Shown: positions 1 through 64,000, counted from the stretch's first letter. The stretch is 64,000 nucleotides of DNA from an uncultured Gemmatimonadaceae bacterium (GCA_963790305.1 CAWBOC010000009.1:864001-928000), one strand, 5' to 3'. Numbers and translations are program-made. The notes: a model not told the origin generated them from the letters alone.

Positions 1-655
1 GCCGCATCCCCTCACGCGCAACGGCGTCGCTGAGCGGATTCGCGTACGGCGTGACGAATGGCTCGATACACTGCGTCAACGCATCGAGCCCGGTGCTGGC
101 GGTAACGGCTGGCGGAAGCGTGTAGGTGAGCTCGGGATCGATCAGCGCGACCGCGGGGAGCATGAGCGGGCTGCGAAGGCTCACCTTTACCCGCGCCTCC
201 TCGACCATCAGGACGGCGTTTCGCGTGACCTCTGCACCGGTTCCCGCGGTGGTCGGGATCGCGATGAAGGGAGCCGGCCGTTTGGTGAGCGGTCGTCCCT
301 CGCCAACGACCTCGAGGTAATGGTGCAGCGGCGCGGAGTTGGTGAGCAGCGCAGCGACCGCTTTCCCCGCATCGATGACGCTCCCGCCGCCGAGCGCGAC
401 TACGACATCGCATCGCTCGGCGCGCGCGCTCTCGACGCCGCACTCGATCAGCGAAATCGTCGGCTCTCCCGAGACGCGCAGCGCCGTCGTCGCAATACCA
501 CGCGCGCGCAACATCTCCACCAGAGGCGCGGCGCGATCCGAGCTCCCCTGTGCGACGAGCGCTCGCGAGCCCATGCTCGCCACTAGCTCACCGGCTTCGC
601 GAAGTCGCTTTTCGCCGAAGAGGATTCGCGTCGGAGACGCGAACTCGAAATTCAC
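1..655 (-). CDS. Iron-containing alcohol dehydrogenase (runs off the window edge)
   Basis: Not in the ORF track; translated by hand: [14 protein letters not shown]...GEPT...[12 protein letters not shown]...[12 protein letters not shown]...DPELT...[13 protein letters not shown] start overlaps the upstream stop (GTGA). Confidence 0.9.
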
Positions 656-969
656 CGAGGCATCTCCCACGCATCCGGCTCCGGAAAGAGCGCGCGGTAC
701 TTCACACTCCGACGCGGCTCGGCCATCATCGACTCTGCCACATCGCGCCACGCTGCGTAGTGCGCGGTCTCCTTGTGGCGTGCCGGGTCCTGCGGGGTAC
801 GGTAGACCTCGACCAGAACGAAGCGCGTCGGGTCGTCCTCCTGCTGGATGACGTCGAACCGCACCACCCCCGGCTCGCGGACGCTGTTACGCGCGTTCTC
901 GCGAGTAGCAGCGATGAACCGATCCACCGCTTCCGGCTTTACGTGTATGAAAACGTGGACGATGAGCAT
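652..969 (-). CDS. Antibiotic biosynthesis monooxygenase (ABM)/LsrG-like protein
   Basis: [13 protein letters not shown]...EPGVVRFDV...FVLVEVY...HKETAHY pattern; GAGG RBS. Confidence 0.85.
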
Positions 970-1040
970 GCGTACCTCGCCGGACCGTTGAGCTCTCACG
1001 AACGTACCCGCGACGACACCGAGTACAAGGGAAGCGTGCC

Positions 1041-1997
1041 ATGACAGACTCGCTACGCCATGCTCGTGGCTCGATCATCCTCGGGTTGACCGCGGTCCTT
1101 CTCGCGGTTGCCTGCCGGGGTGGGGATCGCGCCGATCCAGACTTCCGGGCAGAGGTCGCGAATCCGGCGTACGCGAGCGAGGGTCCTCGCGTTCTGTTCG
1201 ACGAGGCGCACAACAATCACCACCGGGCAGCGTCGACGTACCGGCCATTCACGAAGCTGCTCGAAGCCGACGGCTACCGCGTGGTGCGCGGCAGAGATCC
1301 GGTGACCGCCGAGACGTTGCAGAGCATCGATGTGCTCGTGATTGCCGGAGCGCTGGGAAGGAACGAGCGAAACGACGATGCGGCGTTTCTTTCGCAGGAA
1401 GTGGAGGCGATCCAGAAGTGGGTGTCGGACGGAGGTGCCTTACTGCTCATCACCGATCACTACCCATTCGGTGACGCCGCCGAGACGCTTGCCGAGCGCC
1501 TTGGCATCGTCATGACCAAGGGGGTCGTGGAAGACACAGCGAACTACGATCCATCGTTCGAACCGACTCATATCGTGTATTCCAGGTCGAATGGCGGTGT
1601 GGTCGAGCACCCCATCACCCGCGGCCGCACTCCATCCGAGACGATTCAGCGCGTTCTGACATTCACCGGCCAGGGAGTGACCGCACCTCGATCCGGCGTG
1701 GGCTTCCTCAGGCTAACGGCCACGGCCGTTGCCCGTCCGGCGGAGCCGCTCGTGGAGCGCGAAGGCGGTGACGTGCGCGTGCACGTCAAGTATGGAGCAC
1801 CCACGCCGGCCGAATCGTATGCGCAGGGGCTGGCGCTGAGTCACGGTCAGGGCCGGATCGTGGTGCTTGGGGAGGCCGCCATGCTCACCGCTCAGCTGAG
1901 GCGGTTCGACGGGCTGTCGATCGGCATGACGACGCCCGGTTACGACAACCGCCAGCTGGCGCTCAACATCATGCACTGGCTGACCAGGCTGATCTGA
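1041..1997 (+). CDS. Lipoprotein with DUF4350/class I glutamine-amidotransferase-like fold
   Basis: Lipobox [45 protein letters not shown]. Confidence 0.7.
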
Positions 1998-2023
1998 TCC
2001 ACCGAGCGTTGCGGCTTCCGCGG

Positions 2024-2704
2024 CTACGCGCGTAATCGCTCGATGATCGCCGCGACGTGCAGCCCCGTGGTATCGAGCACCGGCAAGTCGGCGATCGTCG
2101 GATCGCGCATCAGCAAGGGAAGCTCCGTCCCTCCCAGAATGACGCCGTCGATCCCCTTCGCATCGCGAAGGCGCTCAGCCAACGCAATCACACCGCGCCT
2201 TGTCTCGTCCCGCAGGTCACCCTTCACCAGCTCATTCACATAGCGATCGTGCATCCAGTCGCGGTCTCGCTCGGGGGGAACGACGATCTCAATGCCATGC
2301 CGCTGTGCCGCCTCTGGATAGAGCCGCGCCTGCATGAGCCACCGCGTTCCGAGAATGCCCAGCCGCTTCAGGCCCAGGCGTCGAGCCTCCTCAATGCACA
2401 CGTCGACGATATTGACGAGCGGGATGGGAGAGCGCTTGGCAACCTTGTCGAACACGAGGTGAGTCGTATTCGACGTAATCGCCCCGAAGCTCACGCCAGC
2501 CCCGTGCAGGCGATGCAGCGACTCGAGGATGTACTCGGTCAATGCCGGGCGGTCGTGCTCCACCAGACGCATCGCAACCTTGTCGTCCAGGCTATCGATG
2601 ACGATCGACGGTGACGAGAGCGGTTCCTCGCGCCGCCACTCGTAGATGAGGCGCCGGTAGTAGTCGAGAGTCGACTCAGGGCCCAGTCCGCCGACGAGCC
2701 CCAC
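2024..2704 (-). CDS. Aspartate/glutamate racemase family protein
   Basis: GLVGGLGPESTLDYY, SNT, LGILGT, ILGGTELP, LDTT motifs. Confidence 0.85.
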   Translation of the reverse strand: MGLVGGLGPESTLDYYRRLIYEWRREEPLSSPSIVIDSLDDKVAMRLVEHDRPALTEYILESLHRLHGAGVSFGAITSNTTHLVFDKVAKRSPIPLVNIVDVCIEEARRLGLKRLGILGTRWLMQARLYPEAAQRHGIEIVVPPERDRDWMHDRYVNELVKGDLRDETRRGVIALAERLRDAKGIDGVILGGTELPLLMRDPTIADLPVLDTTGLHVAAIIERLRA

Positions 2705-2730
2705 CCTGGCCAGGCGTGGCCGCCCCGCGC

Positions 2731-4143
2731 CTACGATGTGCGCCTCGCGATGCGAAGGATCGCCTCGACCGACCTGTCGACATCAGCCTCGGTCGTCGCC
2801 CACGAGATCACGCTCACGCGCATCGCGGTCTTCCCCTGCCACACCGTGACGCCGCACCAGCAGGTGCCATCCTCCTGAATCGCCGCGATCACCTTCCGCG
2901 TGCGCTCGGGATCGCCAAACGAGACGAGCACCTGGTTCAGCACGACGTCATTCAACACCGGAAACCCCGCGGCCGTGAACGCATCGGCGAATCGGCGCGC
3001 CTGGCGACAGTTGCGCTCGACGAGATCGGCCAGCCCCGAGCGACCTAACGACCGGAGCACCGCCCACACGTCGACGCCGCGAGGCCGACGCGACATCTCA
3101 GGCGTGTAGTCGGAGAGATTCGCGAACTCCGTCCCGCTGGGCAGGTACGCCGCGCTCGTGGACATCGCCCGCCGCAGCGCCTCCCCTTCCCTCACGATCG
3201 CAATGCCACAGTCGTACGGCGTATTCAACCACTTGTGCCCGTCCGTAGCCCAGGAGTCGGCGAGATCGATTCCATCGGCGAGGTGAGCGCGCGCCGGCGC
3301 AACCCGGGCCCACAGACCGAAGGCCCCATCGACGTGAATCCACGTCGGCGCCCGGGATTCCTTCACGCGCACCGCGATCTCGCGGAACGGATCGAACGCA
3401 CCGGTATTCACGTTCCCCGCCTGCAAGCACACGATGGTGGGACCGGCAATCTCCGGCAGCGAGTCGGCGCGCATGCGCCCCTGCGAGTCCGCCGGCACCG
3501 TCACCACCCGGTCGCGCCCCAGCCCAATGATCCCGAGCGCCTTGAACAACGACGGGTGCGCCTCGGCACCAACGATGACCGTGATCGGCGGCGCACCGAA
3601 CAGCCCGTCGGCCTCGACGTCCCATCCCACCCGCGCGAGCAGCGACGACCGCGCAGCGGCGAGCCCCGCGACGTGCGCCATTGTCGTCCCGGTGACGAAG
3701 GCGCCGGCGCTTTCCGGTGGAAGGCCAAGCAGCTCGATCGTCCACCGGAGCGCGACCTGCTCGATCTTCGTCCCCGCTGGCCCCAGCACCCAGAACCCGC
3801 CATGCTGCGCCCACGCCGTCGACAGCCAGTTGGCGGCAACTGCCGCTGGCAACCCCGACCCGTTGACGAAACCGAAAAACCGTGGTCCGGCGATCGCCGT
3901 CGTCGCCGGCGAGGCAAGCCGGTCCAGCTCGTCCACGATCTCCTCTGGCGCGATCGGATGCTCCTGGAGGGGAACGTCGAAGGCGCTCAGCGGCGCGAGC
4001 GCGTCACGCGAGGGGAACACTCGCCGCTCATCGATCCCGCTGAGATAGCGCGTCGCACGCTCAGCGACGTCAGCCAGAAGGCGCGAATCCTCGTACGCCT
4101 CGCGCAGCGGGCTTTTTACTCGATATTCAGCCGTCGTCGACAT
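2731..4143 (-). CDS. PLP-dependent (group II) amino acid decarboxylase
   Basis: PRFFGFV, WIHVDGAFG, DSWATDGHKWLNTPYDCG (PLP lysine). Confidence 0.9.
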   Translation of the reverse strand: MSTTAEYRVKSPLREAYEDSRLLADVAERATRYLSGIDERRVFPSRDALAPLSAFDVPLQEHPIAPEEIVDELDRLASPATTAIAGPRFFGFVNGSGLPAAVAANWLSTAWAQHGGFWVLGPAGTKIEQVALRWTIELLGLPPESAGAFVTGTTMAHVAGLAAARSSLLARVGWDVEADGLFGAPPITVIVGAEAHPSLFKALGIIGLGRDRVVTVPADSQGRMRADSLPEIAGPTIVCLQAGNVNTGAFDPFREIAVRVKESRAPTWIHVDGAFGLWARVAPARAHLADGIDLADSWATDGHKWLNTPYDCGIAIVREGEALRRAMSTSAAYLPSGTEFANLSDYTPEMSRRPRGVDVWAVLRSLGRSGLADLVERNCRQARRFADAFTAAGFPVLNDVVLNQVLVSFGDPERTRKVIAAIQEDGTCWCGVTVWQGKTAMRVSVISWATTEADVDRSVEAILRIARRTS

Positions 4144-4267
4144 TGTGGCATAGGGTTGGTGGGAACCAAAACTTGGCTCCATTCGCTCGCGAAGGGCAGT
4201 GAAATTCGTTCAACTCTAGGCTGTGCGATTTCAATGGGTGGGCTGGGTTGGTATCCCCCATGTTTTC

Positions 4268-4374
4268 TTACCGCAGAGGTCGCAGAGGACGCAGAGGAAC
4301 GTCAACCGCAAATGCTTTTGAAAAGCCTCTGCCAGTTGAAGTTGCCTCTGCGTTCTCTGCGACCTCTGCGGTAA
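4268..4374. repeat. Palindromic intergenic element, family A (CGCAGAGG nonamer arms), copy 1
   Basis: TTACCGCAGAGGTCGCAGAGGACGCAGAGG...CCTCTGCGTTCTCTGCGACCTCTGCGGTAA; homologs at 21519 and 26655. Confidence 0.9.
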
Positions 4375-4415
4375 AATGCCGTTGGCTTTGCTTTCACGCC
4401 TCCGCTGGAGCCCAC

Positions 4416-5351
4416 GTGAACATTGAAATCCGGCACCTTCGTCTCGTCGTCGCGATCGTCGACACCGGCACGCTCGCGCGCGCCGCCCGGCGGCTGCACC
4501 TCACACCGTCCGCGCTCAGCCATCAGCTCCGCGATCTCGAGACTCGGCTCCGCACTCCCCTCTTTCGGCGAGAGGATCGGCGCATGGTGCCAACCAATGC
4601 CGGCTCGTCGCTCCTTGCGGTCGCCCAGCGGGTGCTTGCCGATCTGGATCAGATGGAGACGGCGTTCCGCGCCGGCGACCATGCGTCGGCCGCGGGCACC
4701 ATCAGGATCACGACGCAATGCTACACCTGCTACCACTGGCTGCCGCGCATCATCGCCGACTTCGCCAAGGAGTGGCCCGACGTCACGATTCACATTGTGC
4801 CCGAAGCGACGCGGTCGCCGCACGAGGCGGTGAGCGACGCCCGCGTCGACGTGGCGATCGTCTACGATCACATCAATGCCGGATCGCTCCAGTACACGTT
4901 CCTGTTCGACAATGATCTCGTGGCCGTGATGTCGCCGAGCCACCCCTTGGCCAAGGCGGCTCTCGTGCATCCCAGCGAGTTGAGTGGGCAGCACCTCATC
5001 CTGTACGACATTTCCCCATCGGAGAGCTTCGTGCAGCGTCACATCCTGGGGCCTAACGCCGTCGCGCCCACCAAGCTGTCTCGGGTGCCACTCACCGAGG
5101 CAATCCTTGAGCTGGTACGCGCCAACCTCGGCATCTCGATCCTGGCGCGGTGGGCCGTCGCGCCCCAGATCGCGTCCGGGGAGCTCGTCGGCATTCCCCT
5201 CGATGCGCCCGGCGCACGACGTCGGTGGAGCGCGGCCCGGCGGATCGGCGGCCTTCACCCGCGCTTCGAGAACGCGTTCGTTGCCCTGTTATCGGGTGCG
5301 CTGCTCGAGGAACGATCGGGCGACAAGGCGCAGCCGCTGCGCCTCGCCTAA
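4416..5351 (+). CDS. LysR family transcriptional regulator (MetR-like)
   Basis: HTH AARRLHLTPSALSHQLRDLE; RITTQCYTCYHWL; divergent from the decarboxylase. Confidence 0.9.
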   Translation: MNIEIRHLRLVVAIVDTGTLARAARRLHLTPSALSHQLRDLETRLRTPLFRREDRRMVPTNAGSSLLAVAQRVLADLDQMETAFRAGDHASAAGTIRITTQCYTCYHWLPRIIADFAKEWPDVTIHIVPEATRSPHEAVSDARVDVAIVYDHINAGSLQYTFLFDNDLVAVMSPSHPLAKAALVHPSELSGQHLILYDISPSESFVQRHILGPNAVAPTKLSRVPLTEAILELVRANLGISILARWAVAPQIASGELVGIPLDAPGARRRWSAARRIGGLHPRFENAFVALLSGALLEERSGDKAQPLRLA

Positions 5352-5369
5352 CCCGCTACCTATCCAGTC

Positions 5370-6030
5370 ATGAGACGACTGATCAATGTCAGTCACGTTG
5401 TCGAGCACGGGATGATCACCTACAAGGGCTTCCCGGCGCCGGTGATCTGCGACTGGATGAGTCGCGAAGCGTCACGACAGAGGTACGCGGCGGGAACCGA
5501 GTTTCAGATCGGGAAGATCGAGAATGATCGCGAATACAGGGACGTACGTGGACAGCCCCTTTCATCGGTACGAGAACGGAAAGGATCTCGCCGAGCTGCC
5601 GCTGGAGTCGGTTGCGGAGCTGGACTGTCTCGTCGTGCGCGTTCGGCCGACAATGACATCCATTGATGAAGTCCCTCTTCCCGCCACGAAGGTGAAAGGA
5701 CGCGCGGTCCTCTTTCACACCAGCTGGGATCGCCACTTCCGCACCGACGCGTACTTCGAGGGCCATCCACACCTGACCGCCCGCGCGGCGGAGTGGCTCG
5801 TGAAGGCCGGCGCCGCGCTGGTGGGGATCGATTCTTTCAACATCGACAGTACGTCCACCGGAGAGCGTCCCGTGCACACGATCCTGCTCGGCCGCGAGAT
5901 CCCCATCTGCGAGCACATGCGCGGACTGGCGGCGGTACCCGACGATGGTGGGCGCTTCTCAGCCGTACCGGTGAAGGTCAAAGGCATGGGGACGTTCCCC
6001 GTGCGCGCCTACGTTTCGATACAGGACTGA
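5370..6030 (+). CDS. Cyclase/kynurenine formamidase family protein; +1 frameshift near 5523
   Basis: Two ORFs join as ...IGKIE/MIANTGTYVDSPFH...LVGIDS...HTILL...PVRA when one A in GAGAATG is removed. Confidence 0.8.
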
Positions 6031-6034
6031 TCCA

Positions 6035-6409
6035 ATGACGACTCCCACGCGCTACACCATTGACTCGAACGTCGCGTTCGGATTCCTGTCGCTCATCGAT
6101 GTCGACAGGATTCGCCAGAGCGTGACGGAGGAATGGTTCAATCAAAGCTTGTGCGAAGTGAACGACTGCGTCGTGAGGCTCGGCGTCGTCCAGGGCGAGT
6201 TCCACTGGCACAAGCATGACAACGAAGATGAGTTCTTCTTCGTGGTCGACGGCCGGCTGATCATCGACCTGGAGGACCGCAGCGTGGAGCTCCTGCCGAA
6301 GCAAGGGTTCACCATACCAAAAGGGGTGGTGCACCGGACACGGGCTCCCGTTCGTACCGCCATGCTCATGGTCGAGGGCCGCACCGTCACGCCGACGGGC
6401 GACGGCTGA
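6035..6409 (+). CDS. Cupin domain protein
   Basis: GEFHWHKHDNEDEFFFV...IPKGVVHRT. Confidence 0.9.
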   Translation: MTTPTRYTIDSNVAFGFLSLIDVDRIRQSVTEEWFNQSLCEVNDCVVRLGVVQGEFHWHKHDNEDEFFFVVDGRLIIDLEDRSVELLPKQGFTIPKGVVHRTRAPVRTAMLMVEGRTVTPTGDG

Positions 6410-6411
6410 GC

Positions 6412-7951
6412 TTACTGCGGGGCGAACGCGCGCACGGCGTCGATCGTATCGGCCTCGCTCGCTCGCTTGTCCGGCCGATATCCCTTCACCCGCGCGAACC
6501 TCAGCGCGACCCCGCCCGGATACTGCGTGCTCCGCTGCACCTCGTTGAACGCGATCTCGACGACGAGCTCCGGCCGGACATACACAACGTGCCCGTCGCG
6601 ACGCGTCTCGCGCGCGAGCAGCTCTTTCGTCTGCCACTCGAGCAGCTGGTCGGTCATCCCCTTGAACGTCTTGCCGAGCATGACGAAGCCGCCCGTTGCC
6701 GGATCGCGCGCGCCAAGGTGCAGATTGCTCAACCATCCCTCGCGCCGCCCCGAGCCCCACTCGACCGCGAGCACTACCAGATCCAGGGTCTTCGCGGTCT
6801 TCACCTTGATCCACGCCGAGCCGCGCCGTCCGGCGGCGTACGGCGCCGCGAGCGACTTCACCATCACGCCCTCGTGCCCCCGCTCGAGCGTGTCCGCCTG
6901 AAAACGCTTCGCCGCCTCGACGGATGCACCAACAAGACGAGGCGCTCGATAGGCGGCGGGGACGATCGCCTCGAGTAGCTCCAACCGCGACGACAGCGGC
7001 CGATCGAGCACCTCCTCGCCGTCGTGGAGCAGCACGTCGAAGAAGAATGGCGTCAACGGCAGCTGAGTGCGCAACGTCTCGACGTTGAGCTTCCGGCCAA
7101 AGCGCTGCATCGTGTCCTGAAAAGAGAGCGGCCTGCCCGCTCGCCGCGAGCGCGATGACCTCGCCGTCCAGAATCAGCTCGTTCGCCTCGAGCGCGAGCA
7201 CCGCCTCCACCACCTCCGGCACTCGGGTCGTCACGTCGTTCAGGTTGCGCGTGTACACCGCCACGCGATCGCCCGCGCGATGCACCTGGATCCGCGCCCC
7301 GTCCAGCTTCCATTCCACCGTCGCATCGCCGCTCATGCCTAACGCTTCTTCCACATCGTCCGCCGAGTCGGCGAGCATCGGCTGCACCGGACGAAAGAGC
7401 TCGATCTTGTAGCCTGCGAGCGCCGTCAGTGCCGCTTCGCCTCCGCTGCATACGGCTCCCGCGACCACACCCAGGTCGCCGGCCAGCATCACCGCACGCC
7501 GGAGACGAGCGGCGGGAACGTCTGCGGCCTTCGCGACCGCGTCCAGCATCACTCCCTCGAGCGCGCCCTGCCGCACCTCACCGATCACGAGCGCCGAGAG
7601 GAATCGCTGCTCGTCAGGCGTGGCCCGCACGAACAGGTCCCGGACGAGACGCGCCCGCTCGGCGGCCGATCCCTTCCCTTTTACGGTCTGCAGTGCGGCG
7701 AATGTGCGATCGACATCGATCAGCTCGAGCATCGGCGCCATCGCGGGTTCGCTGGCGCTCGCATCGGCCACCGACGCCCATCCGACGCCAATCTTTCCCT
7801 GCCGCGGCCAGCCGATGAAGAATCCGATCGCGATCGGAACTTCGTCGGCTGTCAGCTCCTTAAGGAAAGCAGCAAGCCTCGAGGTCTTCTCCAGCCGTCC
7901 GGACGCGGCCGCGACGATGTTGGAGGTGTGAACGAGCGCAGCGAGCTTCAC
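6412..7951 (-). CDS. ATP-dependent DNA ligase; +1 frameshift near 7137
   Basis: [34 protein letters not shown]; frames join as [14 protein letters not shown]. Confidence 0.9.
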
Positions 7952-8014
7952 GATAGGATGCGGACGTGTCTGGTCGTGGCTACACTACGATACGATGACC
8001 CTGCGAGGCAACGA

Positions 8015-8659
8015 GTGACGACGACTAGCGACAGCGCCGCACCAGCCACCAAAGGCCAGGTGATGCGCTCGTCCGCGCGCTTCTATGACCTGATGGTATG
8101 GCTGCTCACCCTCGGCCGGGAGCGCCCGTTCCGTGAACGACTCGTGGATCTCGCGCGCCTCCAGCCGGGGGAGTCGGTGCTCGACGTCGGCTGCGGGACG
8201 GGAACACTCGCCATCGCCGCCAAACGGCGTGTGGGGCCAACTGGCATCGTCCACGGCATCGACGCGTCGCCGGAGATGATTGCCCGCGCCACCCGCAAGG
8301 CGAACAAGGCGGGCATCGACGTCACCTTCCGCACCGCAGTCGTCGAGGCGCTTCCCTTCGCCGATCGCCAGCTCGACGTCGTGCTCAGCACGCTCATGCT
8401 GCACCACCTTCCTCGGGCGACGCGCGAACAGAGTGCGCGAGAGTTTCGCCGCGTTCTCAAACCCGGCGGACGCGTGCTCGCCGTGGACTTTGGAATGCCA
8501 GGCCGACACCGCAAGGGAATTATCAGTCACCTCCACCGGCGCGGTCATCTCACCCTCGACAGCGTGATCGAGTTGCTGAGCGCGTCAGGGATGAAGGTCG
8601 TGGAGAGCGGGCCCGTCGGAGTGAGAGACCTGCACTTCACCGTGGCGACCGCCCGATGA
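8015..8659 (+). CDS. Class I SAM-dependent methyltransferase
   Basis: VLDVGCGTG, GIDAS, RVLKPGG; start uncertain. Confidence 0.85.
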   Translation: MTTTSDSAAPATKGQVMRSSARFYDLMVWLLTLGRERPFRERLVDLARLQPGESVLDVGCGTGTLAIAAKRRVGPTGIVHGIDASPEMIARATRKANKAGIDVTFRTAVVEALPFADRQLDVVLSTLMLHHLPRATREQSAREFRRVLKPGGRVLAVDFGMPGRHRKGIISHLHRRGHLTLDSVIELLSASGMKVVESGPVGVRDLHFTVATAR

Positions 8660-8674
8660 TGACAAGCGATCCGG

Positions 8675-9058
8675 TCAGCTGCGAGCTCTTGACACGGCAG
8701 CGGCCTTGGCGGAGACGATGAGGTCGCTCACACCCGGCCGTTCCAGATCCGACTTCGCGTTGAACTGAACGTACCTATGCCGCTTGCCTTTTCCCTCCAT
8801 GAGATGATGGGGATCGGCAAGATCGGCCCCACCCACCAGGCCGAGCTTCACGCCAGACTTGCTCGGGATGATGGTGCAGACGAGGCCGGCGTAGCCCGCA
8901 CCAACGTTGTAACCTATGACCCGCCCGGACCGATCGACGGTCTCCTCTGCTTCGGGGATCGCTTTCGTTATCAGGGAACGGAGGGAGAGCGCGATGTCCT
9001 TCACCGCCACTGGATAGGTGGCGAGAAACTCCTGAGCCGCATCGATTTTCGTCGCCAT
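8675..9058 (-). CDS. DUF1801 (YdhG-like) domain protein
   Basis: LRSLITKAIPEAEE...GADLADPHHLMEGKGKRHRYV; C-terminal part of the 447-aa track ORF. Confidence 0.75.
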   Translation of the reverse strand: MATKIDAAQEFLATYPVAVKDIALSLRSLITKAIPEAEETVDRSGRVIGYNVGAGYAGLVCTIIPSKSGVKLGLVGGADLADPHHLMEGKGKRHRYVQFNAKSDLERPGVSDLIVSAKAAAVSRARS

Positions 9059-9217
9059 CGGGCCTCGCGCGCGGTTGATCGCCATCGTCGAATTACACCG
9101 CTGCCGGCCGCGGCGCCAGAACGGAAGGCGGATTTCGGCGTGCTTGTCGATTTCGCCGCCCTTTACTCGACGTTCTTGTACAGGGGCAGGCGCAAATACT
9201 TCGTTTAGAGAGGCTTC

Positions 9218-9796
9218 ATGAGAAAGCTGATTGTTTCCGAGTTCGTGACTCTCGACGGTGTGATGCAGGCACCGGGCGGAAAGGACGAGGATACCGATGG
9301 AGGGTTCAAGCACGGCGGCTGGACGATCCCCTACTGGCACGACGCCATCGGCGAGCGCTTCGGCAATCTGTTGAAAGACGTCGATACCCTTCTGCTGGGC
9401 CGTCGCACCTACGTCATCCACGGTGAAGCGTTCGAGCCGAATCCGGAGCAGGACCCCTTCGCCGGCGCGAAGAAATACGTGGTCTCGAAGACGCTCAAGA
9501 AGCCGGTCTGGCGCGACACGACCATCATTCGCGACAACGTCGTGGAGTCGGTGCGTCAGCTCAAGAAGGAGTCGGGGAAGAGCATCTTCACCGACGGCAG
9601 CAGCCAGCTCGTTCACACGCTGATCGAAAACGACCTCGTCGATGAGCTGCGCCTGCTCGTCTATCCCATCACGCTGGGCGGTGGCAAGCGTGTACTCCCG
9701 GAAGGGGCGCACGCGAAGTTCAAGCTGATCTCGGCCACGCCGTATCCGAGTGGCGTGGTAGGCCTCGACTACGCGCGGGATAGCGGAAGGAAGTGA
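9218..9796 (+). CDS. Dihydrofolate reductase family (RibD C-terminal-like) protein
   Basis: MRKLIVSEFVTLDGVMQAPG, LLLGRRTY, LVDELRLLVYPITLGGGKR. Confidence 0.9.
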   Translation: MRKLIVSEFVTLDGVMQAPGGKDEDTDGGFKHGGWTIPYWHDAIGERFGNLLKDVDTLLLGRRTYVIHGEAFEPNPEQDPFAGAKKYVVSKTLKKPVWRDTTIIRDNVVESVRQLKKESGKSIFTDGSSQLVHTLIENDLVDELRLLVYPITLGGGKRVLPEGAHAKFKLISATPYPSGVVGLDYARDSGRK

Positions 9797-9830
9797 ATTC
9801 GCCGTCGCGGCCATAGAAGCGCACGCTATG

Positions 9831-9863
9831 AAAAAGCGGCCACCGTATGAGGTGGCCGCTTTT
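9831..9863. terminator. Bidirectional intrinsic terminator
   Basis: AAAAGCGGCCACC-GTATGA-GGTGGCCGCTTTT between convergent genes. Confidence 0.85.
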
Positions 9864-9894
9864 GCGTTCGTCCGTGCCGGGAGTGTCGCGACGT

Positions 9895-10206
9895 TTAGCG
9901 CGCTACGTGGCCGAGATCTCGGTCCAGCTCCCGCATGGCCGCTTCGTAGTGCGGATCGACCGGGGCCATCGGCAGCTCGGCGATCGGGCTCTTTCTCCTC
10001 GCGCGAGTCGGTCCGCACACGAGATGCCCGATGAGCCGGAACGCAGCCCAGCCGATCAATCCGAAGACGGCGAGTTTCAGCGCCAGCACGGCGAGGCCGA
10101 CCAGCGCGCCGAGGATTCCGAGCGCGGTCGCGAGCACAATGATCGAGACGGGAACCACGACCAGGAGTGCGATCACGACCTTCAGAAGCGTCCAGAGCAC
10201 TTTCAT
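9895..10206 (-). CDS. Small membrane protein (two hydrophobic segments)
   Basis: MKVLWTLLKVVIALLVVVP...; GGAGG RBS. Confidence 0.7.
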   Translation of the reverse strand: MKVLWTLLKVVIALLVVVPVSIIVLATALGILGALVGLAVLALKLAVFGLIGWAAFRLIGHLVCGPTRARRKSPIAELPMAPVDPHYEAAMRELDRDLGHVAR

Positions 10207-10248
10207 GTACGTCCTCCGACTCACGCGTAGGAATGACTCACCAAGCAC

Positions 10249-10275
10249 TACGCAAACCGACGAGACGAGGTTTCA
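10249..10275 (-). promoter_or_regulatory. Putative ECF-type promoter of the small membrane protein
   Basis: Minus strand TGAAACC-N16-CGTA, resembling the SigW-type consensus. Confidence 0.45.
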
Positions 10276-10298
10276 GGTGCGGCCCGAAGGGTCCGGGC

Positions 10299-10343
10299 AG
10301 CGCCTTTAGCGCCTCTAGCGCCTCTAGCGCCTTTAGCGCCTCT
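10299..10343. repeat. Tandem nonamer AGCGCCT(T/C)T x5
   Basis: Direct reading; related units at 13132-13164. Confidence 0.85.
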
Positions 10344-10356
10344 GCTGTGTCCCGAG

Positions 10357-10382
10357 TCAACCATATTTCGCATCCCGTTGTC
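10357..10382 (+). promoter_or_regulatory. Putative autoregulatory ECF promoter
   Basis: TCAACC-N16-TGTC just upstream of the sigma ATG at 10396. Confidence 0.4.
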
Positions 10383-10395
10383 CCACGAGCGAGAC

Positions 10396-10983
10396 ATGGA
10401 GATGGATAGCACCCTGGCACCGGAGCGAGCGCACCAGCTCGCGGACCAGCGCGCGCTCATCGAGCGCGCGCGCCGGGGGGACGCATCCGCGCACCGTGCC
10501 TTGTACGACGCGCACGTGGAGCAGATCTACCGGCTCACCTTTCGGTTGACCGGAGCCGAGCACCTCGCGCGTGATGTCACGCAGAACGTCTTCGTCAAGG
10601 CCTTCGCGTCGCTCGATGGATTTCGGGGAGACTCCGCATTTGGAACGTGGCTGCATGCGATCGCGGTTTCGCTGTCGCTCAACGAGATCAGACGACGCAA
10701 GCGCGAATGGGCGCGGAACGCACCGCTCGACGACGCGACCGCGCTTGCCGCATCGGGCCCGCGCTCGGACCCGCTGCTGCGGGAGAAAGTGATGGAAGCG
10801 GTGAACGACCTGCCGCCGGGGTGTCGGGCGGTGTTCATGATGCATGACGCCGAAGGCTACACGCACCAGGAAATCGCGGCGGCGCTCGGAGTGAATGTAG
10901 GAACGTCGAAGGCGCAACTCTCGCGGGCCCGCGGCAAGCTTCGCGTCGCACTCGCGATGTTCGCGGAGGAATGGGAACGATGA
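10396..10983 (+). CDS. ECF RNA polymerase sigma factor
   Basis: Region 2 (DVTQNVFVKAF, FGTWLHAIA) and region 4 (LPPGCRAVF...HQEIAAALGVNVGTSKAQLSRAR). Confidence 0.95.
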   Translation: MEMDSTLAPERAHQLADQRALIERARRGDASAHRALYDAHVEQIYRLTFRLTGAEHLARDVTQNVFVKAFASLDGFRGDSAFGTWLHAIAVSLSLNEIRRRKREWARNAPLDDATALAASGPRSDPLLREKVMEAVNDLPPGCRAVFMMHDAEGYTHQEIAAALGVNVGTSKAQLSRARGKLRVALAMFAEEWER

Positions 10984-11702
10984 GAAATGACATGAATGAC
11001 GATCGCTATGACTTCGACGAGGGCGCCGGTCCCGACTTTGGACCGGACGCCGACGTCGTGCCTGACGAGGATCCGGCGTTCGATGCATGGATTCGGAAGA
11101 CGGCGCCGACGCTGAACGCGCCGAATGCCGCGCCGCGTCTCGAGATGTGGGCGGCGATTCAGGCGGCGCGCAGGACCGTCGCCACGCCCCCGCGTCGCAA
11201 GCCATGGTTTCTGATATCGGCGATCGCCGCCGCGCTGCTGCTCGGTGTCGCGATCGATCGCGTCGCGCTCCGAAGCGTCGATGCTCCAACCGCGCCGGTT
11301 GTCGCGGTTACCGAGACCCCTTCCGACCCCAGCGAACCCGCACGCCTCTACCGCATGGCAGCCGCGCAAACGCTGACGCAGGCCGAAGCGCTGCTCACGG
11401 CGTTTCGCACCAGTCCGCGAAGTCCCGTGGGCACCGAGCAGCTGGGAAGCTGGGGACGGCAAGTCCTCGGCAGCACGCGCCTTCTCATCGACTCACCCGC
11501 CGGCGAAGACCCGCAGCTCCGCGCATTACTCAACGATCTCGAGCTCGTGCTGGTGCAGATCATCCAGCTGTCCGGCGCCGAGCTCGACCCGACCGACCGC
11601 GCGCTCATCGAAGGCGCGCTCGAGCAGAGCGATCTACTTCCACGAATCCGCACCGCGGTTCCTGCCGGCGTCCCCGGCGCGGACGCTGTGTCAGGCGATT
11701 GA
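10980..11702 (+). CDS. Putative single-pass anti-sigma factor
   Basis: ATGA overlap with the sigma stop; acidic N-terminus, one TM (WFLISAIAAALLLGVAI), helical C-terminal domain. Confidence 0.7.
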   Translation: MRNDMNDDRYDFDEGAGPDFGPDADVVPDEDPAFDAWIRKTAPTLNAPNAAPRLEMWAAIQAARRTVATPPRRKPWFLISAIAAALLLGVAIDRVALRSVDAPTAPVVAVTETPSDPSEPARLYRMAAAQTLTQAEALLTAFRTSPRSPVGTEQLGSWGRQVLGSTRLLIDSPAGEDPQLRALLNDLELVLVQIIQLSGAELDPTDRALIEGALEQSDLLPRIRTAVPAGVPGADAVSGD

Positions 11703-11713
11703 GGACCTAACCA

Positions 11714-13105
11714 ATGATCACCAAACTTTTCGTCGGCGCGAGCGCTATCGCCCTGCTCGCCACCTTCCCGGGCGTGACCGATCAATCGATCGGGGGCGAC
11801 ACGCGCTTCGAGTCCCTCGTGGTTGCGCTGGAGCCCGGCTTCGCGCAGACGCCACCGGAGCCCTGGGCTGAGGCGGACCCAGCCGACTCGCTCTACCGTT
11901 TGGGTCGCGAAGCCATCAATCGGGGTGAGTTCCGCCGTGCTGCAAGGCTCTTCGCCGAGATCAGCGAGAAGCATCCACGTTCGGAGTACGCACCCGACGC
12001 ACCGTACTGGCGCGCCTTCGCGCTCTACCGCGTCGGGGACGAAGATAACTTGCGTGAAGCGCTCAAGATCCTGGACACGCAGCAAAGGCGCTTCCCGCGG
12101 GCGACGACGGTCGCGGACGGGAGGGAGCTCGCCATTCGCATCCGCGGCGTGCTCGCCAAGCAGGGCGATGTGGAATCGGCCGAGGCAGTGACGCGGGCCG
12201 CCGGACAGAACCGGCCGTGCACACGCGACGACGAGGACACCGAGATTCGCGCGGCAGCGATGAACGCCCTCCTCCAGATGGACGCGGAGAGCGCGCTCCC
12301 AATCATCAAGCAAGTGCTGCAGAAGCGCGACGAATGCTCGGTCTCGCTGCGCGAGAAGGCGGTGTTCCTCCTGTCGCAGAAGCAGTCATCCGAGACGGAG
12401 GAGCTGCTTCTCGACATCATACAGAACGATCCGAGCCGCTCCGTGCGCGCTCAGGCGGTGTTCTGGCTGGGCCAGGTCCGCACGGAGCGAGCGGCGGAGG
12501 CCCTCGAGCGAATCGCCACATCGTCCCCCGACATGGAGCTTCGCGAGAAGGCGATCCACTCGTTGCACGAGCATGGCTCCGCTCGCGCGGCGGCGGTGCT
12601 GCGACGCCTGGCCGAAAGCGCGCAGACGCCCGAGAACGTCCGCCAGCAGGCGATCTTCTGGCTTGGGCAGCGCCGCTCGCAGGAGAACGCGGACTTTTTG
12701 CGCTCGCTCTTCGGGAAGATAGACAACGACGACCTCGGCAAGAAGATCCTGTTCTCGCTGTCGCAGATGCGCGGCTTCGGGAACGACCGCTGGCTGCTCG
12801 AAATCGCTCTCGACGAAAAGAACAGCGCGGATCTGCGCGGACACGCGCTCTGGACCGCCGGCCAGGCCGGCATCGCGGGAAGCGAGCTCGTGACGGTCTA
12901 CGATCGGCTGTCGGACCCGGAGGTGAAGGAGAAGCTCATCTGGGTGATGTCGGAGTCGCGTGATCGCGCCGCGACGGACAAGCTCATCGAGATCGCGCAG
13001 AGGGACTCCGATCGCGAGATGCGCAAGAAGGCGTTGTTCTGGCTCGGCCAGAAGAACGACCCGCGCGTCAAGCAGATTCTCATCGACATTCTCAACCAGC
13101 CGTGA
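11714..13105 (+). CDS. Exported TPR + HEAT-repeat protein
   Basis: Signal peptide; TPR-like LYRLGREA...PDAPYWRAFALY; repeated R-x-x-A-[VIL]-FWLGQ units. Confidence 0.85.
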   Translation: MITKLFVGASAIALLATFPGVTDQSIGGDTRFESLVVALEPGFAQTPPEPWAEADPADSLYRLGREAINRGEFRRAARLFAEISEKHPRSEYAPDAPYWRAFALYRVGDEDNLREALKILDTQQRRFPRATTVADGRELAIRIRGVLAKQGDVESAEAVTRAAGQNRPCTRDDEDTEIRAAAMNALLQMDAESALPIIKQVLQKRDECSVSLREKAVFLLSQKQSSETEELLLDIIQNDPSRSVRAQAVFWLGQVRTERAAEALERIATSSPDMELREKAIHSLHEHGSARAAAVLRRLAESAQTPENVRQQAIFWLGQRRSQENADFLRSLFGKIDNDDLGKKILFSLSQMRGFGNDRWLLEIALDEKNSADLRGHALWTAGQAGIAGSELVTVYDRLSDPEVKEKLIWVMSESRDRAATDKLIEIAQRDSDREMRKKALFWLGQKNDPRVKQILIDILNQP

Positions 13106-14400
13106 TCGCCATGCGAACCTTCATCGCCCTCAGCGCCTTCAGCGCCTTTAGCGCGCTTAGCGCCCAGTCTCTCACGTCCCGCGTCGCCAACGCTCCCGAT
13201 GGCGTGGTGCGAATGCAGATCGAGCCCCGGGTGGGCGTGTGCGGCAACGGTCGTGACCTCGTCGGTTATAGGAGTGCGATCTTCGCTCGCAACTTCCAAT
13301 CGATTGGAGGACACTGGAACAGCAGCGACTGCGATCCCGGCCCCCTCCGGGTCACGCTCACCGTGTCGGACGGCCAGGTGACGCGGGTGCAAACCCAGGT
13401 CGGCGGCTCGTGGCCCGCCAGTGAGTCGCGCGCAACGGATCTCGGTGATGTGCCGCCCAACGAGGCGTCGTCGTACTTCTTCTCGCTCGTGCCGCGGCTG
13501 GAGTCAGCGTCAGGCAAGGATCGCCTGCTCCTCCCGGCGGTGCTCCCTAACGACGCACCGGTCATCCAGCCGCTGCTCGCGCTCGCACGGGATCCACAGC
13601 GCACGGAGCACACGCGTAGCCAGGCGATACTGTGGCTCGGGCAGCTCGGCGACGAGACGGTCATCCCCGCGCTCGTCCAGTTCGCGCGCGACGACGCGGA
13701 CGATGGAGGGAGCCGCAAGGGAAGAAAGAAAGGACTCGGCAGCGCGGCGATGGCGGCGCTCAACACGCTGGACGGCGACATCGGCGTTCCGGCGTTGATC
13801 GACCTCGCGCGCACCGGGAGTGTCGGCACGAGGCACGACGCGGCGTTTTGGCTCGGCCAGAATGGGAGCGAGAGCGCGCGCCGCACCCTGCACACGATGA
13901 TCGAGAACGCGAACGAGGCGAGCCGCGTGCGGTCGCATGCCATCTTCTCGCTGACGCATGGCGGTGACACGCCGGAGTCGGAGTTCGCGTATCTGCGGAA
14001 TCTCTACCCGCGTCTCGATGACCACGACGTGAAGGAAGCGATCATCCAGGGCATGCAGGAAGACGAAGGCGCGGGGGGACGCTGGCTGATCGAGCGCGCG
14101 CTGGACCCGCGGGAGCCATTCGAGCTGCGCAAGAAGGCGATCTTCTGGGCAGGCCAGCGCGACGAGACGCCCACCGCGGATCTCGTCCGCGTCTACCGCG
14201 ACGCTGATGAACAGGACCTGCGCGAGCACGCGATCTTCGTGCTTTCGCAGCGGGAGGACGAGGCCGCGATCGACGAGCTGATGCGCATCGCACGAAGCGA
14301 TTCCGACACGGAGCTGCGCGGCAAGGCGCTCTTCTGGCTGGCGCAGAAAGACGACCCTCGAATCAAGAAGCTGATCGCCGACCTCATCCTGAAGAGGTAG
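13102..14400 (+). CDS. Exported HEAT-repeat protein 2
   Basis: Signal peptide, Cys-pair N-domain, HEAT repeats; GTGA overlap with the upstream stop. Confidence 0.85.
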   Translation: MIAMRTFIALSAFSAFSALSAQSLTSRVANAPDGVVRMQIEPRVGVCGNGRDLVGYRSAIFARNFQSIGGHWNSSDCDPGPLRVTLTVSDGQVTRVQTQVGGSWPASESRATDLGDVPPNEASSYFFSLVPRLESASGKDRLLLPAVLPNDAPVIQPLLALARDPQRTEHTRSQAILWLGQLGDETVIPALVQFARDDADDGGSRKGRKKGLGSAAMAALNTLDGDIGVPALIDLARTGSVGTRHDAAFWLGQNGSESARRTLHTMIENANEASRVRSHAIFSLTHGGDTPESEFAYLRNLYPRLDDHDVKEAIIQGMQEDEGAGGRWLIERALDPREPFELRKKAIFWAGQRDETPTADLVRVYRDADEQDLREHAIFVLSQREDEAAIDELMRIARSDSDTELRGKALFWLAQKDDPRIKKLIADLILKR

Positions 14401-14403
14401 GGC

Positions 14404-15189
14404 ATGCATTCTCGAGCATTCGTGAGCGGCTTCGTCGCAATGGTCACGATCGTGACGCCGCTCCAGGCGCAGTCGCTCGCGTCTCGTGTCGCGGCCGCGG
14501 AAGACGGAGCTGTCACCTTTCATTATGCTCCGCGTCCCGGCATCTGCGGCGACGGCGAGTCTTTCGTCAGGACAGGGCGGTCGTCATATCACGGGTCGTT
14601 TTCGACCAACCGCAAGATGGAGCCGTGCATCTTCGGTCCCGTGCAGGTCCGTCTCAGGGTCAGCGACGGCGCCGTAGATCATGTGGAGACCTGGGTCGGT
14701 CCGCTGCGGTCTCGCAATGCCCACGACCTGGGCGAGGTCTCTGCGCCGGAGGCGGCGCGCTACCTGATGACGATTGCCGCCCAGGGGACGCGTGGGGCCA
14801 GCGCGAAGGCGATCTTCCCCGCGGTGCTCGCCGACAGCGTAACCATATGGCCAGCGCTCCTTGCCATCGCCCGGGACGGCGACAAACGCTCCAAGGGTAC
14901 TCGGCGTGACGCGATGTTCTGGCTCTCGCGCTTCGCCAGCGGCGCCGTCGTCGGGCAGCCCAACAACCCGTTCGCCGACGAGGAAGAGGAGAAGAGCGCC
15001 GACGACGAGCTCAAGAGCCACGCCGTCTTCGTGATGTCGCAGCTCCCGCGCGATGAAGGGATTCCGCAGCTGCTCGAGATCGCCCGCTCCAATCGGAACT
15101 GGCGGGTGCGCAGTCAGGCGTTCTTCTGGCTTGGGCAGAGCGGCGATCCGCGCGCCGTCGACCTCTTCGAATCCGTGCTCCGTCCCTGA
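14404..15189 (+). CDS. Exported HEAT-repeat protein 3 (short paralog)
   Basis: AQSLASRVAAAEDG N-domain paralogous to protein 2; ends FWLGQSGDPR. Confidence 0.85.
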   Translation: MHSRAFVSGFVAMVTIVTPLQAQSLASRVAAAEDGAVTFHYAPRPGICGDGESFVRTGRSSYHGSFSTNRKMEPCIFGPVQVRLRVSDGAVDHVETWVGPLRSRNAHDLGEVSAPEAARYLMTIAAQGTRGASAKAIFPAVLADSVTIWPALLAIARDGDKRSKGTRRDAMFWLSRFASGAVVGQPNNPFADEEEEKSADDELKSHAVFVMSQLPRDEGIPQLLEIARSNRNWRVRSQAFFWLGQSGDPRAVDLFESVLRP

Positions 15190-15225
15190 GCGAGGTCACG
15201 CCGTGATTCATCGGTATCACCGCCA

Positions 15226-16623
15226 TCAGTGATCGGCGGACTCGACTGGCGTGATGCCGTGATCGCGGACCGCCTCGAGCGTTGCACCGACCCCGTACGT
15301 CCCTAGCGCCACCGCGAGGGACGTAAGGAACGGCAACGGCAGCCCGGCCGCGAGCGCGCCGAGATAGGCGAGCATGCCCGCAGCCAGCGTCGCGATCGCG
15401 GTCCTTGGGCCACCAATGGACGTAAACAGGCCGAAGACGATCGTCACGAGCGCGCCGGCGCTGCCGAACGCGGAGGCCTGCTCGACGAGCGCGAACACGC
15501 CCTCCGCATGCAGGGCGAGGACGTAGGCGACAACGCCGAAGCCCATGACGCCGGCCCGCGCGATCAGGACCTTCCTTCGCTCACTCGTTATGCGCGCGAT
15601 CGGCACGATGAGGTTATGCGAGAGAAGCCCGGATGCGACGAGCAGCGTGCTGTCCACCGTCGAGAGAATTGCCGAGATCAGCGCCCCGGCAAATATCGCG
15701 TACCCCAGCGTCGGCAGGACCTCGCGAGCAACGACCGGCACGATCTGCTCCGCGTCCGCAACCCCAGGAACGACGCTGGCGCCGACGAGACCAATGAAGA
15801 GAGGAATAGACCCGAACAGCAGGTACAGAGCGGCGGCGGCGAGCGACGATCGCCGGGCGACCTGAGGGGAGGGCGTCGCGATCACGCGCGATACCAGCTC
15901 GGCGGCAACGACGGACCCGCACACGGGGATGGCCCAGGCCTCGATCGCCTGCAGTGCCGATCGACCGCCGGAAGAAATGCCCAGCTGATCGCGTGAGGCG
16001 AGCACGGTGACGGCGTCCGTGGGGCCGCCGAGGTGGATCACGACGCCCGCGAACAGGATGAGAAGTCCCACGGCGAGCACGCCGCCCTGAATCACATCGG
16101 TGATCGCATCCGCGAGCAGGCCCCCGAACGCGGTATAGAGAATCGTGAATCCCGCCGCGATGGCGATGGCGGCTTCGATCTGGAGCGGGGTTCCGGTGCT
16201 GAGCACGGAGCCGAACGCGCGGACCTGGGCAGCCGCCCAGAGCACCGAGCTCGGGATGAGAATCAGCGCCGCGCAGCGCTCGGTCGTCGCCGAGAAGCGA
16301 TCGCGAAACAGATCCGCGAGCGTGGTGAGACGGCGGCGCCACAAGGGAACCGCGAAGACCAGTCCCATGAGCACCAGACACAAGCCGTAACCGAACGGCT
16401 CCGCGGAGGTCAGCGAGAACCCCTCGCGCAGCGCGCGTCCACCGGAGCCGATGATGGTTTCGGCACCAAACCAGGTGGCGAAGATGGAGAAGGTGGCCAG
16501 CGTATAGCCGAGTCGCCGGCCGGCGACGAGATAGTCCTCCTCGGTTCTGATGCGCCGTGAGACCCAGAACCCGATCCCGAGCTGGACGGCGAGATACGCG
16601 AAGATGGCGAGGAGGGTCACCAT
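15226..16623 (-). CDS. Sodium:solute symporter family protein
   Basis: EDYLVAGRRLG, ATWFGAE, YTAFGGL...TDVIQ, SAILSTVDS; many TMs. Confidence 0.9.
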   Translation of the reverse strand: MVTLLAIFAYLAVQLGIGFWVSRRIRTEEDYLVAGRRLGYTLATFSIFATWFGAETIIGSGGRALREGFSLTSAEPFGYGLCLVLMGLVFAVPLWRRRLTTLADLFRDRFSATTERCAALILIPSSVLWAAAQVRAFGSVLSTGTPLQIEAAIAIAAGFTILYTAFGGLLADAITDVIQGGVLAVGLLILFAGVVIHLGGPTDAVTVLASRDQLGISSGGRSALQAIEAWAIPVCGSVVAAELVSRVIATPSPQVARRSSLAAAALYLLFGSIPLFIGLVGASVVPGVADAEQIVPVVAREVLPTLGYAIFAGALISAILSTVDSTLLVASGLLSHNLIVPIARITSERRKVLIARAGVMGFGVVAYVLALHAEGVFALVEQASAFGSAGALVTIVFGLFTSIGGPRTAIATLAAGMLAYLGALAAGLPLPFLTSLAVALGTYGVGATLEAVRDHGITPVESADH

Positions 16624-16688
16624 TCGAGAATTTTAGCTCCACCGGCGATATTCGTTAGCAGCTACTCACGTGCGCACCCGGAGGAACC

Positions 16689-17954
16689 GTGCGGAAGACG
16701 ATTCGCGTGCTCGGCGCAGCATGTGTCGCTGTACTCGTGGCGGCACCCGTCGCCACACCACAGGCGCGGCGCGCCGGCTCGAGTGCCGAGCGCCAGGCGA
16801 TCTACTACCCGGGCCCCGGCGAGGAATGGGAGCGTCGCGCGCCGGCGCAGGCGGGATTCGACGCGCGTCAGCTCGACGAAGCAATCGCATTTGCCAAGGC
16901 GAGCGAAGCGAAGCAGCCGCGCGATCTCGAGGCCGCGCACTACCAGAGCTTTGGCCGGGAGCCGTTCGGCGAGGGAATCGGCCCGTTCAAGACACGCGGC
17001 GACGCGAGCGGGGTCATCCTGCGGCACGGCTACATCGTGGCCGAGTGGGGCGATCCACACCGGGTCGACATGACCTTCAGCGTCACGAAGAGCTTTCTTT
17101 CGACCACCGTTGGCCTCGCGCTCGATCGAGGCCTCATTCGAAGCGTTCAGGACCGCGTGGCCGACTACATGGCGCCGGTCGCACTCGTTAGGGGTGGCGA
17201 CGAAGCGAGTCGCGTCTCGCCGACGAACGGCGAATCCGCTGTCCTGCCTTTCGAAACGCCCCACAATCGCAAGATCACCTGGGATCACCTGCTCAGGCAG
17301 ACGAGCGATTGGGAAGGCACGCTGTGGGGGAAGCCGGAGTGGGCGGACCGGCCAACCGGCGAGCCATCGGAGTGGCGTACGCGAGCACGGCTCGAGCCGG
17401 GGAGCGCGTACGAGTACAACGACGTGCGCGTCAACGTTCTCGCGCTCGCCGCGCTCAACGTCTGGCGTCGGCCGCTCCCGCAAGTGTTGAAGGAGCTGGT
17501 GATGGATCCGATTGGAGCGTCGCAGACCTGGCGATGGTATGGCTACGAGAATTCGTGGATTCTCATCGACGGCGTCGCAATGCAGTCGGTCAGCGGGGGC
17601 GGGCACTGGGGCGGCGGAATGTTCATCAGCGCGCGGGATCAGGCGCGCTTCGGCTATCTCACGCTCCGGCGGGGCAAGTGGAAAGACAAGCAGCTTCTGT
17701 CGGACACATGGGTGCGCATGGCGCTGACCCCGACGCCCGTCCAACCGACCTACGGGTTCATGAACTGGTTCGTGAACACCGATCGCAAGCTCCTACCGAG
17801 CGCGCCCGCGTCGGCCTTCGCGCACCTGGGCGCCGGTACCAACATGGTCTACGTCGACCCGGAGCATGATCTGGTGATCGTCGCGCGGTGGATCGAGCGC
17901 AACGCGATCGATGAGCTCGTCAGGCGCGTCCTTGGCGCCGTCAAGAGTCGCTGA
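16689..17954 (+). CDS. Exported serine hydrolase (beta-lactamase/class C fold)
   Basis: Signal peptide; SVTK (SxxK), HLLRQTS, YEYND, HLG. Confidence 0.9.
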   Translation: MRKTIRVLGAACVAVLVAAPVATPQARRAGSSAERQAIYYPGPGEEWERRAPAQAGFDARQLDEAIAFAKASEAKQPRDLEAAHYQSFGREPFGEGIGPFKTRGDASGVILRHGYIVAEWGDPHRVDMTFSVTKSFLSTTVGLALDRGLIRSVQDRVADYMAPVALVRGGDEASRVSPTNGESAVLPFETPHNRKITWDHLLRQTSDWEGTLWGKPEWADRPTGEPSEWRTRARLEPGSAYEYNDVRVNVLALAALNVWRRPLPQVLKELVMDPIGASQTWRWYGYENSWILIDGVAMQSVSGGGHWGGGMFISARDQARFGYLTLRRGKWKDKQLLSDTWVRMALTPTPVQPTYGFMNWFVNTDRKLLPSAPASAFAHLGAGTNMVYVDPEHDLVIVARWIERNAIDELVRRVLGAVKSR

Positions 17955-18843
17955 GGCTCGGTAGCCGCTTCTCGAACCAGTAATCGCCGTAGGGCTCGGC
18001 GTTGAAGGGCGGGACCTCGACGTACCCCGAACCACGGTACAGTTGGATGGCTTCCACGAGCCTCCGATTGGTCTCGAGCTGCACCTTCGTTAGGCCGAGC
18101 CGTCGGGCCTCGTCCTCGAGTGCGGCGAGCATTCGTCGGCCAAGTCCGAGACCGCGCGCAGAGCTGGCGACCCACATTCGCTTGATCCAGCCGGTTCCCG
18201 GCGAGGAAGTCTTCAGTGAACCGCAGGCAACCGCCTCTCCGTCGACGCTGGCCATGAGAAACGCCCCCCGGGGCGGACGCAGCTCGGCGTCGTCAGCGGG
18301 CAACGCCTTGGCGAGATCGTACCCCTCCTCGAAACGATCGGAGAGCTCGGCGAAATACTGTTTGACGCACCAGCGCGCCGACTCGTTGGCCGGATCCACT
18401 CTCTCGACCACGATGCCCGCCGCCTTGAGCAGGCAATGCACCTCGGCCATCGCGGCGACGAGGCGTTCTCGCTGGGAATCGGTGAGGGGAGCGAGGATGG
18501 CTTCTGCCGCGTCGTCCGACCGCCGATTCATCACCGCGAGCTCCGCCCGTCCGGCGCGCGTGAGCTCGGCGCGGCGAACGCGCTCGTCATCGGCCGCTGC
18601 TCGCAGCTTGACGAGACCCTGCGACTCGAGCGACTGGACGACGCGGCTCAAATACCCCGAGTCGAGGCCAAGTCGCGCGCGCAGTGCGCGAAGGTCCGCG
18701 CCGCCGGTGCTCCCGATCTCGTAGAGAACGCGGGACTCGCCGAGCGGGCGATCGCTCCCGAGGAAGTGATCATCGAGCGCGCCCGCCCGTTGAGTTACGA
18801 GGCGGTTGAAGCGGCGGACCTGTTGGACATGCTCGGTGTCCAT
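17941..18843 (-). CDS. MarR HTH - GNAT acetyltransferase fusion
   Basis: LGLDSGYLSR, DERVR; IKRMWV...RGLGLGRR...LETN...AIQLY. Confidence 0.9.
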   Translation of the reverse strand: MDTEHVQQVRRFNRLVTQRAGALDDHFLGSDRPLGESRVLYEIGSTGGADLRALRARLGLDSGYLSRVVQSLESQGLVKLRAAADDERVRRAELTRAGRAELAVMNRRSDDAAEAILAPLTDSQRERLVAAMAEVHCLLKAAGIVVERVDPANESARWCVKQYFAELSDRFEEGYDLAKALPADDAELRPPRGAFLMASVDGEAVACGSLKTSSPGTGWIKRMWVASSARGLGLGRRMLAALEDEARRLGLTKVQLETNRRLVEAIQLYRGSGYVEVPPFNAEPYGDYWFEKRLPSLSDS

Positions 18844-18845
18844 TA

Positions 18846-18879
18846 TCTGACTTTAGTCAGAGAACACCTCCGGCGTCAA
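18846..18879 (-). promoter_or_regulatory. Leaderless sigma70 promoter with MarR-type operator
   Basis: TTGACG-N18-TAAAGT, 6 nt before the ATG; palindrome TCTGACT-TT-AGTCAGA (18846-18861) over the -10. Confidence 0.65.
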
Positions 18880-18926
18880 GTCCGTGCGCAACGAGCTTGG
18901 TGAGTCTAATCGGCGCTCACGGACCC

Positions 18927-19316
18927 TCACGATGCGACGCTGACGGCGCTCACGTGGCCGGCCACGATTCGCCACCCCTCTGGCCGAGCGGACCAGATGC
19001 GCGTGTAGCGAAAGGGCCCGGTGAACGGCGCGCCTTTGAAGGTCCCGCTCATGTCCATCCGGACGATGACAATGGCGATGTCACCGAACCGCTGAATGCG
19101 CTCGTCGCTCGCCTCCAGCCGAGTGATTCGCACCGTTCCGTTCCGGTGAGCGTCGAGATCATCGGCCTTCGAGTACAAGGCGCCGTCCGGACCGGTGAAC
19201 ACGAGCTCATCGTCCAGGAGTCGCTCGAGCTCGGCAACGTCACTCGCGAGCTGGGCTCGCCGGAGCGCCGCCTCGCACGTGAGCAATGAATCGTCGGAGG
19301 TTTCAACGCGGCGCAT
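18927..19316 (-). CDS. DUF4440 / NTF2-like protein
   Basis: DVAELERLLDDELVFTGPDG, RYTRIW, WRIVAGH. Confidence 0.85.
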   Translation of the reverse strand: MRRVETSDDSLLTCEAALRRAQLASDVAELERLLDDELVFTGPDGALYSKADDLDAHRNGTVRITRLEASDERIQRFGDIAIVIVRMDMSGTFKGAPFTGPFRYTRIWSARPEGWRIVAGHVSAVSVAS

Positions 19317-19334
19317 AACGAATCAATGGTTGAA

Positions 19335-20570
19335 TCAGGTGGCGGCGCGCTCAGGCGACGCGCGGTACTGGCCTGGCAGCGGCTCGACGACGAAGAGAAA
19401 CGCGACGAATGGCAGCGCCACGACGGCAATGGCCACGACGCCAAGTCCCGCCAGCCCGTGCGTGGCGAACCAGACGCCCCCGCTCGTCGCTATCGCCGCA
19501 GCAGTGAGCTGCGTGATCAGGTCGGCCCGCCCAAGAATGCGAGCGCGCCGGCTCGGCACGGTGATGTCAGTGAGCAGCACTGACGCGCCAATGTAGCCAA
19601 AGCTCCAGCCGAGTCCCACGATCAGGAGGCCGGCGGCGAAGCCGGCCATGGTGGGAACGACCGTGACCACGGCGCCGCCTACGCCAAGCAGGACCAGCCC
19701 CACGAGGATCGTCAGGCGGCGCCCCCAGCGATCGGTGACATGACCGACGACGCGCGAAAGACCGTACATGCCAATGAAATGCAGCATCATGATCGACCCG
19801 AGCACACCGGCACCGTGGCCCGCGTGAACGACCGCGACGCCGGCGACTCCCATTACCGACGCCATCGCTGCGTGACTGGCGGCCAGCGCGATGACACCGA
19901 TGATGAGAAGTCGCCGTGACCTGACGCCGCCACTGTCGGGCAGCGCGCCCGGCGCATGGGGGTGCGCCCGCTCGATCTCTTTCGCGATGTCCATGGGCTC
20001 GGCCGCGCGTCGGAGCGTCAGGGCGCCGGCGATCAGCAGCGGTGGCGCGATCCACCAGACGATCCCCAGTGCGTTGCGTCCAATCGCGTGACCCAACGGC
20101 TCGGTGAGCATGAGGAGCAGCGGTCCCACGATCGCTCCGGCGATCGCGCTCGTCTGCAACCACGCGATGCCCTTGCCTCGCTCGGCGGGCGGAAACATCT
20201 CGGCCGCGGCGATACGTGTGAGCCCGCCGATTCCCATCGCCGCCGCGAACACCAGAATGCCGGCAATGAACAGCGCCAGTACGCCGAACGCGACGCCGAC
20301 GCCGGCGATCGTGTATCCCGCGGCGCCCAGCACATATCCCGCCATGAGCACCGGACGTCGCCCCCAGCGATCCATCGCGCGTCCGCCGACGGCGGCCCCC
20401 GCGGCGGCGCCGAGGTTGAGCAAAGCGACATAGAGACCCGCGAAGCGTGCCTCACCGCTCAACGCGACCAGCGCGGCCGAGCCTGGGCCAGCGGTCATCG
20501 ATGCCGCCGCGAACCCCATGGCAAAGGCTGCCGCGAGGACCACGAGGGTGCGACGGACGATCTCGTTCAT
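19335..20570 (-). CDS. MFS transporter
   Basis: GRAMDRWGRR and GHVTDRWGRR motif A copies; about 12 TMs. Confidence 0.9.
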   Translation of the reverse strand: MNEIVRRTLVVLAAAFAMGFAAASMTAGPGSAALVALSGEARFAGLYVALLNLGAAAGAAVGGRAMDRWGRRPVLMAGYVLGAAGYTIAGVGVAFGVLALFIAGILVFAAAMGIGGLTRIAAAEMFPPAERGKGIAWLQTSAIAGAIVGPLLLMLTEPLGHAIGRNALGIVWWIAPPLLIAGALTLRRAAEPMDIAKEIERAHPHAPGALPDSGGVRSRRLLIIGVIALAASHAAMASVMGVAGVAVVHAGHGAGVLGSIMMLHFIGMYGLSRVVGHVTDRWGRRLTILVGLVLLGVGGAVVTVVPTMAGFAAGLLIVGLGWSFGYIGASVLLTDITVPSRRARILGRADLITQLTAAAIATSGGVWFATHGLAGLGVVAIAVVALPFVAFLFVVEPLPGQYRASPERAAT

Positions 20571-20583
20571 GAATGGCGACGCG

Positions 20584-21327
20584 TCAGGCCGTGGTCATGA
20601 CGACCGGCGCGTGATCGCTCGTGCCCACGTCAGCCTGCACGACGCAGCCCGTCGCCTGCGTCGCCACCGCCGGCGATGCCAGCACGTAATCGAGTCGCCA
20701 TCCAATGTTTCGCGCTCGCATGCTTCGCCACGGGGCCCACCAGGTGAAGAGACCGGGATTATCGGGATCGAACCGGCGGCCGACATCTTCGAGACCTGCG
20801 CTGAGCATGCTCTCGAACAACGCTCGCTCCTCCGGTCGCTGACCCACGATGCCAGGCTTCCGCTCCTTGGGATGCACGTCCATCTCGGTGCGCGCAATGT
20901 TGATGTCCCCGCACAGGACCAGCGATCGCCCCTCGGAGTGCAGCCGCCGCACCCAGTCGATCATCAGCGTCATGAAGTTCAACTTGGCCGGGTAGTCTTT
21001 GCCGCCGTTCGGCACGTACACCGATGCGATGACCAGATCGTCACGCTCCACCTGCACGATGCGCGACTCATAGTCGAACGCAGGATGGCTGTACACCGGT
21101 TCCGCACCGAAGCGATCCTTGCGGAGCATGAGCGAAACGCCGGAGTACGCCTTGAGGCAATGCCAGTACGCATGGTAGTCGGCCGACTTGCACTGCTCCG
21201 GAATCTGGCTCTCCTCGGCCTTGAGCTCCTGCAAGCACACCACATCCGGTCGCTCGCGCTCCAGCCATTCCTGAATCTGCGTAGCGCGCGCGCGAATGCC
21301 GTTGACGTTCCAGGTCGCGACTTTCAT
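20584..21327 (-). CDS. xth: Exodeoxyribonuclease III
   Basis: ATWNVNG, LQELK, YVPNG, GDINIA, GWRLDY, SDHAP. Confidence 0.95.
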   Translation of the reverse strand: MKVATWNVNGIRARATQIQEWLERERPDVVCLQELKAEESQIPEQCKSADYHAYWHCLKAYSGVSLMLRKDRFGAEPVYSHPAFDYESRIVQVERDDLVIASVYVPNGGKDYPAKLNFMTLMIDWVRRLHSEGRSLVLCGDINIARTEMDVHPKERKPGIVGQRPEERALFESMLSAGLEDVGRRFDPDNPGLFTWWAPWRSMRARNIGWRLDYVLASPAVATQATGCVVQADVGTSDHAPVVMTTA

Positions 21328-21493
21328 ACGGATGCCGGCCGCTTTCCTCTGTAGACGTCGGTGCTCAAATACTTCTTGAGACTACGGTGGGATTCTCCCA
21401 CTCCAGCTTCACGAAGATGCGAGCGCACTCGGCTGGTACAACCCTGCGGAGCCGTACGATTGAAGTGCTTCCAATAGCGCGAAGAACGTTCAT
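21324..21493 (-). pseudogene. Internally deleted cysteine synthase (CysK/CysM family) relic
   Basis: MNVLRAIGSTSIVRLRRVVPAECARIFVKLEWENPT, then out of frame SLK-KYLSTDVYR...*; the N- and C-termini of a cysteine synthase are fused. Confidence 0.75.
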
Positions 21494-21518
21494 GCCGTTG
21501 CCGAGATTCTGGGAGGCC

Positions 21519-21629
21519 TTTTAACGCAGAGGACGCGGAGGGCGCGGAGGAACTTCAACTGTAAGAGCTTCTTTCAAAGGCCTTCATAGTCGAGGTTCCT
21601 CCGCGTCTTCTGCGCCCTCTGCGTTGAAA
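21519..21629. repeat. Palindromic element family A, copy 2
   Basis: AACGCAGAGGACGCGGAGGGCGCGGAGG...CCTCCGCGTCTTCTGCGCCCTCTGCGTT. Confidence 0.9.
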
Positions 21630-21679
21630 AAACGTCCGGGCTCGTTGCACGCATCCGCGGACCCGAAAGGCCCGCTCGC

Positions 21680-21710
21680 AAAAGAGGCGGACCCGAGAGT
21701 CCGCCTCTTC
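21680..21710 (-). terminator. Intrinsic terminator downstream of the SRPBCC gene
   Basis: AAGAGGCGGAC-CCGAGA-GTCCGCCTCTT with a U-tract on the minus strand. Confidence 0.75.
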
Positions 21711-21740
21711 AAATCTATCGCCGCCGGCAACGGCCTTGCG

Positions 21741-22229
21741 TTAGTCGATAGTCGCGAGCAGCCTGTCGAGCGCCTCGTAGCTCTGGTTGAGCCCCTCCTC
21801 CATCCCCGACTCCAGCATCCCGTCGCGCTCGTCGGTCGTGTGGAACAGCGAGAGGGTCACGACCTTCGTCCGGCCGTCCCCGAGGTCGCTGAGCTCCAGC
21901 GTTTCGATGATCACGTAGGCCGGCATGCCATCCCACTCGAAGGTCTGGACGATGCGGTCCTGCGGCGTTACCTCGCGGAACCGTCCCTCGAAGCCGTGCT
22001 TGCCCTCGGGACCGTGCTCGACGAAGCGCCAGTGTCCGCCCCGTTCCAGCTCGAACTTCTCGATGACGAGCTTGTTCCCGCGGCCCCACCACTGCGCGAG
22101 GAGCTTCGGATCGGTGAAGGCGCGCCACACGCGGTCGCGTGGTGCATCGAAGGTGCGCTCGATGCGGATCTCGCGCTCGCTGGGCTTGGAGACGGTCGCC
22201 TTGTTTGCGGATTTCGTTGCTGTGGTCAT
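21741..22229 (-). CDS. SRPBCC/AHSA1 domain protein
   Basis: EIRIERTFDAPRDRVWRAFTDP...GMEEG. Confidence 0.9.
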   Translation of the reverse strand: MTTATKSANKATVSKPSEREIRIERTFDAPRDRVWRAFTDPKLLAQWWGRGNKLVIEKFELERGGHWRFVEHGPEGKHGFEGRFREVTPQDRIVQTFEWDGMPAYVIIETLELSDLGDGRTKVVTLSLFHTTDERDGMLESGMEEGLNQSYEALDRLLATID

Positions 22230-22564
22230 GATGCTCCTCCTTTGGTGCGCTCGAGAAATCTCCCGAGACGGTCGAGACGGGCGTCTACCATCTCCTGGTA
22301 CATCCGCATCCAGGCCGCTTCGGCGTCGAGCCGTTGCGGACCCAGGCGGCACGTGCGAACCCGGCCGACCTTTTCCGTGGCCACCAGCCCCGCCTCCTCG
22401 AGCACGGCGATGTGCTTCTTCAGGCCCGTGAGGGTCATGTCGAACTGCGCCGCGAGATCGCTGATCGACGCGTCGCCGCGCCCGAGTCGGTGGAGGATGC
22501 CACGGCGGGTCGGATCCGAGATCGCCGCGAACGCCCTGTCCATGTGGGGTGAATACTGAACCAT
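22226..22564 (-). CDS. ArsR family transcriptional regulator
   Basis: FAAISDPTRRGIL...KHIAVLEEAGLV...GRVR; ATGA-coupled to the SRPBCC gene. Confidence 0.9.
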   Translation of the reverse strand: MVQYSPHMDRAFAAISDPTRRGILHRLGRGDASISDLAAQFDMTLTGLKKHIAVLEEAGLVATEKVGRVRTCRLGPQRLDAEAAWMRMYQEMVDARLDRLGRFLERTKGGAS

Positions 22565-22600
22565 ATGGTTCAGTATAGCACGCCCGTCCACGGCGCGCAA
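22553..22600 (-). promoter_or_regulatory. Leaderless promoter with a perfect 24-bp operator over the ArsR start
   Basis: ATACTGAACCATATGGTTCAGTAT (22553-22576); TTGCGC-N17-TATACT, 7 nt before the ATG. Confidence 0.75.
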
Positions 22601-22610
22601 GCCCCGGACC

Positions 22611-22681
22611 CAGGTCGTCGAGGATGTCGAGGTGAACCGGGTGAGTCGCCTCGCCCACCTCGACATCCTGGGCGACCTCGA
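22611..22681. repeat. Palindromic element family B (GAGGTCGTC/GAGGATGTC nonamers), copy 1
   Basis: AGGTCGTCGAGGATGTCGAGGTG...CACCTCGACATCCTGGGCGACCT. Confidence 0.8.
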
Positions 22682-22694
22682 CTACCTCTGCACG

Positions 22695-23618
22695 ATGGTC
22701 CTCATCGCGCGAGTGATCGGTCTCACGATCCTCCTCTTCATCTGCTTCGCGGTGGCGGGAACACTCGTGAGGCTTCCCGAGGCCTCACCGCCCAGTGAGA
22801 CGGCAGGCTCGCCAGTCATCACGCTGCTCGCCGTTTGTTTTCTGAATGCCGCGGTCCTCACCCACATCATCCTTCGCTCCCGGTGGGCAGGCTGGCGGCT
22901 CGCCGCCACCGTCTTCCTCGTGTTCTATGGCGTGACGACGTTCATGGGTCAAATCGAGTCGGCAATATTCATCACGCGACTCCCGCCCGGGGCGTTGCCC
23001 AGGCTGTTTCTGATGGGCGCCCTCGTCGCCGCACCGTTCTCGGCGCTGGCGGTTCTCATTCTCGGCAAGCGAAAACCGTCGACGTCGGACGTTGGGCCCA
23101 ACACACGTCTCCAGATGCCGGCGAGCGAATGGGCGTGGAAGCTCGGCGTCATCGCGGTCCTCTACGTCATTCTCTACTTCACCTTCGGCTATTTCGTGGC
23201 CTGGCGACATCCGGAAGTGCGCGCGTACTACGAAGGCGTCGACACCGGCAGCTTCGCCGCGCACATGGCGATGGTCATCCGAGACACGCCATTGCTCATC
23301 CCTATTCAGATCGTGCGAGCGTTGCTGTGGACTGCGCTCGCGCTGCCCGTCATTCGGATGATGAAAGGGAAGAGGCTCGAAACGGCACTGGCGATTGGGT
23401 TGCTCTTCTCCGTCGTCATGAACGCGCAGCTATTGCTCCCCAACCCCTACATGCCGGAAGCCGTGCGCATGGCGCACCTGGCTGAAACGGCGTCATCCAA
23501 CTTCCTGTTCGGGGCCTTCATCGGTTGGCTGCTGAGCAAGCGACACACTGCTGACGGAGGCGCTCTGCGACCTCAGCCGGTCCATCGCCGCGACATAGAT
23601 CGCGCCGCCGTACAGTGA
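22695..23618 (+). CDS. Multi-pass membrane protein of unknown function
   Basis: About 8 hydrophobic segments, two similar halves. Confidence 0.7.
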   Translation: MVLIARVIGLTILLFICFAVAGTLVRLPEASPPSETAGSPVITLLAVCFLNAAVLTHIILRSRWAGWRLAATVFLVFYGVTTFMGQIESAIFITRLPPGALPRLFLMGALVAAPFSALAVLILGKRKPSTSDVGPNTRLQMPASEWAWKLGVIAVLYVILYFTFGYFVAWRHPEVRAYYEGVDTGSFAAHMAMVIRDTPLLIPIQIVRALLWTALALPVIRMMKGKRLETALAIGLLFSVVMNAQLLLPNPYMPEAVRMAHLAETASSNFLFGAFIGWLLSKRHTADGGALRPQPVHRRDIDRAAVQ

Positions 23619-24110
23619 GGGCCGAGTCGCGGTGAACGTCGGAGCGGTCAGCCCGGCGTGTGCGGCAATCTGCGGCAAACGGTCGCTGTCGATTGGATAG
23701 GGCACCCATCGGCTCGCACGTCGGCGATCGTACTCGACGACGACGACGCGACCTCCCGGCCGCACGCGCTCGACGAGTCGAGCCAACACACCGGCGGGAT
23801 GCGAGACGAAGTGAAGCGCGTTCGCCACCACGATCCCCGCGAGGAGTTGCGCGCCGAGCCCAGGCAGGTCGAACGGAACCTTGAAATCGGCGACGACCGG
23901 AATCACGTTCGCCTTCGCGCGTGTCGCCCACTGCCCGAGCCCACGCAGCGCGTGCGCATCGTTGTCGACGGCGTAGACTCGACTGCCGGGCTCGAGCAGC
24001 TGCACGAGCGCTCGCGTGAACGTCCCCTCCCCCGCCCCGATGTCCGCCCAGCTGCCACCGCGATCTTCGACCGCCGAAGCAATCAAAGTCGCCGCCTCAC
24101 GAGTGTTCAC
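23493..24110 (-). CDS. Class I SAM-dependent methyltransferase
   Basis: WADIGAGEGTFT, VYAVD, ANALHF, RPGGRVVVVEY. Confidence 0.85.
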   Translation of the reverse strand: MNTREAATLIASAVEDRGGSWADIGAGEGTFTRALVQLLEPGSRVYAVDNDAHALRGLGQWATRAKANVIPVVADFKVPFDLPGLGAQLLAGIVVANALHFVSHPAGVLARLVERVRPGGRVVVVEYDRRRASRWVPYPIDSDRLPQIAAHAGLTAPTFTATRPSLYGGAIYVAAMDRLRSQSASVSSVSLAQQPTDEGPEQEVG

Positions 24111-25018
24111 TACCCGACCTCGATCCAGCCCTCACTGACGAGAACACTGCCACCGCCAATGTGCGCGGAGACGAGAGCGTCGTCGCGCTTCTCGACTCTC
24201 GCCTCGAGAACGCTCGGGCGCCCGATCTCGACGCCCTGCGAAATGCGATAGCGAAACGTTCCCGCGGGAGTGGGATCGTAGTGCGTCAGCATCGCGGCCA
24301 GCGCGCAGTTGGCGCTGCCGGTCGCGGGATCCTCCGGAATGCCGTCGAGTGGCGCGAACATTCGCACGTGAAGGTCAAAATCGCCGGTGTCCTTGGGCCC
24401 CGTGCGAACATACATGTGGATGTCGGGCATCACGCCCTCGGCAGCAAGCGTATCGAACGCCCCCGTGTTGATGCGCGCACGTTTGAGCGCAGCGCGATCC
24501 CTGAGCTGCACCATGATGAACGGCAACCCGACAGAGGCGACCTGCGGCGGGTGGGTGTCGGTGAGAAAGTCATCCGGGGAGAGCGATACCGCCGCCGCGA
24601 CCGACTGCAACTGCACCCTCTTTCCAATCGACAGCTTTTCCGGTGCGGTCAGCTCGCAGAAATAGCGTTCACCGCGGCGTTCAATCCACATGGGAACGAC
24701 GCCGGCCTTTTCCTCGAACGTGACGGTTATCGAGTCGCGGATGTCGCCAAAGCCACCCGTCGTCGCGAGCGTGAAGGCGGTTCCAACGTTCGGATGGCCA
24801 GCAAAGGGAACCTCATTCGCGGGCGTGAAGATCCGAACGCGTCGGGTGTGGCCCGCTATCGGCGGCAATACGAAGGTGCTCTCCGCGAAGTTGAACTCGC
24901 GCGTGATCTGCTGCATCTGCTCCGTCGTCAGTCCTTCGGCCGACGGAAGCACCGCGAGCTGATTCCCACCGAAGCGCTTATCGGTGAAGACGTCGCAGAT
25001 GTAGTACTGGTAGCGCAT
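24110..25018 (-). CDS. PhzF family isomerase
   Basis: DVFT...GGNQLAV, ESTF, EVPFAGHP, EDPATGSA, QGVEIGRPS. Confidence 0.92.
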   Translation of the reverse strand: MRYQYYICDVFTDKRFGGNQLAVLPSAEGLTTEQMQQITREFNFAESTFVLPPIAGHTRRVRIFTPANEVPFAGHPNVGTAFTLATTGGFGDIRDSITVTFEEKAGVVPMWIERRGERYFCELTAPEKLSIGKRVQLQSVAAAVSLSPDDFLTDTHPPQVASVGLPFIMVQLRDRAALKRARINTGAFDTLAAEGVMPDIHMYVRTGPKDTGDFDLHVRMFAPLDGIPEDPATGSANCALAAMLTHYDPTPAGTFRYRISQGVEIGRPSVLEARVEKRDDALVSAHIGGGSVLVSEGWIEVG

Positions 25019-25027
25019 GGTAGGGAT

Positions 25028-25117
25028 GAGGTAACCGAGGTCGTCCAGGTCGTCCAGGTGATCCAGGAAACGTCGTTGCCCTCGATCACCTCGACATCTT
25101 CGACGACATCGATCACC
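25028..25117. repeat. Palindromic element family B, copy 2
   Basis: GAGGTCGTCCAGGTCGTCCAGGTGATC...GATCACCTCGACATCTTCGACGACATCGATCACCT. Confidence 0.8.
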
Positions 25118-25605
25118 TATGGGGTTCGTGCCGGCCGCTCGCTGAGCGAGCTTGGCGCCTCGGCATTCGCACCCGAGTCCACGCCGATGCCCAGTCGCGT
25201 CACGAGCTCGCCCCCGAGCCACCCCGTGACCGCTCCGATCGCGACGCCGACCGCCGAGAGCAGAAGTGCGAAGCCGTCGGGGGCCGCCGTGTTGTCCTTG
25301 CGAAGCATCAGGCTCGCCGCGAACAGCAGGATGACGATGACGTTCCCGACGCCGTGCAGGAGGCCGATCCGCTTGGCGCGGGTACCGTTGGGAATTCCGA
25401 TCCAGTCCCAGATGCCGAATGGCGCCGCGGCCAAGCCGCCAGCCACGCCAGCGACGATCATCCAGAACGCCACGACGGCCCAGAGTGAATTGTCCGTGAC
25501 GAGATAGATCACGTCGAACACGACCGACGTGATCAGCAGACCGAGCGGGAACACGATCAGCTGTTGATGGATCGGGTGGCCGAACAGCTTGGCGCGGCTT
25601 TCCAC
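25117..25605 (-). CDS. DUF2231 membrane protein
   Basis: GHPIHQQLIVFPLG, HGVGN, GWLGGELV; GAGGAGG RBS. Confidence 0.85.
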   Translation of the reverse strand: MESRAKLFGHPIHQQLIVFPLGLLITSVVFDVIYLVTDNSLWAVVAFWMIVAGVAGGLAAAPFGIWDWIGIPNGTRAKRIGLLHGVGNVIVILLFAASLMLRKDNTAAPDGFALLLSAVGVAIGAVTGWLGGELVTRLGIGVDSGANAEAPSSLSERPARTP

Positions 25606-25637
25606 AGGTCCCTCCTCGCGTGGGTAATCCAGAAGTC

Positions 25638-26612
25638 CTAACGTGCTGGTGCCGGCGTGAGCAGCACCTTTCCGCTCGTCTGCCGGCTCTCGAGCGCGCG
25701 ATGTGCCTCGGCCGCCTTGGCAAGCGGAATCGTTCGATCGATGCGAACGTTGATCGTTCCTTGCTCGACCCACCGAAAGAGCTGCTCACTGCGCTCCAAC
25801 AGCTCATCTCGCGTCGGCACGTAGTGCGCCAGCGTCGGCCGAGTGAGGTAGAGTGAGCCCTTCCTGCTGAGGACCAGGGGGTCGATGGGGCCAACCGCCC
25901 CGCTCGATTGGCCAAAGGAGACGAGCATCCCCCGCGGCGCCAGTGCGTCGAGACTGTCGTTGAACGTCGCTTTTCCGACAGAGTCGTAGACCACCGGCAC
26001 ACCGCGACCGGCCGTCCGCTCCTTCACCTCGGCGACGAAATCCGCGTACGAGACGACACGCTCCGCCCCCGCCGCACGCGCGCGCGCCTGTTTCTCGCTG
26101 CTCGATGCCGTGCCGATCACGTGCGCGCCTCGCTTCGCGCCCAACTGGCACAGCAAGAGCCCGACGCCGCCGGCAGCGGCATGCACGACACACCACTCGC
26201 CCGCCTTCAGCGCGTAGGTGGATGTCGTCAGATATTGAGCCGTTAGGCCCTGCAGCATTGCCGCCGCGGCAACCTCGGTCGACACCCCCGCCGGGATGCG
26301 CACCAGACGCTCGACCGGGGCAATGGCGAGCTCGGCGTACGTCCCGCGAAAGCTTTCGGAGACGACGCGATCGCCGATCGCGACCTCGCTCACGCCCTCG
26401 GCCACGGCGATCACCTCGCCAGCCGCTTCTGACCCCGGTGTAAAGGGAAGCGGTCGCGCGTACAATCCGGTACGCTGGTAGACCTCGATGAAGTTGACGC
26501 CCGCCGCGTCGACGCGAACCAGCGCCTCACCCGGACCAGGCGTTGGCGCGGCCACCTCCTCGAGCTTGAGGACGCTCGCGTCACCGGTTTGCCGAACGAC
26601 AATCGCTTTCAT
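25638..26612 (-). CDS. qor: NADPH:quinone oxidoreductase (zeta-crystallin family)
   Basis: AGVNFIE, PGSEAAG, HAAAGGVG, YDSVG, FGQSSG, SLYLTRP, TSGKVLL. Confidence 0.9.
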   Translation of the reverse strand: MKAIVVRQTGDASVLKLEEVAAPTPGPGEALVRVDAAGVNFIEVYQRTGLYARPLPFTPGSEAAGEVIAVAEGVSEVAIGDRVVSESFRGTYAELAIAPVERLVRIPAGVSTEVAAAAMLQGLTAQYLTTSTYALKAGEWCVVHAAAGGVGLLLCQLGAKRGAHVIGTASSSEKQARARAAGAERVVSYADFVAEVKERTAGRGVPVVYDSVGKATFNDSLDALAPRGMLVSFGQSSGAVGPIDPLVLSRKGSLYLTRPTLAHYVPTRDELLERSEQLFRWVEQGTINVRIDRTIPLAKAAEAHRALESRQTSGKVLLTPAPAR

Positions 26613-26654
26613 CGCTTGGTTCGCGGGGTTAAGGAACCGCAGATGGCCGCGTTC

Positions 26655-26790
26655 ACTGCAACTGCATTTTGAACGCAGAGGACGCAGAGGGGCGCAGAGG
26701 ACCACAATGGCAGGAGCTTTTCAAATGCGTTCACCGTGCAATCCTCCGCGCCCTCTGCGTCCTCTGCGTTCAAAGAAATGCAGTTGCAGT
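26655..26790. repeat. Palindromic element family A, copy 3 (with extra outer arms)
   Basis: ACTGCAACTGCATTT-TGAACGCAGAGGACGCAGAGG...CCTCTGCGTCCTCTGCGTTCA...AAATGCAGTTGCAGT. Confidence 0.9.
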
Positions 26791-26890
26791 TCGCTGCTGC
26801 CATTCGGCCAGTTTGGCGAAGCGTGAGCGGAAGAGGTTGCGCAACGATCCGCCCCACCACAACCTAGCTCCGCCAACAATCGGAGAGCCA

Positions 26891-27310
26891 ATGGGCCGCG
26901 CCATCGGTGGCATCCTGGTCGGAGTCGTGATCGCCGTCGCACTCGTGTTCGCGATCGAATCGGTCATCGGGCTCATCGTACCGGCACCCGCCGACTTCAA
27001 CATGCGCGATCCCGAGCAGGTTCGCGCACGCGTTGCGAGTATGCCCATGTGGGCGATCCTGCTCGTGCTGGTGGGATGGGTCGTGGGCACCGGACTCGGC
27101 TCCTTCGCCGCCGTGCGAATCGCGCGGACGACCAGACTATGGCCGGGCCTGGTCGTAGGCGCGATCGTCTTTCTCTCCACGCTCTACAACATCATGACCA
27201 TCCCGCATCCCATCTGGTTCGTCGGGATCTCGCTCATTGCCATCCCGGTCGCCAGCTGGCTGGGAGCGAAACGCGGGCGCACGGACGCAGCAGTGGCCGT
27301 TGCTGGATAA
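26891..27310 (+). CDS. Small four-TM membrane protein
   Basis: MGRAIGGILVGVVIA...PHPIWF; GGAG RBS. Confidence 0.75.
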   Translation: MGRAIGGILVGVVIAVALVFAIESVIGLIVPAPADFNMRDPEQVRARVASMPMWAILLVLVGWVVGTGLGSFAAVRIARTTRLWPGLVVGAIVFLSTLYNIMTIPHPIWFVGISLIAIPVASWLGAKRGRTDAAVAVAG

Positions 27311-27486
27311 ACGTTAGGCGGCCCAACCGGTCAGGGTGCGCTCGCCGCGGCGCACTCCTCGTGCGGAACCTCCGCCACGGGGGGTTCTGCCACCTTCTTC
27401 CGCCTCTGACGCAACCCTTGCACTCCACCCCCTGCGCGGGGGTGGGACGCACGACATTGTCTCCCAACTGCTCTCGCGAGTCACGG

Positions 27487-29203
27487 ATGTCCGCTTCGAA
27501 GCTCCTGTGCGTCCTCGCCGTGCCAGCGATCGTCGAGGCCGCCGTCGCGCAGAACGCGCCATTCCTCAACATCAACCCATCGTGGTCGCCCGACGGCCGC
27601 TGGCTCGTCTTCGAGAGCCGACGACATGGCGACGCCGACCTCTACGTCATCGCGTCCGACGGAACGGGCGAACGGCGCCTCACGTGGAGCGATGGCGAGG
27701 ATACGCATCCCTCCTGGTCACCGGACGGGCAGACGATCCTGTTCGACTCGAGCCGCGACGGGACGTGGAACCTGTACGTCATTCGGCCGGACGGGACGGG
27801 CGAGCGTCGACTCACGCACCGGGGCGCGAGCAGCGCCGCGACGTTCGCGCGCCATCCCTCCTGGTCGCCGGACGGGCGACGCATCGCGTTCGATTCCGAT
27901 CGCGATGGAGATGAAGAAGTCTACGTCATGGACGCCGATGGCAGCCGCGTCGAGCGCGTGACGACGAGTCCAGGCCGTGATGGGCACGCGGCATGGTCTC
28001 GCGACGGACTGTCCCTGCTCTTCACCTCCGTTCGGAGCGGCAACCAGGACATTCTGGCTGCAGGATCTCATGACGCGTCGTGCGCGACCGGTGATGCCGA
28101 ACGCCGCCGCCGAGGGTGGTGCGCGCTTCTCGCCGGACGGGAGGCGCATCGCGTTCTACTCCGAGCGCGACGGCAACGGCGAGATCTACGTGATGAACGT
28201 CGACGGGACCGGCGTGCGGAATCTCACCGGACATCCCGACACGGTGTACGAGCTCGACTGGTCACCAGACGGCCGGCAGATCGCGTTCTACTCCGATCGA
28301 ACGGGTCGCTTCGAGCTGTATGTGCTCGCGGTCGACGGCGGGGCTCCTCGGCAGCTCACGAGCTCGACGTACAGCAATGCCTGGCCAAGCTGGTCGCCCG
28401 ACGGGCAACGCATTGTGTTCAGCTCGACGCGTGACGGTGACTGGGAGGTGTACGCCATGGACGCGGACGGCGCGAATCCGCAGCGCCTGACGAGCAGCCC
28501 GGGCCGCGATGCGCATCCAGCGTTCATGCCCGATGGCAAGCGCATCGTCTTCCAATCCCCGCGCGACTACGCCAGCCCGTCGGAGGTGGATCTGTACGTG
28601 ATGCACGTCGACGGTGGCAGGGAGCGACGGCTCGTTGCCGGACCTGGCTTCGATGGCGTCCCGGTCCCCTCGCCCGACGGCCGGTGGATCGCGTTCCAGC
28701 GCAGCCCCCTCCCGGCGGATGGCAAGTATCACTGGGACCTCTACCTCGTCGACAGCACCGGCGCATCCGAGCGTCGCTTGACCAGTGAGCGATGGAGTAG
28801 CCAGGTACCGAGCTGGACGCGGGATGGCAGGCAACTGGTCTTCTTCGCCGATCGCACCGGGCGCGAACAGCTGTACTTCATGAACGTGATGACGGGCGAC
28901 GTGACACCACTCCCCGCGAGCGCGGGCGACAGTCATTCACCCTCGGTGTCACCGGATGGCCGGCAGATCGCCTTCACCTCGACGCGTGATGGTCCGCTCG
29001 ACCTGTACGTGATGGACGTGAACGGCGCGAACGCGCGGCGCTTGACGACCAGCCTGCACGTGCAGGCGCAACCGAGCTGGTCGCCCGATGGCCGTCGCCT
29101 GCTGTTCTCCGCCGCCCTCAACGATGTCGCCGATGTCTACGTCGTGAACATCGACGGTACGGGACTCACGCGCCTGACGCGGGGGAGCGAGGGAATTCGT
29201 TGA
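27487..29203 (+). CDS. Exported TolB-like PD40 beta-propeller protein; +1 frameshift near 28052
   Basis: About 12 (P)SWSPDG repeats over two frames; joins as GNQDIWLQD; signal peptide. Confidence 0.85.
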
Positions 29204-29214
29204 GGGGGCTCCCG

Positions 29215-30456
29215 TCAGAGCTCCCGAATCTCCCGATAGTGCGAGAACGCCCACGCCGAGTACGCGAGCATCACCACGGCGCCGCCACCGATCGCCCACT
29301 GCACTCCGAACCGGCTCGCCACCATTCCGCCGAAGAGCTGCCCGATCGGGGAGAACCCAATGAACACGAGTGCGTAGGCAGCCATCACACGGCCACGGAA
29401 GCTGTCGGGCACGATCGTCTGCAGCAGCGTGTTCGAGACGGCGTTGTTGAGAATCATCGCGAATCCAACCGCCACCAGCAGAATCGCCGACAGCCATATC
29501 GACCTCGAAAGAGCAAGGGCGATCAAGAGAAGAGGAAAGGCATAGGCCGCGCGCTCGAGGAGCCACCCGCGTCGCGCGCCGCGACCGAACGTCGCCAACG
29601 CCAGCGCGGCCGCAATGGCGCCTATGCCGACGCAGGTCAGCAGGACACCGTAGCCGCTCGCGTCGGTCCGCAGGACATCGCGAGCCAGCACCGGCATCAG
29701 CACCAGATACGGAACGCCGAACACGGAAAACACCGCCACCAGTCGCATGAGCGCGGAGACTTCGCGCTTGCGCGACATGTAGACCAGCGCGCGCCAGACC
29801 TCTCGCAGGGGTGAGCTGCCCGTCAGGCGCGCCCGCACCTCGGGAAGCCGGATCGTCAACAATCCGATCAGCACCGCGAAGTAGCTCAGGGCGTTGATGC
29901 CGAAGCACCACGCGAGTCCCGCCTTGGCGATGATGACGGCAGCGATCGACGGCCCGATGATGCGCGCGAGATTGAAGCCGCTCGAGTTGAGCGCGATCGC
30001 ATCGAGCAAATCTTCCTTGCCCACCAGCTCGATCTGGAGCGATTGACGCGCCGGCACGTCGAACGCGCTCACCATCCCGGCGAAGGTCGCAAGGACGAGC
30101 AGTCGTGGCACCGTGATCAAGCCCGTCCACGTGAGCCACCACATCGACGCCGCCTCCACCAGCAGCAGCGTCTGCGTCACCCGGACGATGCGGAGCTTGG
30201 AGTATCGGTCGGCCATCACGCCGCCGAAGAGCGAGAACAGCAGGACGGGGAGATTGCCCACCGCGCCCACGAGTCCCACCATGAACGCGTCGTTGGTGAG
30301 CTCGAGCGCGAGCCATCCCTGCGCGACGTTGCGCATCCACGTCCCGATCAGCGAGACGGTGTAGCCGATCCAGAAGCGCCGGTAGTTCCGGTGCCGCTGG
30401 AGCGCGCCGAACGGATTCAACGATCGTGGTGGCGGGCCCTCCCCCTCCTCTCCCAT
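29215..30456 (-). CDS. MFS transporter (MFS_3/DUF894 type)
   Basis: RNYRRFWIG, GGVMADR, AIALNS...FNLARIIGP, RGRVM. Confidence 0.9.
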   Translation of the reverse strand: MGEEGEGPPPRSLNPFGALQRHRNYRRFWIGYTVSLIGTWMRNVAQGWLALELTNDAFMVGLVGAVGNLPVLLFSLFGGVMADRYSKLRIVRVTQTLLLVEAASMWWLTWTGLITVPRLLVLATFAGMVSAFDVPARQSLQIELVGKEDLLDAIALNSSGFNLARIIGPSIAAVIIAKAGLAWCFGINALSYFAVLIGLLTIRLPEVRARLTGSSPLREVWRALVYMSRKREVSALMRLVAVFSVFGVPYLVLMPVLARDVLRTDASGYGVLLTCVGIGAIAAALALATFGRGARRGWLLERAAYAFPLLLIALALSRSIWLSAILLVAVGFAMILNNAVSNTLLQTIVPDSFRGRVMAAYALVFIGFSPIGQLFGGMVASRFGVQWAIGGGAVVMLAYSAWAFSHYREIREL

Positions 30457-30494
30457 GGCTTGATTTTACCACGTCCGCCCGGCAAGGTCATCTC

Positions 30495-31776
30495 ATGCGG
30501 AAGCACACCTACTCGAAATTCTCCCCGGAGCTCGCCGACGCCGTCGATCTCCAGGCGCTGCTCGACAAGCTCGCCGACTTCCTCCTGCAGTCGGGCTTCG
30601 CCGGGGGGCGCCAATTCCATCCGTACTGGGGCGAGTTCGGCGGCGACGAGGATCGCTCCATGGAGGCGCTGCGCGAAGCGATCCTCAACGCGCTCATGGA
30701 GAGCGGGCAGTTCACCCCTGAGATGCTCGAGGCCCTTCGCGGCGACGGCTCGCCGGAGGCGCAGGCGAACCTCGCCAAGCTGCTCGACGAGCTGATCAAT
30801 CGCCTGATGGAGGAGGGCTACCTCACCGCCGATGCACCGCCGCAGGTACCGGCGAATCACGAAGCGGTCACCGGACCTGCCGGACTGGCCCGCGCCGCAT
30901 CACGCGATGTCCAGTTCCAGCTCACCGAGAAAGGCATCGACTTTCTCGGCTTCAAGACGCTTCGCAACCTCCTCGGGTCTCTCGGGAAGTCGAGCTTCGG
31001 CAGTCACGACACGCCCTACCTCGCCACGGGCGTCGAGGCCGACGCGGCCAGCAAGCCGTACGAGTTCGGCGACGTGCTCAACCTCGACGTCAACGCGACG
31101 CTGACGAACGCGCTTGCGCGCACCGGCGACATCCGCGTCCCGATCGACCTGGACTACAGCGATCTCATGGTACGGCAGGCCGAGTATCGGTCATCGTGCG
31201 CGACGGTGCTGATGTTCAGATACGTCGCACTCGATGATCCTGTACGGCGAGGACCGGTTCACGCCTGCGAAAAAGGTTGCCCTTGCACTGACCCATCTCA
31301 TCAGGACGCAATTTCCCGGTGACACGTTGCGCGTGGTCCTCTTCCACGATTCCGCCGAAGAGATTCCGCTCGCCGAGCTCGCACGGTCGCAGGTGGGGCC
31401 CTACCACACCAATACGGCCGAGGGGTTCAAGCTGGCGCGGCGGATTCTGCTGGGGCAGAAGAAGGATATGCGTCAGATCGTGATGATCACCGATGGCAAG
31501 CCCAGCGCGCTGACGATGCCCAACGGGCAGATCTACAAGAACTCGATGGGGCTGGACGCGATGGTCATCGCGCAAACGCTGCGCGAGGTGGCGCTTTGCC
31601 GTCGGGCGGGGGTGATGATCAACACCTTCATGCTGGCCCGCGACCGCGCGCTGGTGGAATTCGTGAAGCGCGTGTCCGAGATCAGCCGCGGCAAGGCCTA
31701 CTTCACCAACACCATGACGCTCGGTCAGTTCATCTTGATGGACTTTCTGCGGCGGAAGACGAGAAAGGTCTCGTGA
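30495..31776 (+). CDS. VWA domain protein; +1 frameshift near 31218
   Basis: MIDAS DTSHS restored across the shift; [13 protein letters not shown]. Confidence 0.85.
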
Positions 31777-31780
31777 AGCA

Positions 31781-31859
31781 GAGGTGATCGAGGTCGTCAA
31801 GGATGTCGAGGTGACCGAGGCGACTTCACCTCGATCACCTCGACGACCTCGTCAACCTC
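31781..31859. repeat. Palindromic element family B, copy 3
   Basis: GAGGTGATCGAGGTCGTCAAGGATGTCGAGGTGA...TCACCTCGATCACCTCGACGACCTCG. Confidence 0.8.
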
Positions 31860-32688
31860 AGAAACTATTGTCGTTCGCGAGCGGGCAGCCCTTCTCGTTC
31901 AGCGTCTCGAGAGGGTTCTTGACGCTCTCGAAGTCACCGCTGGCGAATGCAGCCTGTACCTGGGCGATCACGTCGGCGGTCGACATCGGATAATCGACGC
32001 CGTCCGATGCCGAGTTCAGCAGCGCAGCGACTGCATGGCGAGCCAGCGCATTCTTGCCGCCGCTGCCGAGCCCGAGCGCCGTCATGAGGGTGATGTTCGG
32101 GTTGAACCCGTTGACACCGAAGGTCGCGTCGAAATCGGCGTTGGGGAGATACCCGGCCGGCCAGCTACCCACGCTGTTCTTCCAGAAGCCAGGGGTGCAT
32201 CCCTCGCCCGGCGGAGGCGGAGGTGGCGCATTCACGAACGTCACAATGCAGCCGTTGAACGTGTTGAGCCACAGCGTCATGAAATTCGGTCCAGACGCAG
32301 CCACGAGACACTGTGTCCCGTCCACCCCCACCAGCCGCATCGAGAGCGGAGTGGCGCTCGTCTCGGTGATCGTCACCTCGTCAATGGGCTCTTCCGCGCC
32401 GGGATTCGCGCGACCGAGATACACGTCGACGCACTGGCCCGCGTTGACGGTGAACGGATTGGTGACGGTGAGTGAACCGACCGAACCCTGCCCGAGGCTC
32501 GCGGTAAACGTGCCCGATGCGCCCTCCTTGCAGAGTACGAGCTTCTTGCCCGGGGTTCCGGGCGTGACGTTGAGGCGAGGAGCCTTGAAGCGCGTCGGCT
32601 CGGTGGGGCCGCTGTCACTGCACGCGCCGACGACGGTGGCCGTCGCGAGCGCGAGCGCCGTAAGGTACTTCGTACGTCGATAGTTCAT
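31858..32688 (-). CDS. Cys-rich lipoprotein with poly-Pro linker and a GCTPGFWKN C-terminal domain
   Basis: Lipobox VVGAC; AAAGG RBS; PPPPPP linker. Confidence 0.75.
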   Translation of the reverse strand: MNYRRTKYLTALALATATVVGACSDSGPTEPTRFKAPRLNVTPGTPGKKLVLCKEGASGTFTASLGQGSVGSLTVTNPFTVNAGQCVDVYLGRANPGAEEPIDEVTITETSATPLSMRLVGVDGTQCLVAASGPNFMTLWLNTFNGCIVTFVNAPPPPPPGEGCTPGFWKNSVGSWPAGYLPNADFDATFGVNGFNPNITLMTALGLGSGGKNALARHAVAALLNSASDGVDYPMSTADVIAQVQAAFASGDFESVKNPLETLNEKGCPLANDNSF

Positions 32689-32741
32689 TGGGCCTTTCTT
32701 TGGTGAGAGATCGCGGGGGGACTGCGCGTGCGGCGACGCTT

Positions 32742-32757
32742 GGCAACCAATGTGCCT
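32742..32757 (-). promoter_or_regulatory. Sigma54 -24/-12 promoter
   Basis: AGGCACATTGGTTGCC (GG-N10-GC), with a TGT-N12-ACA site about 85 bp upstream. Confidence 0.65.
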
Positions 32758-33064
32758 GAGTGTGCAAACACGTAACTACCTCACCCTGCAGGACTTCATT
32801 TGATCTCGCGCAGCGTCGTCGTTACCCTTGTTGTGCAATGTGTTGCGTCACGCAAACAGTGACGGCGCTATTGCGAACTCGCCCACCTCTGGAACCCGCC
32901 TCGTGATCTCGCGGTAGTACGGAATGAGGCGGTTACCAACCCCCGCTTCTTCCGTCTTTCGCTTACGGGCACCGCGCCACCGGTCGCGCCCGGTTGCTCG
33001 CCCCCCGCACCAGCCTCGTGCTCGCCGAGCACGTCGTTCTCGACAATCGATCCGACGTCCCAAC

Positions 33065-34963
33065 GTGTCCTCGCCGAATCAGCCCCTTAAGAGCGAGCCG
33101 CCGACTCTTCCGAAGTCGCGGCGCCGTACCCGGGAACGCGACGCTTTCGCCGTTCTACGCCGGCGCGGGCCAGGCCGCCAGCGCCTCTTGATTCTCGCGC
33201 TTGTCGTTGTGAGCGCCGTTGGGATAAGTGGTTGGGCGATGGCTCGCCCCGATCACACCGCCCTCCCCGTGGTTCCCTACTCCGAAGTCGCTTCCGCGCT
33301 CGCCGCGGGCGGGGTCGAGGAGCTGACGCTCGAGGACGGAGGCAACCGAATCATCGCCAAGCTCAAGGCGCCCTATCGCGCGGCCGAGTCCCGCTCGCGC
33401 ATCGTCATTACCTCCGTTCCGGCCAGTGCCCTCAGCGTCGCCGACCTCGAGCGCTGGGCCGCGAGCGGCGCCAAAGTTCGTGTGGGCGACAAGTCGAGAG
33501 CCCCGTCGGCCGAGACGGTGATACAGGTCATCAGTCTTCTGGCGCTGCTATCGCTGGTCGCCTTCGTGGCGTTCCGGCAGCGCGGCGGCGCGTCCCGTCG
33601 CTTCATCGCGACGCCCCCATCGCGTCAGCTCACGATGGCTGACGTCGGCGGCGTCGCGGAGGCGCAGGCCGATCTCCGTGATGTGATTGCATACCTGCGC
33701 GATCCAGAGCGTTTCCGCGCCATGGGCGCGAAATGCCCGAAGGGCGTGCTCCTCGTAGGGGCGCCGGGAACGGGCAAGACGCTGCTCGCGCGCGCCGTCG
33801 CCGGCGAAGCGGGCTGCCCCGTCATCATGGCGGCTGGCTCCGATTTCAACGAGGTCTACGTCGGCGTGGGGTCGCGACGCATTCGGCAGCTCGCCAAGCA
33901 GGCCCGCGAGCAGGCACCGTGCATCGTCTTCATCGACGAGTTCGACTCGCTCGGCGGGCGGCGCGGTCGGCCCAACCGCTCCGGCGAGGAGGAGGTCACG
34001 CTCAACCAGCTGCTCGTCGAGATGGACGGCATGCAGGGGAGCGACGGCATCGTCTGGATGGCGGCGACGAATCGCGAAGACATGCTCGATCCCGCGGTGC
34101 GACGCCCGGGCCGGTTCGATCGCATCGTCGAGGTTCAGCTTCCCACCGTTCGCGATCGGCTCGAGATCCTGAAGATTCACGCCGCCAAGGCGCCGCTCGC
34201 CGCCGACGTCGACCTCGAGCGACTCGCGCAGCTCACGGTTGGCCATTCGGGTGCCGACCTGGCGAACCTGCTCAACGAGGCGGCGATCATCGCCGTGCAG
34301 TCGGAATCCGTGCTCATCTCAGCGGCGCACATCGAGCAGGCACGCGATCGCATCCTGCTCGGCCGCGTTCGCGAGGGCGTGGTCGTCACGACCGGCGAGC
34401 GCAGGCTCATCGCGCTGCACGAGGCCGGGCACGCGGTGGTCGGTATGGTCGCCTGCCCCGACGACAAGCTCCACAAAGTCACGATCGAGCCGCGCGGCCG
34501 CTCCCTCGGTGCCGCGCACTTCGCGCCCGAAGCGGATCGTCACCTGCACTCCCGCCGCTACCTCGAGGGCGTGATCGCGAAGGCGTTAGGCGGCCGGGCC
34601 GCGGAGTCCGTATTCCTGGGTCCCGACGCGGTAACCTCCGGCGCCGGAAGCGACCTGGTGCACGCGACCCACGTGGCGCGGCGGATGGTCGGCGAGTTCG
34701 GCATGAGTGATGAGATCGGTCTCATCAGCGCCGACCCCGCTGCCCAGGGCGGCGCCCCGAGCGCGCAGCTCCAGGGCCAGATCGACTCGGCGGTCCGGAC
34801 GCTGATCACCGCGCAAGCCGACCGCGCCGTCGCGATCGTCACCGAGCACCGCGCCGCGGTCGAAGCGATAGCGGAGGCGCTGCTCCAGAGAGAGGTCATC
34901 TCGTCGGAGGAAGTGTACGAGCTGGCATCTCGGCATGGGGTTCAGCGCGCGGTGGCAGCCTGA
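33065..34963 (+). CDS. ftsH: FtsH-family ATP-dependent zinc metalloprotease
   Basis: 2 TMs, GAPGTGKT, IVFIDE, TLNQLLVEMDG, RPGRFDR, HEAGH; start uncertain. Confidence 0.9.
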   Translation: MSSPNQPLKSEPPTLPKSRRRTRERDAFAVLRRRGPGRQRLLILALVVVSAVGISGWAMARPDHTALPVVPYSEVASALAAGGVEELTLEDGGNRIIAKLKAPYRAAESRSRIVITSVPASALSVADLERWAASGAKVRVGDKSRAPSAETVIQVISLLALLSLVAFVAFRQRGGASRRFIATPPSRQLTMADVGGVAEAQADLRDVIAYLRDPERFRAMGAKCPKGVLLVGAPGTGKTLLARAVAGEAGCPVIMAAGSDFNEVYVGVGSRRIRQLAKQAREQAPCIVFIDEFDSLGGRRGRPNRSGEEEVTLNQLLVEMDGMQGSDGIVWMAATNREDMLDPAVRRPGRFDRIVEVQLPTVRDRLEILKIHAAKAPLAADVDLERLAQLTVGHSGADLANLLNEAAIIAVQSESVLISAAHIEQARDRILLGRVREGVVVTTGERRLIALHEAGHAVVGMVACPDDKLHKVTIEPRGRSLGAAHFAPEADRHLHSRRYLEGVIAKALGGRAAESVFLGPDAVTSGAGSDLVHATHVARRMVGEFGMSDEIGLISADPAAQGGAPSAQLQGQIDSAVRTLITAQADRAVAIVTEHRAAVEAIAEALLQREVISSEEVYELASRHGVQRAVAA

Positions 34964-34974
34964 GACTTGACTTC

Positions 34975-35099
34975 AAAGGCAAAGACGTCAGATATCAGAA
35001 TACAGAAGTCAGAATTCAGAAAACCGCGCGGGGAGCCAGCATTGGCTCCCCGTTGTCTCTTCTGAATTCTGTATTCTGATATCTGACGTCTTTGCCTTT
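34975..35099. repeat. Long inverted repeat with heptamer (TCAGAA-like) arms and an inner GC hairpin (family C)
   Basis: 33-bp perfect arms AAAGGCAAAGACGTCAGATATCAGAATACAGAA; inner CGGGGAGCCA-GCAT-TGGCTCCCCG. Confidence 0.9.
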
Positions 35100-35109
35100 T
35101 GTCAAACGG

Positions 35110-36387
35110 TCAAGATACCCCGGATTTGAGAGCCGCGAGCACCGAATCCCCGAACACATCGACCTCGTCGGGAGAGGTGTAGACGTTCGGCGTAATCCGC
35201 AGCCCTTTGAACTCTTCATGGACGATGGGCGTCGTGATGATCCGGTGTTTGTCCCACAGGTGCGCGACCATCTTCGGGACCTCGACGCCCTCGATCTGGA
35301 GCAGTCCGATTCCGCACGACTGCCGCGGGTCATCGAGTGGGGTCAGCACGCGGCAGCGATCGCTCGCCGTGGTCAGGCGCTTCGCCCATCGATCGCGCAG
35401 GAAGCGAAGGCGAGCTGCCTTGCGCTCGGAGCCAATGGCGCGATGGAACGCGAGCGCGACCGCGATCGCGTTGTGATTCGCCGCCGGGTGCGTGCCGATC
35501 TCCTCGTATTTGCGCACGTTCGCGTCCATCGCCTTCGGCGCCGCCATGAGCGGCCACAGCGACGGGATCTTCTCCCGACGGACGTAGAGAAAGCCGGTGC
35601 CAATGGGAGCGAGCAGCCACTTGTGCAGGCTCGTGCCGAACCAGTCGCACTCGAGCGCATCGCGCGTGAATGGGAATTGCGCGAACGAGTGCGCGCCATC
35701 GACCAGCACCTCAATGTTCTGCGCACGACCCAGCTTCACGAGCTCGCGCACCGGCATGATCTGCCCGGTGAGGTTGGTGATGTGCGGGACCTCGATCACC
35801 CGCGTTCGAGGCGTGATCGCCTGCCGAAATCGATCGACGACGTAGGCCATCGATCGCGGTGGAACCTCGAAGGTGATCCGGTTGATGACGATGCCTTCGC
35901 GCCGGCTCCGCTGCTCCCAGGCGGTGAGCATGCGCGGGTAGTTCTGCGTGGTGACGATCACTTCGTCGCCCCGCTTGAGGTCGACGCCCAGGATGAGCGT
36001 CTCCATCGATTCGGACGCATTCCTCGTGATGGCCAGCTCTTCGGGATCGCAGCCGAACTCGCGCGCGAGCTCGCGTCGTACGCCCTCGATGCGCGGCTCG
36101 AGCACATCCCACATGTGATGGACGGGAGCGACGTTCGAGAAGCGAAGGTCGCGAATCATCGCGTCGAGCACGTGCGTCGGCGACGGCGAGACACCGCCGT
36201 TGTTGAGATTGATGATGGCGCGATCGAGGTCGAACGCGCGCTGCACTTCGCGCCAGTAGTCCTCGTCATCGGCCGCGCCGCCCGCGGGAGCCGCCAGCTC
36301 GCTCGCGCGAAGGAGCGCGTCACGCCGGAAGGCGGGCGCAATGGCGGCGGCCGTGAGGCTGGCTACGAAGGCGCGACGGGAGGGCAT
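35110..36387 (-). CDS. Tat-exported class V PLP aminotransferase (isopenicillin N epimerase-like)
   Basis: SRRAFV Tat motif; LNNGG, TRNASE, VDGAH, SLHKWL. Confidence 0.88.
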   Translation of the reverse strand: MPSRRAFVASLTAAAIAPAFRRDALLRASELAAPAGGAADDEDYWREVQRAFDLDRAIINLNNGGVSPSPTHVLDAMIRDLRFSNVAPVHHMWDVLEPRIEGVRRELAREFGCDPEELAITRNASESMETLILGVDLKRGDEVIVTTQNYPRMLTAWEQRSRREGIVINRITFEVPPRSMAYVVDRFRQAITPRTRVIEVPHITNLTGQIMPVRELVKLGRAQNIEVLVDGAHSFAQFPFTRDALECDWFGTSLHKWLLAPIGTGFLYVRREKIPSLWPLMAAPKAMDANVRKYEEIGTHPAANHNAIAVALAFHRAIGSERKAARLRFLRDRWAKRLTTASDRCRVLTPLDDPRQSCGIGLLQIEGVEVPKMVAHLWDKHRIITTPIVHEEFKGLRITPNVYTSPDEVDVFGDSVLAALKSGVS

Positions 36388-36394
36388 GCCGCAA

Positions 36395-36494
36395 AGGTGG
36401 TCGAGGTCGTCGAGGATGTCGAGGTGATCGAGGTCAGGTCGTCGAGGTGCAGCCCTCGATCACCTCGACACCCTCGACACCCTCGACCACCTCG
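36395..36494. repeat. Palindromic element family B, copy 4
   Basis: AGGTGGTCGAGGTCGTCGAGGATGTCGAGGTGATCGAGG...CCTCGATCACCTCGACACCCTCGACACCCTCGACCACCT. Confidence 0.85.
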
Positions 36495-36526
36495 CGCCCG
36501 GCATCATCCCTGCATTACCGAAACAC

Positions 36527-36931
36527 ATGACCAAGAAGTCCCGCATCGCGATCGTCAATGGATCCAACGTCGCCCACTCCACCGAAGGGGGATCGGCGCG
36601 CCTGGAGAACATCATTCTCATGCGCGACAAGCTCACCGAGAAAGGGCTCGAGCCCGTGCTCGTCGTCGACGCGGCGCTTCGCCATCAGATCGATGATACG
36701 GAAGGCTACGAGAAGCTGGTCAACGATGGGGCGCTGAAGCAGGCGCCGGCGGGCACCGACGCCGACTATTTCATCCTGTCGTTCGCCCGAGAGCTGGGCG
36801 CCCGCATCGTCAGTAACGACCGCTTCCGAGATCGGATGCCCGAGTTCAAGGATGTCAGCCGGCGCTTCATCCGGTACATGATCGTCGAGGGCGAGGTAGT
36901 GTTCGAGCAGCGCAACGGGCGGAGACGCTAG
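36527..36931 (+). CDS. Zc3h12a/Regnase-type NYN-PIN domain protein
   Basis: IVNGSNVA...VVDA...DADYFIL...IVSNDRFRD. Confidence 0.8.
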   Translation: MTKKSRIAIVNGSNVAHSTEGGSARLENIILMRDKLTEKGLEPVLVVDAALRHQIDDTEGYEKLVNDGALKQAPAGTDADYFILSFARELGARIVSNDRFRDRMPEFKDVSRRFIRYMIVEGEVVFEQRNGRRR

Positions 36932-36945
36932 GTCGACGACCTGTG

Positions 36946-38298
36946 CTACTCGGCGATCCACCCCTGGCGCCGTTCCTCCGTCGCGACCAGCAGCCAGCGC
37001 CCGTATCGGCCGAGGACTGAGAGCCGAGCACGAGTGTCGAGGCTGTCGACGATGACCGCAGCCGGATTGGGACGCTCGCGGAGGACGACACCTGCCTCAC
37101 GAGATACGACCGTGATCGGCTCTCCCAAACGCTGCACGGCGTTGGCCAATACGAATCCGGCCTCGCCACCTGGCAACCGCACGCGGAGCCAGCTCCCCGC
37201 GGCCCCGAGCACCGTTACGACTGCGGTTCGCGGCACGCTGCGCGCGGAGTCGCCATTCAGACCCGGAGAAAGCCGCATCACGATCTGCGTGCGCGCTATC
37301 CGCACGCGGGCACCGAACAGGGACGTATCGGCGGTGATCTCCGGCGGCGTGCCGCGACGGGTATCGATGAACGGCAGCGGATCCACGGGCCCCTGCCCTC
37401 TTCGGTAGATCCCGAAATGCAGGTGCGGAGGCGTGCGCCGCGCGTTGCCCGTATTCCCGACCAGCCCGAGTGTGTCGCCCACCTGGACGATGTCGCCTGC
37501 ACTGACCAGCTGGCGGTCGAGGTGCGCGTAGTAGATCGACTGCTCCCGGCGCGTATCGAGAAGCCAGACGACGTTGCCGCCGAGGTCGGTTTCTCCAACG
37601 CGACGGACAATGCCGGGCGCGGCGGCGACGACCGGGGTGCCTCGCGGCGCGAAGAGATCGACGCCGTGGTGCGAGCGACGGCCCGCATCGCGCGAAGCAC
37701 CGAACAGGCTGCGAGCTATCCGGGCATCGCGGCCCGCAACCGGGAACGCGAGCGTTGGACCAGTGGTGATGGTCACGATGATGCGACCGCCGCGCAGGAG
37801 CTCGGGCTGCGCGCGCAGCACGTATTCGCCGTCCCGCCGAATCTCGACATCGATCGACGTTCCGCCATCCGCCGCACTGGCGACCCGCTCGTACGTCTCC
37901 GTGGTATCGCGAGGAACCGAGAAGAGGTCGACGAACAGGCGGCCGAGGGGGTCCATCGCGACTTCGGCGGAGGCGATGAGGCGATCACCGCGGCGAAGTG
38001 GGAGCCTCCATGCAATCGCTCGAGGCTCTTCGGCCGGCACGTGCACCGCTTCACGGTGCGGAGCGGTCACGCGCGTGGCCGTGCTCAGCGACGCGTCTCC
38101 GGCAACAATCCAGTCACGCCCAACGGCCGTTCGATGCAGGTCGGCCTTTTCCAGCGTGCGAACGTATTCATCGCGCGGGGAGCGAAAGCCGCGGTCGCCT
38201 AACGATCTGGCGCGGTCGCAGGCGGCCAGCGTCGCGAGCAGCACGATGCAGACGCTACGGATTGTCGTGAACGAACGCGGATGGAGCGCGAGTCTCAT
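36946..38298 (-). CDS. M23 family metallopeptidase lipoprotein with C-terminal SH3-like domains
   Basis: Lipobox LAAC; HHGVD, YYAHL, GNTGNA, PHLHF. Confidence 0.9.
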   Translation of the reverse strand: MRLALHPRSFTTIRSVCIVLLATLAACDRARSLGDRGFRSPRDEYVRTLEKADLHRTAVGRDWIVAGDASLSTATRVTAPHREAVHVPAEEPRAIAWRLPLRRGDRLIASAEVAMDPLGRLFVDLFSVPRDTTETYERVASAADGGTSIDVEIRRDGEYVLRAQPELLRGGRIIVTITTGPTLAFPVAGRDARIARSLFGASRDAGRRSHHGVDLFAPRGTPVVAAAPGIVRRVGETDLGGNVVWLLDTRREQSIYYAHLDRQLVSAGDIVQVGDTLGLVGNTGNARRTPPHLHFGIYRRGQGPVDPLPFIDTRRGTPPEITADTSLFGARVRIARTQIVMRLSPGLNGDSARSVPRTAVVTVLGAAGSWLRVRLPGGEAGFVLANAVQRLGEPITVVSREAGVVLRERPNPAAVIVDSLDTRARLSVLGRYGRWLLVATEERRQGWIAE

Positions 38299-38360
38299 GC
38301 GCTCATCTACGCCAATGGCGTGTCAACTGTTTCCTTGAAGTCCGGCCGCAGGGCCGGCGG

Positions 38361-39552
38361 TCAGGCGCGCGCGGAGAGCGGCAGCTCGAGCTCGAAGTGG
38401 AACCGGGTGCCTTGCCCGGGAGCCGTGTCGACGACCGAGCTCCCCGCCCATGCGGCTCACGAGCTTGCGGCAGATCGACAGTCCGAGCCCCGCGCTCGAG
38501 AACGTGAACTGGCCCGGCTTGACGCGTCGCCGGAAGGCATCGAACAACGTCGGAAGGACCTCGGCGGGAATCCCGCGCCCGGTGTCCCTCACCGAGAACT
38601 CGATGCGCGATCGCGTCACCGCCCTGCAGCTCACTTCCACGTACCCCTCGGACGTGAACTTGAGCGCGTTCGTCGTGAGGTTGAGGAGCACGCGGTTGAG
38701 GGCCGCCGGGTGGCCGATCCTCACGTCGGCATCTGGCCGCGTGATGCGAACGGTGAGCCCCTTTTCCTCCGCGATCGGCTGCACGATGTCGCGCACCGAC
38801 TGTAGCGTCTCGCCGATCGAAAAGGGCATCGGGTGCAGGTCCATGAGACGCTCGCCGCCTCGGACCAGCTCGATGACGTCGCTGGCGAGTGCGCTCAGCC
38901 CGAACGCGGCGCTGTAGACGAGGCCGAGCTGGCGCTCCTGAATGGGATTGATGGAGCCGCTTTGTCCGTTGCGAAGCGTCTCGGCGAGAAAGAGCACGGA
39001 CGCAAGCGGGGAGCGCAGGTCATGTGCGACCTCGACGACCATCTCCAACCCGTCGGCTCCCGACAACTTGTTCGCGAAACGCTGGGCCGTGTCGCGGTCG
39101 ATCTCGGCCTGTACCCGCTCGAGGGCACAGAGCAGATGAACGATCTGAGGGGCGTCGCTCAATTCGGTGGACGAGACGTCATCGAGAAACGCCTTTCGAA
39201 GCCGCTCGACCATCTTGCGACCCGGAGTCGGCGCCGCCAGCTCACTGAGGTCCGGCGGTAGCCCGATGGCCGCCTGACGAATCGCCTTGCAGAGGAACGC
39301 CATCCGCGAGCGAAGCTCGTCGGCAGTGGAGCCGTCCTCGTTCAGGTCCCATGCCTCGCGGACGCGCTGCGTCGCGCGTTCGAGGGCCGCGGCAAGGCAC
39401 GGCCCAATCCCACTCGCGGCGAGCTCGTCGAGCTCCCCGGAGATGCGCGGCGGGGCATAGTCGCCCCCAACCAACTCCCCGCTGTGGCGCGCAGTCACGC
39501 CGACGATCGAAAGATCAGTGGTGATAGGCGGTGGTGCTGAGCGAACGCTCAC
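38361..39552 (-). CDS. Cytoplasmic sensor histidine kinase; +1 frameshift near 38436
   Basis: AHDLRSPL, NALKF, DTGRGI, GLGL; corrected C-terminus VVDTAPGQGTRFHFEL; no TM. Confidence 0.88.
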
Positions 39553-41072
39553 TCCCCGATTCCGGTCAGCTCGCTACGCTGAAAGTTATGCTTCTCCATC
39601 AGGCGGTATAGCGTCGTCCGGTCGATGCTGGCGAGGCGAGCCGCCTTCGACATGTTGCCGCCGGCGCGTGAGACCAGACGGGAGAGATACTCCTTCTCGA
39701 AATGCGCCACCAGCCTGTCCTTCGCCGGATGATACGCGTCATCGAGAATCCCGAATGGCATGGAGCCATCCGCCGGTACTTCGCCCGACGGCTCATCATA
39801 AATGGGGATGTCCGATGGCTCAATCGGCTGATTCGGCTCGGCCAGGACGGCCACGTGCTCGATCACGTTCTGCAGCTCCCGGACGTTGCCGCGCCATGGC
39901 TTCGACCGCAGGAAATCGATCGCGCCTTCCGTGAGCTTCGGCGCGAGATCGCCTGTGTTCCGATGTCGCTCCCAGTAGTAGGCGAGGAAGTGATTGGCGA
40001 GGAGCGGGATATCCTCAACGCGCTTGCGGAGCGGGGGTAGCTGAATGGGTACCACCCGCAGGCGGTAGAACAGATCCTCACGCAGAATGGATTGCTGCAC
40101 CGCCTCCTGGGGATCGCGATTCGTCGCCGAGATGAACCGCACGTCGACCACCGCGTCCTGGTTCTCGCTGCCCACGCGTCGCACCACGCCGTCCTGGATG
40201 ACGCGGAGCAGCTTGGCCTGGAGCGGCTGCGACATCTCGGTCAGCTCGTCGAGGAAGAACGTCCCGCCATTTGCCACTTCGAGAAGGCCCGGCTTGTCGC
40301 GGTCGGCACCGGTGAACGCCCCCTTCTTGTGACCGAACATCTCCGACTCGAGGAGGGGCTCGGGCAGCGCGGCACAGTTCACCGGAACGAGCTTGCGGCT
40401 CGCGCGGCGGCTGTGCCGGTGAATGAACTGGGCGATGAGCTCCTTTCCCGTTCCGCTTTCGCCGGTGATCATCACCAATGCGTCGGTCGGGGCCACCTTT
40501 CTGGCGAGGTCCACCGCCTTGCGGAACGCTGGCGACACCCCCAGAAGCGCGATCTTGTCGCTGTTGCCGTTCTGCTTGAGGAGCTGAAAACGAAGATCGC
40601 GCGTTTCCCGCGCGACCATGACGGCGTGCGAAGCCCGGCCGACCAGCACCTGGAGGTGAGTGGCGGAGAAGGGCTTCGGAAGGTAGTCCCAGGCGCCCGC
40701 CCGGAGCGCCTCGATGCTCGTCGTCACGCTCGGGTTCCCCGTCATGACGACGACGATCGTGTCCTTGTGCGCGGCGAGCGCCGCCTTCAGAACATCCATT
40801 CCCGAGACCGGCGTCATGTACAGGTCGACGAGGATGATGTCGTATTTGCGGCGCTTCACCATCTCGACCGCTTCGTCGCCTCTGCCCGAGAAGGCGACGT
40901 TGAAGCCGTCGATCTGGAGCACGCTCGCACAGCCCTCGCGAAGCGTCCGGTCGTCGTCGACGACGAGAATCGAGACGCTGGCCTTGACCTCTGGCGGGAT
41001 TGAAAGCGGATCGCGCTGCGCCGCATCGGGCGGCTGGACGTATTCGGTTTGCGGCGCGAGAGAAGACGACAT
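39549..41072 (-). CDS. Sigma54-dependent response regulator (NtrC family)
   Basis: REC domain, GESGTGKE, GAFTGA, FFLDE, WRGNVRELQN, Fis HTH. Confidence 0.95.
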   Translation of the reverse strand: MSSSLAPQTEYVQPPDAAQRDPLSIPPEVKASVSILVVDDDRTLREGCASVLQIDGFNVAFSGRGDEAVEMVKRRKYDIILVDLYMTPVSGMDVLKAALAAHKDTIVVVMTGNPSVTTSIEALRAGAWDYLPKPFSATHLQVLVGRASHAVMVARETRDLRFQLLKQNGNSDKIALLGVSPAFRKAVDLARKVAPTDALVMITGESGTGKELIAQFIHRHSRRASRKLVPVNCAALPEPLLESEMFGHKKGAFTGADRDKPGLLEVANGGTFFLDELTEMSQPLQAKLLRVIQDGVVRRVGSENQDAVVDVRFISATNRDPQEAVQQSILREDLFYRLRVVPIQLPPLRKRVEDIPLLANHFLAYYWERHRNTGDLAPKLTEGAIDFLRSKPWRGNVRELQNVIEHVAVLAEPNQPIEPSDIPIYDEPSGEVPADGSMPFGILDDAYHPAKDRLVAHFEKEYLSRLVSRAGGNMSKAARLASIDRTTLYRLMEKHNFQRSELTGIGE

Positions 41073-41365
41073 CGGCTCTCCTGTGTGGGAGCAAAGTGAC
41101 AAGCGAGGAGCGGTTGCGCGCGGTGCGATGCAATCCCGGCGCCCGGATATTCTTCGGTAAAACGAGCGTGATGCGACGCACCTAAATACAACCAACTGTT
41201 GCACCTGTCAACCGAAGCGTCGCCCGAAGGCAACACCGGATCGTCTCGGGATGACCACACACCTGAGGCGTAAACGCCACAGCCTCTAGCGCTTTCGAGC
41301 TGCTCTAAAGAGGCTTTTCCGCCCGACGGAGGCGTGAAAAAGCCGCGAATTGGGAGGCCAATGCA

Positions 41366-41381
41366 TGGGCCCAGACTTGCA
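41366..41381 (+). promoter_or_regulatory. Candidate sigma54 promoter of wzc
   Basis: TGGGCCCAGACTTGCA (GG-N10-GC), about 80 bp before the ATG. Confidence 0.45.
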
Positions 41382-41462
41382 TGGCCGCCCCCGCGCTGGT
41401 CGGACTGTTGCCCGAATTCACTCAAGTTGTTGCCTGCCGCCCTGAGCGCCGCCGCCCTGGAC

Positions 41463-43880
41463 ATGCCCCACAGTCAGCTTCCAACCGAGACTTCCCCGAA
41501 GAGCGTTCCCGGGCAATACACTCCCCCCGCGGCGCTGGACCGAGGCTTTCAGGATCGAGGAAACGCACCGCCGCCACCCACCGGCTTCGCCTGGGCGAGA
41601 TACGTCTCGGCCCTACGCCGGTACAAGTGGCTCGTCCTCGCCGTCGCCATAATTGGCTCCGGCGCGGGGGTGGTCGCTACTCGATTCGTCCCGCCGACCT
41701 TCCGCGTCAACGCTACAATCTGGATCTCGACGGACAGCCCGGGCCGGCAGGACCGCGGCCCGATCCGCGCCGACGAGCTCCTGTCGTCCTCGTCCTGGAT
41801 CGAGCTCTTCAAGAGCGGCGTGGTCGTCGACCCCGTCGTCAGCGAGCTCCGGCTCTATCTCATCCCGCGCGATCCCGCCCACGCCGAGTTGTTCCAGCGC
41901 TTCTCGCCAGGCAAGGGATTCCGGCCGGGAGAATACCAGCTCATCGTCCACCAGGAGGCTGGGCGGTTCACTCTCACCGACGGTGAGGGGAATCTGATCG
42001 AGGAGGGAGCGGCCGGGGACTCGATCGGCCGTCGGGTCGGGTTTGCGTGGGCGCCAGCCGGCGCCCTCCTGAGCGGACGAGGAACCGTGAAGTTCACGGC
42101 GATCACGCCGCGCGAGGCATCCTTCGCGCTCCTCGAGAATCTGAGCGCAACCATCCCGAGGACCGGGGACGGCCAGTCGAGCAACTTCCTGCGTCTGTCG
42201 CTGATGGGAAAGGACTCGGAGCTGACCGCCAGGATTCTGAATCGATGGGTCGAGGAGTTCCTCAGGACCGCCGATCGACTCAAGAAGCGAAACCTGGTCG
42301 AGTTCGCGAAGATCCTTCGCGCGCAGCTCGACTACGCGAGCGTGCAGCTGAAGAACGCGGAGATCGCGCTCGAGAGCTTCAAGGTCAACACCATTACGCA
42401 GCCTTCCGAGGGCACGCCGGTGTCGGCGGGGGTCGAAGAGTTTCGCGATCCCGTCTTCGATAGCTTTTTCAACCAGAAGGTTCAGCACGAAGAGGTGAAG
42501 CGCGACCGCGAGGCACTCGAGCGGATCGTCGCCGACGCGCGCAGCGGACAGATCATGCCGGAGGCGTTTTACTCGATTCCAAACGTGGTGGCTGGAGCGC
42601 AGGGCCTGCGGTCAGCGCTCGACGAGCTGTCCACGAAGGAAGCCCAGCTTCGAACTGCGCAGCAGGTCTGGACTGACGAGCACAACGCCGTGAAGGAGCT
42701 TCGTAACAGCGTCGCCCGGCTGCGTCAGGAGACGGTGCCGAGCATGACTACCGCGTTGCTCGAGCAGCTTCGTCGCCGCGAGGCCGAGCTTGGCCGCCGC
42801 ATCGAGTCGGCGTCGCGTGAGCTTCGGTCCATTCCGACGCGCACCATTGAGGAGATGCGGCTCCGTCGCGAGGTCGATGTCGCGGTAGCGTTGTATTCCT
42901 CGTTGCAAACGCGTTATGAGGAAGCTCGACTCGCCGAAGCGAGTGCGGTGGCGGACGTTCAGCCGCTCGACGGGGCGGTCGCCCCTCAGCGGCCGGAAGG
43001 TGATCGCACCGCGCAGTTCATTCTGATGGCGGTCATGGGAAGCATTGGCGCGGGGCTCGCACTCGCCGTGCTGCTCGACCGGCTGGATGGACGGGTGCGC
43101 TACCCGGACCAGATCACGCACGAGCTGGGGCTGGACATCCTCGGCGCGGTTCCGACCATCAAGGAGGTCAAGGATCGCAGCGCAGAGGTCGAGAAGGCAG
43201 CGGCGGTCGTTGAGGCATTTCGCACCATCCGCCTCGCCCTGACCCACGCTGGCGAGCCCCATTCGCCCTTCATGGTCACGGTGACAAGCCCGTCCCCCGG
43301 CGATGGGAAATCCCTCGTCTCGGCGAATCTCGCGCTGTCGTTCGCCGAAGCTGGCTATCGGACGTTGCTCATCGACGGCGATATCCGGCGCGGCCGGCTC
43401 CACTCCGCCTTCGGGGCCGAGCGCCGTCCAGGCCTGGTCGACTGCCTCATGGGGTCGATCGAGCCCACCGACGTAATGCGCGCGTCGTCGCACGAGAATC
43501 TGACGCTCATTTCGTGTGGTGCGCGTAGACAGCGTGGTCCGGAGCTACTCGCCTCCCAGGCGATGCAATCTCTGATGAGCGCCGTCGAGCCCAAATTCGA
43601 CGCGATCATCGTGGACAGCTCGCCCCTCGGCGCCGGGATCGATCCGCTCGCTCTCGGAATCGTCACGCGCAACATGATCCTCGTGCTCAAGAACGGTCAG
43701 ACCGACAGACGGTTGGCGCAGGCAAAGCTCGAGCTGGTCGACCGCCTTCCCGTTCGGATGCTCGGTGCCGTCCTCAACGATTTTCACGGCGAGCCGATCT
43801 ACAAGTACTACCAGTACGACGACGGTTATGCCCTCGAGTCGGACGATCCGTTGCTCATCGGCGCGAGAGACGACGCCTAA
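41463..43880 (+). CDS. wzc: Polysaccharide co-polymerase / tyrosine autokinase
   Basis: Two TMs, coiled coil, EAFR, PSPGDGKS, LIDGD, IVDS, Tyr-rich tail YKYYQYDDGY. Confidence 0.92.
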   Translation: MPHSQLPTETSPKSVPGQYTPPAALDRGFQDRGNAPPPPTGFAWARYVSALRRYKWLVLAVAIIGSGAGVVATRFVPPTFRVNATIWISTDSPGRQDRGPIRADELLSSSSWIELFKSGVVVDPVVSELRLYLIPRDPAHAELFQRFSPGKGFRPGEYQLIVHQEAGRFTLTDGEGNLIEEGAAGDSIGRRVGFAWAPAGALLSGRGTVKFTAITPREASFALLENLSATIPRTGDGQSSNFLRLSLMGKDSELTARILNRWVEEFLRTADRLKKRNLVEFAKILRAQLDYASVQLKNAEIALESFKVNTITQPSEGTPVSAGVEEFRDPVFDSFFNQKVQHEEVKRDREALERIVADARSGQIMPEAFYSIPNVVAGAQGLRSALDELSTKEAQLRTAQQVWTDEHNAVKELRNSVARLRQETVPSMTTALLEQLRRREAELGRRIESASRELRSIPTRTIEEMRLRREVDVAVALYSSLQTRYEEARLAEASAVADVQPLDGAVAPQRPEGDRTAQFILMAVMGSIGAGLALAVLLDRLDGRVRYPDQITHELGLDILGAVPTIKEVKDRSAEVEKAAAVVEAFRTIRLALTHAGEPHSPFMVTVTSPSPGDGKSLVSANLALSFAEAGYRTLLIDGDIRRGRLHSAFGAERRPGLVDCLMGSIEPTDVMRASSHENLTLISCGARRQRGPELLASQAMQSLMSAVEPKFDAIIVDSSPLGAGIDPLALGIVTRNMILVLKNGQTDRRLAQAKLELVDRLPVRMLGAVLNDFHGEPIYKYYQYDDGYALESDDPLLIGARDDA

Positions 43881-43903
43881 CAGCTGCGGCTCTTCCGGAA
43901 CGC

Positions 43904-43940
43904 AATGAGGCCCCGGCGCGAATCGCGCCGGGGCCTCATT
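43904..43940. terminator. Hairpin between convergent genes
   Basis: Perfect 17-bp stem AATGAGGCCCCGGCGCG-AAT-CGCGCCGGGGCCTCATT. Confidence 0.75.
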
Positions 43941-43965
43941 TGCCAGGTGAGCGACACCAGCGGAG

Positions 43966-44917
43966 TCAGGGCGTGGGCCGCGCGGGCAAGTCGTCGAAGG
44001 ATGCCACCGAGAGATCCTCGTGCGTCTGCCGCGCATGGTGAAGTGCCGTGGCAGCGCGAAGAATCATCTCCACCGCATCGACGGGCGACTCGGTGAAATT
44101 AGGCACCGCACAATAGCCGGCTCGAATACGCGGCGCCGAACCATTACCGTCTTCCGAGAAGGTTTCTTGAAGGACACCCTGGAGTCGGGCAACCAGGCGC
44201 TTGGCACCCTCCGCATTGGTCGCGGGGGCGATGATGGCGAACTCGAGGCTGCCGAGGCGGCCGATCGCGTCTGACACGCGACCCTTCTTCCTGAACAGCT
44301 CACTCACCTGTTCCGTGAGGCGCTCGGCCGTGGCTGCGGCGATCTCCTCTCCATTGCCGTCCGCGAGGTCGGGCGCCACCGCAAGGCAGGCGAGCGCGTC
44401 GTGGCGGCGAAATGCATCGTTGCCGATCTCCTGGGCCCGGCGAGCCAGGCCGCGCATGTTGTAGAGACCGGTCCTCTGATCGACCAGACTCTCCGCTCTC
44501 ACGCGATCGACCTCGCGTTTGCATCGCATGAACGTGTCGAGCTTCACGACGAGCGCCTCGCCATCCAGCGGCTGCGTGCAGTACTCCCACGCTCCAGCTC
44601 GATAGGCCGCCAGCCGTTGCGCCCTCGCGCCTTCACCTGCCGACGTGATGACGATTGGCGTGGTGGCGCTGAATCGAGGATCCTGCCGAAGCGTGCGACA
44701 GACGTCGATCCCATCAATGTCGGGGAGTCGCGCGTCGACCACAACCACGTCGGGCAACGAGGTCCGCGCCATTCTCGAGGGCCTGGCGTCCGGTGTGCGC
44801 GCGAAGTACCGCGTACCCGTTGGGACCCAGGATGCTCTCGAGCGAACGAGCCGACCATTCCTGATCGTTGGCCAGGAGAGCCAATGGAGGGCGTGAAGGT
44901 CGGTCGGTCTCGGTCAT
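43966..44917 (-). CDS. REC + degenerate GGDEF protein; +1 frameshift near 44772
   Basis: Joins as GRQALE/MARTSLPDVVVVD; DQRTGLYN; RVSD-x5-GSLEF; start uncertain. Confidence 0.82.
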
Positions 44918-45013
44918 GATCTCTTGAAGTGACGGCAGGGCCACCTTCGTATCAATCGTGTAATTCATCTCCGCGGGCATCATGCAGGAGTCATGCGGGG
45001 GCGGGGATCCCCG

Positions 45014-45026
45014 TAACGTATTGATT
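45014..45026 (-). promoter_or_regulatory. IHF-like site
   Basis: AATCAATACGTTA matches WATCAANNNNTTR. Confidence 0.4.
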
Positions 45027-45409
45027 CAGGTGGGTTTCAGGCGACGCTCTTCCGACGCGCTCTCAAAATGTGCCGCATGGGCGCCACAATAACGATGGAT
45101 TGCGCTCGACGGCTGCAGTCACCGCACATTAGGCGCCATTTGCCGCGACCGCCGCGTCCACCTAGGCCCCGCCTCGAGCGCTCCCGCATGCCTCCCGGTG
45201 TTGGGAGCGTGCGAAAACCTTGTGGGCGCGCCGCTACACCCACCCGATCAAATTCCCTGTGCAACGACTGACCACACATTACAAGATGTTGTACCAGTTA
45301 GCGTTAGCATTACGCATCAAGGGCACCTTTCGGTAGCACGGGGAGTGCATGAGGGCGGGCCATGACTCTCCGCCCCTCTCGCATCAACTCGAACGCGTCC
45401 TTCCACGTC

Positions 45410-46177
45410 ATGACTCGCTTCTGTGCGACGTGGATCGCGTTTCTTTTCGCCGCAGCGCCCGCGATCGCGCAGTCAACCAGCCCCCAGGCGTCGCGGAACG
45501 CCCAGGCGTCCCGGGAAGAGCTGATGGTCCTCGCCGCTGACGCCGAGCGGCAGGCCACGTCAGGCGGCACCGAGGAAGCCCGTCAGCAAAAGCGCCTCGA
45601 GGCGACAGAGCTCCGCGAGCGACTTCGTGACGGCGATTTCCAGGTTGGCGACCGAATCGTGCTGAGCGTGCGCGGGGATTCCGCGCTGACCGACACGTTC
45701 GTCGTGCGGGCGGGTCGTACCCTCAGCCTTCCGAATATCGCCGAGATCTCGCTCGCCGGTGTCCTTCGCTCGGAGCTGCAGACGTTCCTGTCGAAGGAGA
45801 TCGCGCGGTACGTTCGCGAGCCGGTGGTCCAGACGTCCTCGCTGATTCGTCTCGCTGTGCTCGGCCAGGTGATTCGCCCGGGGTTCTATGCCGTTGGTTC
45901 GGATGTCCTGGTGACCGACGTGATCATGCTCGCGGGCGGGCCGAGCACCGAGGCAGATCTGCGGAAGGTCAGCGTGCGACGCGGGGCGCGAGAAGTGTGG
46001 ACCTCGGATCGGATCCATATGGCGATGACGCAGGGAACCACGCTCGATCAACTCAACCTGCGCGCCGGCGATGAGCTGGTGATTGGAGAGCGGAAACGGC
46101 GCGGGTTCGGGTCGGTATTGCAGGTCGTCTCGGCGGTAAGCGCAGTCGCGATCGGCATCGTCACACTTTCGAGGTAA
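45410..46177 (+). CDS. Polysaccharide export protein (Wza/OPX-like, Poly_export + SLBB)
   Basis: FQVGDRI, LPNIAEI, VLGQVIRPG, LAGG, LRAGD; signal peptide. Confidence 0.85.
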   Translation: MTRFCATWIAFLFAAAPAIAQSTSPQASRNAQASREELMVLAADAERQATSGGTEEARQQKRLEATELRERLRDGDFQVGDRIVLSVRGDSALTDTFVVRAGRTLSLPNIAEISLAGVLRSELQTFLSKEIARYVREPVVQTSSLIRLAVLGQVIRPGFYAVGSDVLVTDVIMLAGGPSTEADLRKVSVRRGAREVWTSDRIHMAMTQGTTLDQLNLRAGDELVIGERKRRGFGSVLQVVSAVSAVAIGIVTLSR

Positions 46178-46186
46178 CGAGAGATC

Positions 46187-47011
46187 ATGGAAGCCGGCCC
46201 CTCACAGTCCATGCGAACGCGCCCTCACAAGCGGCCCATGGGCGTGCGCAGATCGGCAGGCGTGCCGGTCGAGGCAAAAACCCCCGATGCAGCGCCGCTG
46301 TTGCGGGTGGTGCGAGAGGACCTCGTCCTTCCAAAGGGGGATTCCCCGGCCGGACTGACGGAGCGCGAGCGGGCCGTTACGCTCGATCGTGTCATCAACG
46401 TCACGCTTGCCACGCTCGCAATGATCTTCCTCGCACCGCTCTTCGTCGCGGTGGCGATCGCGATCAAGCTGACGTCACGCGGCCCTATCTTCTACATGCA
46501 GCCCCGCGTCGGCGTCGATCGCCGCACCTCCGGGACGGCACCGGGATACGACCGTCGCGGTCGGGATCTCGGTGGGACCATTTTCTTGATCTACAAGTTC
46601 CGCACGATGTTCGTCGACGCCGAGACTCAGACGGGCGCGGTCTGGGCGACGAAGGGAGATCCTCGAATCACTCCCATTGGCCAGTTTCTGCGCAAGTGCC
46701 GCATCGACGAGCTTCCGCAGCTGATCAACGTGATTCGCGGGGAGATGAAGATTGTCGGACCGCGCCCCGAGCGCCCGGGCATCTTCGCCCGCCTGCGCGA
46801 GGACATCGCCGAGTATCCCCTTCGCCAGCGGGCGAAGCCGGGAATCACCGGCTGGGCACAGATCAATCAGTCGTACGATTCGTGTCTGGACGACGTGCGC
46901 TCGAAGGTTCGCTACGATCTCGAGTATCTCGAGCGGCAGAGTATCGCCGAAGACCTTCGCATCATGGTCAAGACCGTCCCCGTCATGCTGTTCCGCAAGG
47001 GCGGCTGGTAG
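46187..47011 (+). CDS. Priming sugar transferase (polyprenyl-phosphate phosphoglycosyltransferase)
   Basis: YKFRTM, DPRIT, DELPQL, VGPRPE, KPGITGWAQI. Confidence 0.93.
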   Translation: MEAGPSQSMRTRPHKRPMGVRRSAGVPVEAKTPDAAPLLRVVREDLVLPKGDSPAGLTERERAVTLDRVINVTLATLAMIFLAPLFVAVAIAIKLTSRGPIFYMQPRVGVDRRTSGTAPGYDRRGRDLGGTIFLIYKFRTMFVDAETQTGAVWATKGDPRITPIGQFLRKCRIDELPQLINVIRGEMKIVGPRPERPGIFARLREDIAEYPLRQRAKPGITGWAQINQSYDSCLDDVRSKVRYDLEYLERQSIAEDLRIMVKTVPVMLFRKGGW

Positions 47012-47052
47012 CCCAACGCCGCGCGGAACAGATCTCCGTCAGGCTGGTCTCG

Positions 47053-48228
47053 TCAGGCGGTCCGTCTCGTAGGCTCCCAGGTCGCGTTTCGATGACCGCG
47101 AAGAACCTGCCGCCACGCCAGTAGCCCAGCGGCGCAGGACGCCAGGACAAAACCCGGGAGCGCGAACAGCGTCGGCACAGTCCGGTTCCGGCGCCAACGC
47201 ATTCCGATCACGCCGAGCAGTGCGCCCGCGCCGAGCGCGGCCAGCACCAGCGACATCGCTGGCCACTCCAGACTCAGCAGCGCAAGTCCGAGCACCGCGC
47301 CCGGAAGCGTCAGATACACCAGCCACCGCGCGAGCTTGTGGCTGAGAAGGAACCAGGCAAACATCCCGTATCGACGCGGATTCATCAGGTGGCGCTTGAA
47401 CCACAGTGTCTCCAGCCCTCGCGCCATCGTACGAACCTTCCGGCGGAATTCGGACTCCAATGATGCGGTCCGAGGGACGATGCACGTCGCATCGCCGACG
47501 GACACCGCCCGGTAGCCGCGCTCACGAACGAGGAGCGCCGAGCCGAAATCACGGCTCAAGTGCTCCGGAAAGTCCGTGACGTAGAGCGCTCGTCTGATTC
47601 CGTAGAAACAGCCGCTGGCGCCGACAATCGAATGCGTGCGCGTTTCGAGCGCGCGAATCCACATCTCGTAGCCGACGTATCCAGCCTCGCCTCGATTCCC
47701 GTCGCGCGCAGCGGTTCCCACGCTCACATCGCACCCCGACGCCACACCCACGGTCGGATCCTGGAACGCCAGCACGAGCGCCTTGAGCGCGTTCGGCAGC
47801 ACGCGGACGGACGCGTCAATGTTGACGACGAGTTCGCCGCGTACGACGAAGCCAGCCGCATTCTCGGCCGCGGACTTGCCGCGGCGCGTTGGCAGCCGGA
47901 GCAGCTCGACGCCACGCCCGGCGTATCCTTCGACGATGGCGTCCGTGCGATCGGTCGAGGCGTCGGAAATGACGAGGATCTGCAGCTTGTCAGCCGGATA
48001 ATCGAGCGCGAGCAAGCTGTCGAGCGCGTCGGCGACTCGCGACTCTTCGTTGAAGCATGGGACGGTGATGCTGACCGTTGGCCATGCGCTTGGCTCGGGC
48101 AGTCGCGGCACGACGGGCCTCCGAGATGCGACCGCCTTCAGCAGAAGCGGGTATCCCGCGTACGCGTACGCGAAGAGCGCAGCCGGCGCGGCGATCAACG
48201 CCGAGCCAAGGACCGTGGGCAGCGACAT
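47053..48228 (-). CDS. GT2 glycosyltransferase (membrane-anchored)
   Basis: VPCFNEE, SDASTD, GKSAA, C-terminal TMs. Confidence 0.9.
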   Translation of the reverse strand: MSLPTVLGSALIAAPAALFAYAYAGYPLLLKAVASRRPVVPRLPEPSAWPTVSITVPCFNEESRVADALDSLLALDYPADKLQILVISDASTDRTDAIVEGYAGRGVELLRLPTRRGKSAAENAAGFVVRGELVVNIDASVRVLPNALKALVLAFQDPTVGVASGCDVSVGTAARDGNRGEAGYVGYEMWIRALETRTHSIVGASGCFYGIRRALYVTDFPEHLSRDFGSALLVRERGYRAVSVGDATCIVPRTASLESEFRRKVRTMARGLETLWFKRHLMNPRRYGMFAWFLLSHKLARWLVYLTLPGAVLGLALLSLEWPAMSLVLAALGAGALLGVIGMRWRRNRTVPTLFALPGFVLASCAAGLLAWRQVLRGHRNATWEPTRRTA

Positions 48229-48246
48229 GGGACGAGGTGGCCCGTG

Positions 48247-49380
48247 CTAGGCGGTGGTGGCGGAGGAGCCTTGCGCCAACGCCTGCAGCTTGCTGGGAAC
48301 CGGTGGCCAGGTTTGCAGGCCGACCTCAGCATACGCTTCCACCAGCGGCGCGGGTCGAGAGTCACCGACGAGAACGTGAAGGATCCATCCGACCGCCATG
48401 GCGATTCCGAAAACCACGTAGTACGCGAGATGCATCGGAATCGCTCGCAGGGTGAAAAGGAGCCCGCGCTCCCGCTCGAAGAACCCGTAGAGGTGGCGGT
48501 TCACGAAAAGGATGGCCTGAAGCGAGACGGCGGTCGCGATCAGCCATCGCTCATCCCACGCGATGGCTGCGAGAACGAGGAAGAAGAGCGCGGCCCAGAC
48601 GAAGCCGGTGTTGGTCCGCTCGACGGTCTTGAGCGCGATCCGATCGCTGTCCTGGCTTGCCCGCTGTCCCATCAGCAGGCGCATCCACGGCACACCGCGG
48701 TCCCGAAGATCCGAGCGGATTGCCGCTCGAAAGGTCCACTCGGTGAGGTTGGTGACACTGATCTCCGGACGCAGAACGATCTTGTACCCGCGCGCCCGAA
48801 TTCGCTGGCCGAGCTCCATGTCCTCCACCTGCAGCCTGGCGAACCGCCACTCGTCGTACATTCCCGCCTCGACGAAGACCTCGCGTCGCACCGCGCCGCA
48901 CACCGCCCAGAACGTCTCGGCGTCACCGGCACTCTGCAGGTGCACGTAGTGGTGAAGGAGGTTGCGATACGTCGAGACGACTCCGACCGCCGGAGAGCTC
49001 GTAGCATAGCTGCCGAACACTGCACTGACGTCCGGCTCGTGGGCGAACACCAGCGCGATGCGGCGCAGAGTGTCGCCCTGCACGCGCGCGTCCGGGTTCA
49101 CGAAGACGACGCCCTCGCCGCGCGACACCTCGAAGCCGCGATTGCGCGCGTACGCGGGACCGCGAGCGTTTCCGGGCAGGCTGACGACTGTGTCGGCGTA
49201 CTCCGCCGCGATGAGCGCGGAATCATCCTGGCTCGCGTCGTCGACGACGATCAGCTCCCAGCAGTCGCGCGGCAAATCACTCTGAACGATCGCATCCAGG
49301 CATTGCGCAAGCGTGCGAGCACTGTTGTGCGCGGGGACGATCACCGACAGGTACGGCCCGCGGGTGGTCAGCTGCGTCAT
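48247..49380 (-). CDS. GT2 glycosyltransferase
   Basis: SVIVPAHN, VVDDASQD, GPAYARN, EDMELG. Confidence 0.9.
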   Translation of the reverse strand: MTQLTTRGPYLSVIVPAHNSARTLAQCLDAIVQSDLPRDCWELIVVDDASQDDSALIAAEYADTVVSLPGNARGPAYARNRGFEVSRGEGVVFVNPDARVQGDTLRRIALVFAHEPDVSAVFGSYATSSPAVGVVSTYRNLLHHYVHLQSAGDAETFWAVCGAVRREVFVEAGMYDEWRFARLQVEDMELGQRIRARGYKIVLRPEISVTNLTEWTFRAAIRSDLRDRGVPWMRLLMGQRASQDSDRIALKTVERTNTGFVWAALFFLVLAAIAWDERWLIATAVSLQAILFVNRHLYGFFERERGLLFTLRAIPMHLAYYVVFGIAMAVGWILHVLVGDSRPAPLVEAYAEVGLQTWPPVPSKLQALAQGSSATTA

Positions 49381-49974
49381 TTACCGGGCTCGCCTGACCT
49401 GCTCGACGTCAGCAAGATGCTCGGTCCATCGCGTCAACGCTGCGCGGGCGCGGGCAGCATCCGGTGCAAGAGTCGGCGGGGACGGCTTGAGCGCGCCCGC
49501 ACCGCCGGCTGGCACCACGCCACGCACCGCCAGGAATTCGGCCCAATCGGTGGCAGCTTTCACGCGTCGCCCGTTCTCGGATCCCGTCCCCTTCCGTGAG
49601 CTCCCTTCGAAGCGGCGGATGCGGTCACACCATCCGTCCTCTTCGAGAACGGACCAGTCGAGGACGAAGACGATGTCTCCGGTCGCGTGCGCCATGGCGA
49701 GCCGGCGCACGTCTGATTGAGTGGCGTCGTCGGGAACCGCGACGAAGCGGATGTTCCACTCTTCGCGAAGGGCGTCATATGTCACGCCGCGAGGCAGCGC
49801 CACGACGAACTCGGCGCTCAGCTCCTTGCACCGCGCGGCGACGGATCTCAATGTCGCGAGATGCCGCTCCTCACACGTCGTGCTCATCACGACCGAAAAC
49901 GCTGGCACGGCCGTGGCTCGCATGAGCTTCAGGTATGAAGGGTGAGAAGGGGAGCTGCTCGAGTTTGGCGTCAT
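49381..49974 (-). CDS. Hypothetical protein with a partial, degenerate GT-A fold
   Basis: FSVVMS...RRLAMAHATGDIVFVLD; stop abuts the GT2 start; start uncertain. Confidence 0.55.
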   Translation of the reverse strand: MTPNSSSSPSHPSYLKLMRATAVPAFSVVMSTTCEERHLATLRSVAARCKELSAEFVVALPRGVTYDALREEWNIRFVAVPDDATQSDVRRLAMAHATGDIVFVLDWSVLEEDGWCDRIRRFEGSSRKGTGSENGRRVKAATDWAEFLAVRGVVPAGGAGALKPSPPTLAPDAARARAALTRWTEHLADVEQVRRAR

Positions 49975-50273
49975 CACCGCACGGATCTGGCTGGATGGAG
50001 CGCGAGCTTCCACGCGTGGACGAGCAGGTGGTCTCTCGATCTGTTCCGTTCGCTGCAGGCTTGCACGCGAGGGCGCACACCCTGTGGGCAAGAAGCAGGC
50101 ACGCGATGAGTGGGTAACGATGCCGTTGTCGCGGCGAGAGTTAGGCTTCGCGTACCCAGGCGCGAATCGCACATCAGCTGGCGAAGTGTTGCGACCCTCC
50201 TACACGGAGCCGCCACGCCCCAGTCGGGATGCATGGCAGGTTTCGAGAGCGCGATCGCTTCGTCGCAATTTCG

Positions 50274-50708
50274 CTACGCGTTGACGACGTTGGCGCTCGG
50301 TGGTGCGACGGACGCTACCACGGCCGCGAGGGGAATCGTCACTCCAATGCCTCGCTCCAGCTCGCTCAGCCGCTCCATGGCGCTGCGCGGATCGGCGTAC
50401 GGGATCTCGCGCGCGTCGAGCTGCGCGCGGAACTCGTCACTCCACGCCACGACGATGCGCGCGCGCTGTGCCGCGGAGCAGACGAACTGTTCATCGCGAG
50501 CATCGACGTAGACCACACCATTGAGACGCAAGTGGCGGCTCGATGACACGAGTGGATCGAGTACGCGATCCACCGCCTGCGGCGAGACGCCGCGTAAGAC
50601 GAGCATTACATATCCAACGGAGCTGGCACGGTAGGCAGCGGCCAGGAGCCCGGTGGGCAACGCTCCGGTGGATTCTGGTGCGATCTCGAGCACGGCGGCG
50701 ATCCGCAT
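50274..50708 (-). CDS. Hypothetical protein
   Basis: GAGG RBS, globular alpha/beta pattern, upstream sigma54 motif. Confidence 0.55.
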   Translation of the reverse strand: MRIAAVLEIAPESTGALPTGLLAAAYRASSVGYVMLVLRGVSPQAVDRVLDPLVSSSRHLRLNGVVYVDARDEQFVCSAAQRARIVVAWSDEFRAQLDAREIPYADPRSAMERLSELERGIGVTIPLAAVVASVAPPSANVVNA

Positions 50709-50759
50709 ACATTTCCTCGGGACTCGTTTGAGCAAAGCAGCTTCAGCGGCTCGCGAGGG

Positions 50760-50775
50760 GGCAATCGATATGCCA
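50760..50775 (-). promoter_or_regulatory. Sigma54 -24/-12 promoter
   Basis: TGGCATATCGATTGCC. Confidence 0.65.
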
Positions 50776-51285
50776 GGTACGGCCCCTCTCTCACGCGCGA
50801 ATTAGTACATTGAATGCGCGTACCCGCCCGGAACTGGAGAGCGGGCCTCACGAGCGGCGCTCGTGCGGCGCCTGCTCCACACAATCGTGGGAGGTGACCC
50901 ACATCGCGACGGTTCTCGTGGCGCGACGGACTGGATTCTCCTTTCCATCTGTGGGCGAGCTGTGCGCGAAGCTCCCCCCGGCGCGCACGCGGCGACCCGC
51001 GTGAGACCGCGAACGTGATGCGATCGACTGGAACACGCCTGCGCCACATGCTCCAGGCGCCTGACGATCTGCATATGGCCTGTTGCGTGAGTGATCGCGA
51101 TTGTGGGACGGCCTCGCAAAGTGTAGCGAATGCGCCACACGGTAGCGCTGGTCGCTCGTGGGGAAGGTAGAAGTCAACTCGTTGTCGCTCAGCGACTTCT
51201 CAAGCATTAACGGGTGGATGCCGTGCACCGCCCGCCTCTTGCAAGAGTGCCGCGCGTCCTAATTTCCGACGTTCAGGAGGTTCGC

Positions 51286-53291
51286 TTGGCGAGTCCGCGT
51301 CCTACTCACATTCTCGGCATTTCCGCTTTCTATCACGATAGCGCAGCCTGCTTGCTGCGAGACGGCGAGATCGTCGCCGCTGGGCAGGAGGAGCGCTTTA
51401 CGCGTAAGAAAGGCGACGCCGATTTTCCCGCCAACGCGGTTCGCTACTGCCTGTCGGCGGCCGGCATTGGTCTCGAAGACGTCGACCATGTCGGCTTCTA
51501 CGACAAGCCGCTGCTCAAGTTCGAGCGGATTCTCGAGACGTACCTCGGTGTCGCCCCGCGCGGATTCAGCTCGTTCCTCAAGGCGGGACCGCTGTGGGTA
51601 AAGGAAAAGCTCTTCACCGACCGGCAGCTTCGTGACGCACTCGGCGGGTATAAGGGGGACCTTCTGTACGCCGAGCATCACGAGTCGCACGCGGCGAGCG
51701 CTTTCTTCCCCAGCCCGTTCCAGGAGGCGGCCGTCCTCACCATGGATGGTGTCGGCGAGTGGGCCACAGCCTCCTATGGCGTTGGACGCGGCAACGAGCT
51801 GCAGCTCCTCAAGGAGCTTCGCTGGCCCGATTCGCTCGGACTTCTGTACTCCGCGTTCACCTATTACACCGGCTTCAAGGTGAATTCGGGCGAGTACAAG
51901 GTGATGGGCCTCGCCCCATATGGAACGCCGAAGTACGTGGACCTCATCTTTCGCGAGCTGGTGAATCTGCGCGAGGATGGCTCGTTCACGCTCAACCAGA
52001 AGTACTTCAACTATCTCTCCGGCCTCACGATGACCAATGAGGCGTTCAACGAGCTCTTCGGCGGTCCGCCGCGTGAGCCGGAGACGAAGCTGACGCAAAA
52101 GGAGATGGACCTCGCCCGGTCGGTCCAGGTCGTTTGCGAAGAGATCATGCTGCGCATGGCACGCACGGTCCATCGCGAAACCGGCATGGAGAATCTCTGT
52201 CTCGCGGGTGGAGTCGCTCTCAACTGCGTCGGCAACGGTCGGATTCTCCGCGAAGGGCCGTTCAAGCAGCTGTGGATCCAGCCCGCCGCCGGTGATGCGG
52301 GCGGTGCGTTAGGTGTGGCACAGCTGATTTGGCACCGCCATCTCGAAGAAGCCTCGCACCGTCGCCAGCCCCGCTCCGTTCGCGGCAGTGGGCGCGGGGT
52401 CGAACGGCAATGGAGGAAGACCCGCGGCGCCTCGTGGTGTCGTGGAACCAGACTATGCATCGACCGGTGGCGCCGCCGTCGCCGTAGCGACCACGCCCGC
52501 GAGGACGAGCGTCCTCGCAGCCGCGACATCCCACGCGCCTGACGGGATGCGGGGAGCCTACCTCGGCCCCGAGTTCTCGCCGGATGAGATCGAGAAGTTC
52601 CTGACGTCGATCGGGGCTCCCTATCACCGTCTCGACCGCGCAGCGCTGGTGGATCGGATTGCCGATCTGCTGGCGGACGACAAGGTGCTCGGCTTCTTCA
52701 ATGGGCGCATGGAGTTTGGTCCGCGCGCCCTCGGTGCCCGGAGCATCATCGGCGACGCGCGCAGCTCGCGCATGCAGGCGCAGATGAACCTCAAGATCAA
52801 GTTCCGCGAGAGCTTCCGACCGTTCGCTCCGAGCGTGCTGCGCGAGCGAGTCGCGGATTACTTCGAGATGGATTGCGATTCGCCGTACATGCTCCTGGTC
52901 GGTCCGGTGAAGGAGGAGCGTCAAATTCCCGATGAGCGACGCCCAGCAGCAGCTCTGGGGGATCGAGCAGCTGAACGTCGTGCGCTCGGACATTCCCGCC
53001 ATCACGCACATCGACTATTCGGCGCGCGTGCAGACAGTGAGCCGTGATACGAATCCCAACTACTACGACGTGATCAAGGCGTTCGAGCAGCGCACCGGAT
53101 GCGCCGTGATCGTGAATACGTCGTTCAACGTTCGTGGCGAGCCCATCGTGTGCACGCCTGAGGACGCGTACCGCTGCTTCATGCGGACGCACATTGATCA
53201 CCTGGTGCTGTGGCCGTTCCTGCTGGACAAGACGGCGCAGCCGACGTGGAAGGAGACGAGCGATTGGCGCACGGAATTCCAGCTCGATTGA
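51286..53291 (+). CDS. O-carbamoyltransferase (NodU/CmcH/SxtI family); two +1 frameshifts (near 52344 and 52930)
   Basis: ILGISAFYHDSAA, EHHESHAAS, DGVGE, GEYKVMGL, GGVALNC, GDAGGA, EFGPRALG, FRPFAP, NTSFN; CAGGAGG RBS before TTG. Confidence 0.92.
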
Positions 53292-53662
53292 GCCCTGCTG
53301 AGGGCCGCAAGTTCGCCCTCACCGTGGGAGCGGCCTTTGTCGCGCTCGCGGGATTTACGTGGTGGAGAGGTCACCAGAAGGTCGCGACAGTGGCCGGCGC
53401 GCTCGGCACGGCGTTCCTGCTCGCGGGGCTCATCGCCCCGGGCCAGCTGGGCCTCATCTATCGCGGGTGGATGGCGTTCGGCCTGGCGCTCTCGAAGATC
53501 ACGACGCCGATCTTCATGGGTATCGTGTACTTCGTGGTGATTACGCCGATGGGTATTCTCCGTCGGGCGATCGGGCGCAACGCGCTGATCGCGCGCGGAA
53601 CGACGACGGTTTGGGCGACGCGTGACCTCCAGGCGTCCAGTGATCTCAACAGACAGTTTTGA
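53264..53662 (+). CDS. SxtJ family membrane protein
   Basis: GRKFALTVG, YRGWMAFG, YFVVITPMG, ends QF; overlaps the carbamoyltransferase stop. Confidence 0.85.
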   Translation: MAHGIPARLSPAEGRKFALTVGAAFVALAGFTWWRGHQKVATVAGALGTAFLLAGLIAPGQLGLIYRGWMAFGLALSKITTPIFMGIVYFVVITPMGILRRAIGRNALIARGTTTVWATRDLQASSDLNRQF

Positions 53663-53677
53663 ACTCGAGGAGATTCC

Positions 53678-53839
53678 ATGAGCCAGTCGAGCAATTTGGT
53701 AAGTGAGCTGTGGGCGTTCATGCGAGAGCGAAAGAAGTTCTGGTTGCTGCCGATCCTCGTGGTACTCTTCCTCGTCGGCTCGCTCCTGGTCTTCGCGCAG
53801 GGCTCAGCGCTCGCGCCCTTCATCTACACGATTTTCTAG
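53678..53839 (+). CDS. SxtK/DUF5989-like small membrane protein (53 aa)
   Basis: Not in the track; MSQSSNLVSELWAFMRERKKFWLLPILVVLFLVGSLLVFAQGSALAPFIYTIF; GAGGAG RBS. Confidence 0.9.
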   Translation: MSQSSNLVSELWAFMRERKKFWLLPILVVLFLVGSLLVFAQGSALAPFIYTIF

Positions 53840-53847
53840 GAAAGTCG

Positions 53848-53873
53848 GGAGCGGATGCGATCGCATCCGCTCC
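53848..53873. other. Perfect 26-bp palindrome/hairpin after the SxtK-like gene
   Basis: GGAGCGGATGCGATCGCATCCGCTCC; no U-tract. Confidence 0.7.
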
Positions 53874-53919
53874 GGCTTCCCCGGCGTAGATCCGCGGCAG
53901 TCCCCCACCCTCCACCCCG

Positions 53920-54948
53920 GTGGCGACTGCGGTGCGCACGCTCCTGCGACGAGTGCTGAGCCTGTTCGGTGTGGTTGTCTACCACACCGGCCTCGCTCCG
54001 CTCGTCATGTGGCTCAACCGCCGGACGCCGAAAGTCCTGCTCTATCACGCGTGTGAGCCCGCCGAGTCGGACTTTGTCGGGGGCTTGAACTCGAATACGA
54101 CACCCGACGTATTCGCGGGGCAGCTCGATTTCCTGCAGGAGCGCTACCAGGTGATTCCTCTAGCGCTGCTGGAGGAGGGGCCGATCCCCGACCGCGCGGT
54201 CGTGATCACCTTCGATGATGGATACCGCTCCGTGTACGAGGCGGCGTATCCCCTGTTGAGCGCGCGAGGCATGCCGGCGACGGTCTATCTGGTGACGTCC
54301 GCGGTCGACAATTCCGTCCTCGTCTGGGTGAACGCGCTGAACTGGCTGCTGCATCGTCACCCGGCGATCTGCGCCCCGATCGCGCATCGCCTCCTTCGCA
54401 CGCCGGTCGCGTTCCGCTCCGCGCGGGAGCACGTGTTGCACGCGCAGGCGCATTACGATGCGGCGCTAATCGAGACCGCCCTCGCTGAAATGTGGCAGGC
54501 AGCAGGGATCGACCCCGCCGCATTCGCCACCGAGGCCGGTCTATATCTCACGACCGCGCAGATCCGCGAGCTGACACTGAAGGGGTGGTCCTTCGGCAGT
54601 CACACCGCTCGGCACCCCAACCTCCGCTGCCTCGACGAGCCGGAGCGGCGCGCCGAGTTGGAGACAGCATTTCGATTCGTTGCGGGGATCAGCGGCCGAC
54701 CGTCCCTGTCGTACCCCTTCGGCGAATTCGATACTGACACGCGCCGCCTCGCCGTCTCCCTCGGCCATCGCACGATAATGCAGGTGGGTGGCGTGAATCG
54801 CCCGCTCCAACTCTCAGCCGTCGCTCGGATCCCAGTGACCGCTGAATCCCGAGCAGCGTTCTTCGCGGAGATGGAAATCGTGACCCCAGTTCTGGCGTGG
54901 GCCAGGCGACTTACCGAGCGAAATCGATACTCCGTCGCAACCGACTAA
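53920..54948 (+). CDS. Polysaccharide deacetylase (NodB/CE4)
   Basis: LLYH, ITFDDGY, GSHTARH, SYPFG. Confidence 0.9.
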   Translation: MATAVRTLLRRVLSLFGVVVYHTGLAPLVMWLNRRTPKVLLYHACEPAESDFVGGLNSNTTPDVFAGQLDFLQERYQVIPLALLEEGPIPDRAVVITFDDGYRSVYEAAYPLLSARGMPATVYLVTSAVDNSVLVWVNALNWLLHRHPAICAPIAHRLLRTPVAFRSAREHVLHAQAHYDAALIETALAEMWQAAGIDPAAFATEAGLYLTTAQIRELTLKGWSFGSHTARHPNLRCLDEPERRAELETAFRFVAGISGRPSLSYPFGEFDTDTRRLAVSLGHRTIMQVGGVNRPLQLSAVARIPVTAESRAAFFAEMEIVTPVLAWARRLTERNRYSVATD

Positions 54949-54969
54949 CCTGTCTCTCGCCTGGAGCGA

Positions 54970-56139
54970 TTGATGGCGTCGACCCGAGGCAATATCGCGC
55001 TGCTTGTGCTGTCCACGGTTCTCTCGATCGTTGCGGTCGAGGCGATCCTGCGTGCGGTGGCGCCGATCGCGGATCCGTACAAGCTGAACAAGCGGCGACC
55101 GAACGTCGTTCAGACATACCTCCGGTCATCGTTTCCTCCGAACATGCGGGTTCAGTTGTCGACCGAGGAGGGGCTGCCGGGGATGGACGGCAGAGCGACC
55201 ACGTTCTCGACGAATAACGTGGGACTCCGGGGCGACAGCCTGCCAATGCCGAAACCGGACGATGAGCTACGTGTCTTCGTCGTCGGCGGCAGCACGACGG
55301 AAACTCTGTACCTCGATGACCGGCAGGCGTTGACGCGCGTATTACAGAATCGCCTGGACACGATCGTCTCCGGGATGCGGGTCAAGGTCTACGGCGCCGG
55401 GAAATCGGGCGCGAGGAGCTACGACCACATCGAGATGATCGCGCACCGACTCGTCCATCTCGAGCCGGACGTGCTCATCGTGTTTGCCGGCATCAACGAC
55501 CTGCGCGCCGCGATGTACGGCCGGGATTTTCTCATGCTGCCTCCTGCGTTCGGCGCGCCGGACACGGAGTGGTCGCTGATGCAGTTTCTGCGCTTCGCGA
55601 TGACCGAGTTTCAACTGGGACGTCGTCTCTTCTCGCTGCTGAAGCCAGACGAGTATCGCGATGCCGTCGAACAGATCACGCTCCGGAGCAACTTCCGTCG
55701 GTCTGTCAGGATGCGAGAGGCGCTTCCCGTGAGCGCGAGCCCACCCAGGACCGACGTGGCACGATACCGGGACAACATGAGATCAATCGTCGGGATCGCG
55801 AGGTCGCACGGCATCGATCTCGTTTTCCTGACGCAGGCCACGACGTGGAACAGCCGCGTGGACTCGGCGATCGCAAAGTGGCACTGGATGACGGGCGGCC
55901 CGGACAGCGCATACCGCGAAGAGGCGCTCGATCGTGCGATGGAAGCGTATAACGATGCAGTCCGCGCCGTCGCCGCCGAGTTCGACGTCCCCCTCTTCGA
56001 CCTCGCGCGCCTACTGCCGAAGTCGGGGGAATACTTCTACGACAATGTTCATTTCAATCCACGGGGCGCCGAGACCGTCGGTGCGAGGTTGGCATCGTTC
56101 GTGTCGGAGAACACGCGGTTGAAGAAGGTGTTGCGTTAG
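54970..56139 (+). CDS. Membrane-anchored SGNH/GDSL protein
   Basis: N-terminal TM; GGST, GKSG, GIND, DNVH blocks. Confidence 0.88.
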   Translation: MMASTRGNIALLVLSTVLSIVAVEAILRAVAPIADPYKLNKRRPNVVQTYLRSSFPPNMRVQLSTEEGLPGMDGRATTFSTNNVGLRGDSLPMPKPDDELRVFVVGGSTTETLYLDDRQALTRVLQNRLDTIVSGMRVKVYGAGKSGARSYDHIEMIAHRLVHLEPDVLIVFAGINDLRAAMYGRDFLMLPPAFGAPDTEWSLMQFLRFAMTEFQLGRRLFSLLKPDEYRDAVEQITLRSNFRRSVRMREALPVSASPPRTDVARYRDNMRSIVGIARSHGIDLVFLTQATTWNSRVDSAIAKWHWMTGGPDSAYREEALDRAMEAYNDAVRAVAAEFDVPLFDLARLLPKSGEYFYDNVHFNPRGAETVGARLASFVSENTRLKKVLR

Positions 56140-56386
56140 CTGCAAGCCCGCTTCGCATTTGCCCACCCCGGTCGACTTTTTTCCGGTTGGCGGAGGTGTG
56201 GAGTCGCTGCAACACACGGCAGGGTCCGAGCAGATTCCACGAGGGCGAGCGCACTCCTATCTCTTTATGAGGAAGTGGTTTAGCCATGGGAGCAGCACCT
56301 CGACGCGTCTGTCCAAGTTCTTGCAATCGTGGATGCCGCCTCAGGGTCACCACTCATTCACGACCAGTGTCAAGTAAAGACTACCA

Positions 56387-57466
56387 ATGCAGCAGCTAGT
56401 GGAGCCTCGCGACGCGTCGCGGGCGCCGATGCACGAGCGCTTCCCCACACTCGACTGGCCCAGGGGCGAGACCCGACCCTTCCAGTCGCGCGCGTGGCTG
56501 CGGCACTGGGTCGAGCACCGCGGTGCCGGGCTGGAGTCCTTTCCGATTGTGGTGGACGGCGGCGCCACCGTCGCGCCGTTTGGACGGCTTCGAGTTGCTG
56601 GCCTGCGTGTTCTCCGGTTGCTTGGCAGCGGTGACTCTGACTTCAACGGCCTCATCTCCACGCACGGTGCGGACGCTGCGTGGGACAGCGTGGTCGCGGA
56701 ATTGGCGCGACGCCGGCGCGAGTGGGATCTCCTTCACCTTCATTCGGTAGCCGAGCGCGACGCGATCTTACCGGCACTCGAGCGGCATTTGGGCCGCTCG
56801 GGGGCGGCGCGGCTCTACGAAGCCTGCCCGTTCATCCGTCTTGCAGGCACGTGGGGCCAGTTCATTGGCGCGCGCAAAAGGCTGCGTGGCGAAGTGGGAC
56901 GGTGGACCCGGCGGCTCGAGGAAATGGGGCCACTCACCCTCCGCTCGGTAAAGGCGCCGGTCCCGCAGGAAGTACTCGACGTCATCGTGGAAATCGAGCG
57001 GGATTCGTGGAAGTGGGAGCACGGCAATGCCGCATTCAAGCCGGGCAGTCAACGCGATTTCCTGTTTGCGGTACTGCGGGACGCCGAAGCACCCGCACGT
57101 GTGTGGACTCTCAGCGTAGGCGATCGCGTTGCCGCTTTCGGGATTGTGCTCGAGGGCGCAACGCGCTGGTGTTTTTACCTCGCCGCGTATCGTCAGGAGT
57201 TCAAGAACGCCGGGTCGATGCTGCTCGCGCGTCTGGTCGAGGCGGCGCACGACGCCGGCTGTACATCGTTCTCGCTCCTGCGGGGGGATCTGCACTACAA
57301 ATACGATTGGGCGAACGAAAGCGAAGATGTCTACGAGATTGTGTGCGCTTCCAACCCACTCGGTCAGCTGGGTGCCCTGGCCTACCAGGCGCGTTGGCGC
57401 GCTGCCACTTCCCCGCTGATTCGGCGCGTGCGCTCCGTTCTCTTCAGGGCCGGGGACCGGCGGTGA
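56387..57466 (+). CDS. GNAT family protein (CelD/BcsL-like)
   Basis: DFNGLI, WDLLHL, SWK, GSMLL, LRGDLHYKYDW. Confidence 0.85.
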   Translation: MQQLVEPRDASRAPMHERFPTLDWPRGETRPFQSRAWLRHWVEHRGAGLESFPIVVDGGATVAPFGRLRVAGLRVLRLLGSGDSDFNGLISTHGADAAWDSVVAELARRRREWDLLHLHSVAERDAILPALERHLGRSGAARLYEACPFIRLAGTWGQFIGARKRLRGEVGRWTRRLEEMGPLTLRSVKAPVPQEVLDVIVEIERDSWKWEHGNAAFKPGSQRDFLFAVLRDAEAPARVWTLSVGDRVAAFGIVLEGATRWCFYLAAYRQEFKNAGSMLLARLVEAAHDAGCTSFSLLRGDLHYKYDWANESEDVYEIVCASNPLGQLGALAYQARWRAATSPLIRRVRSVLFRAGDRR

Positions 57467-57512
57467 AATTGTTTCCCTCGGTGAGCGCCACGACTCGGCC
57501 TGCGCGCACCGC

Positions 57513-58142
57513 TTGATGCTTCGCCATTTGCAGGAGGCGCGCGCGCGCGCCAAAGAACACGGCTGGGGTCCCGTCATGATTCTGATCAAACAGGCGCTCC
57601 GCGAGCGGATGACCAATCCGTGGCATCTGATGTATTGGATTCCGACGACAGAGGTGAACCTGGTCCCTTTGCCGTCGAACGGATCATTCATGGTGATTAC
57701 CGATCCGGTGCGTGAATTGAGTCCCGCGCAGCGCAAGGTTCTCATCGACGCGCTCGGACCGCGCTCGGACAAACAAGCCGAAGAGCGATTGGCCAGCGGA
57801 GCGCTCCTTCACGTCCTTTTTGTCAATGAGATGGTGGCGGGTACCCTCTTCACCGTTTCCGGTGCAGCACGTCGTTTCCAGCACATGGTCCTGACCAATG
57901 GCGACAGCATGGTACTCGACGCGCGCATCGTACCCGCATTCAGGGGGCGCGGCCTGTACCCTGTTCTGCTCGCGCACGCAGCCGACGCCCTGCGAGCTCA
58001 CGGACAAGACCGTCTCTACATCGACACCCTGGAAACCAACACAGCTTCGCTGCGAGCGTATGCCAAGGTCGGCTTCCGCTTTCTGACACGATATCGCATG
58101 TCGTGGCGTCGGCATTACCGTTTCGCCGAGGCACCGCTGTGA
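57513..58142 (+). CDS. GNAT N-acetyltransferase
   Basis: PAFRGRGLY, NTASLRAYAKVGF. Confidence 0.8.
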   Translation: MMLRHLQEARARAKEHGWGPVMILIKQALRERMTNPWHLMYWIPTTEVNLVPLPSNGSFMVITDPVRELSPAQRKVLIDALGPRSDKQAEERLASGALLHVLFVNEMVAGTLFTVSGAARRFQHMVLTNGDSMVLDARIVPAFRGRGLYPVLLAHAADALRAHGQDRLYIDTLETNTASLRAYAKVGFRFLTRYRMSWRRHYRFAEAPL

Positions 58143-59248
58143 TCAGAATGCGCGAGCCTTTGCGTGTTTGTCACTTCGTATCAGGCGATGCGTGGGGCGG
58201 ACTGGAAGCCATGGCGTTGAGTCTCGTGCGCGCCCAGCACGCCGATCCGGCGTACGAGGTCAGTCTCATCGCGCTCAACAATGGACGCTTGTATCGGGAA
58301 GCAATGGCGGAAGGCATCGCCGTGCACTTGCTGCCGGAGCGCGAGCTGAATGCGTGGCAGCTCGTTCGTGGACTTCGACGAGTCCTGACCTCGTTGCGAG
58401 CGCAGGTGCTTCACACGCACCGGTACAAGGAGAACTTCTTTTCGTACCTGGTTGCGCCCGGACTCGGGATTCGGCCGGTCGTTACCCTGCACGGGTACGG
58501 GCCGAGCTCCTTCACACCGGCAGGAATAAAAACCTTCGTCAGGGATTTTATTTCCTTTCGCCTCGCTCGGCGCGCTCGCGCGCAATTCGTCGCCGTGTCT
58601 CGCGATCTCCAACGCCTCTACCGTCCCAAGGACGACGACTGCGTCACAATTCCGAACGGTGTTGCCGCACCCGCCGGGTCATCTCGTCAGGGAAAGAATG
58701 GTGACCGGCCACTCGTCATTGGCTGGGTGGGACGGCTGGTTCCCATCAAGTCGGTCGGGACGCTCTTGGAAGCGCTCACGCACATGGGTGCGGATAGCGG
58801 GCAGCCGACCGTACTCCTGGTTGGTGATGGCCCCGAGCGCGCAGCGCTTGCCGAGCACGCGAAGCGCCTGGGGATCCAGAGTCGAGTTCAGTTTACGGGC
58901 TACGTCGAAGATCTCTCGCCGTTCCTTGCCCGCATGGATGTATTCGCCCTGCCTTCCCTACATGAGGGCGCGCCAATGGCGCTGTTGGAAGCCATGGCCG
59001 CCGGGGTGCCTGGGGTGGCAGCCCGGGTAGGCGGAATCCCGGAAATGATCGGCGAAAGCGGAGCAGCATGTCTGGTTGAGGGGCATGATCCGGTCGTGTG
59101 GGCGCGTGCAATAGAGGGCATTCTCGCTGATCGAGCGGCCACCGATGAGATGGTCAATCGCGCGCGCCGGCTCGTATCCGAGCGCTTTTCAGTCGACGCG
59201 ATGCACACCAGGTACGGCGAGCTGTATCACGCGATCATTACGCGTTGA
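58139..59248 (+). CDS. GT4 glycosyltransferase
   Basis: GGLE, VGRLVPIK, VGDGPER, EGAPMALLEA. Confidence 0.92.
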   Translation: MIRMREPLRVCHFVSGDAWGGLEAMALSLVRAQHADPAYEVSLIALNNGRLYREAMAEGIAVHLLPERELNAWQLVRGLRRVLTSLRAQVLHTHRYKENFFSYLVAPGLGIRPVVTLHGYGPSSFTPAGIKTFVRDFISFRLARRARAQFVAVSRDLQRLYRPKDDDCVTIPNGVAAPAGSSRQGKNGDRPLVIGWVGRLVPIKSVGTLLEALTHMGADSGQPTVLLVGDGPERAALAEHAKRLGIQSRVQFTGYVEDLSPFLARMDVFALPSLHEGAPMALLEAMAAGVPGVAARVGGIPEMIGESGAACLVEGHDPVVWARAIEGILADRAATDEMVNRARRLVSERFSVDAMHTRYGELYHAIITR

Positions 59249-59260
59249 ACCGTTAGGTGG

Positions 59261-60676
59261 CTACGATTTTCCGTTGACTGGAGTGACTTCCGCATTGGCG
59301 CCGGGTTGCGGGCGCACGCGAAGGATCAGGTCGTCCTGCACCGAGGCCGGGCCACGTCCATCACGATTACTGGTTGTGATCCAGAGCTGACCATCAGGAC
59401 CCATTCGTACCGCCCGAATGCGGCCGACGGTCTGCGAGAGCAATACCTCTTCCTGGATCACCTTCAACTGCCCGATGGCGGCCGCCGTGGAGTCGAACAC
59501 CACGCGACGAAGCTGCCGGCCCCGAAGGCCCCCAACGAAAGCGTTGCCTTGCCATGGCGCGTATGGCCCGGTGTAGAAGGCAATGCCGCCTGGCGCGATT
59601 GCCGGGGACCATTCCGCGACGGGGTCGACGAATCGCGCGTCAGCCGCCCTGCCAGCGACCACCGGCCAGCCGTAGTTCGCGCCTGGGGTTACCAGATTCA
59701 GCTCATCCCTCCCGGATCGGCCGCCTTCATGAGGCAGCGAGCTGGGACCGTGTTCGGTTGTGATCAGCAGGTTGCGCGCTGGATGCCACGCGAGTGCCTG
59801 CGGATTGCGCAACCCAATGGCATAGACGGGTGACCCCGGAATTGGGTTGTCATTCGGCACGCTTCCGTCGGCACGATACCGCAGGATGCTGCCGGATCCC
59901 GTTTCGGGGTCATTGGAAAATGCCGATGCGAGCGCCTCGCCTACGGTCACGTAGAGGTTACCATCGGGGCCGAACGCCAGCGCGCCACCTGCATGATAGA
60001 AGTTGGCGGGCAGGTCATCGATCACGACCGTGGCGTCAACTCCTTTCCCGCCGCGGTCCGTCAGGCGATACACACGGTTCTCGTATGGGATGGCCGCACG
60101 TGGAGAGAATACGCCCGCTACCTTGCGGAAGACCCTGTCGATCGTGCGCGAGAGCGGTGCCGGGCTGCGTTTCCAGAAGGTCCCGAGCACAAAGACCTGC
60201 CCGCTCGAGGCAAAGTTCGGCGCGAGCGCGATGCCCATCAGTCCGCTTTCCGGTGCGATCTGCTCTTCGCGCGCGAATACCGGAAGCTCTGCCCAGGGGT
60301 CAACGCGTAACACGCCCTTTTCGATCACGCGCACCTGGCCGCCTCTCTCCGTGACGAACACGCGGCCATCGGGGGCAAAATCGAGCGACCAGGGTACTTC
60401 CAGCCCTGAGACGACGGTATCTACCGCGACGGCTACGCCGGATGTCGTGATCAATGCGGGCGCATCGGCTGGCGGCTCCTCGGGCGCTGAAGCAGACGGG
60501 CCCTTTTCCGGAGCGGAGTCACCCTTGGTGCAACCACTGATCGAGACCGCGCCGAGCAAGCCAACGGTGTACCAACGGTTTGTCACCCGTTTCACTGATC
60601 TCGGGATCCTTCGGTAGAACGCGTCACAGCGTTCGAGACAGGGGATGGGTGAGGTAGTCGTGTTCACGTCTGGCAA
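59261..60676 (-). CDS. PQQ-dependent sugar dehydrogenase (GSDH family), probable lipoprotein
   Basis: GLEVPWSL, HAGG..FGPDG, GLRNPQ, EHGP, DELN, NYGWP; start uncertain. Confidence 0.88.
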   Translation of the reverse strand: MPDVNTTTSPIPCLERCDAFYRRIPRSVKRVTNRWYTVGLLGAVSISGCTKGDSAPEKGPSASAPEEPPADAPALITTSGVAVAVDTVVSGLEVPWSLDFAPDGRVFVTERGGQVRVIEKGVLRVDPWAELPVFAREEQIAPESGLMGIALAPNFASSGQVFVLGTFWKRSPAPLSRTIDRVFRKVAGVFSPRAAIPYENRVYRLTDRGGKGVDATVVIDDLPANFYHAGGALAFGPDGNLYVTVGEALASAFSNDPETGSGSILRYRADGSVPNDNPIPGSPVYAIGLRNPQALAWHPARNLLITTEHGPSSLPHEGGRSGRDELNLVTPGANYGWPVVAGRAADARFVDPVAEWSPAIAPGGIAFYTGPYAPWQGNAFVGGLRGRQLRRVVFDSTAAAIGQLKVIQEEVLLSQTVGRIRAVRMGPDGQLWITTSNRDGRGPASVQDDLILRVRPQPGANAEVTPVNGKS

Positions 60677-60758
60677 GTGCGATACTCAGGTTGGCGTGGA
60701 CTTTGATGCTTTTCTGCTGCACCACTCCCCGCGACTGTGAACAAGGGCGGCGAAATCA

Positions 60759-61673
60759 ATGATAAAGATGGTGTATTCCGTTTTCCGCCTTACGATGCTC
60801 CCACTCCTGGCGTCGTTCCACTGCGGAGACGAACCGGTACCCATAACCGACGAACCGGTACCCATAAGCAATGATGCCTCGGCTGAGCCCTCTCTCCACA
60901 CTCAGGGGCGGCTGTTTCGGTCTGATTGGAGCAGCCTCACGGGAAGCAGCGACAGCGCGCACTCCGACAAGGGGCGTTGGACCGACCTGTTTTGCAGTTC
61001 CACTGTCCGCAGCCGGGTGCTATCGGTAGTCCCCGGCTCGACTGCTGGCTGGACCGCGACGCCGAACATCATGCAGGTCACCAACCGCGGCGCACAAAAC
61101 TGCGGCATGATGGAATCCGTCGTCGCGCCCAGGGGCGCCAGCTACTTCATCCGCATGTATATCCGGGTCGAGGATGAGAACCAGTACAGCTTCCATTCCG
61201 TAAACATCAATTCGCTGGGCGACGTTCAGGTGCCGCTGTGGGCGATCTTCAACCCGGTCGCGGGCGTGGATTATTCGCCGAAGCTCACGCTGGCGCATCC
61301 CCATCCCAGCGCAATCCGCGACTGGCGGCCCCGCGCGAAGATTCGCATGGCGCAATGGTACCGCTTCGAATGGCACGTCGAGATCTTCGACGTCGCCAAC
61401 CGGTCAGCGCGTATCTGGCCTCGCATCTACGACATGGCCGATAATCTGGTCGCCGACGCGTCCGCGTACATTCAGGAAGCGCACCCCAGCAGCCCGCTGA
61501 CCTTGCAGCAGTGGTACGACAACGGCGGATTCCACCGCTTCACGGATCTCGAAATGGCCCGCAAGTTCGGCCTCGGGTACGAAGGGCCCGCCGGCGCCGC
61601 TGATCGCGGACGGAAGTGGTACTACGCAGCTGTCGAAATCAGATCGGATACCTGGGCGGGCCCGCTTCGATGA
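60759..61673 (+). CDS. Exported hypothetical protein, aromatic-rich beta-sandwich-like
   Basis: Hydrophobic N-terminus with Cys; YFIRMYIR, QWYRFEWHV, DTWAGP. Confidence 0.6.
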   Translation: MIKMVYSVFRLTMLPLLASFHCGDEPVPITDEPVPISNDASAEPSLHTQGRLFRSDWSSLTGSSDSAHSDKGRWTDLFCSSTVRSRVLSVVPGSTAGWTATPNIMQVTNRGAQNCGMMESVVAPRGASYFIRMYIRVEDENQYSFHSVNINSLGDVQVPLWAIFNPVAGVDYSPKLTLAHPHPSAIRDWRPRAKIRMAQWYRFEWHVEIFDVANRSARIWPRIYDMADNLVADASAYIQEAHPSSPLTLQQWYDNGGFHRFTDLEMARKFGLGYEGPAGAADRGRKWYYAAVEIRSDTWAGPLR

Positions 61674-61683
61674 CGCGATCTTC

Positions 61684-63021
61684 TCAAGGTTGTGAAAGCG
61701 GACGGAGATCCTGCTTTGCTGACATCGCCGGTTGGGAAGCTCCGGCGGATCTCGCGGGCAACATGCGCTCGTAGACGCGACGCACTCCACTGGCGTAGCG
61801 CCGCACCGTGAACTGCTCCGCGCGCTGCAGGGCGCCCTTGCCCAGCTCGTCGCGCCGAATGGGGTCATGGACCAGGTTGGTGAGCACTTCGGCGAGTTGC
61901 GCGGGCACCATCGAATCGAAGGTGATTCCGGAAGAGCGATCGACCACTTCAGCGGGCCCTCCGCTGTTCGCCGCAACGACAGCCTTACCCAGCGACATGG
62001 CCTCGACGACCACCAGACCGAAGGGTTCGGGACGAACCGACGCGTGCAGTGCGATATCGGACGCGTTGAGCAAATCGGGCACGTCATCGCGACTACCGAG
62101 AAATGTCACATGGTCGGCCAGATCGGCCCGCTTTACCGTGGCCTCGAGCTCGTTCATGTACGGCCGATCATCCACGGTTAGGCCACCGGCAAAAGCGACG
62201 TAAAACCCGTTCCGCGCCGTTGCCGGCATCTGCTCGAGCGCTGCGAGTACTACATGCTGGCCCTTCCACTGGCGAACGTTTCCGACCATGAGCGCCATGA
62301 CGGCGTGGCCGGGAATGCCCAACTCGCGACGCACTTCCTCGCGGGTTCGCTTCACGCGGGCGCGGAACGATTCGAGGTCGACGCCCGGATAAATCAGATC
62401 CATCCGATCCGATTTGATTCCCGCGCGGAGCATCGCCTGGGTGATGAACTCGCTGACGCTCAGGTAGTGGTCGAAGGCGCGAAACAGACGCTTGTGCAGC
62501 CAACCGCCACCAGGACCACGCGCGTCACCCGCCACGTTTGCAACGCACGGAATGCGAAGCACGCGCGCGGCCGGAAGCCAATCGTCGTTCCCCGTCGCCG
62601 GCGAGTTGTTGATGTGGATCAAGTCGATCCGATGCTGGCGCAAGAATCGGAAGCGTCGCACGATCGTCGCGCAATTCTCGAAGAGCTTGGCCAGGCGGTT
62701 GCCATTCCGGCGAATGAAGCGCTCCCGGGCACGCACCTCTTCGAGAACCACGACATCCACGCCGTGGGTCCGTAACCTGGCAGCGTATACGTTGTCCTGA
62801 TAAAAAAGCACGACCGGCTCGTACTGCGTCCGATCCAGGTTGGAGACCAGGTCGAACAGCACTCGGTGTGAGCCACCGACCGTTCCGTCCTCATTCGCTT
62901 CGATATAGAGGATCCGGTGTGGGCGAGGCCCGGCCGCGCGCGACCCAATGGAGCCACTCGATGTCGGCGATTCGCCGAGCGCAGTTCCGGGGTCTGCCGC
63001 AGCACGTTCCATGGCGTTCAT
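61684..63021 (-). CDS. GT4 glycosyltransferase
   Basis: VGGS, WKGQ, EPFGLVVVEAM; start uncertain. Confidence 0.9.
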   Translation of the reverse strand: MNAMERAAADPGTALGESPTSSGSIGSRAAGPRPHRILYIEANEDGTVGGSHRVLFDLVSNLDRTQYEPVVLFYQDNVYAARLRTHGVDVVVLEEVRARERFIRRNGNRLAKLFENCATIVRRFRFLRQHRIDLIHINNSPATGNDDWLPAARVLRIPCVANVAGDARGPGGGWLHKRLFRAFDHYLSVSEFITQAMLRAGIKSDRMDLIYPGVDLESFRARVKRTREEVRRELGIPGHAVMALMVGNVRQWKGQHVVLAALEQMPATARNGFYVAFAGGLTVDDRPYMNELEATVKRADLADHVTFLGSRDDVPDLLNASDIALHASVRPEPFGLVVVEAMSLGKAVVAANSGGPAEVVDRSSGITFDSMVPAQLAEVLTNLVHDPIRRDELGKGALQRAEQFTVRRYASGVRRVYERMLPARSAGASQPAMSAKQDLRPLSQP

Positions 63022-63202
63022 CGCCCGCGTTCGTTGGATGGTCACGAATGATTGAAGCGGTTGACGCGTGCCCGTAAGTGAGGGTCCGGGCGAACCCACG
63101 AGTCCATGCATACCAGGCGCCGGACGTTCGTGGCCTCCGCCAGCTCCGCGAAGTCATTGCGCCACTTCTTGTTAGTAGAACGGTACCAGGCTGCGTGGGC
63201 AC

Positions 63203-64000
63203 TCAATGTGGCTCGCGTGCTACGGCTCGGCCGGCTCCTGAGTTGACGACCAGGCCTCGTGCCAGCACGATGCCCAGACCTATGCCGGCAATCGCGCCGA
63301 GCACGTGGTGCCCGGGAGTGGGAAGAAGTCCAACCCATGCCGGCAAGACCACGATCGCGGCTGCGAAAACCGAGAGCGCGCATAACGACTCCCATCGCCG
63401 ACGCGCCCAGAAGCCCACGGGAACTGCCAGCATCACGAGCCAGACTATGCTCAAGGCCGACTTGAGCAACACTGGCCAATGCTCCATGTAGAGGAAAAGC
63501 GCCCAGCCCATCCCAGCAGAGAAACCACTACTGCAGGGAGGCTCAGGTCCAAATCCCACGCAATAATTCCGGCCCGAACGGCGAGCCGTGACGGTGACGT
63601 CTGAACCGGGCACGAGGTTGCGCCAACCGCCAACAACGCGAAGGTCCGGCTGGTCCAGCCTTGCCGAGGCAGAACGCATCCGCACCCGGAACACGAGGTC
63701 GTCCCGATCGGGGCCAATCAGAGCGACCTCGCGTTTGAGGTCATCGTAAATGGCGAACATGGCGGCTTGTCGGGATGTCCTGGGCGCCACAACTGCAACG
63801 ACGCGAATCGGCGCACCCGCGTGTAACAGGTCACGGACCCGAGTCGGTCGCTCGATCCGCCCAGGCGGAAAAGGTTGTCCGCCAATGGATGCCGACCGGA
63901 CCGGTGCATCGTAGGGGTCCAGGTGCCTGAGTGCCGGCGTCCACATCACGAAATACGTGCCCTCGGGGGTCTCGGGCTCGAACAGCAAACCCGTGCTGGC
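63203..64000 (-). CDS. Membrane protein, 3' part only (possibly VanZ-like family)
   Basis: Open frame to the window edge; three C-terminal TMs; no family motif visible. Confidence 0.5.
   Translation of the reverse strand, partial: ASTGLLFEPETPEGTYFVMWTPALRHLDPYDAPVRSASIGGQPFPPGRIERPTRVRDLLHAGAPIRVVAVVAPRTSRQAAMFAIYDDLKREVALIGPDRDDLVFRVRMRSASARLDQPDLRVVGGWRNLVPGSDVTVTARRSGRNYCVGFGPEPPCSSGFSAGMGWALFLYMEHWPVLLKSALSIVWLVMLAVPVGFWARRRWESLCALSVFAAAIVVLPAWVGLLPTPGHHVLGAIAGIGLGIVLARGLVVNSGAGRAVAREPH

Follow-up and report, generated by a model that had tools for sequence, protein, structure and literature searches.

A module of carbamoyltransferase (CT), SxtJ, SxtK and SGNH genes in an uncultured Gemmatimonadaceae bacterium has, in our estimate, a slightly better than even chance of being a carbamoyl-tyrosine relay to the polysaccharide of its locus. 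Such a relay is likely, and is supported by what is observed: an acyl-shuttle motif at the end of SxtK, invariance of the motif tyrosine, linkage to SGNH genes, fused forms of the tail and the absence of MBOAT from the genome. That the polysaccharide is the acceptor is something we infer. The module lies in a 64,000-nucleotide stretch of DNA, here called the window, with these features:

41334..47011, plus strand: wzc (41334-43880), wza (45362-46177) and a priming sugar transferase gene (46187-47011) of a Wzy-type polysaccharide locus, with a GGDEF gene on the minus strand between them
47053..49380, minus strand: two GT2 glycosyltransferase genes
51286..53291, plus strand: SxtI/NodU-type O-carbamoyltransferase (CT; Pfam), of the branch that travels with SxtJ and SxtK, in three frames
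53264..53662, plus strand: SxtJ-family membrane protein, 132 aa, three helices (PF19588)
53678..53839, plus strand: SxtK/DUF5989 microprotein, 53 aa (PF19451, alignment, hydropathy and charge)
53819..53836, plus strand: FIYTIF hexapeptide of SxtK, an instance of FXYXXF, with the Tyr50 codon at 53825-53827
53920..54948, plus strand: CE4 polysaccharide deacetylase (PF01522), a local passenger
54973..56139, plus strand: SGNH protein with N-terminal anchor, 388 aa, with the Ser107 codon at 55291-55293 and the His360 codon at 56050-56052
56387..59248, plus strand: two GNAT genes and one GT4 glycosyltransferase gene, 3' of the SGNH gene, in a locus that continues beyond the window end

The five genes named in the preliminary description are all found by Pfam on the plus strand in the order CT-SxtJ-SxtK-CE4-SGNH, with E values of 2e-99 for the CT (PF02543, plus a PF16861 domain), 7.7e-10 for SxtJ, 1.7e-25 for SxtK, 1.3e-20 for CE4 and 4.4e-17 for SGNH (PF13472). 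A ribosome-binding site and agreement with the family consensus were used to assign the probable start of SxtJ. The genes had also been described as co-oriented within an exopolysaccharide locus. This holds for part of the locus, which shares the module's strand at wzc, wza, the sugar transferase, the GNATs and the GT4, given that about 4.3 kb with the minus-strand GT2 genes parts the module from wzc and wza. The extended locus also holds wzy, a flippase and many glycosyltransferase genes. The reported absence of MBOAT extends to the whole genome (94% complete), which has no match to PF03062, and the reported absence of other saxitoxin genes is borne out among the 70 window ORFs scanned for saxitoxin-type families, out of 131 of at least 150 aa, many of them overlapping shadows. 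A scan for promoters and terminators gave results at or below chance, and RNA run X20 contained related contigs only. In the same-genus genome G005, the one relative of the window's own that supplied a wide neighbourhood, CE4 is in the same place and a PPTase-like gene follows the SGNH gene.

In the proposed relay, Tyr50, within the FIYTIF tail of SxtK, would receive a carbamoyl group from the CT. From there the group would move to Ser107 of the membrane-anchored SGNH protein and finally to a hydroxyl of the polysaccharide predicted for the locus. SxtJ and an amphipathic segment of the CT branch may stand in for the MBOAT tunnel and bring the tail to the enzyme, and the SGNH protein would face outward and transfer rather than hydrolyse. 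Passage of an acyl group from tyrosine to an SGNH serine is described for the Dlt and Pat systems (PMC12148441); here and below, statements on published systems refer to the portions of the papers available to us. The word carbamoyl does not occur in that portion of PMC12148441. A link from SxtK or DUF5989 to an FXYXXF shuttle was not found in a literature search that lay largely outside subscription journals and outside supplements.

SxtK consists of a basic cluster, a single hydrophobic helix and a C-terminal tail, and the tail ends F-I-Y-T-I-F, which the preliminary description had missed. The hexapeptide fits FXYXXF, the acyl-shuttle motif of DltX and PatA (PMC12148441). The tyrosine at position -4 is present in 124 of 124 SxtK copies and the complete motif in 117, and within the genome of the window SxtK is the sole strict FxYxxF C-terminus among 44,882 ORFs. 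MBOAT proteins from module loci, one gene copy each, end in FIYFQF, FLYFQF or FIYFDF in seven of eight cases, the eighth gene being cut by the locus edge. Pfam includes a model for DltX. The 23 families matched by the 124 copies at E up to 1 included no DltX-named profile, short peptides being poorly linked by such searches. Among 120 longer proteins, apparent fusions of SxtK with SxtJ, the CT or SGNH probably stem from frameshifts or wrong start calls and were discounted, since nearly all are single-member clusters with only part of the partner. MBOAT fusions were absent from this set.

The charge pattern of SxtK places the tail outside, and the CT is cytoplasmic. This arrangement counts against the relay, as does the lack of an invariant His in the SxtJ family, in which only a Trp and a Pro are invariant. 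SxtJ has a conserved C-terminal xQF or xPF. Its predicted model (pLDDT 91.6) gave no clear match in fold searches (best Foldseek E 2.1; best VIA Z 8.0, a helix pair), and the leads from an Atlas search were all under 0.9.

Gene neighbourhoods were surveyed in three sets of loci, 80 selected by SxtK, 37 SxtK loci from a CT-first sample of Pseudomonadota and 20 from cyanobacteria (137 in total), with 62 loci of other CTs from the same CT-first sample as the control. The CT sample comprised 149 of the 150 matches listed (G096 was left out; 18 more exist). CT matches whose centre was less than 6 kb into a contig were left out, as were repeats on the same contig, and 40 of 46 high-scoring and 60 of 73 low-scoring CTs were taken at even steps, with one low-scoring region swapped against overlap. 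Locus L138, which has SxtJ and no SxtK, was excluded from the 37 and 62 loci, while its genome, G267, was counted among the 37 module genomes. The cyanobacterial loci are 20 of 23 matches, six of them close kin.

SGNH genes lie near 15 of the 37 SxtK loci, compared to 2 of 62 other-CT loci by a profile trained on SxtK-linked proteins, or 6 of 62 by a wider hunt (Fisher p 6e-4 for the latter, with kin not independent); the tally is a lower bound, since neither the profile nor the motif filter picked up a GDSL gene in L171. The link persists where glycan genes are present (7 of 17 loci with SxtK, 2 of 44 with other CTs). An SGNH gene is within 10 kb in 49 of the 80 SxtK-selected loci and adjacent in 39, is found in 23 of the 40 of these loci where no glycan gene was detected, and occurs in 15 of 20 cyanobacterial loci; the background is 6 of 208 tiles of own genome. 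In 8 of 137 loci the SGNH gene is inside the module. MBOAT genes are rare near the module, in 5 of 80, 2 of 37 and 0 of 20 loci (7 of 137). At the genome level, SGNH matches at E 1e-12 occur in 36 of 37 module genomes and 12 of 39 other-CT genomes, and at E 1e-19, a cut set post hoc against short partial matches after the data were seen, in 34 of 37 and 3 of 39. The 39 genomes were sorted by CT rather than by absence of SxtK, and the comparison covers CT-bearing genomes. Of the 15 module genomes that lack MBOAT, 12 keep an SGNH match at 1e-19.

Some features of the survey speak against the relay. About half of the modules (31 of 80 and 22 of 37) have no SGNH gene within 10 kb, and in 16 of 68 loci the adjacent SGNH gene is on the opposite strand only. 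The SGNH neighbours belong in the tree to many unrelated lineages, with no single orthologous partner. No SGNH gene was seen in four other same-genus loci (L003, L004, L015 and L019), which were covered up to 1.5 kb past SxtK.

The survey that the preliminary description called for thus upheld the SGNH link and the rarity of MBOAT, and failed to find a specific glycan link. Glycan genes occur near 17 of 37 SxtK loci, fewer than the 44 of 62 near other CTs (p 0.019), and a glycan-specific link of the module was rejected on this count. The deacetylase was also dropped as a module member, being adjacent in 2 of 80, 0 of 37 and 0 of 20 loci. The relay might be real and serve another acceptor, such as a small glycoside, a lipid or the product of NRPS/PKS genes further along the locus, a reading that we consider improbable. 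It draws on the lack of glycan genes in 40 of 80 SxtK-selected loci, on the two chemically known cases, both small molecules, on NRPS/PKS genes in L002 and on the PPTase-like gene of G005. The module here, however, sits among wzc, wza, wzy, flippase and glycosyltransferase genes, and glycan genes are found in 46-50% of SxtK loci compared to 30 of 208 genome tiles. Against a polysaccharide acceptor, the saxitoxin clusters act on a small molecule and suomilides stay inside cells.

The tyrosine tail is also found in other arrangements. The CTs nearest to the SxtJ/SxtK branch in the tree (L171, L176, L189 and L117) each combine a Tyr tail with an SGNH gene in the neighbourhood, and in the sister CT branch the tail is fused to the CT's own end. 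The CTs of L176 and L189 end in VYTFF, and the tyrosine at -4 is kept in 119 of 120 homologs. A Tyr tail is likewise encoded in every one of the six control loci in which an SGNH-type gene occurs; DUF6071 proteins are SGNH-like by motifs alone. We consider it about an even question whether carbamoyl-tyrosine shuttling is a widespread, undescribed process with several architectures, whose membrane form is a third way through the bacterial membrane besides MBOAT and AT3 and in which SxtL-type proteins are transferases rather than decarbamoylases. The architectures may include a microprotein with SxtJ, as here, a tail fused to the CT, a soluble basic peptide and a tail fused to an SGNH-like partner; in the membrane form, a cytoplasmic enzyme and a three-helix protein may replace the tunnel.

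These arrangements bear on whether the CT could instead carbamoylate a lipid-linked or nucleotide sugar directly at the cytoplasmic face, as with WapO and NodU, with SxtJ and SxtK as anchor or regulator and the SGNH protein a separate esterase or fed by AT3. We regard this as unlikely, although stand-alone CTs are common in glycan loci, as the control count given above indicates, and WapO is a putative stand-alone CT for the Pseudomonas LPS core. The conserved amphipathic segment of the CT branch would suit membrane binding, the SGNH protein is esterase-like and AT3 genes are present. Direct carbamoylation leaves unexplained the invariant C-terminal tyrosine in shuttle register, the same tail fused to sister CTs and the tracking of Tyr-tailed CTs alone by SGNH. 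The genome encodes AT3 acyltransferases, one inside the extended locus; that they could feed its SGNH proteins instead weighs against the relay. The relay put forward in the preliminary description gains support from the tyrosine motif, the SGNH link, the rarity of MBOAT and the fused tails, and loses its specificity for glycan loci and the deacetylase.

The SGNH protein is a candidate final transferase. Alignments show S107, G143, N175, D357 and H360 intact, and the membrane anchor claimed earlier is upheld by a predicted N-terminal hydrophobic helix at residues 8-26 (model pLDDT 93). Such a helix is present in 47 of 49 module-linked SGNH proteins, with a charge bias for N-in in 32, equal charge in 10, the window's own protein among them, and the reverse in 7. 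The block II Gly, replaced in PatB and OatA (type I turn), is kept in the window (G143) and in 38 of 49 overall. The best fold matches are CgnD (Z 21.0) and esterases, with PatB at 15.8 and OatA at 15.3. Both the kept Gly and these matches count against the relay. They would also suit an SGNH protein that removes what the CT, SxtJ and SxtK add, a decarbamoylase or editor as has been proposed for SxtL, as would the lack of a carbamate in banyaside B; we rate this reading as very improbable. Against it, Lyngbya wollei, in which sxtL is missing and sxtI is truncated, still produces decarbamoyl analogues and can therefore form them in the absence of SxtL, and MBOAT-adjacent SGNH proteins are scattered among SxtK-adjacent ones in the tree. 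The authors of the Lyngbya wollei work suggest loss of an unneeded hydrolase; both readings fit.

The CT that would load the relay was correctly assigned to its family, and it does not form the single open frame assumed earlier. Both domains and the motifs HHxSH, GDAG, GPRALG and NTSFN are present. In this assembly they are divided among three frames by one extra base near 52344 and another near 52926, as judged against G005, where the gene is intact (667 aa). The extra bases are most likely assembly errors. This copy could instead be truly frameshifted and dead, which would be separate from the question of mechanism and to which we give very little weight. Two indels in 2 kb exceed the rough genome rate (5 in 37 other genes), and reads of the source sample, sought among sequencing runs, were not found (best share 0.16). 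Against a dead copy, both bases are absent from relatives, including CT contigs from runs X2 and X3, the pieces are free of stops and codon differences from G005 are mostly synonymous (synonymous:non-synonymous 70:7, 36:20 and 18:3). Frameshifts also occur in 4 of the 37 other genes tested, including those for DNA polymerase III alpha and the carbamoyl-phosphate synthase large chain.

The CTs that accompany the proposed relay are a distinct group. Their branch has 105 leaves (support 0.994), 103 of 104 high-scoring CTs have SxtJ or SxtK in the locus, and the branch has conserved inserts and a C-terminal FELD, both missing from other sampled CTs. The intact G005 CT scores 137 bits against the NodU equivalog NF041651, with a cut-off of 1000, and the solved structures nearest to the CT homolog in L037 are carbamoyltransferases, including GdmN and TobZ. 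Enzymes of the NodU/TobZ type use ATP to activate carbamoyl phosphate.

A 2009 account gave SxtJ and SxtK as unknown, the available part of a 2025 review assigns them no chemistry, and the role of SxtL is a proposal only in what we have of the saxitoxin papers. If true, the relay gives a function to two long-unexplained genes, sxtJ and sxtK, and widens the acyl-tyrosine principle so that it covers carbamates and a donor that is no membrane acyltransferase; many phyla would then be expected to carry O-carbamoylated surface glycans that have gone unrecognised. Of 61 genomes around that of the window, 24 have the module, as do 23 of 151 cyanobacterial genomes, and an estimated 8,300 or so GTDB stretches match its patterns.

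The module shares its four gene types and the CT-J-K order with the sxtI-J-K-L genes of cyanobacteria, where SxtJ and SxtK are either given no function or said to work "in conjunction" with SxtI (PMC2679770, PMC2684587, PMC3037375, PMC12300590). It differs in its polysaccharide locus, in the lack of further saxitoxin families among the window ORFs scanned and in that the counterpart of SxtL, a proposed decarbamoylase, is here the proposed final transferase. The suomilide/banyaside cluster of Nostoc sp. KVJ20 has an MBOAT (bslP), a CT (bslR), sxtJ, an sxtK-like gene (bslS) and SGNH genes (bslT1/T2), and so resembles the module in CT-J-K followed by SGNH (PMC10157211). The suomilide hexose bears carbamic, hexanoic and butyric acid (PMC10157211; PMC8609519), and its O-carbamate is a further likeness; this published chemistry favours the relay. 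Unlike here, the acceptor is a peptide glycoside and an MBOAT is present, assigned to hexanoylation (PMC10157211); PMC8609519 assigns the CT to the Abn core, and the available portions of both papers propose no relay. WapO (PA5005), a putative carbamoylator of an envelope sugar, belongs with NodU, TobZ and GdmN to the same two-domain enzyme family as this CT (PMC8005017), whereas the other CTs sampled have no SxtJ or SxtK and rarely an SGNH neighbour. DltB-DltX-DltD, for teichoic acid D-alanylation, and PatA-PatB, for peptidoglycan O-acetylation, likewise pair an FXYXXF terminus on a small membrane protein of one helix with an SGNH protein that is anchored in the membrane and has a Ser-His-Asp triad, and there too the motif either stands on a microprotein of its own or forms part of the donor enzyme (PMC12148441). 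In contrast to these systems, the SGNH protein here lacks the block II change of PatB and OatA, no MBOAT is present, a soluble carbamoyltransferase, together with SxtJ, would serve as donor, and the predicted group is carbamoyl rather than acyl.

The genes proposed to form a carbamoyl relay lie within C9:864001-928000 of the window genome as follows.

51286-53291, plus strand, SxtI/NodU-type carbamoyltransferase (CT)
53264-53662, plus strand, SxtJ
53678-53839, plus strand, SxtK/DUF5989
53920-54948, plus strand, CE4 deacetylase
54973-56139, plus strand, SGNH protein

All five gene types named in the preliminary description are present on the plus strand in the order claimed. The claimed co-orientation with wzc, wza and GT genes stands in part: upstream, the plus strand also carries wzc, wza and the gene of a priming transferase, but the two GT2 genes in between are on the minus strand. 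GNATs and a GT4 follow downstream, and the polysaccharide locus extends beyond the window end. The absence of MBOAT was confirmed genome-wide, with zero PF03062 matches in the window genome (4.3 Mb, 13 contigs, 66% GC, 94% complete). Named homologs of the SGNH protein at 86% identity belong to Gemmatimonadaceae.

At 60759-61673 (plus), 63203-63988 (minus), 49381-50735 (minus) and 36527-36931 (plus), within the locus or next to it, are four ORFs that match no Pfam family and a small NYN-domain ribonuclease gene. Past the window end (loci L001/L002, G000:C9:926001-966000) are found wzy, a flippase, a FemAB-type protein, an AT3-like gene, NRPS/PKS genes and an asparagine-synthase-like gene that a frameshift divides. 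The continued polysaccharide locus also holds four further SGNH matches, and one SxtK might serve several SGNHs. In the same-genus genome G005, a phosphopantetheinyl-transferase-like gene (L255:6271-7086) lies between the SGNH and GNAT genes and is absent from the window at 56140-56387.

The window CT is split over three reading frames in the assembly. Relative to the CT of G005, which is intact at 667 aa in the same gene order, it carries single extra bases near 52344 and near 52926, neither of which is present in related-strain contigs from runs X2 and X3. The three pieces contain no stops, with synonymous:non-synonymous differences from G005 of 70:7, 36:20 and 18:3, and 4 of 37 other genes tested in the genome are frameshifted, including those for DNA polymerase III alpha and the carbamoyl-phosphate synthase large chain. 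The frame breaks are likely to be assembly errors. A search for sequencing reads from the source found none, and the gene might, less probably, carry a recent, real lesion. What look like further assembly frameshifts occur at 27049-29203 (WD40-like propeller), 30426-31776 (VWA pair) and 5978-7951 (DNA ligase), where ORFs overlap on one strand or a domain is truncated. About 55 residues rich in Ala, Gly and Pro (52345-52540) are inserted between the two CT domains, a feature common to G005, whose 667-aa CT compares with about 610 aa in most homologs.

CT, SxtJ and SxtK form a recurrent module, with SxtJ or SxtK in the locus of 103 of 104 high-scoring CTs. CTs of this type form one tree branch (support 0.994). 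Distinctive of the branch are an insert, a FELD at the C-terminus and, at residues ~70-100, the most strongly amphipathic segment of the enzyme. Gene order in the module varies among loci. SxtJ is predicted to have three helices in a good-quality structure model, for which structure searches found no known fold. The CE4 deacetylase, previously counted as a member, adjoins the module in only 2 of 137 loci and was dropped. In cyanobacterial loci L231-L234 and L246, SxtK occurs with or without SxtJ and with no SGNH nearby, in four cases also without CT; its partners may sit elsewhere in the genome.

SxtK consists of a basic cluster, a single hydrophobic helix and the C-terminal tail FIYTIF. According to excerpts of PMC12148441, FXYXXF is an acyl-shuttle motif, whose Tyr in DltX or PatA is acylated by an MBOAT and then unloaded onto an SGNH Ser. 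Among SxtK copies from loci L031-L230, Tyr is at position -4 in 124/124 and full FXYXXF is present in 117/124; the fetch pattern for 80 of the loci contained FIY, and the remaining copies, from CT-centred regions, show the same Tyr. A strict FXYXXF C-terminus is confined to SxtK among 44,882 ORF ends of the window genome. MBOATs in SxtK loci share the C-terminal motif, for example PFIYFQF beside an SxtK ending PFIYTIF. SxtK is like DltX and PatA in motif and architecture; none of the profiles matched by the 124 copies is named for DltX. No published link of SxtK/DUF5989 to the FXYXXF shuttle was found in the literature covered, which is incomplete.

Association with SGNH was measured in several samples. 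Among 80 loci selected by SxtK, 49 have an SGNH no more than 10 kb away, which is adjacent in 39; MBOAT occurs in 5 and glycan genes in 40, with SGNH in 26/40 loci with glycan genes and 23/40 without. As a control, 301 genomes from the phylum to which G096 (a Herbaspirillum) belongs were sampled by CT alone, and 100 CT loci were fetched. An SGNH profile, itself trained on SxtK-linked proteins, detected SGNH near 15/37 SxtK loci versus 2/62 other CT loci; with a broader search the control count rose to 6/62 (p 6e-4, with non-independent kin). Alignment A1, the seed of the local profiles, includes one row from the unpublished genome G015. This genome is among the 24 of 61 genomes around the window's own in which the module was found, and is absent from the other counts given here. 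At genome level (E 1e-12) the profile matches 36/37 module genomes versus 12/39 other-CT genomes, which may hold SxtK, and at a stricter cut picked after seeing the data, 34 versus 3. Of the 37 module genomes, 22 encode an MBOAT elsewhere; the other 15 lack one, and 12 of these still have SGNH. Homologs from the cultured bacteria Herbaspirillum sp. Sphag64 (L088), Azorhizobium oxalatiphilum (L109) and Leisingera sp. SS27 (L077) also adjoin an SGNH. Cyanobacterial loci have SGNH in 15/20, six of them close kin. No SGNH was found within 1.5 kb past SxtK in 4/5 other same-genus loci, which counts against the relay.

SxtK-adjacent SGNHs comprise many lineages, with MBOAT-adjacent SGNHs dispersed among them, and the window SGNH belongs to a supported group of nine, of which seven are SxtK-adjacent. 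Its block II Gly is kept, whereas that of PatB and OatA is replaced, and its best fold matches, from a model, are CgnD and esterases. Both features, like the diversity of lineages, count against the relay. They would suit a hydrolase, a role that we regard as very improbable.

Tyr tails also occur on other carriers. Six of six control loci with an SGNH-type gene have one: on the CT itself (L176, L189), a short ORF (L171, L209), an SGNH-like protein (L212) or an MBOAT (L172). In the midpoint-rooted CT tree, the J/K branch has as its closest neighbours the CTs of L171, L176, L189 and L117 (109 leaves, support 0.938), and two of these four have the tail fused.

L176:9089-10849, minus strand, CT with fused tail, sister of the SxtJ/K branch
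L189:9053-10813, plus strand, CT with fused tail, sister of the SxtJ/K branch

Among homologs of the L176 C-terminal region (P0241-P0360), 119/120 have Tyr at -4, although the query included the tail and was biased towards such matches; these homologs have tails such as VYTLF, versus IYTLF on SxtK. Fusion in the sister branch ties the tail to CT directly and is the strongest argument that CT would load the Tyr.

The fused-tail branch, which also includes L251 and L253, has ends VYTFF, VYTLL and VYTLF, and in four loci the CT is followed by an SGNH-like gene of about 700 aa. Other arrangements include a DUF6071 protein ending PFIYP immediately 5' of CT (L212:8023-9114, plus), a basic peptide of 34 aa, encoded between DUF6071 and CT, that ends DPYIYK (L209:8311-9137, plus) and, following a GDSL gene, an ORF with the end PFVYVMH (L171:8873-10434, plus); DUF6071 looks SGNH-like by motif. 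Locus L117 (9207-19815, plus) encodes a divergent DUF5989 peptide ending SFIYAGI, CT and a tandem array of six SGNHs, of which the first has TPR repeats. In L138, an anchorless SGNH domain fused to a degenerate CT (11361-14564, minus) adjoins CT-SxtJ without SxtK; the locus also has a short ORF (14867-15049, plus) for a basic product that ends DIYPFF.

CTs of this family convert carbamoyl phosphate and ATP to carbamoyl-adenylate. The amphipathic segment of J/K-branch CTs would sink the enzyme into the inner leaflet, SxtJ would let the hydrophobic SxtK tail dip towards it, and the carbamoyl group would pass from CT to SxtK Tyr50, then to SGNH Ser107 and a sugar hydroxyl. Such a carbamoyl-Tyr relay probably operates, given the SxtK motif, the SGNH linkage and the CT-fused tails. 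Counted against it, the SxtK tail should face outward, whereas CT is cytoplasmic. CT might instead transfer directly on the cytoplasmic side; this seems unlikely. Stand-alone CTs, the putative WapO among them (PMC8005017, which places the carbamate 13C NMR signal near 159 ppm), are considered to act on envelope sugars unaided, and AT3 acyltransferases in the window genome offer SGNH an alternative donor.

The relay's delivery onto the polysaccharide of the window locus is favoured only slightly. The expected SGNH link (15/37 versus 6/62) and rarity of MBOAT (5/80) near SxtJ/DUF5989 were borne out, but the glycan link was not, with glycan genes near 17/37 SxtK loci versus 44/62 other CT loci. 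This counts against the polysaccharide reading; glycan genes near SxtK do exceed the genome background (30/208 tiles). Another acceptor we think quite unlikely.

Excerpts on suomilide (PMC10157211, PMC8609519) describe consecutive genes in Nostoc sp. KVJ20 for MBOAT, CT, SxtJ, an SxtK-like protein (bslS) and two SGNHs (bslT genes), and a suomilide B hexose bearing carbamic, hexanoic and butyric acid. With two donors and two SGNHs, this cluster fits the relay, which the authors do not propose in those excerpts; suomilides remain intracellular. Excerpts on L. wollei report sxtI truncated and sxtL absent, with sxtJ and sxtK unmentioned, and decarbamoyl analogues still produced, which is compatible with SxtL as transferase or as decarbamoylase.

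The proposed relay would work like the Dlt/Pat shuttle, yet MBOAT is missing, and for that reason CT-SxtJ-SxtK-SGNH is not a member of that group. The separate tail of SxtK and the tail fused to CT parallel the separate DltX and the fused tail of PatA.
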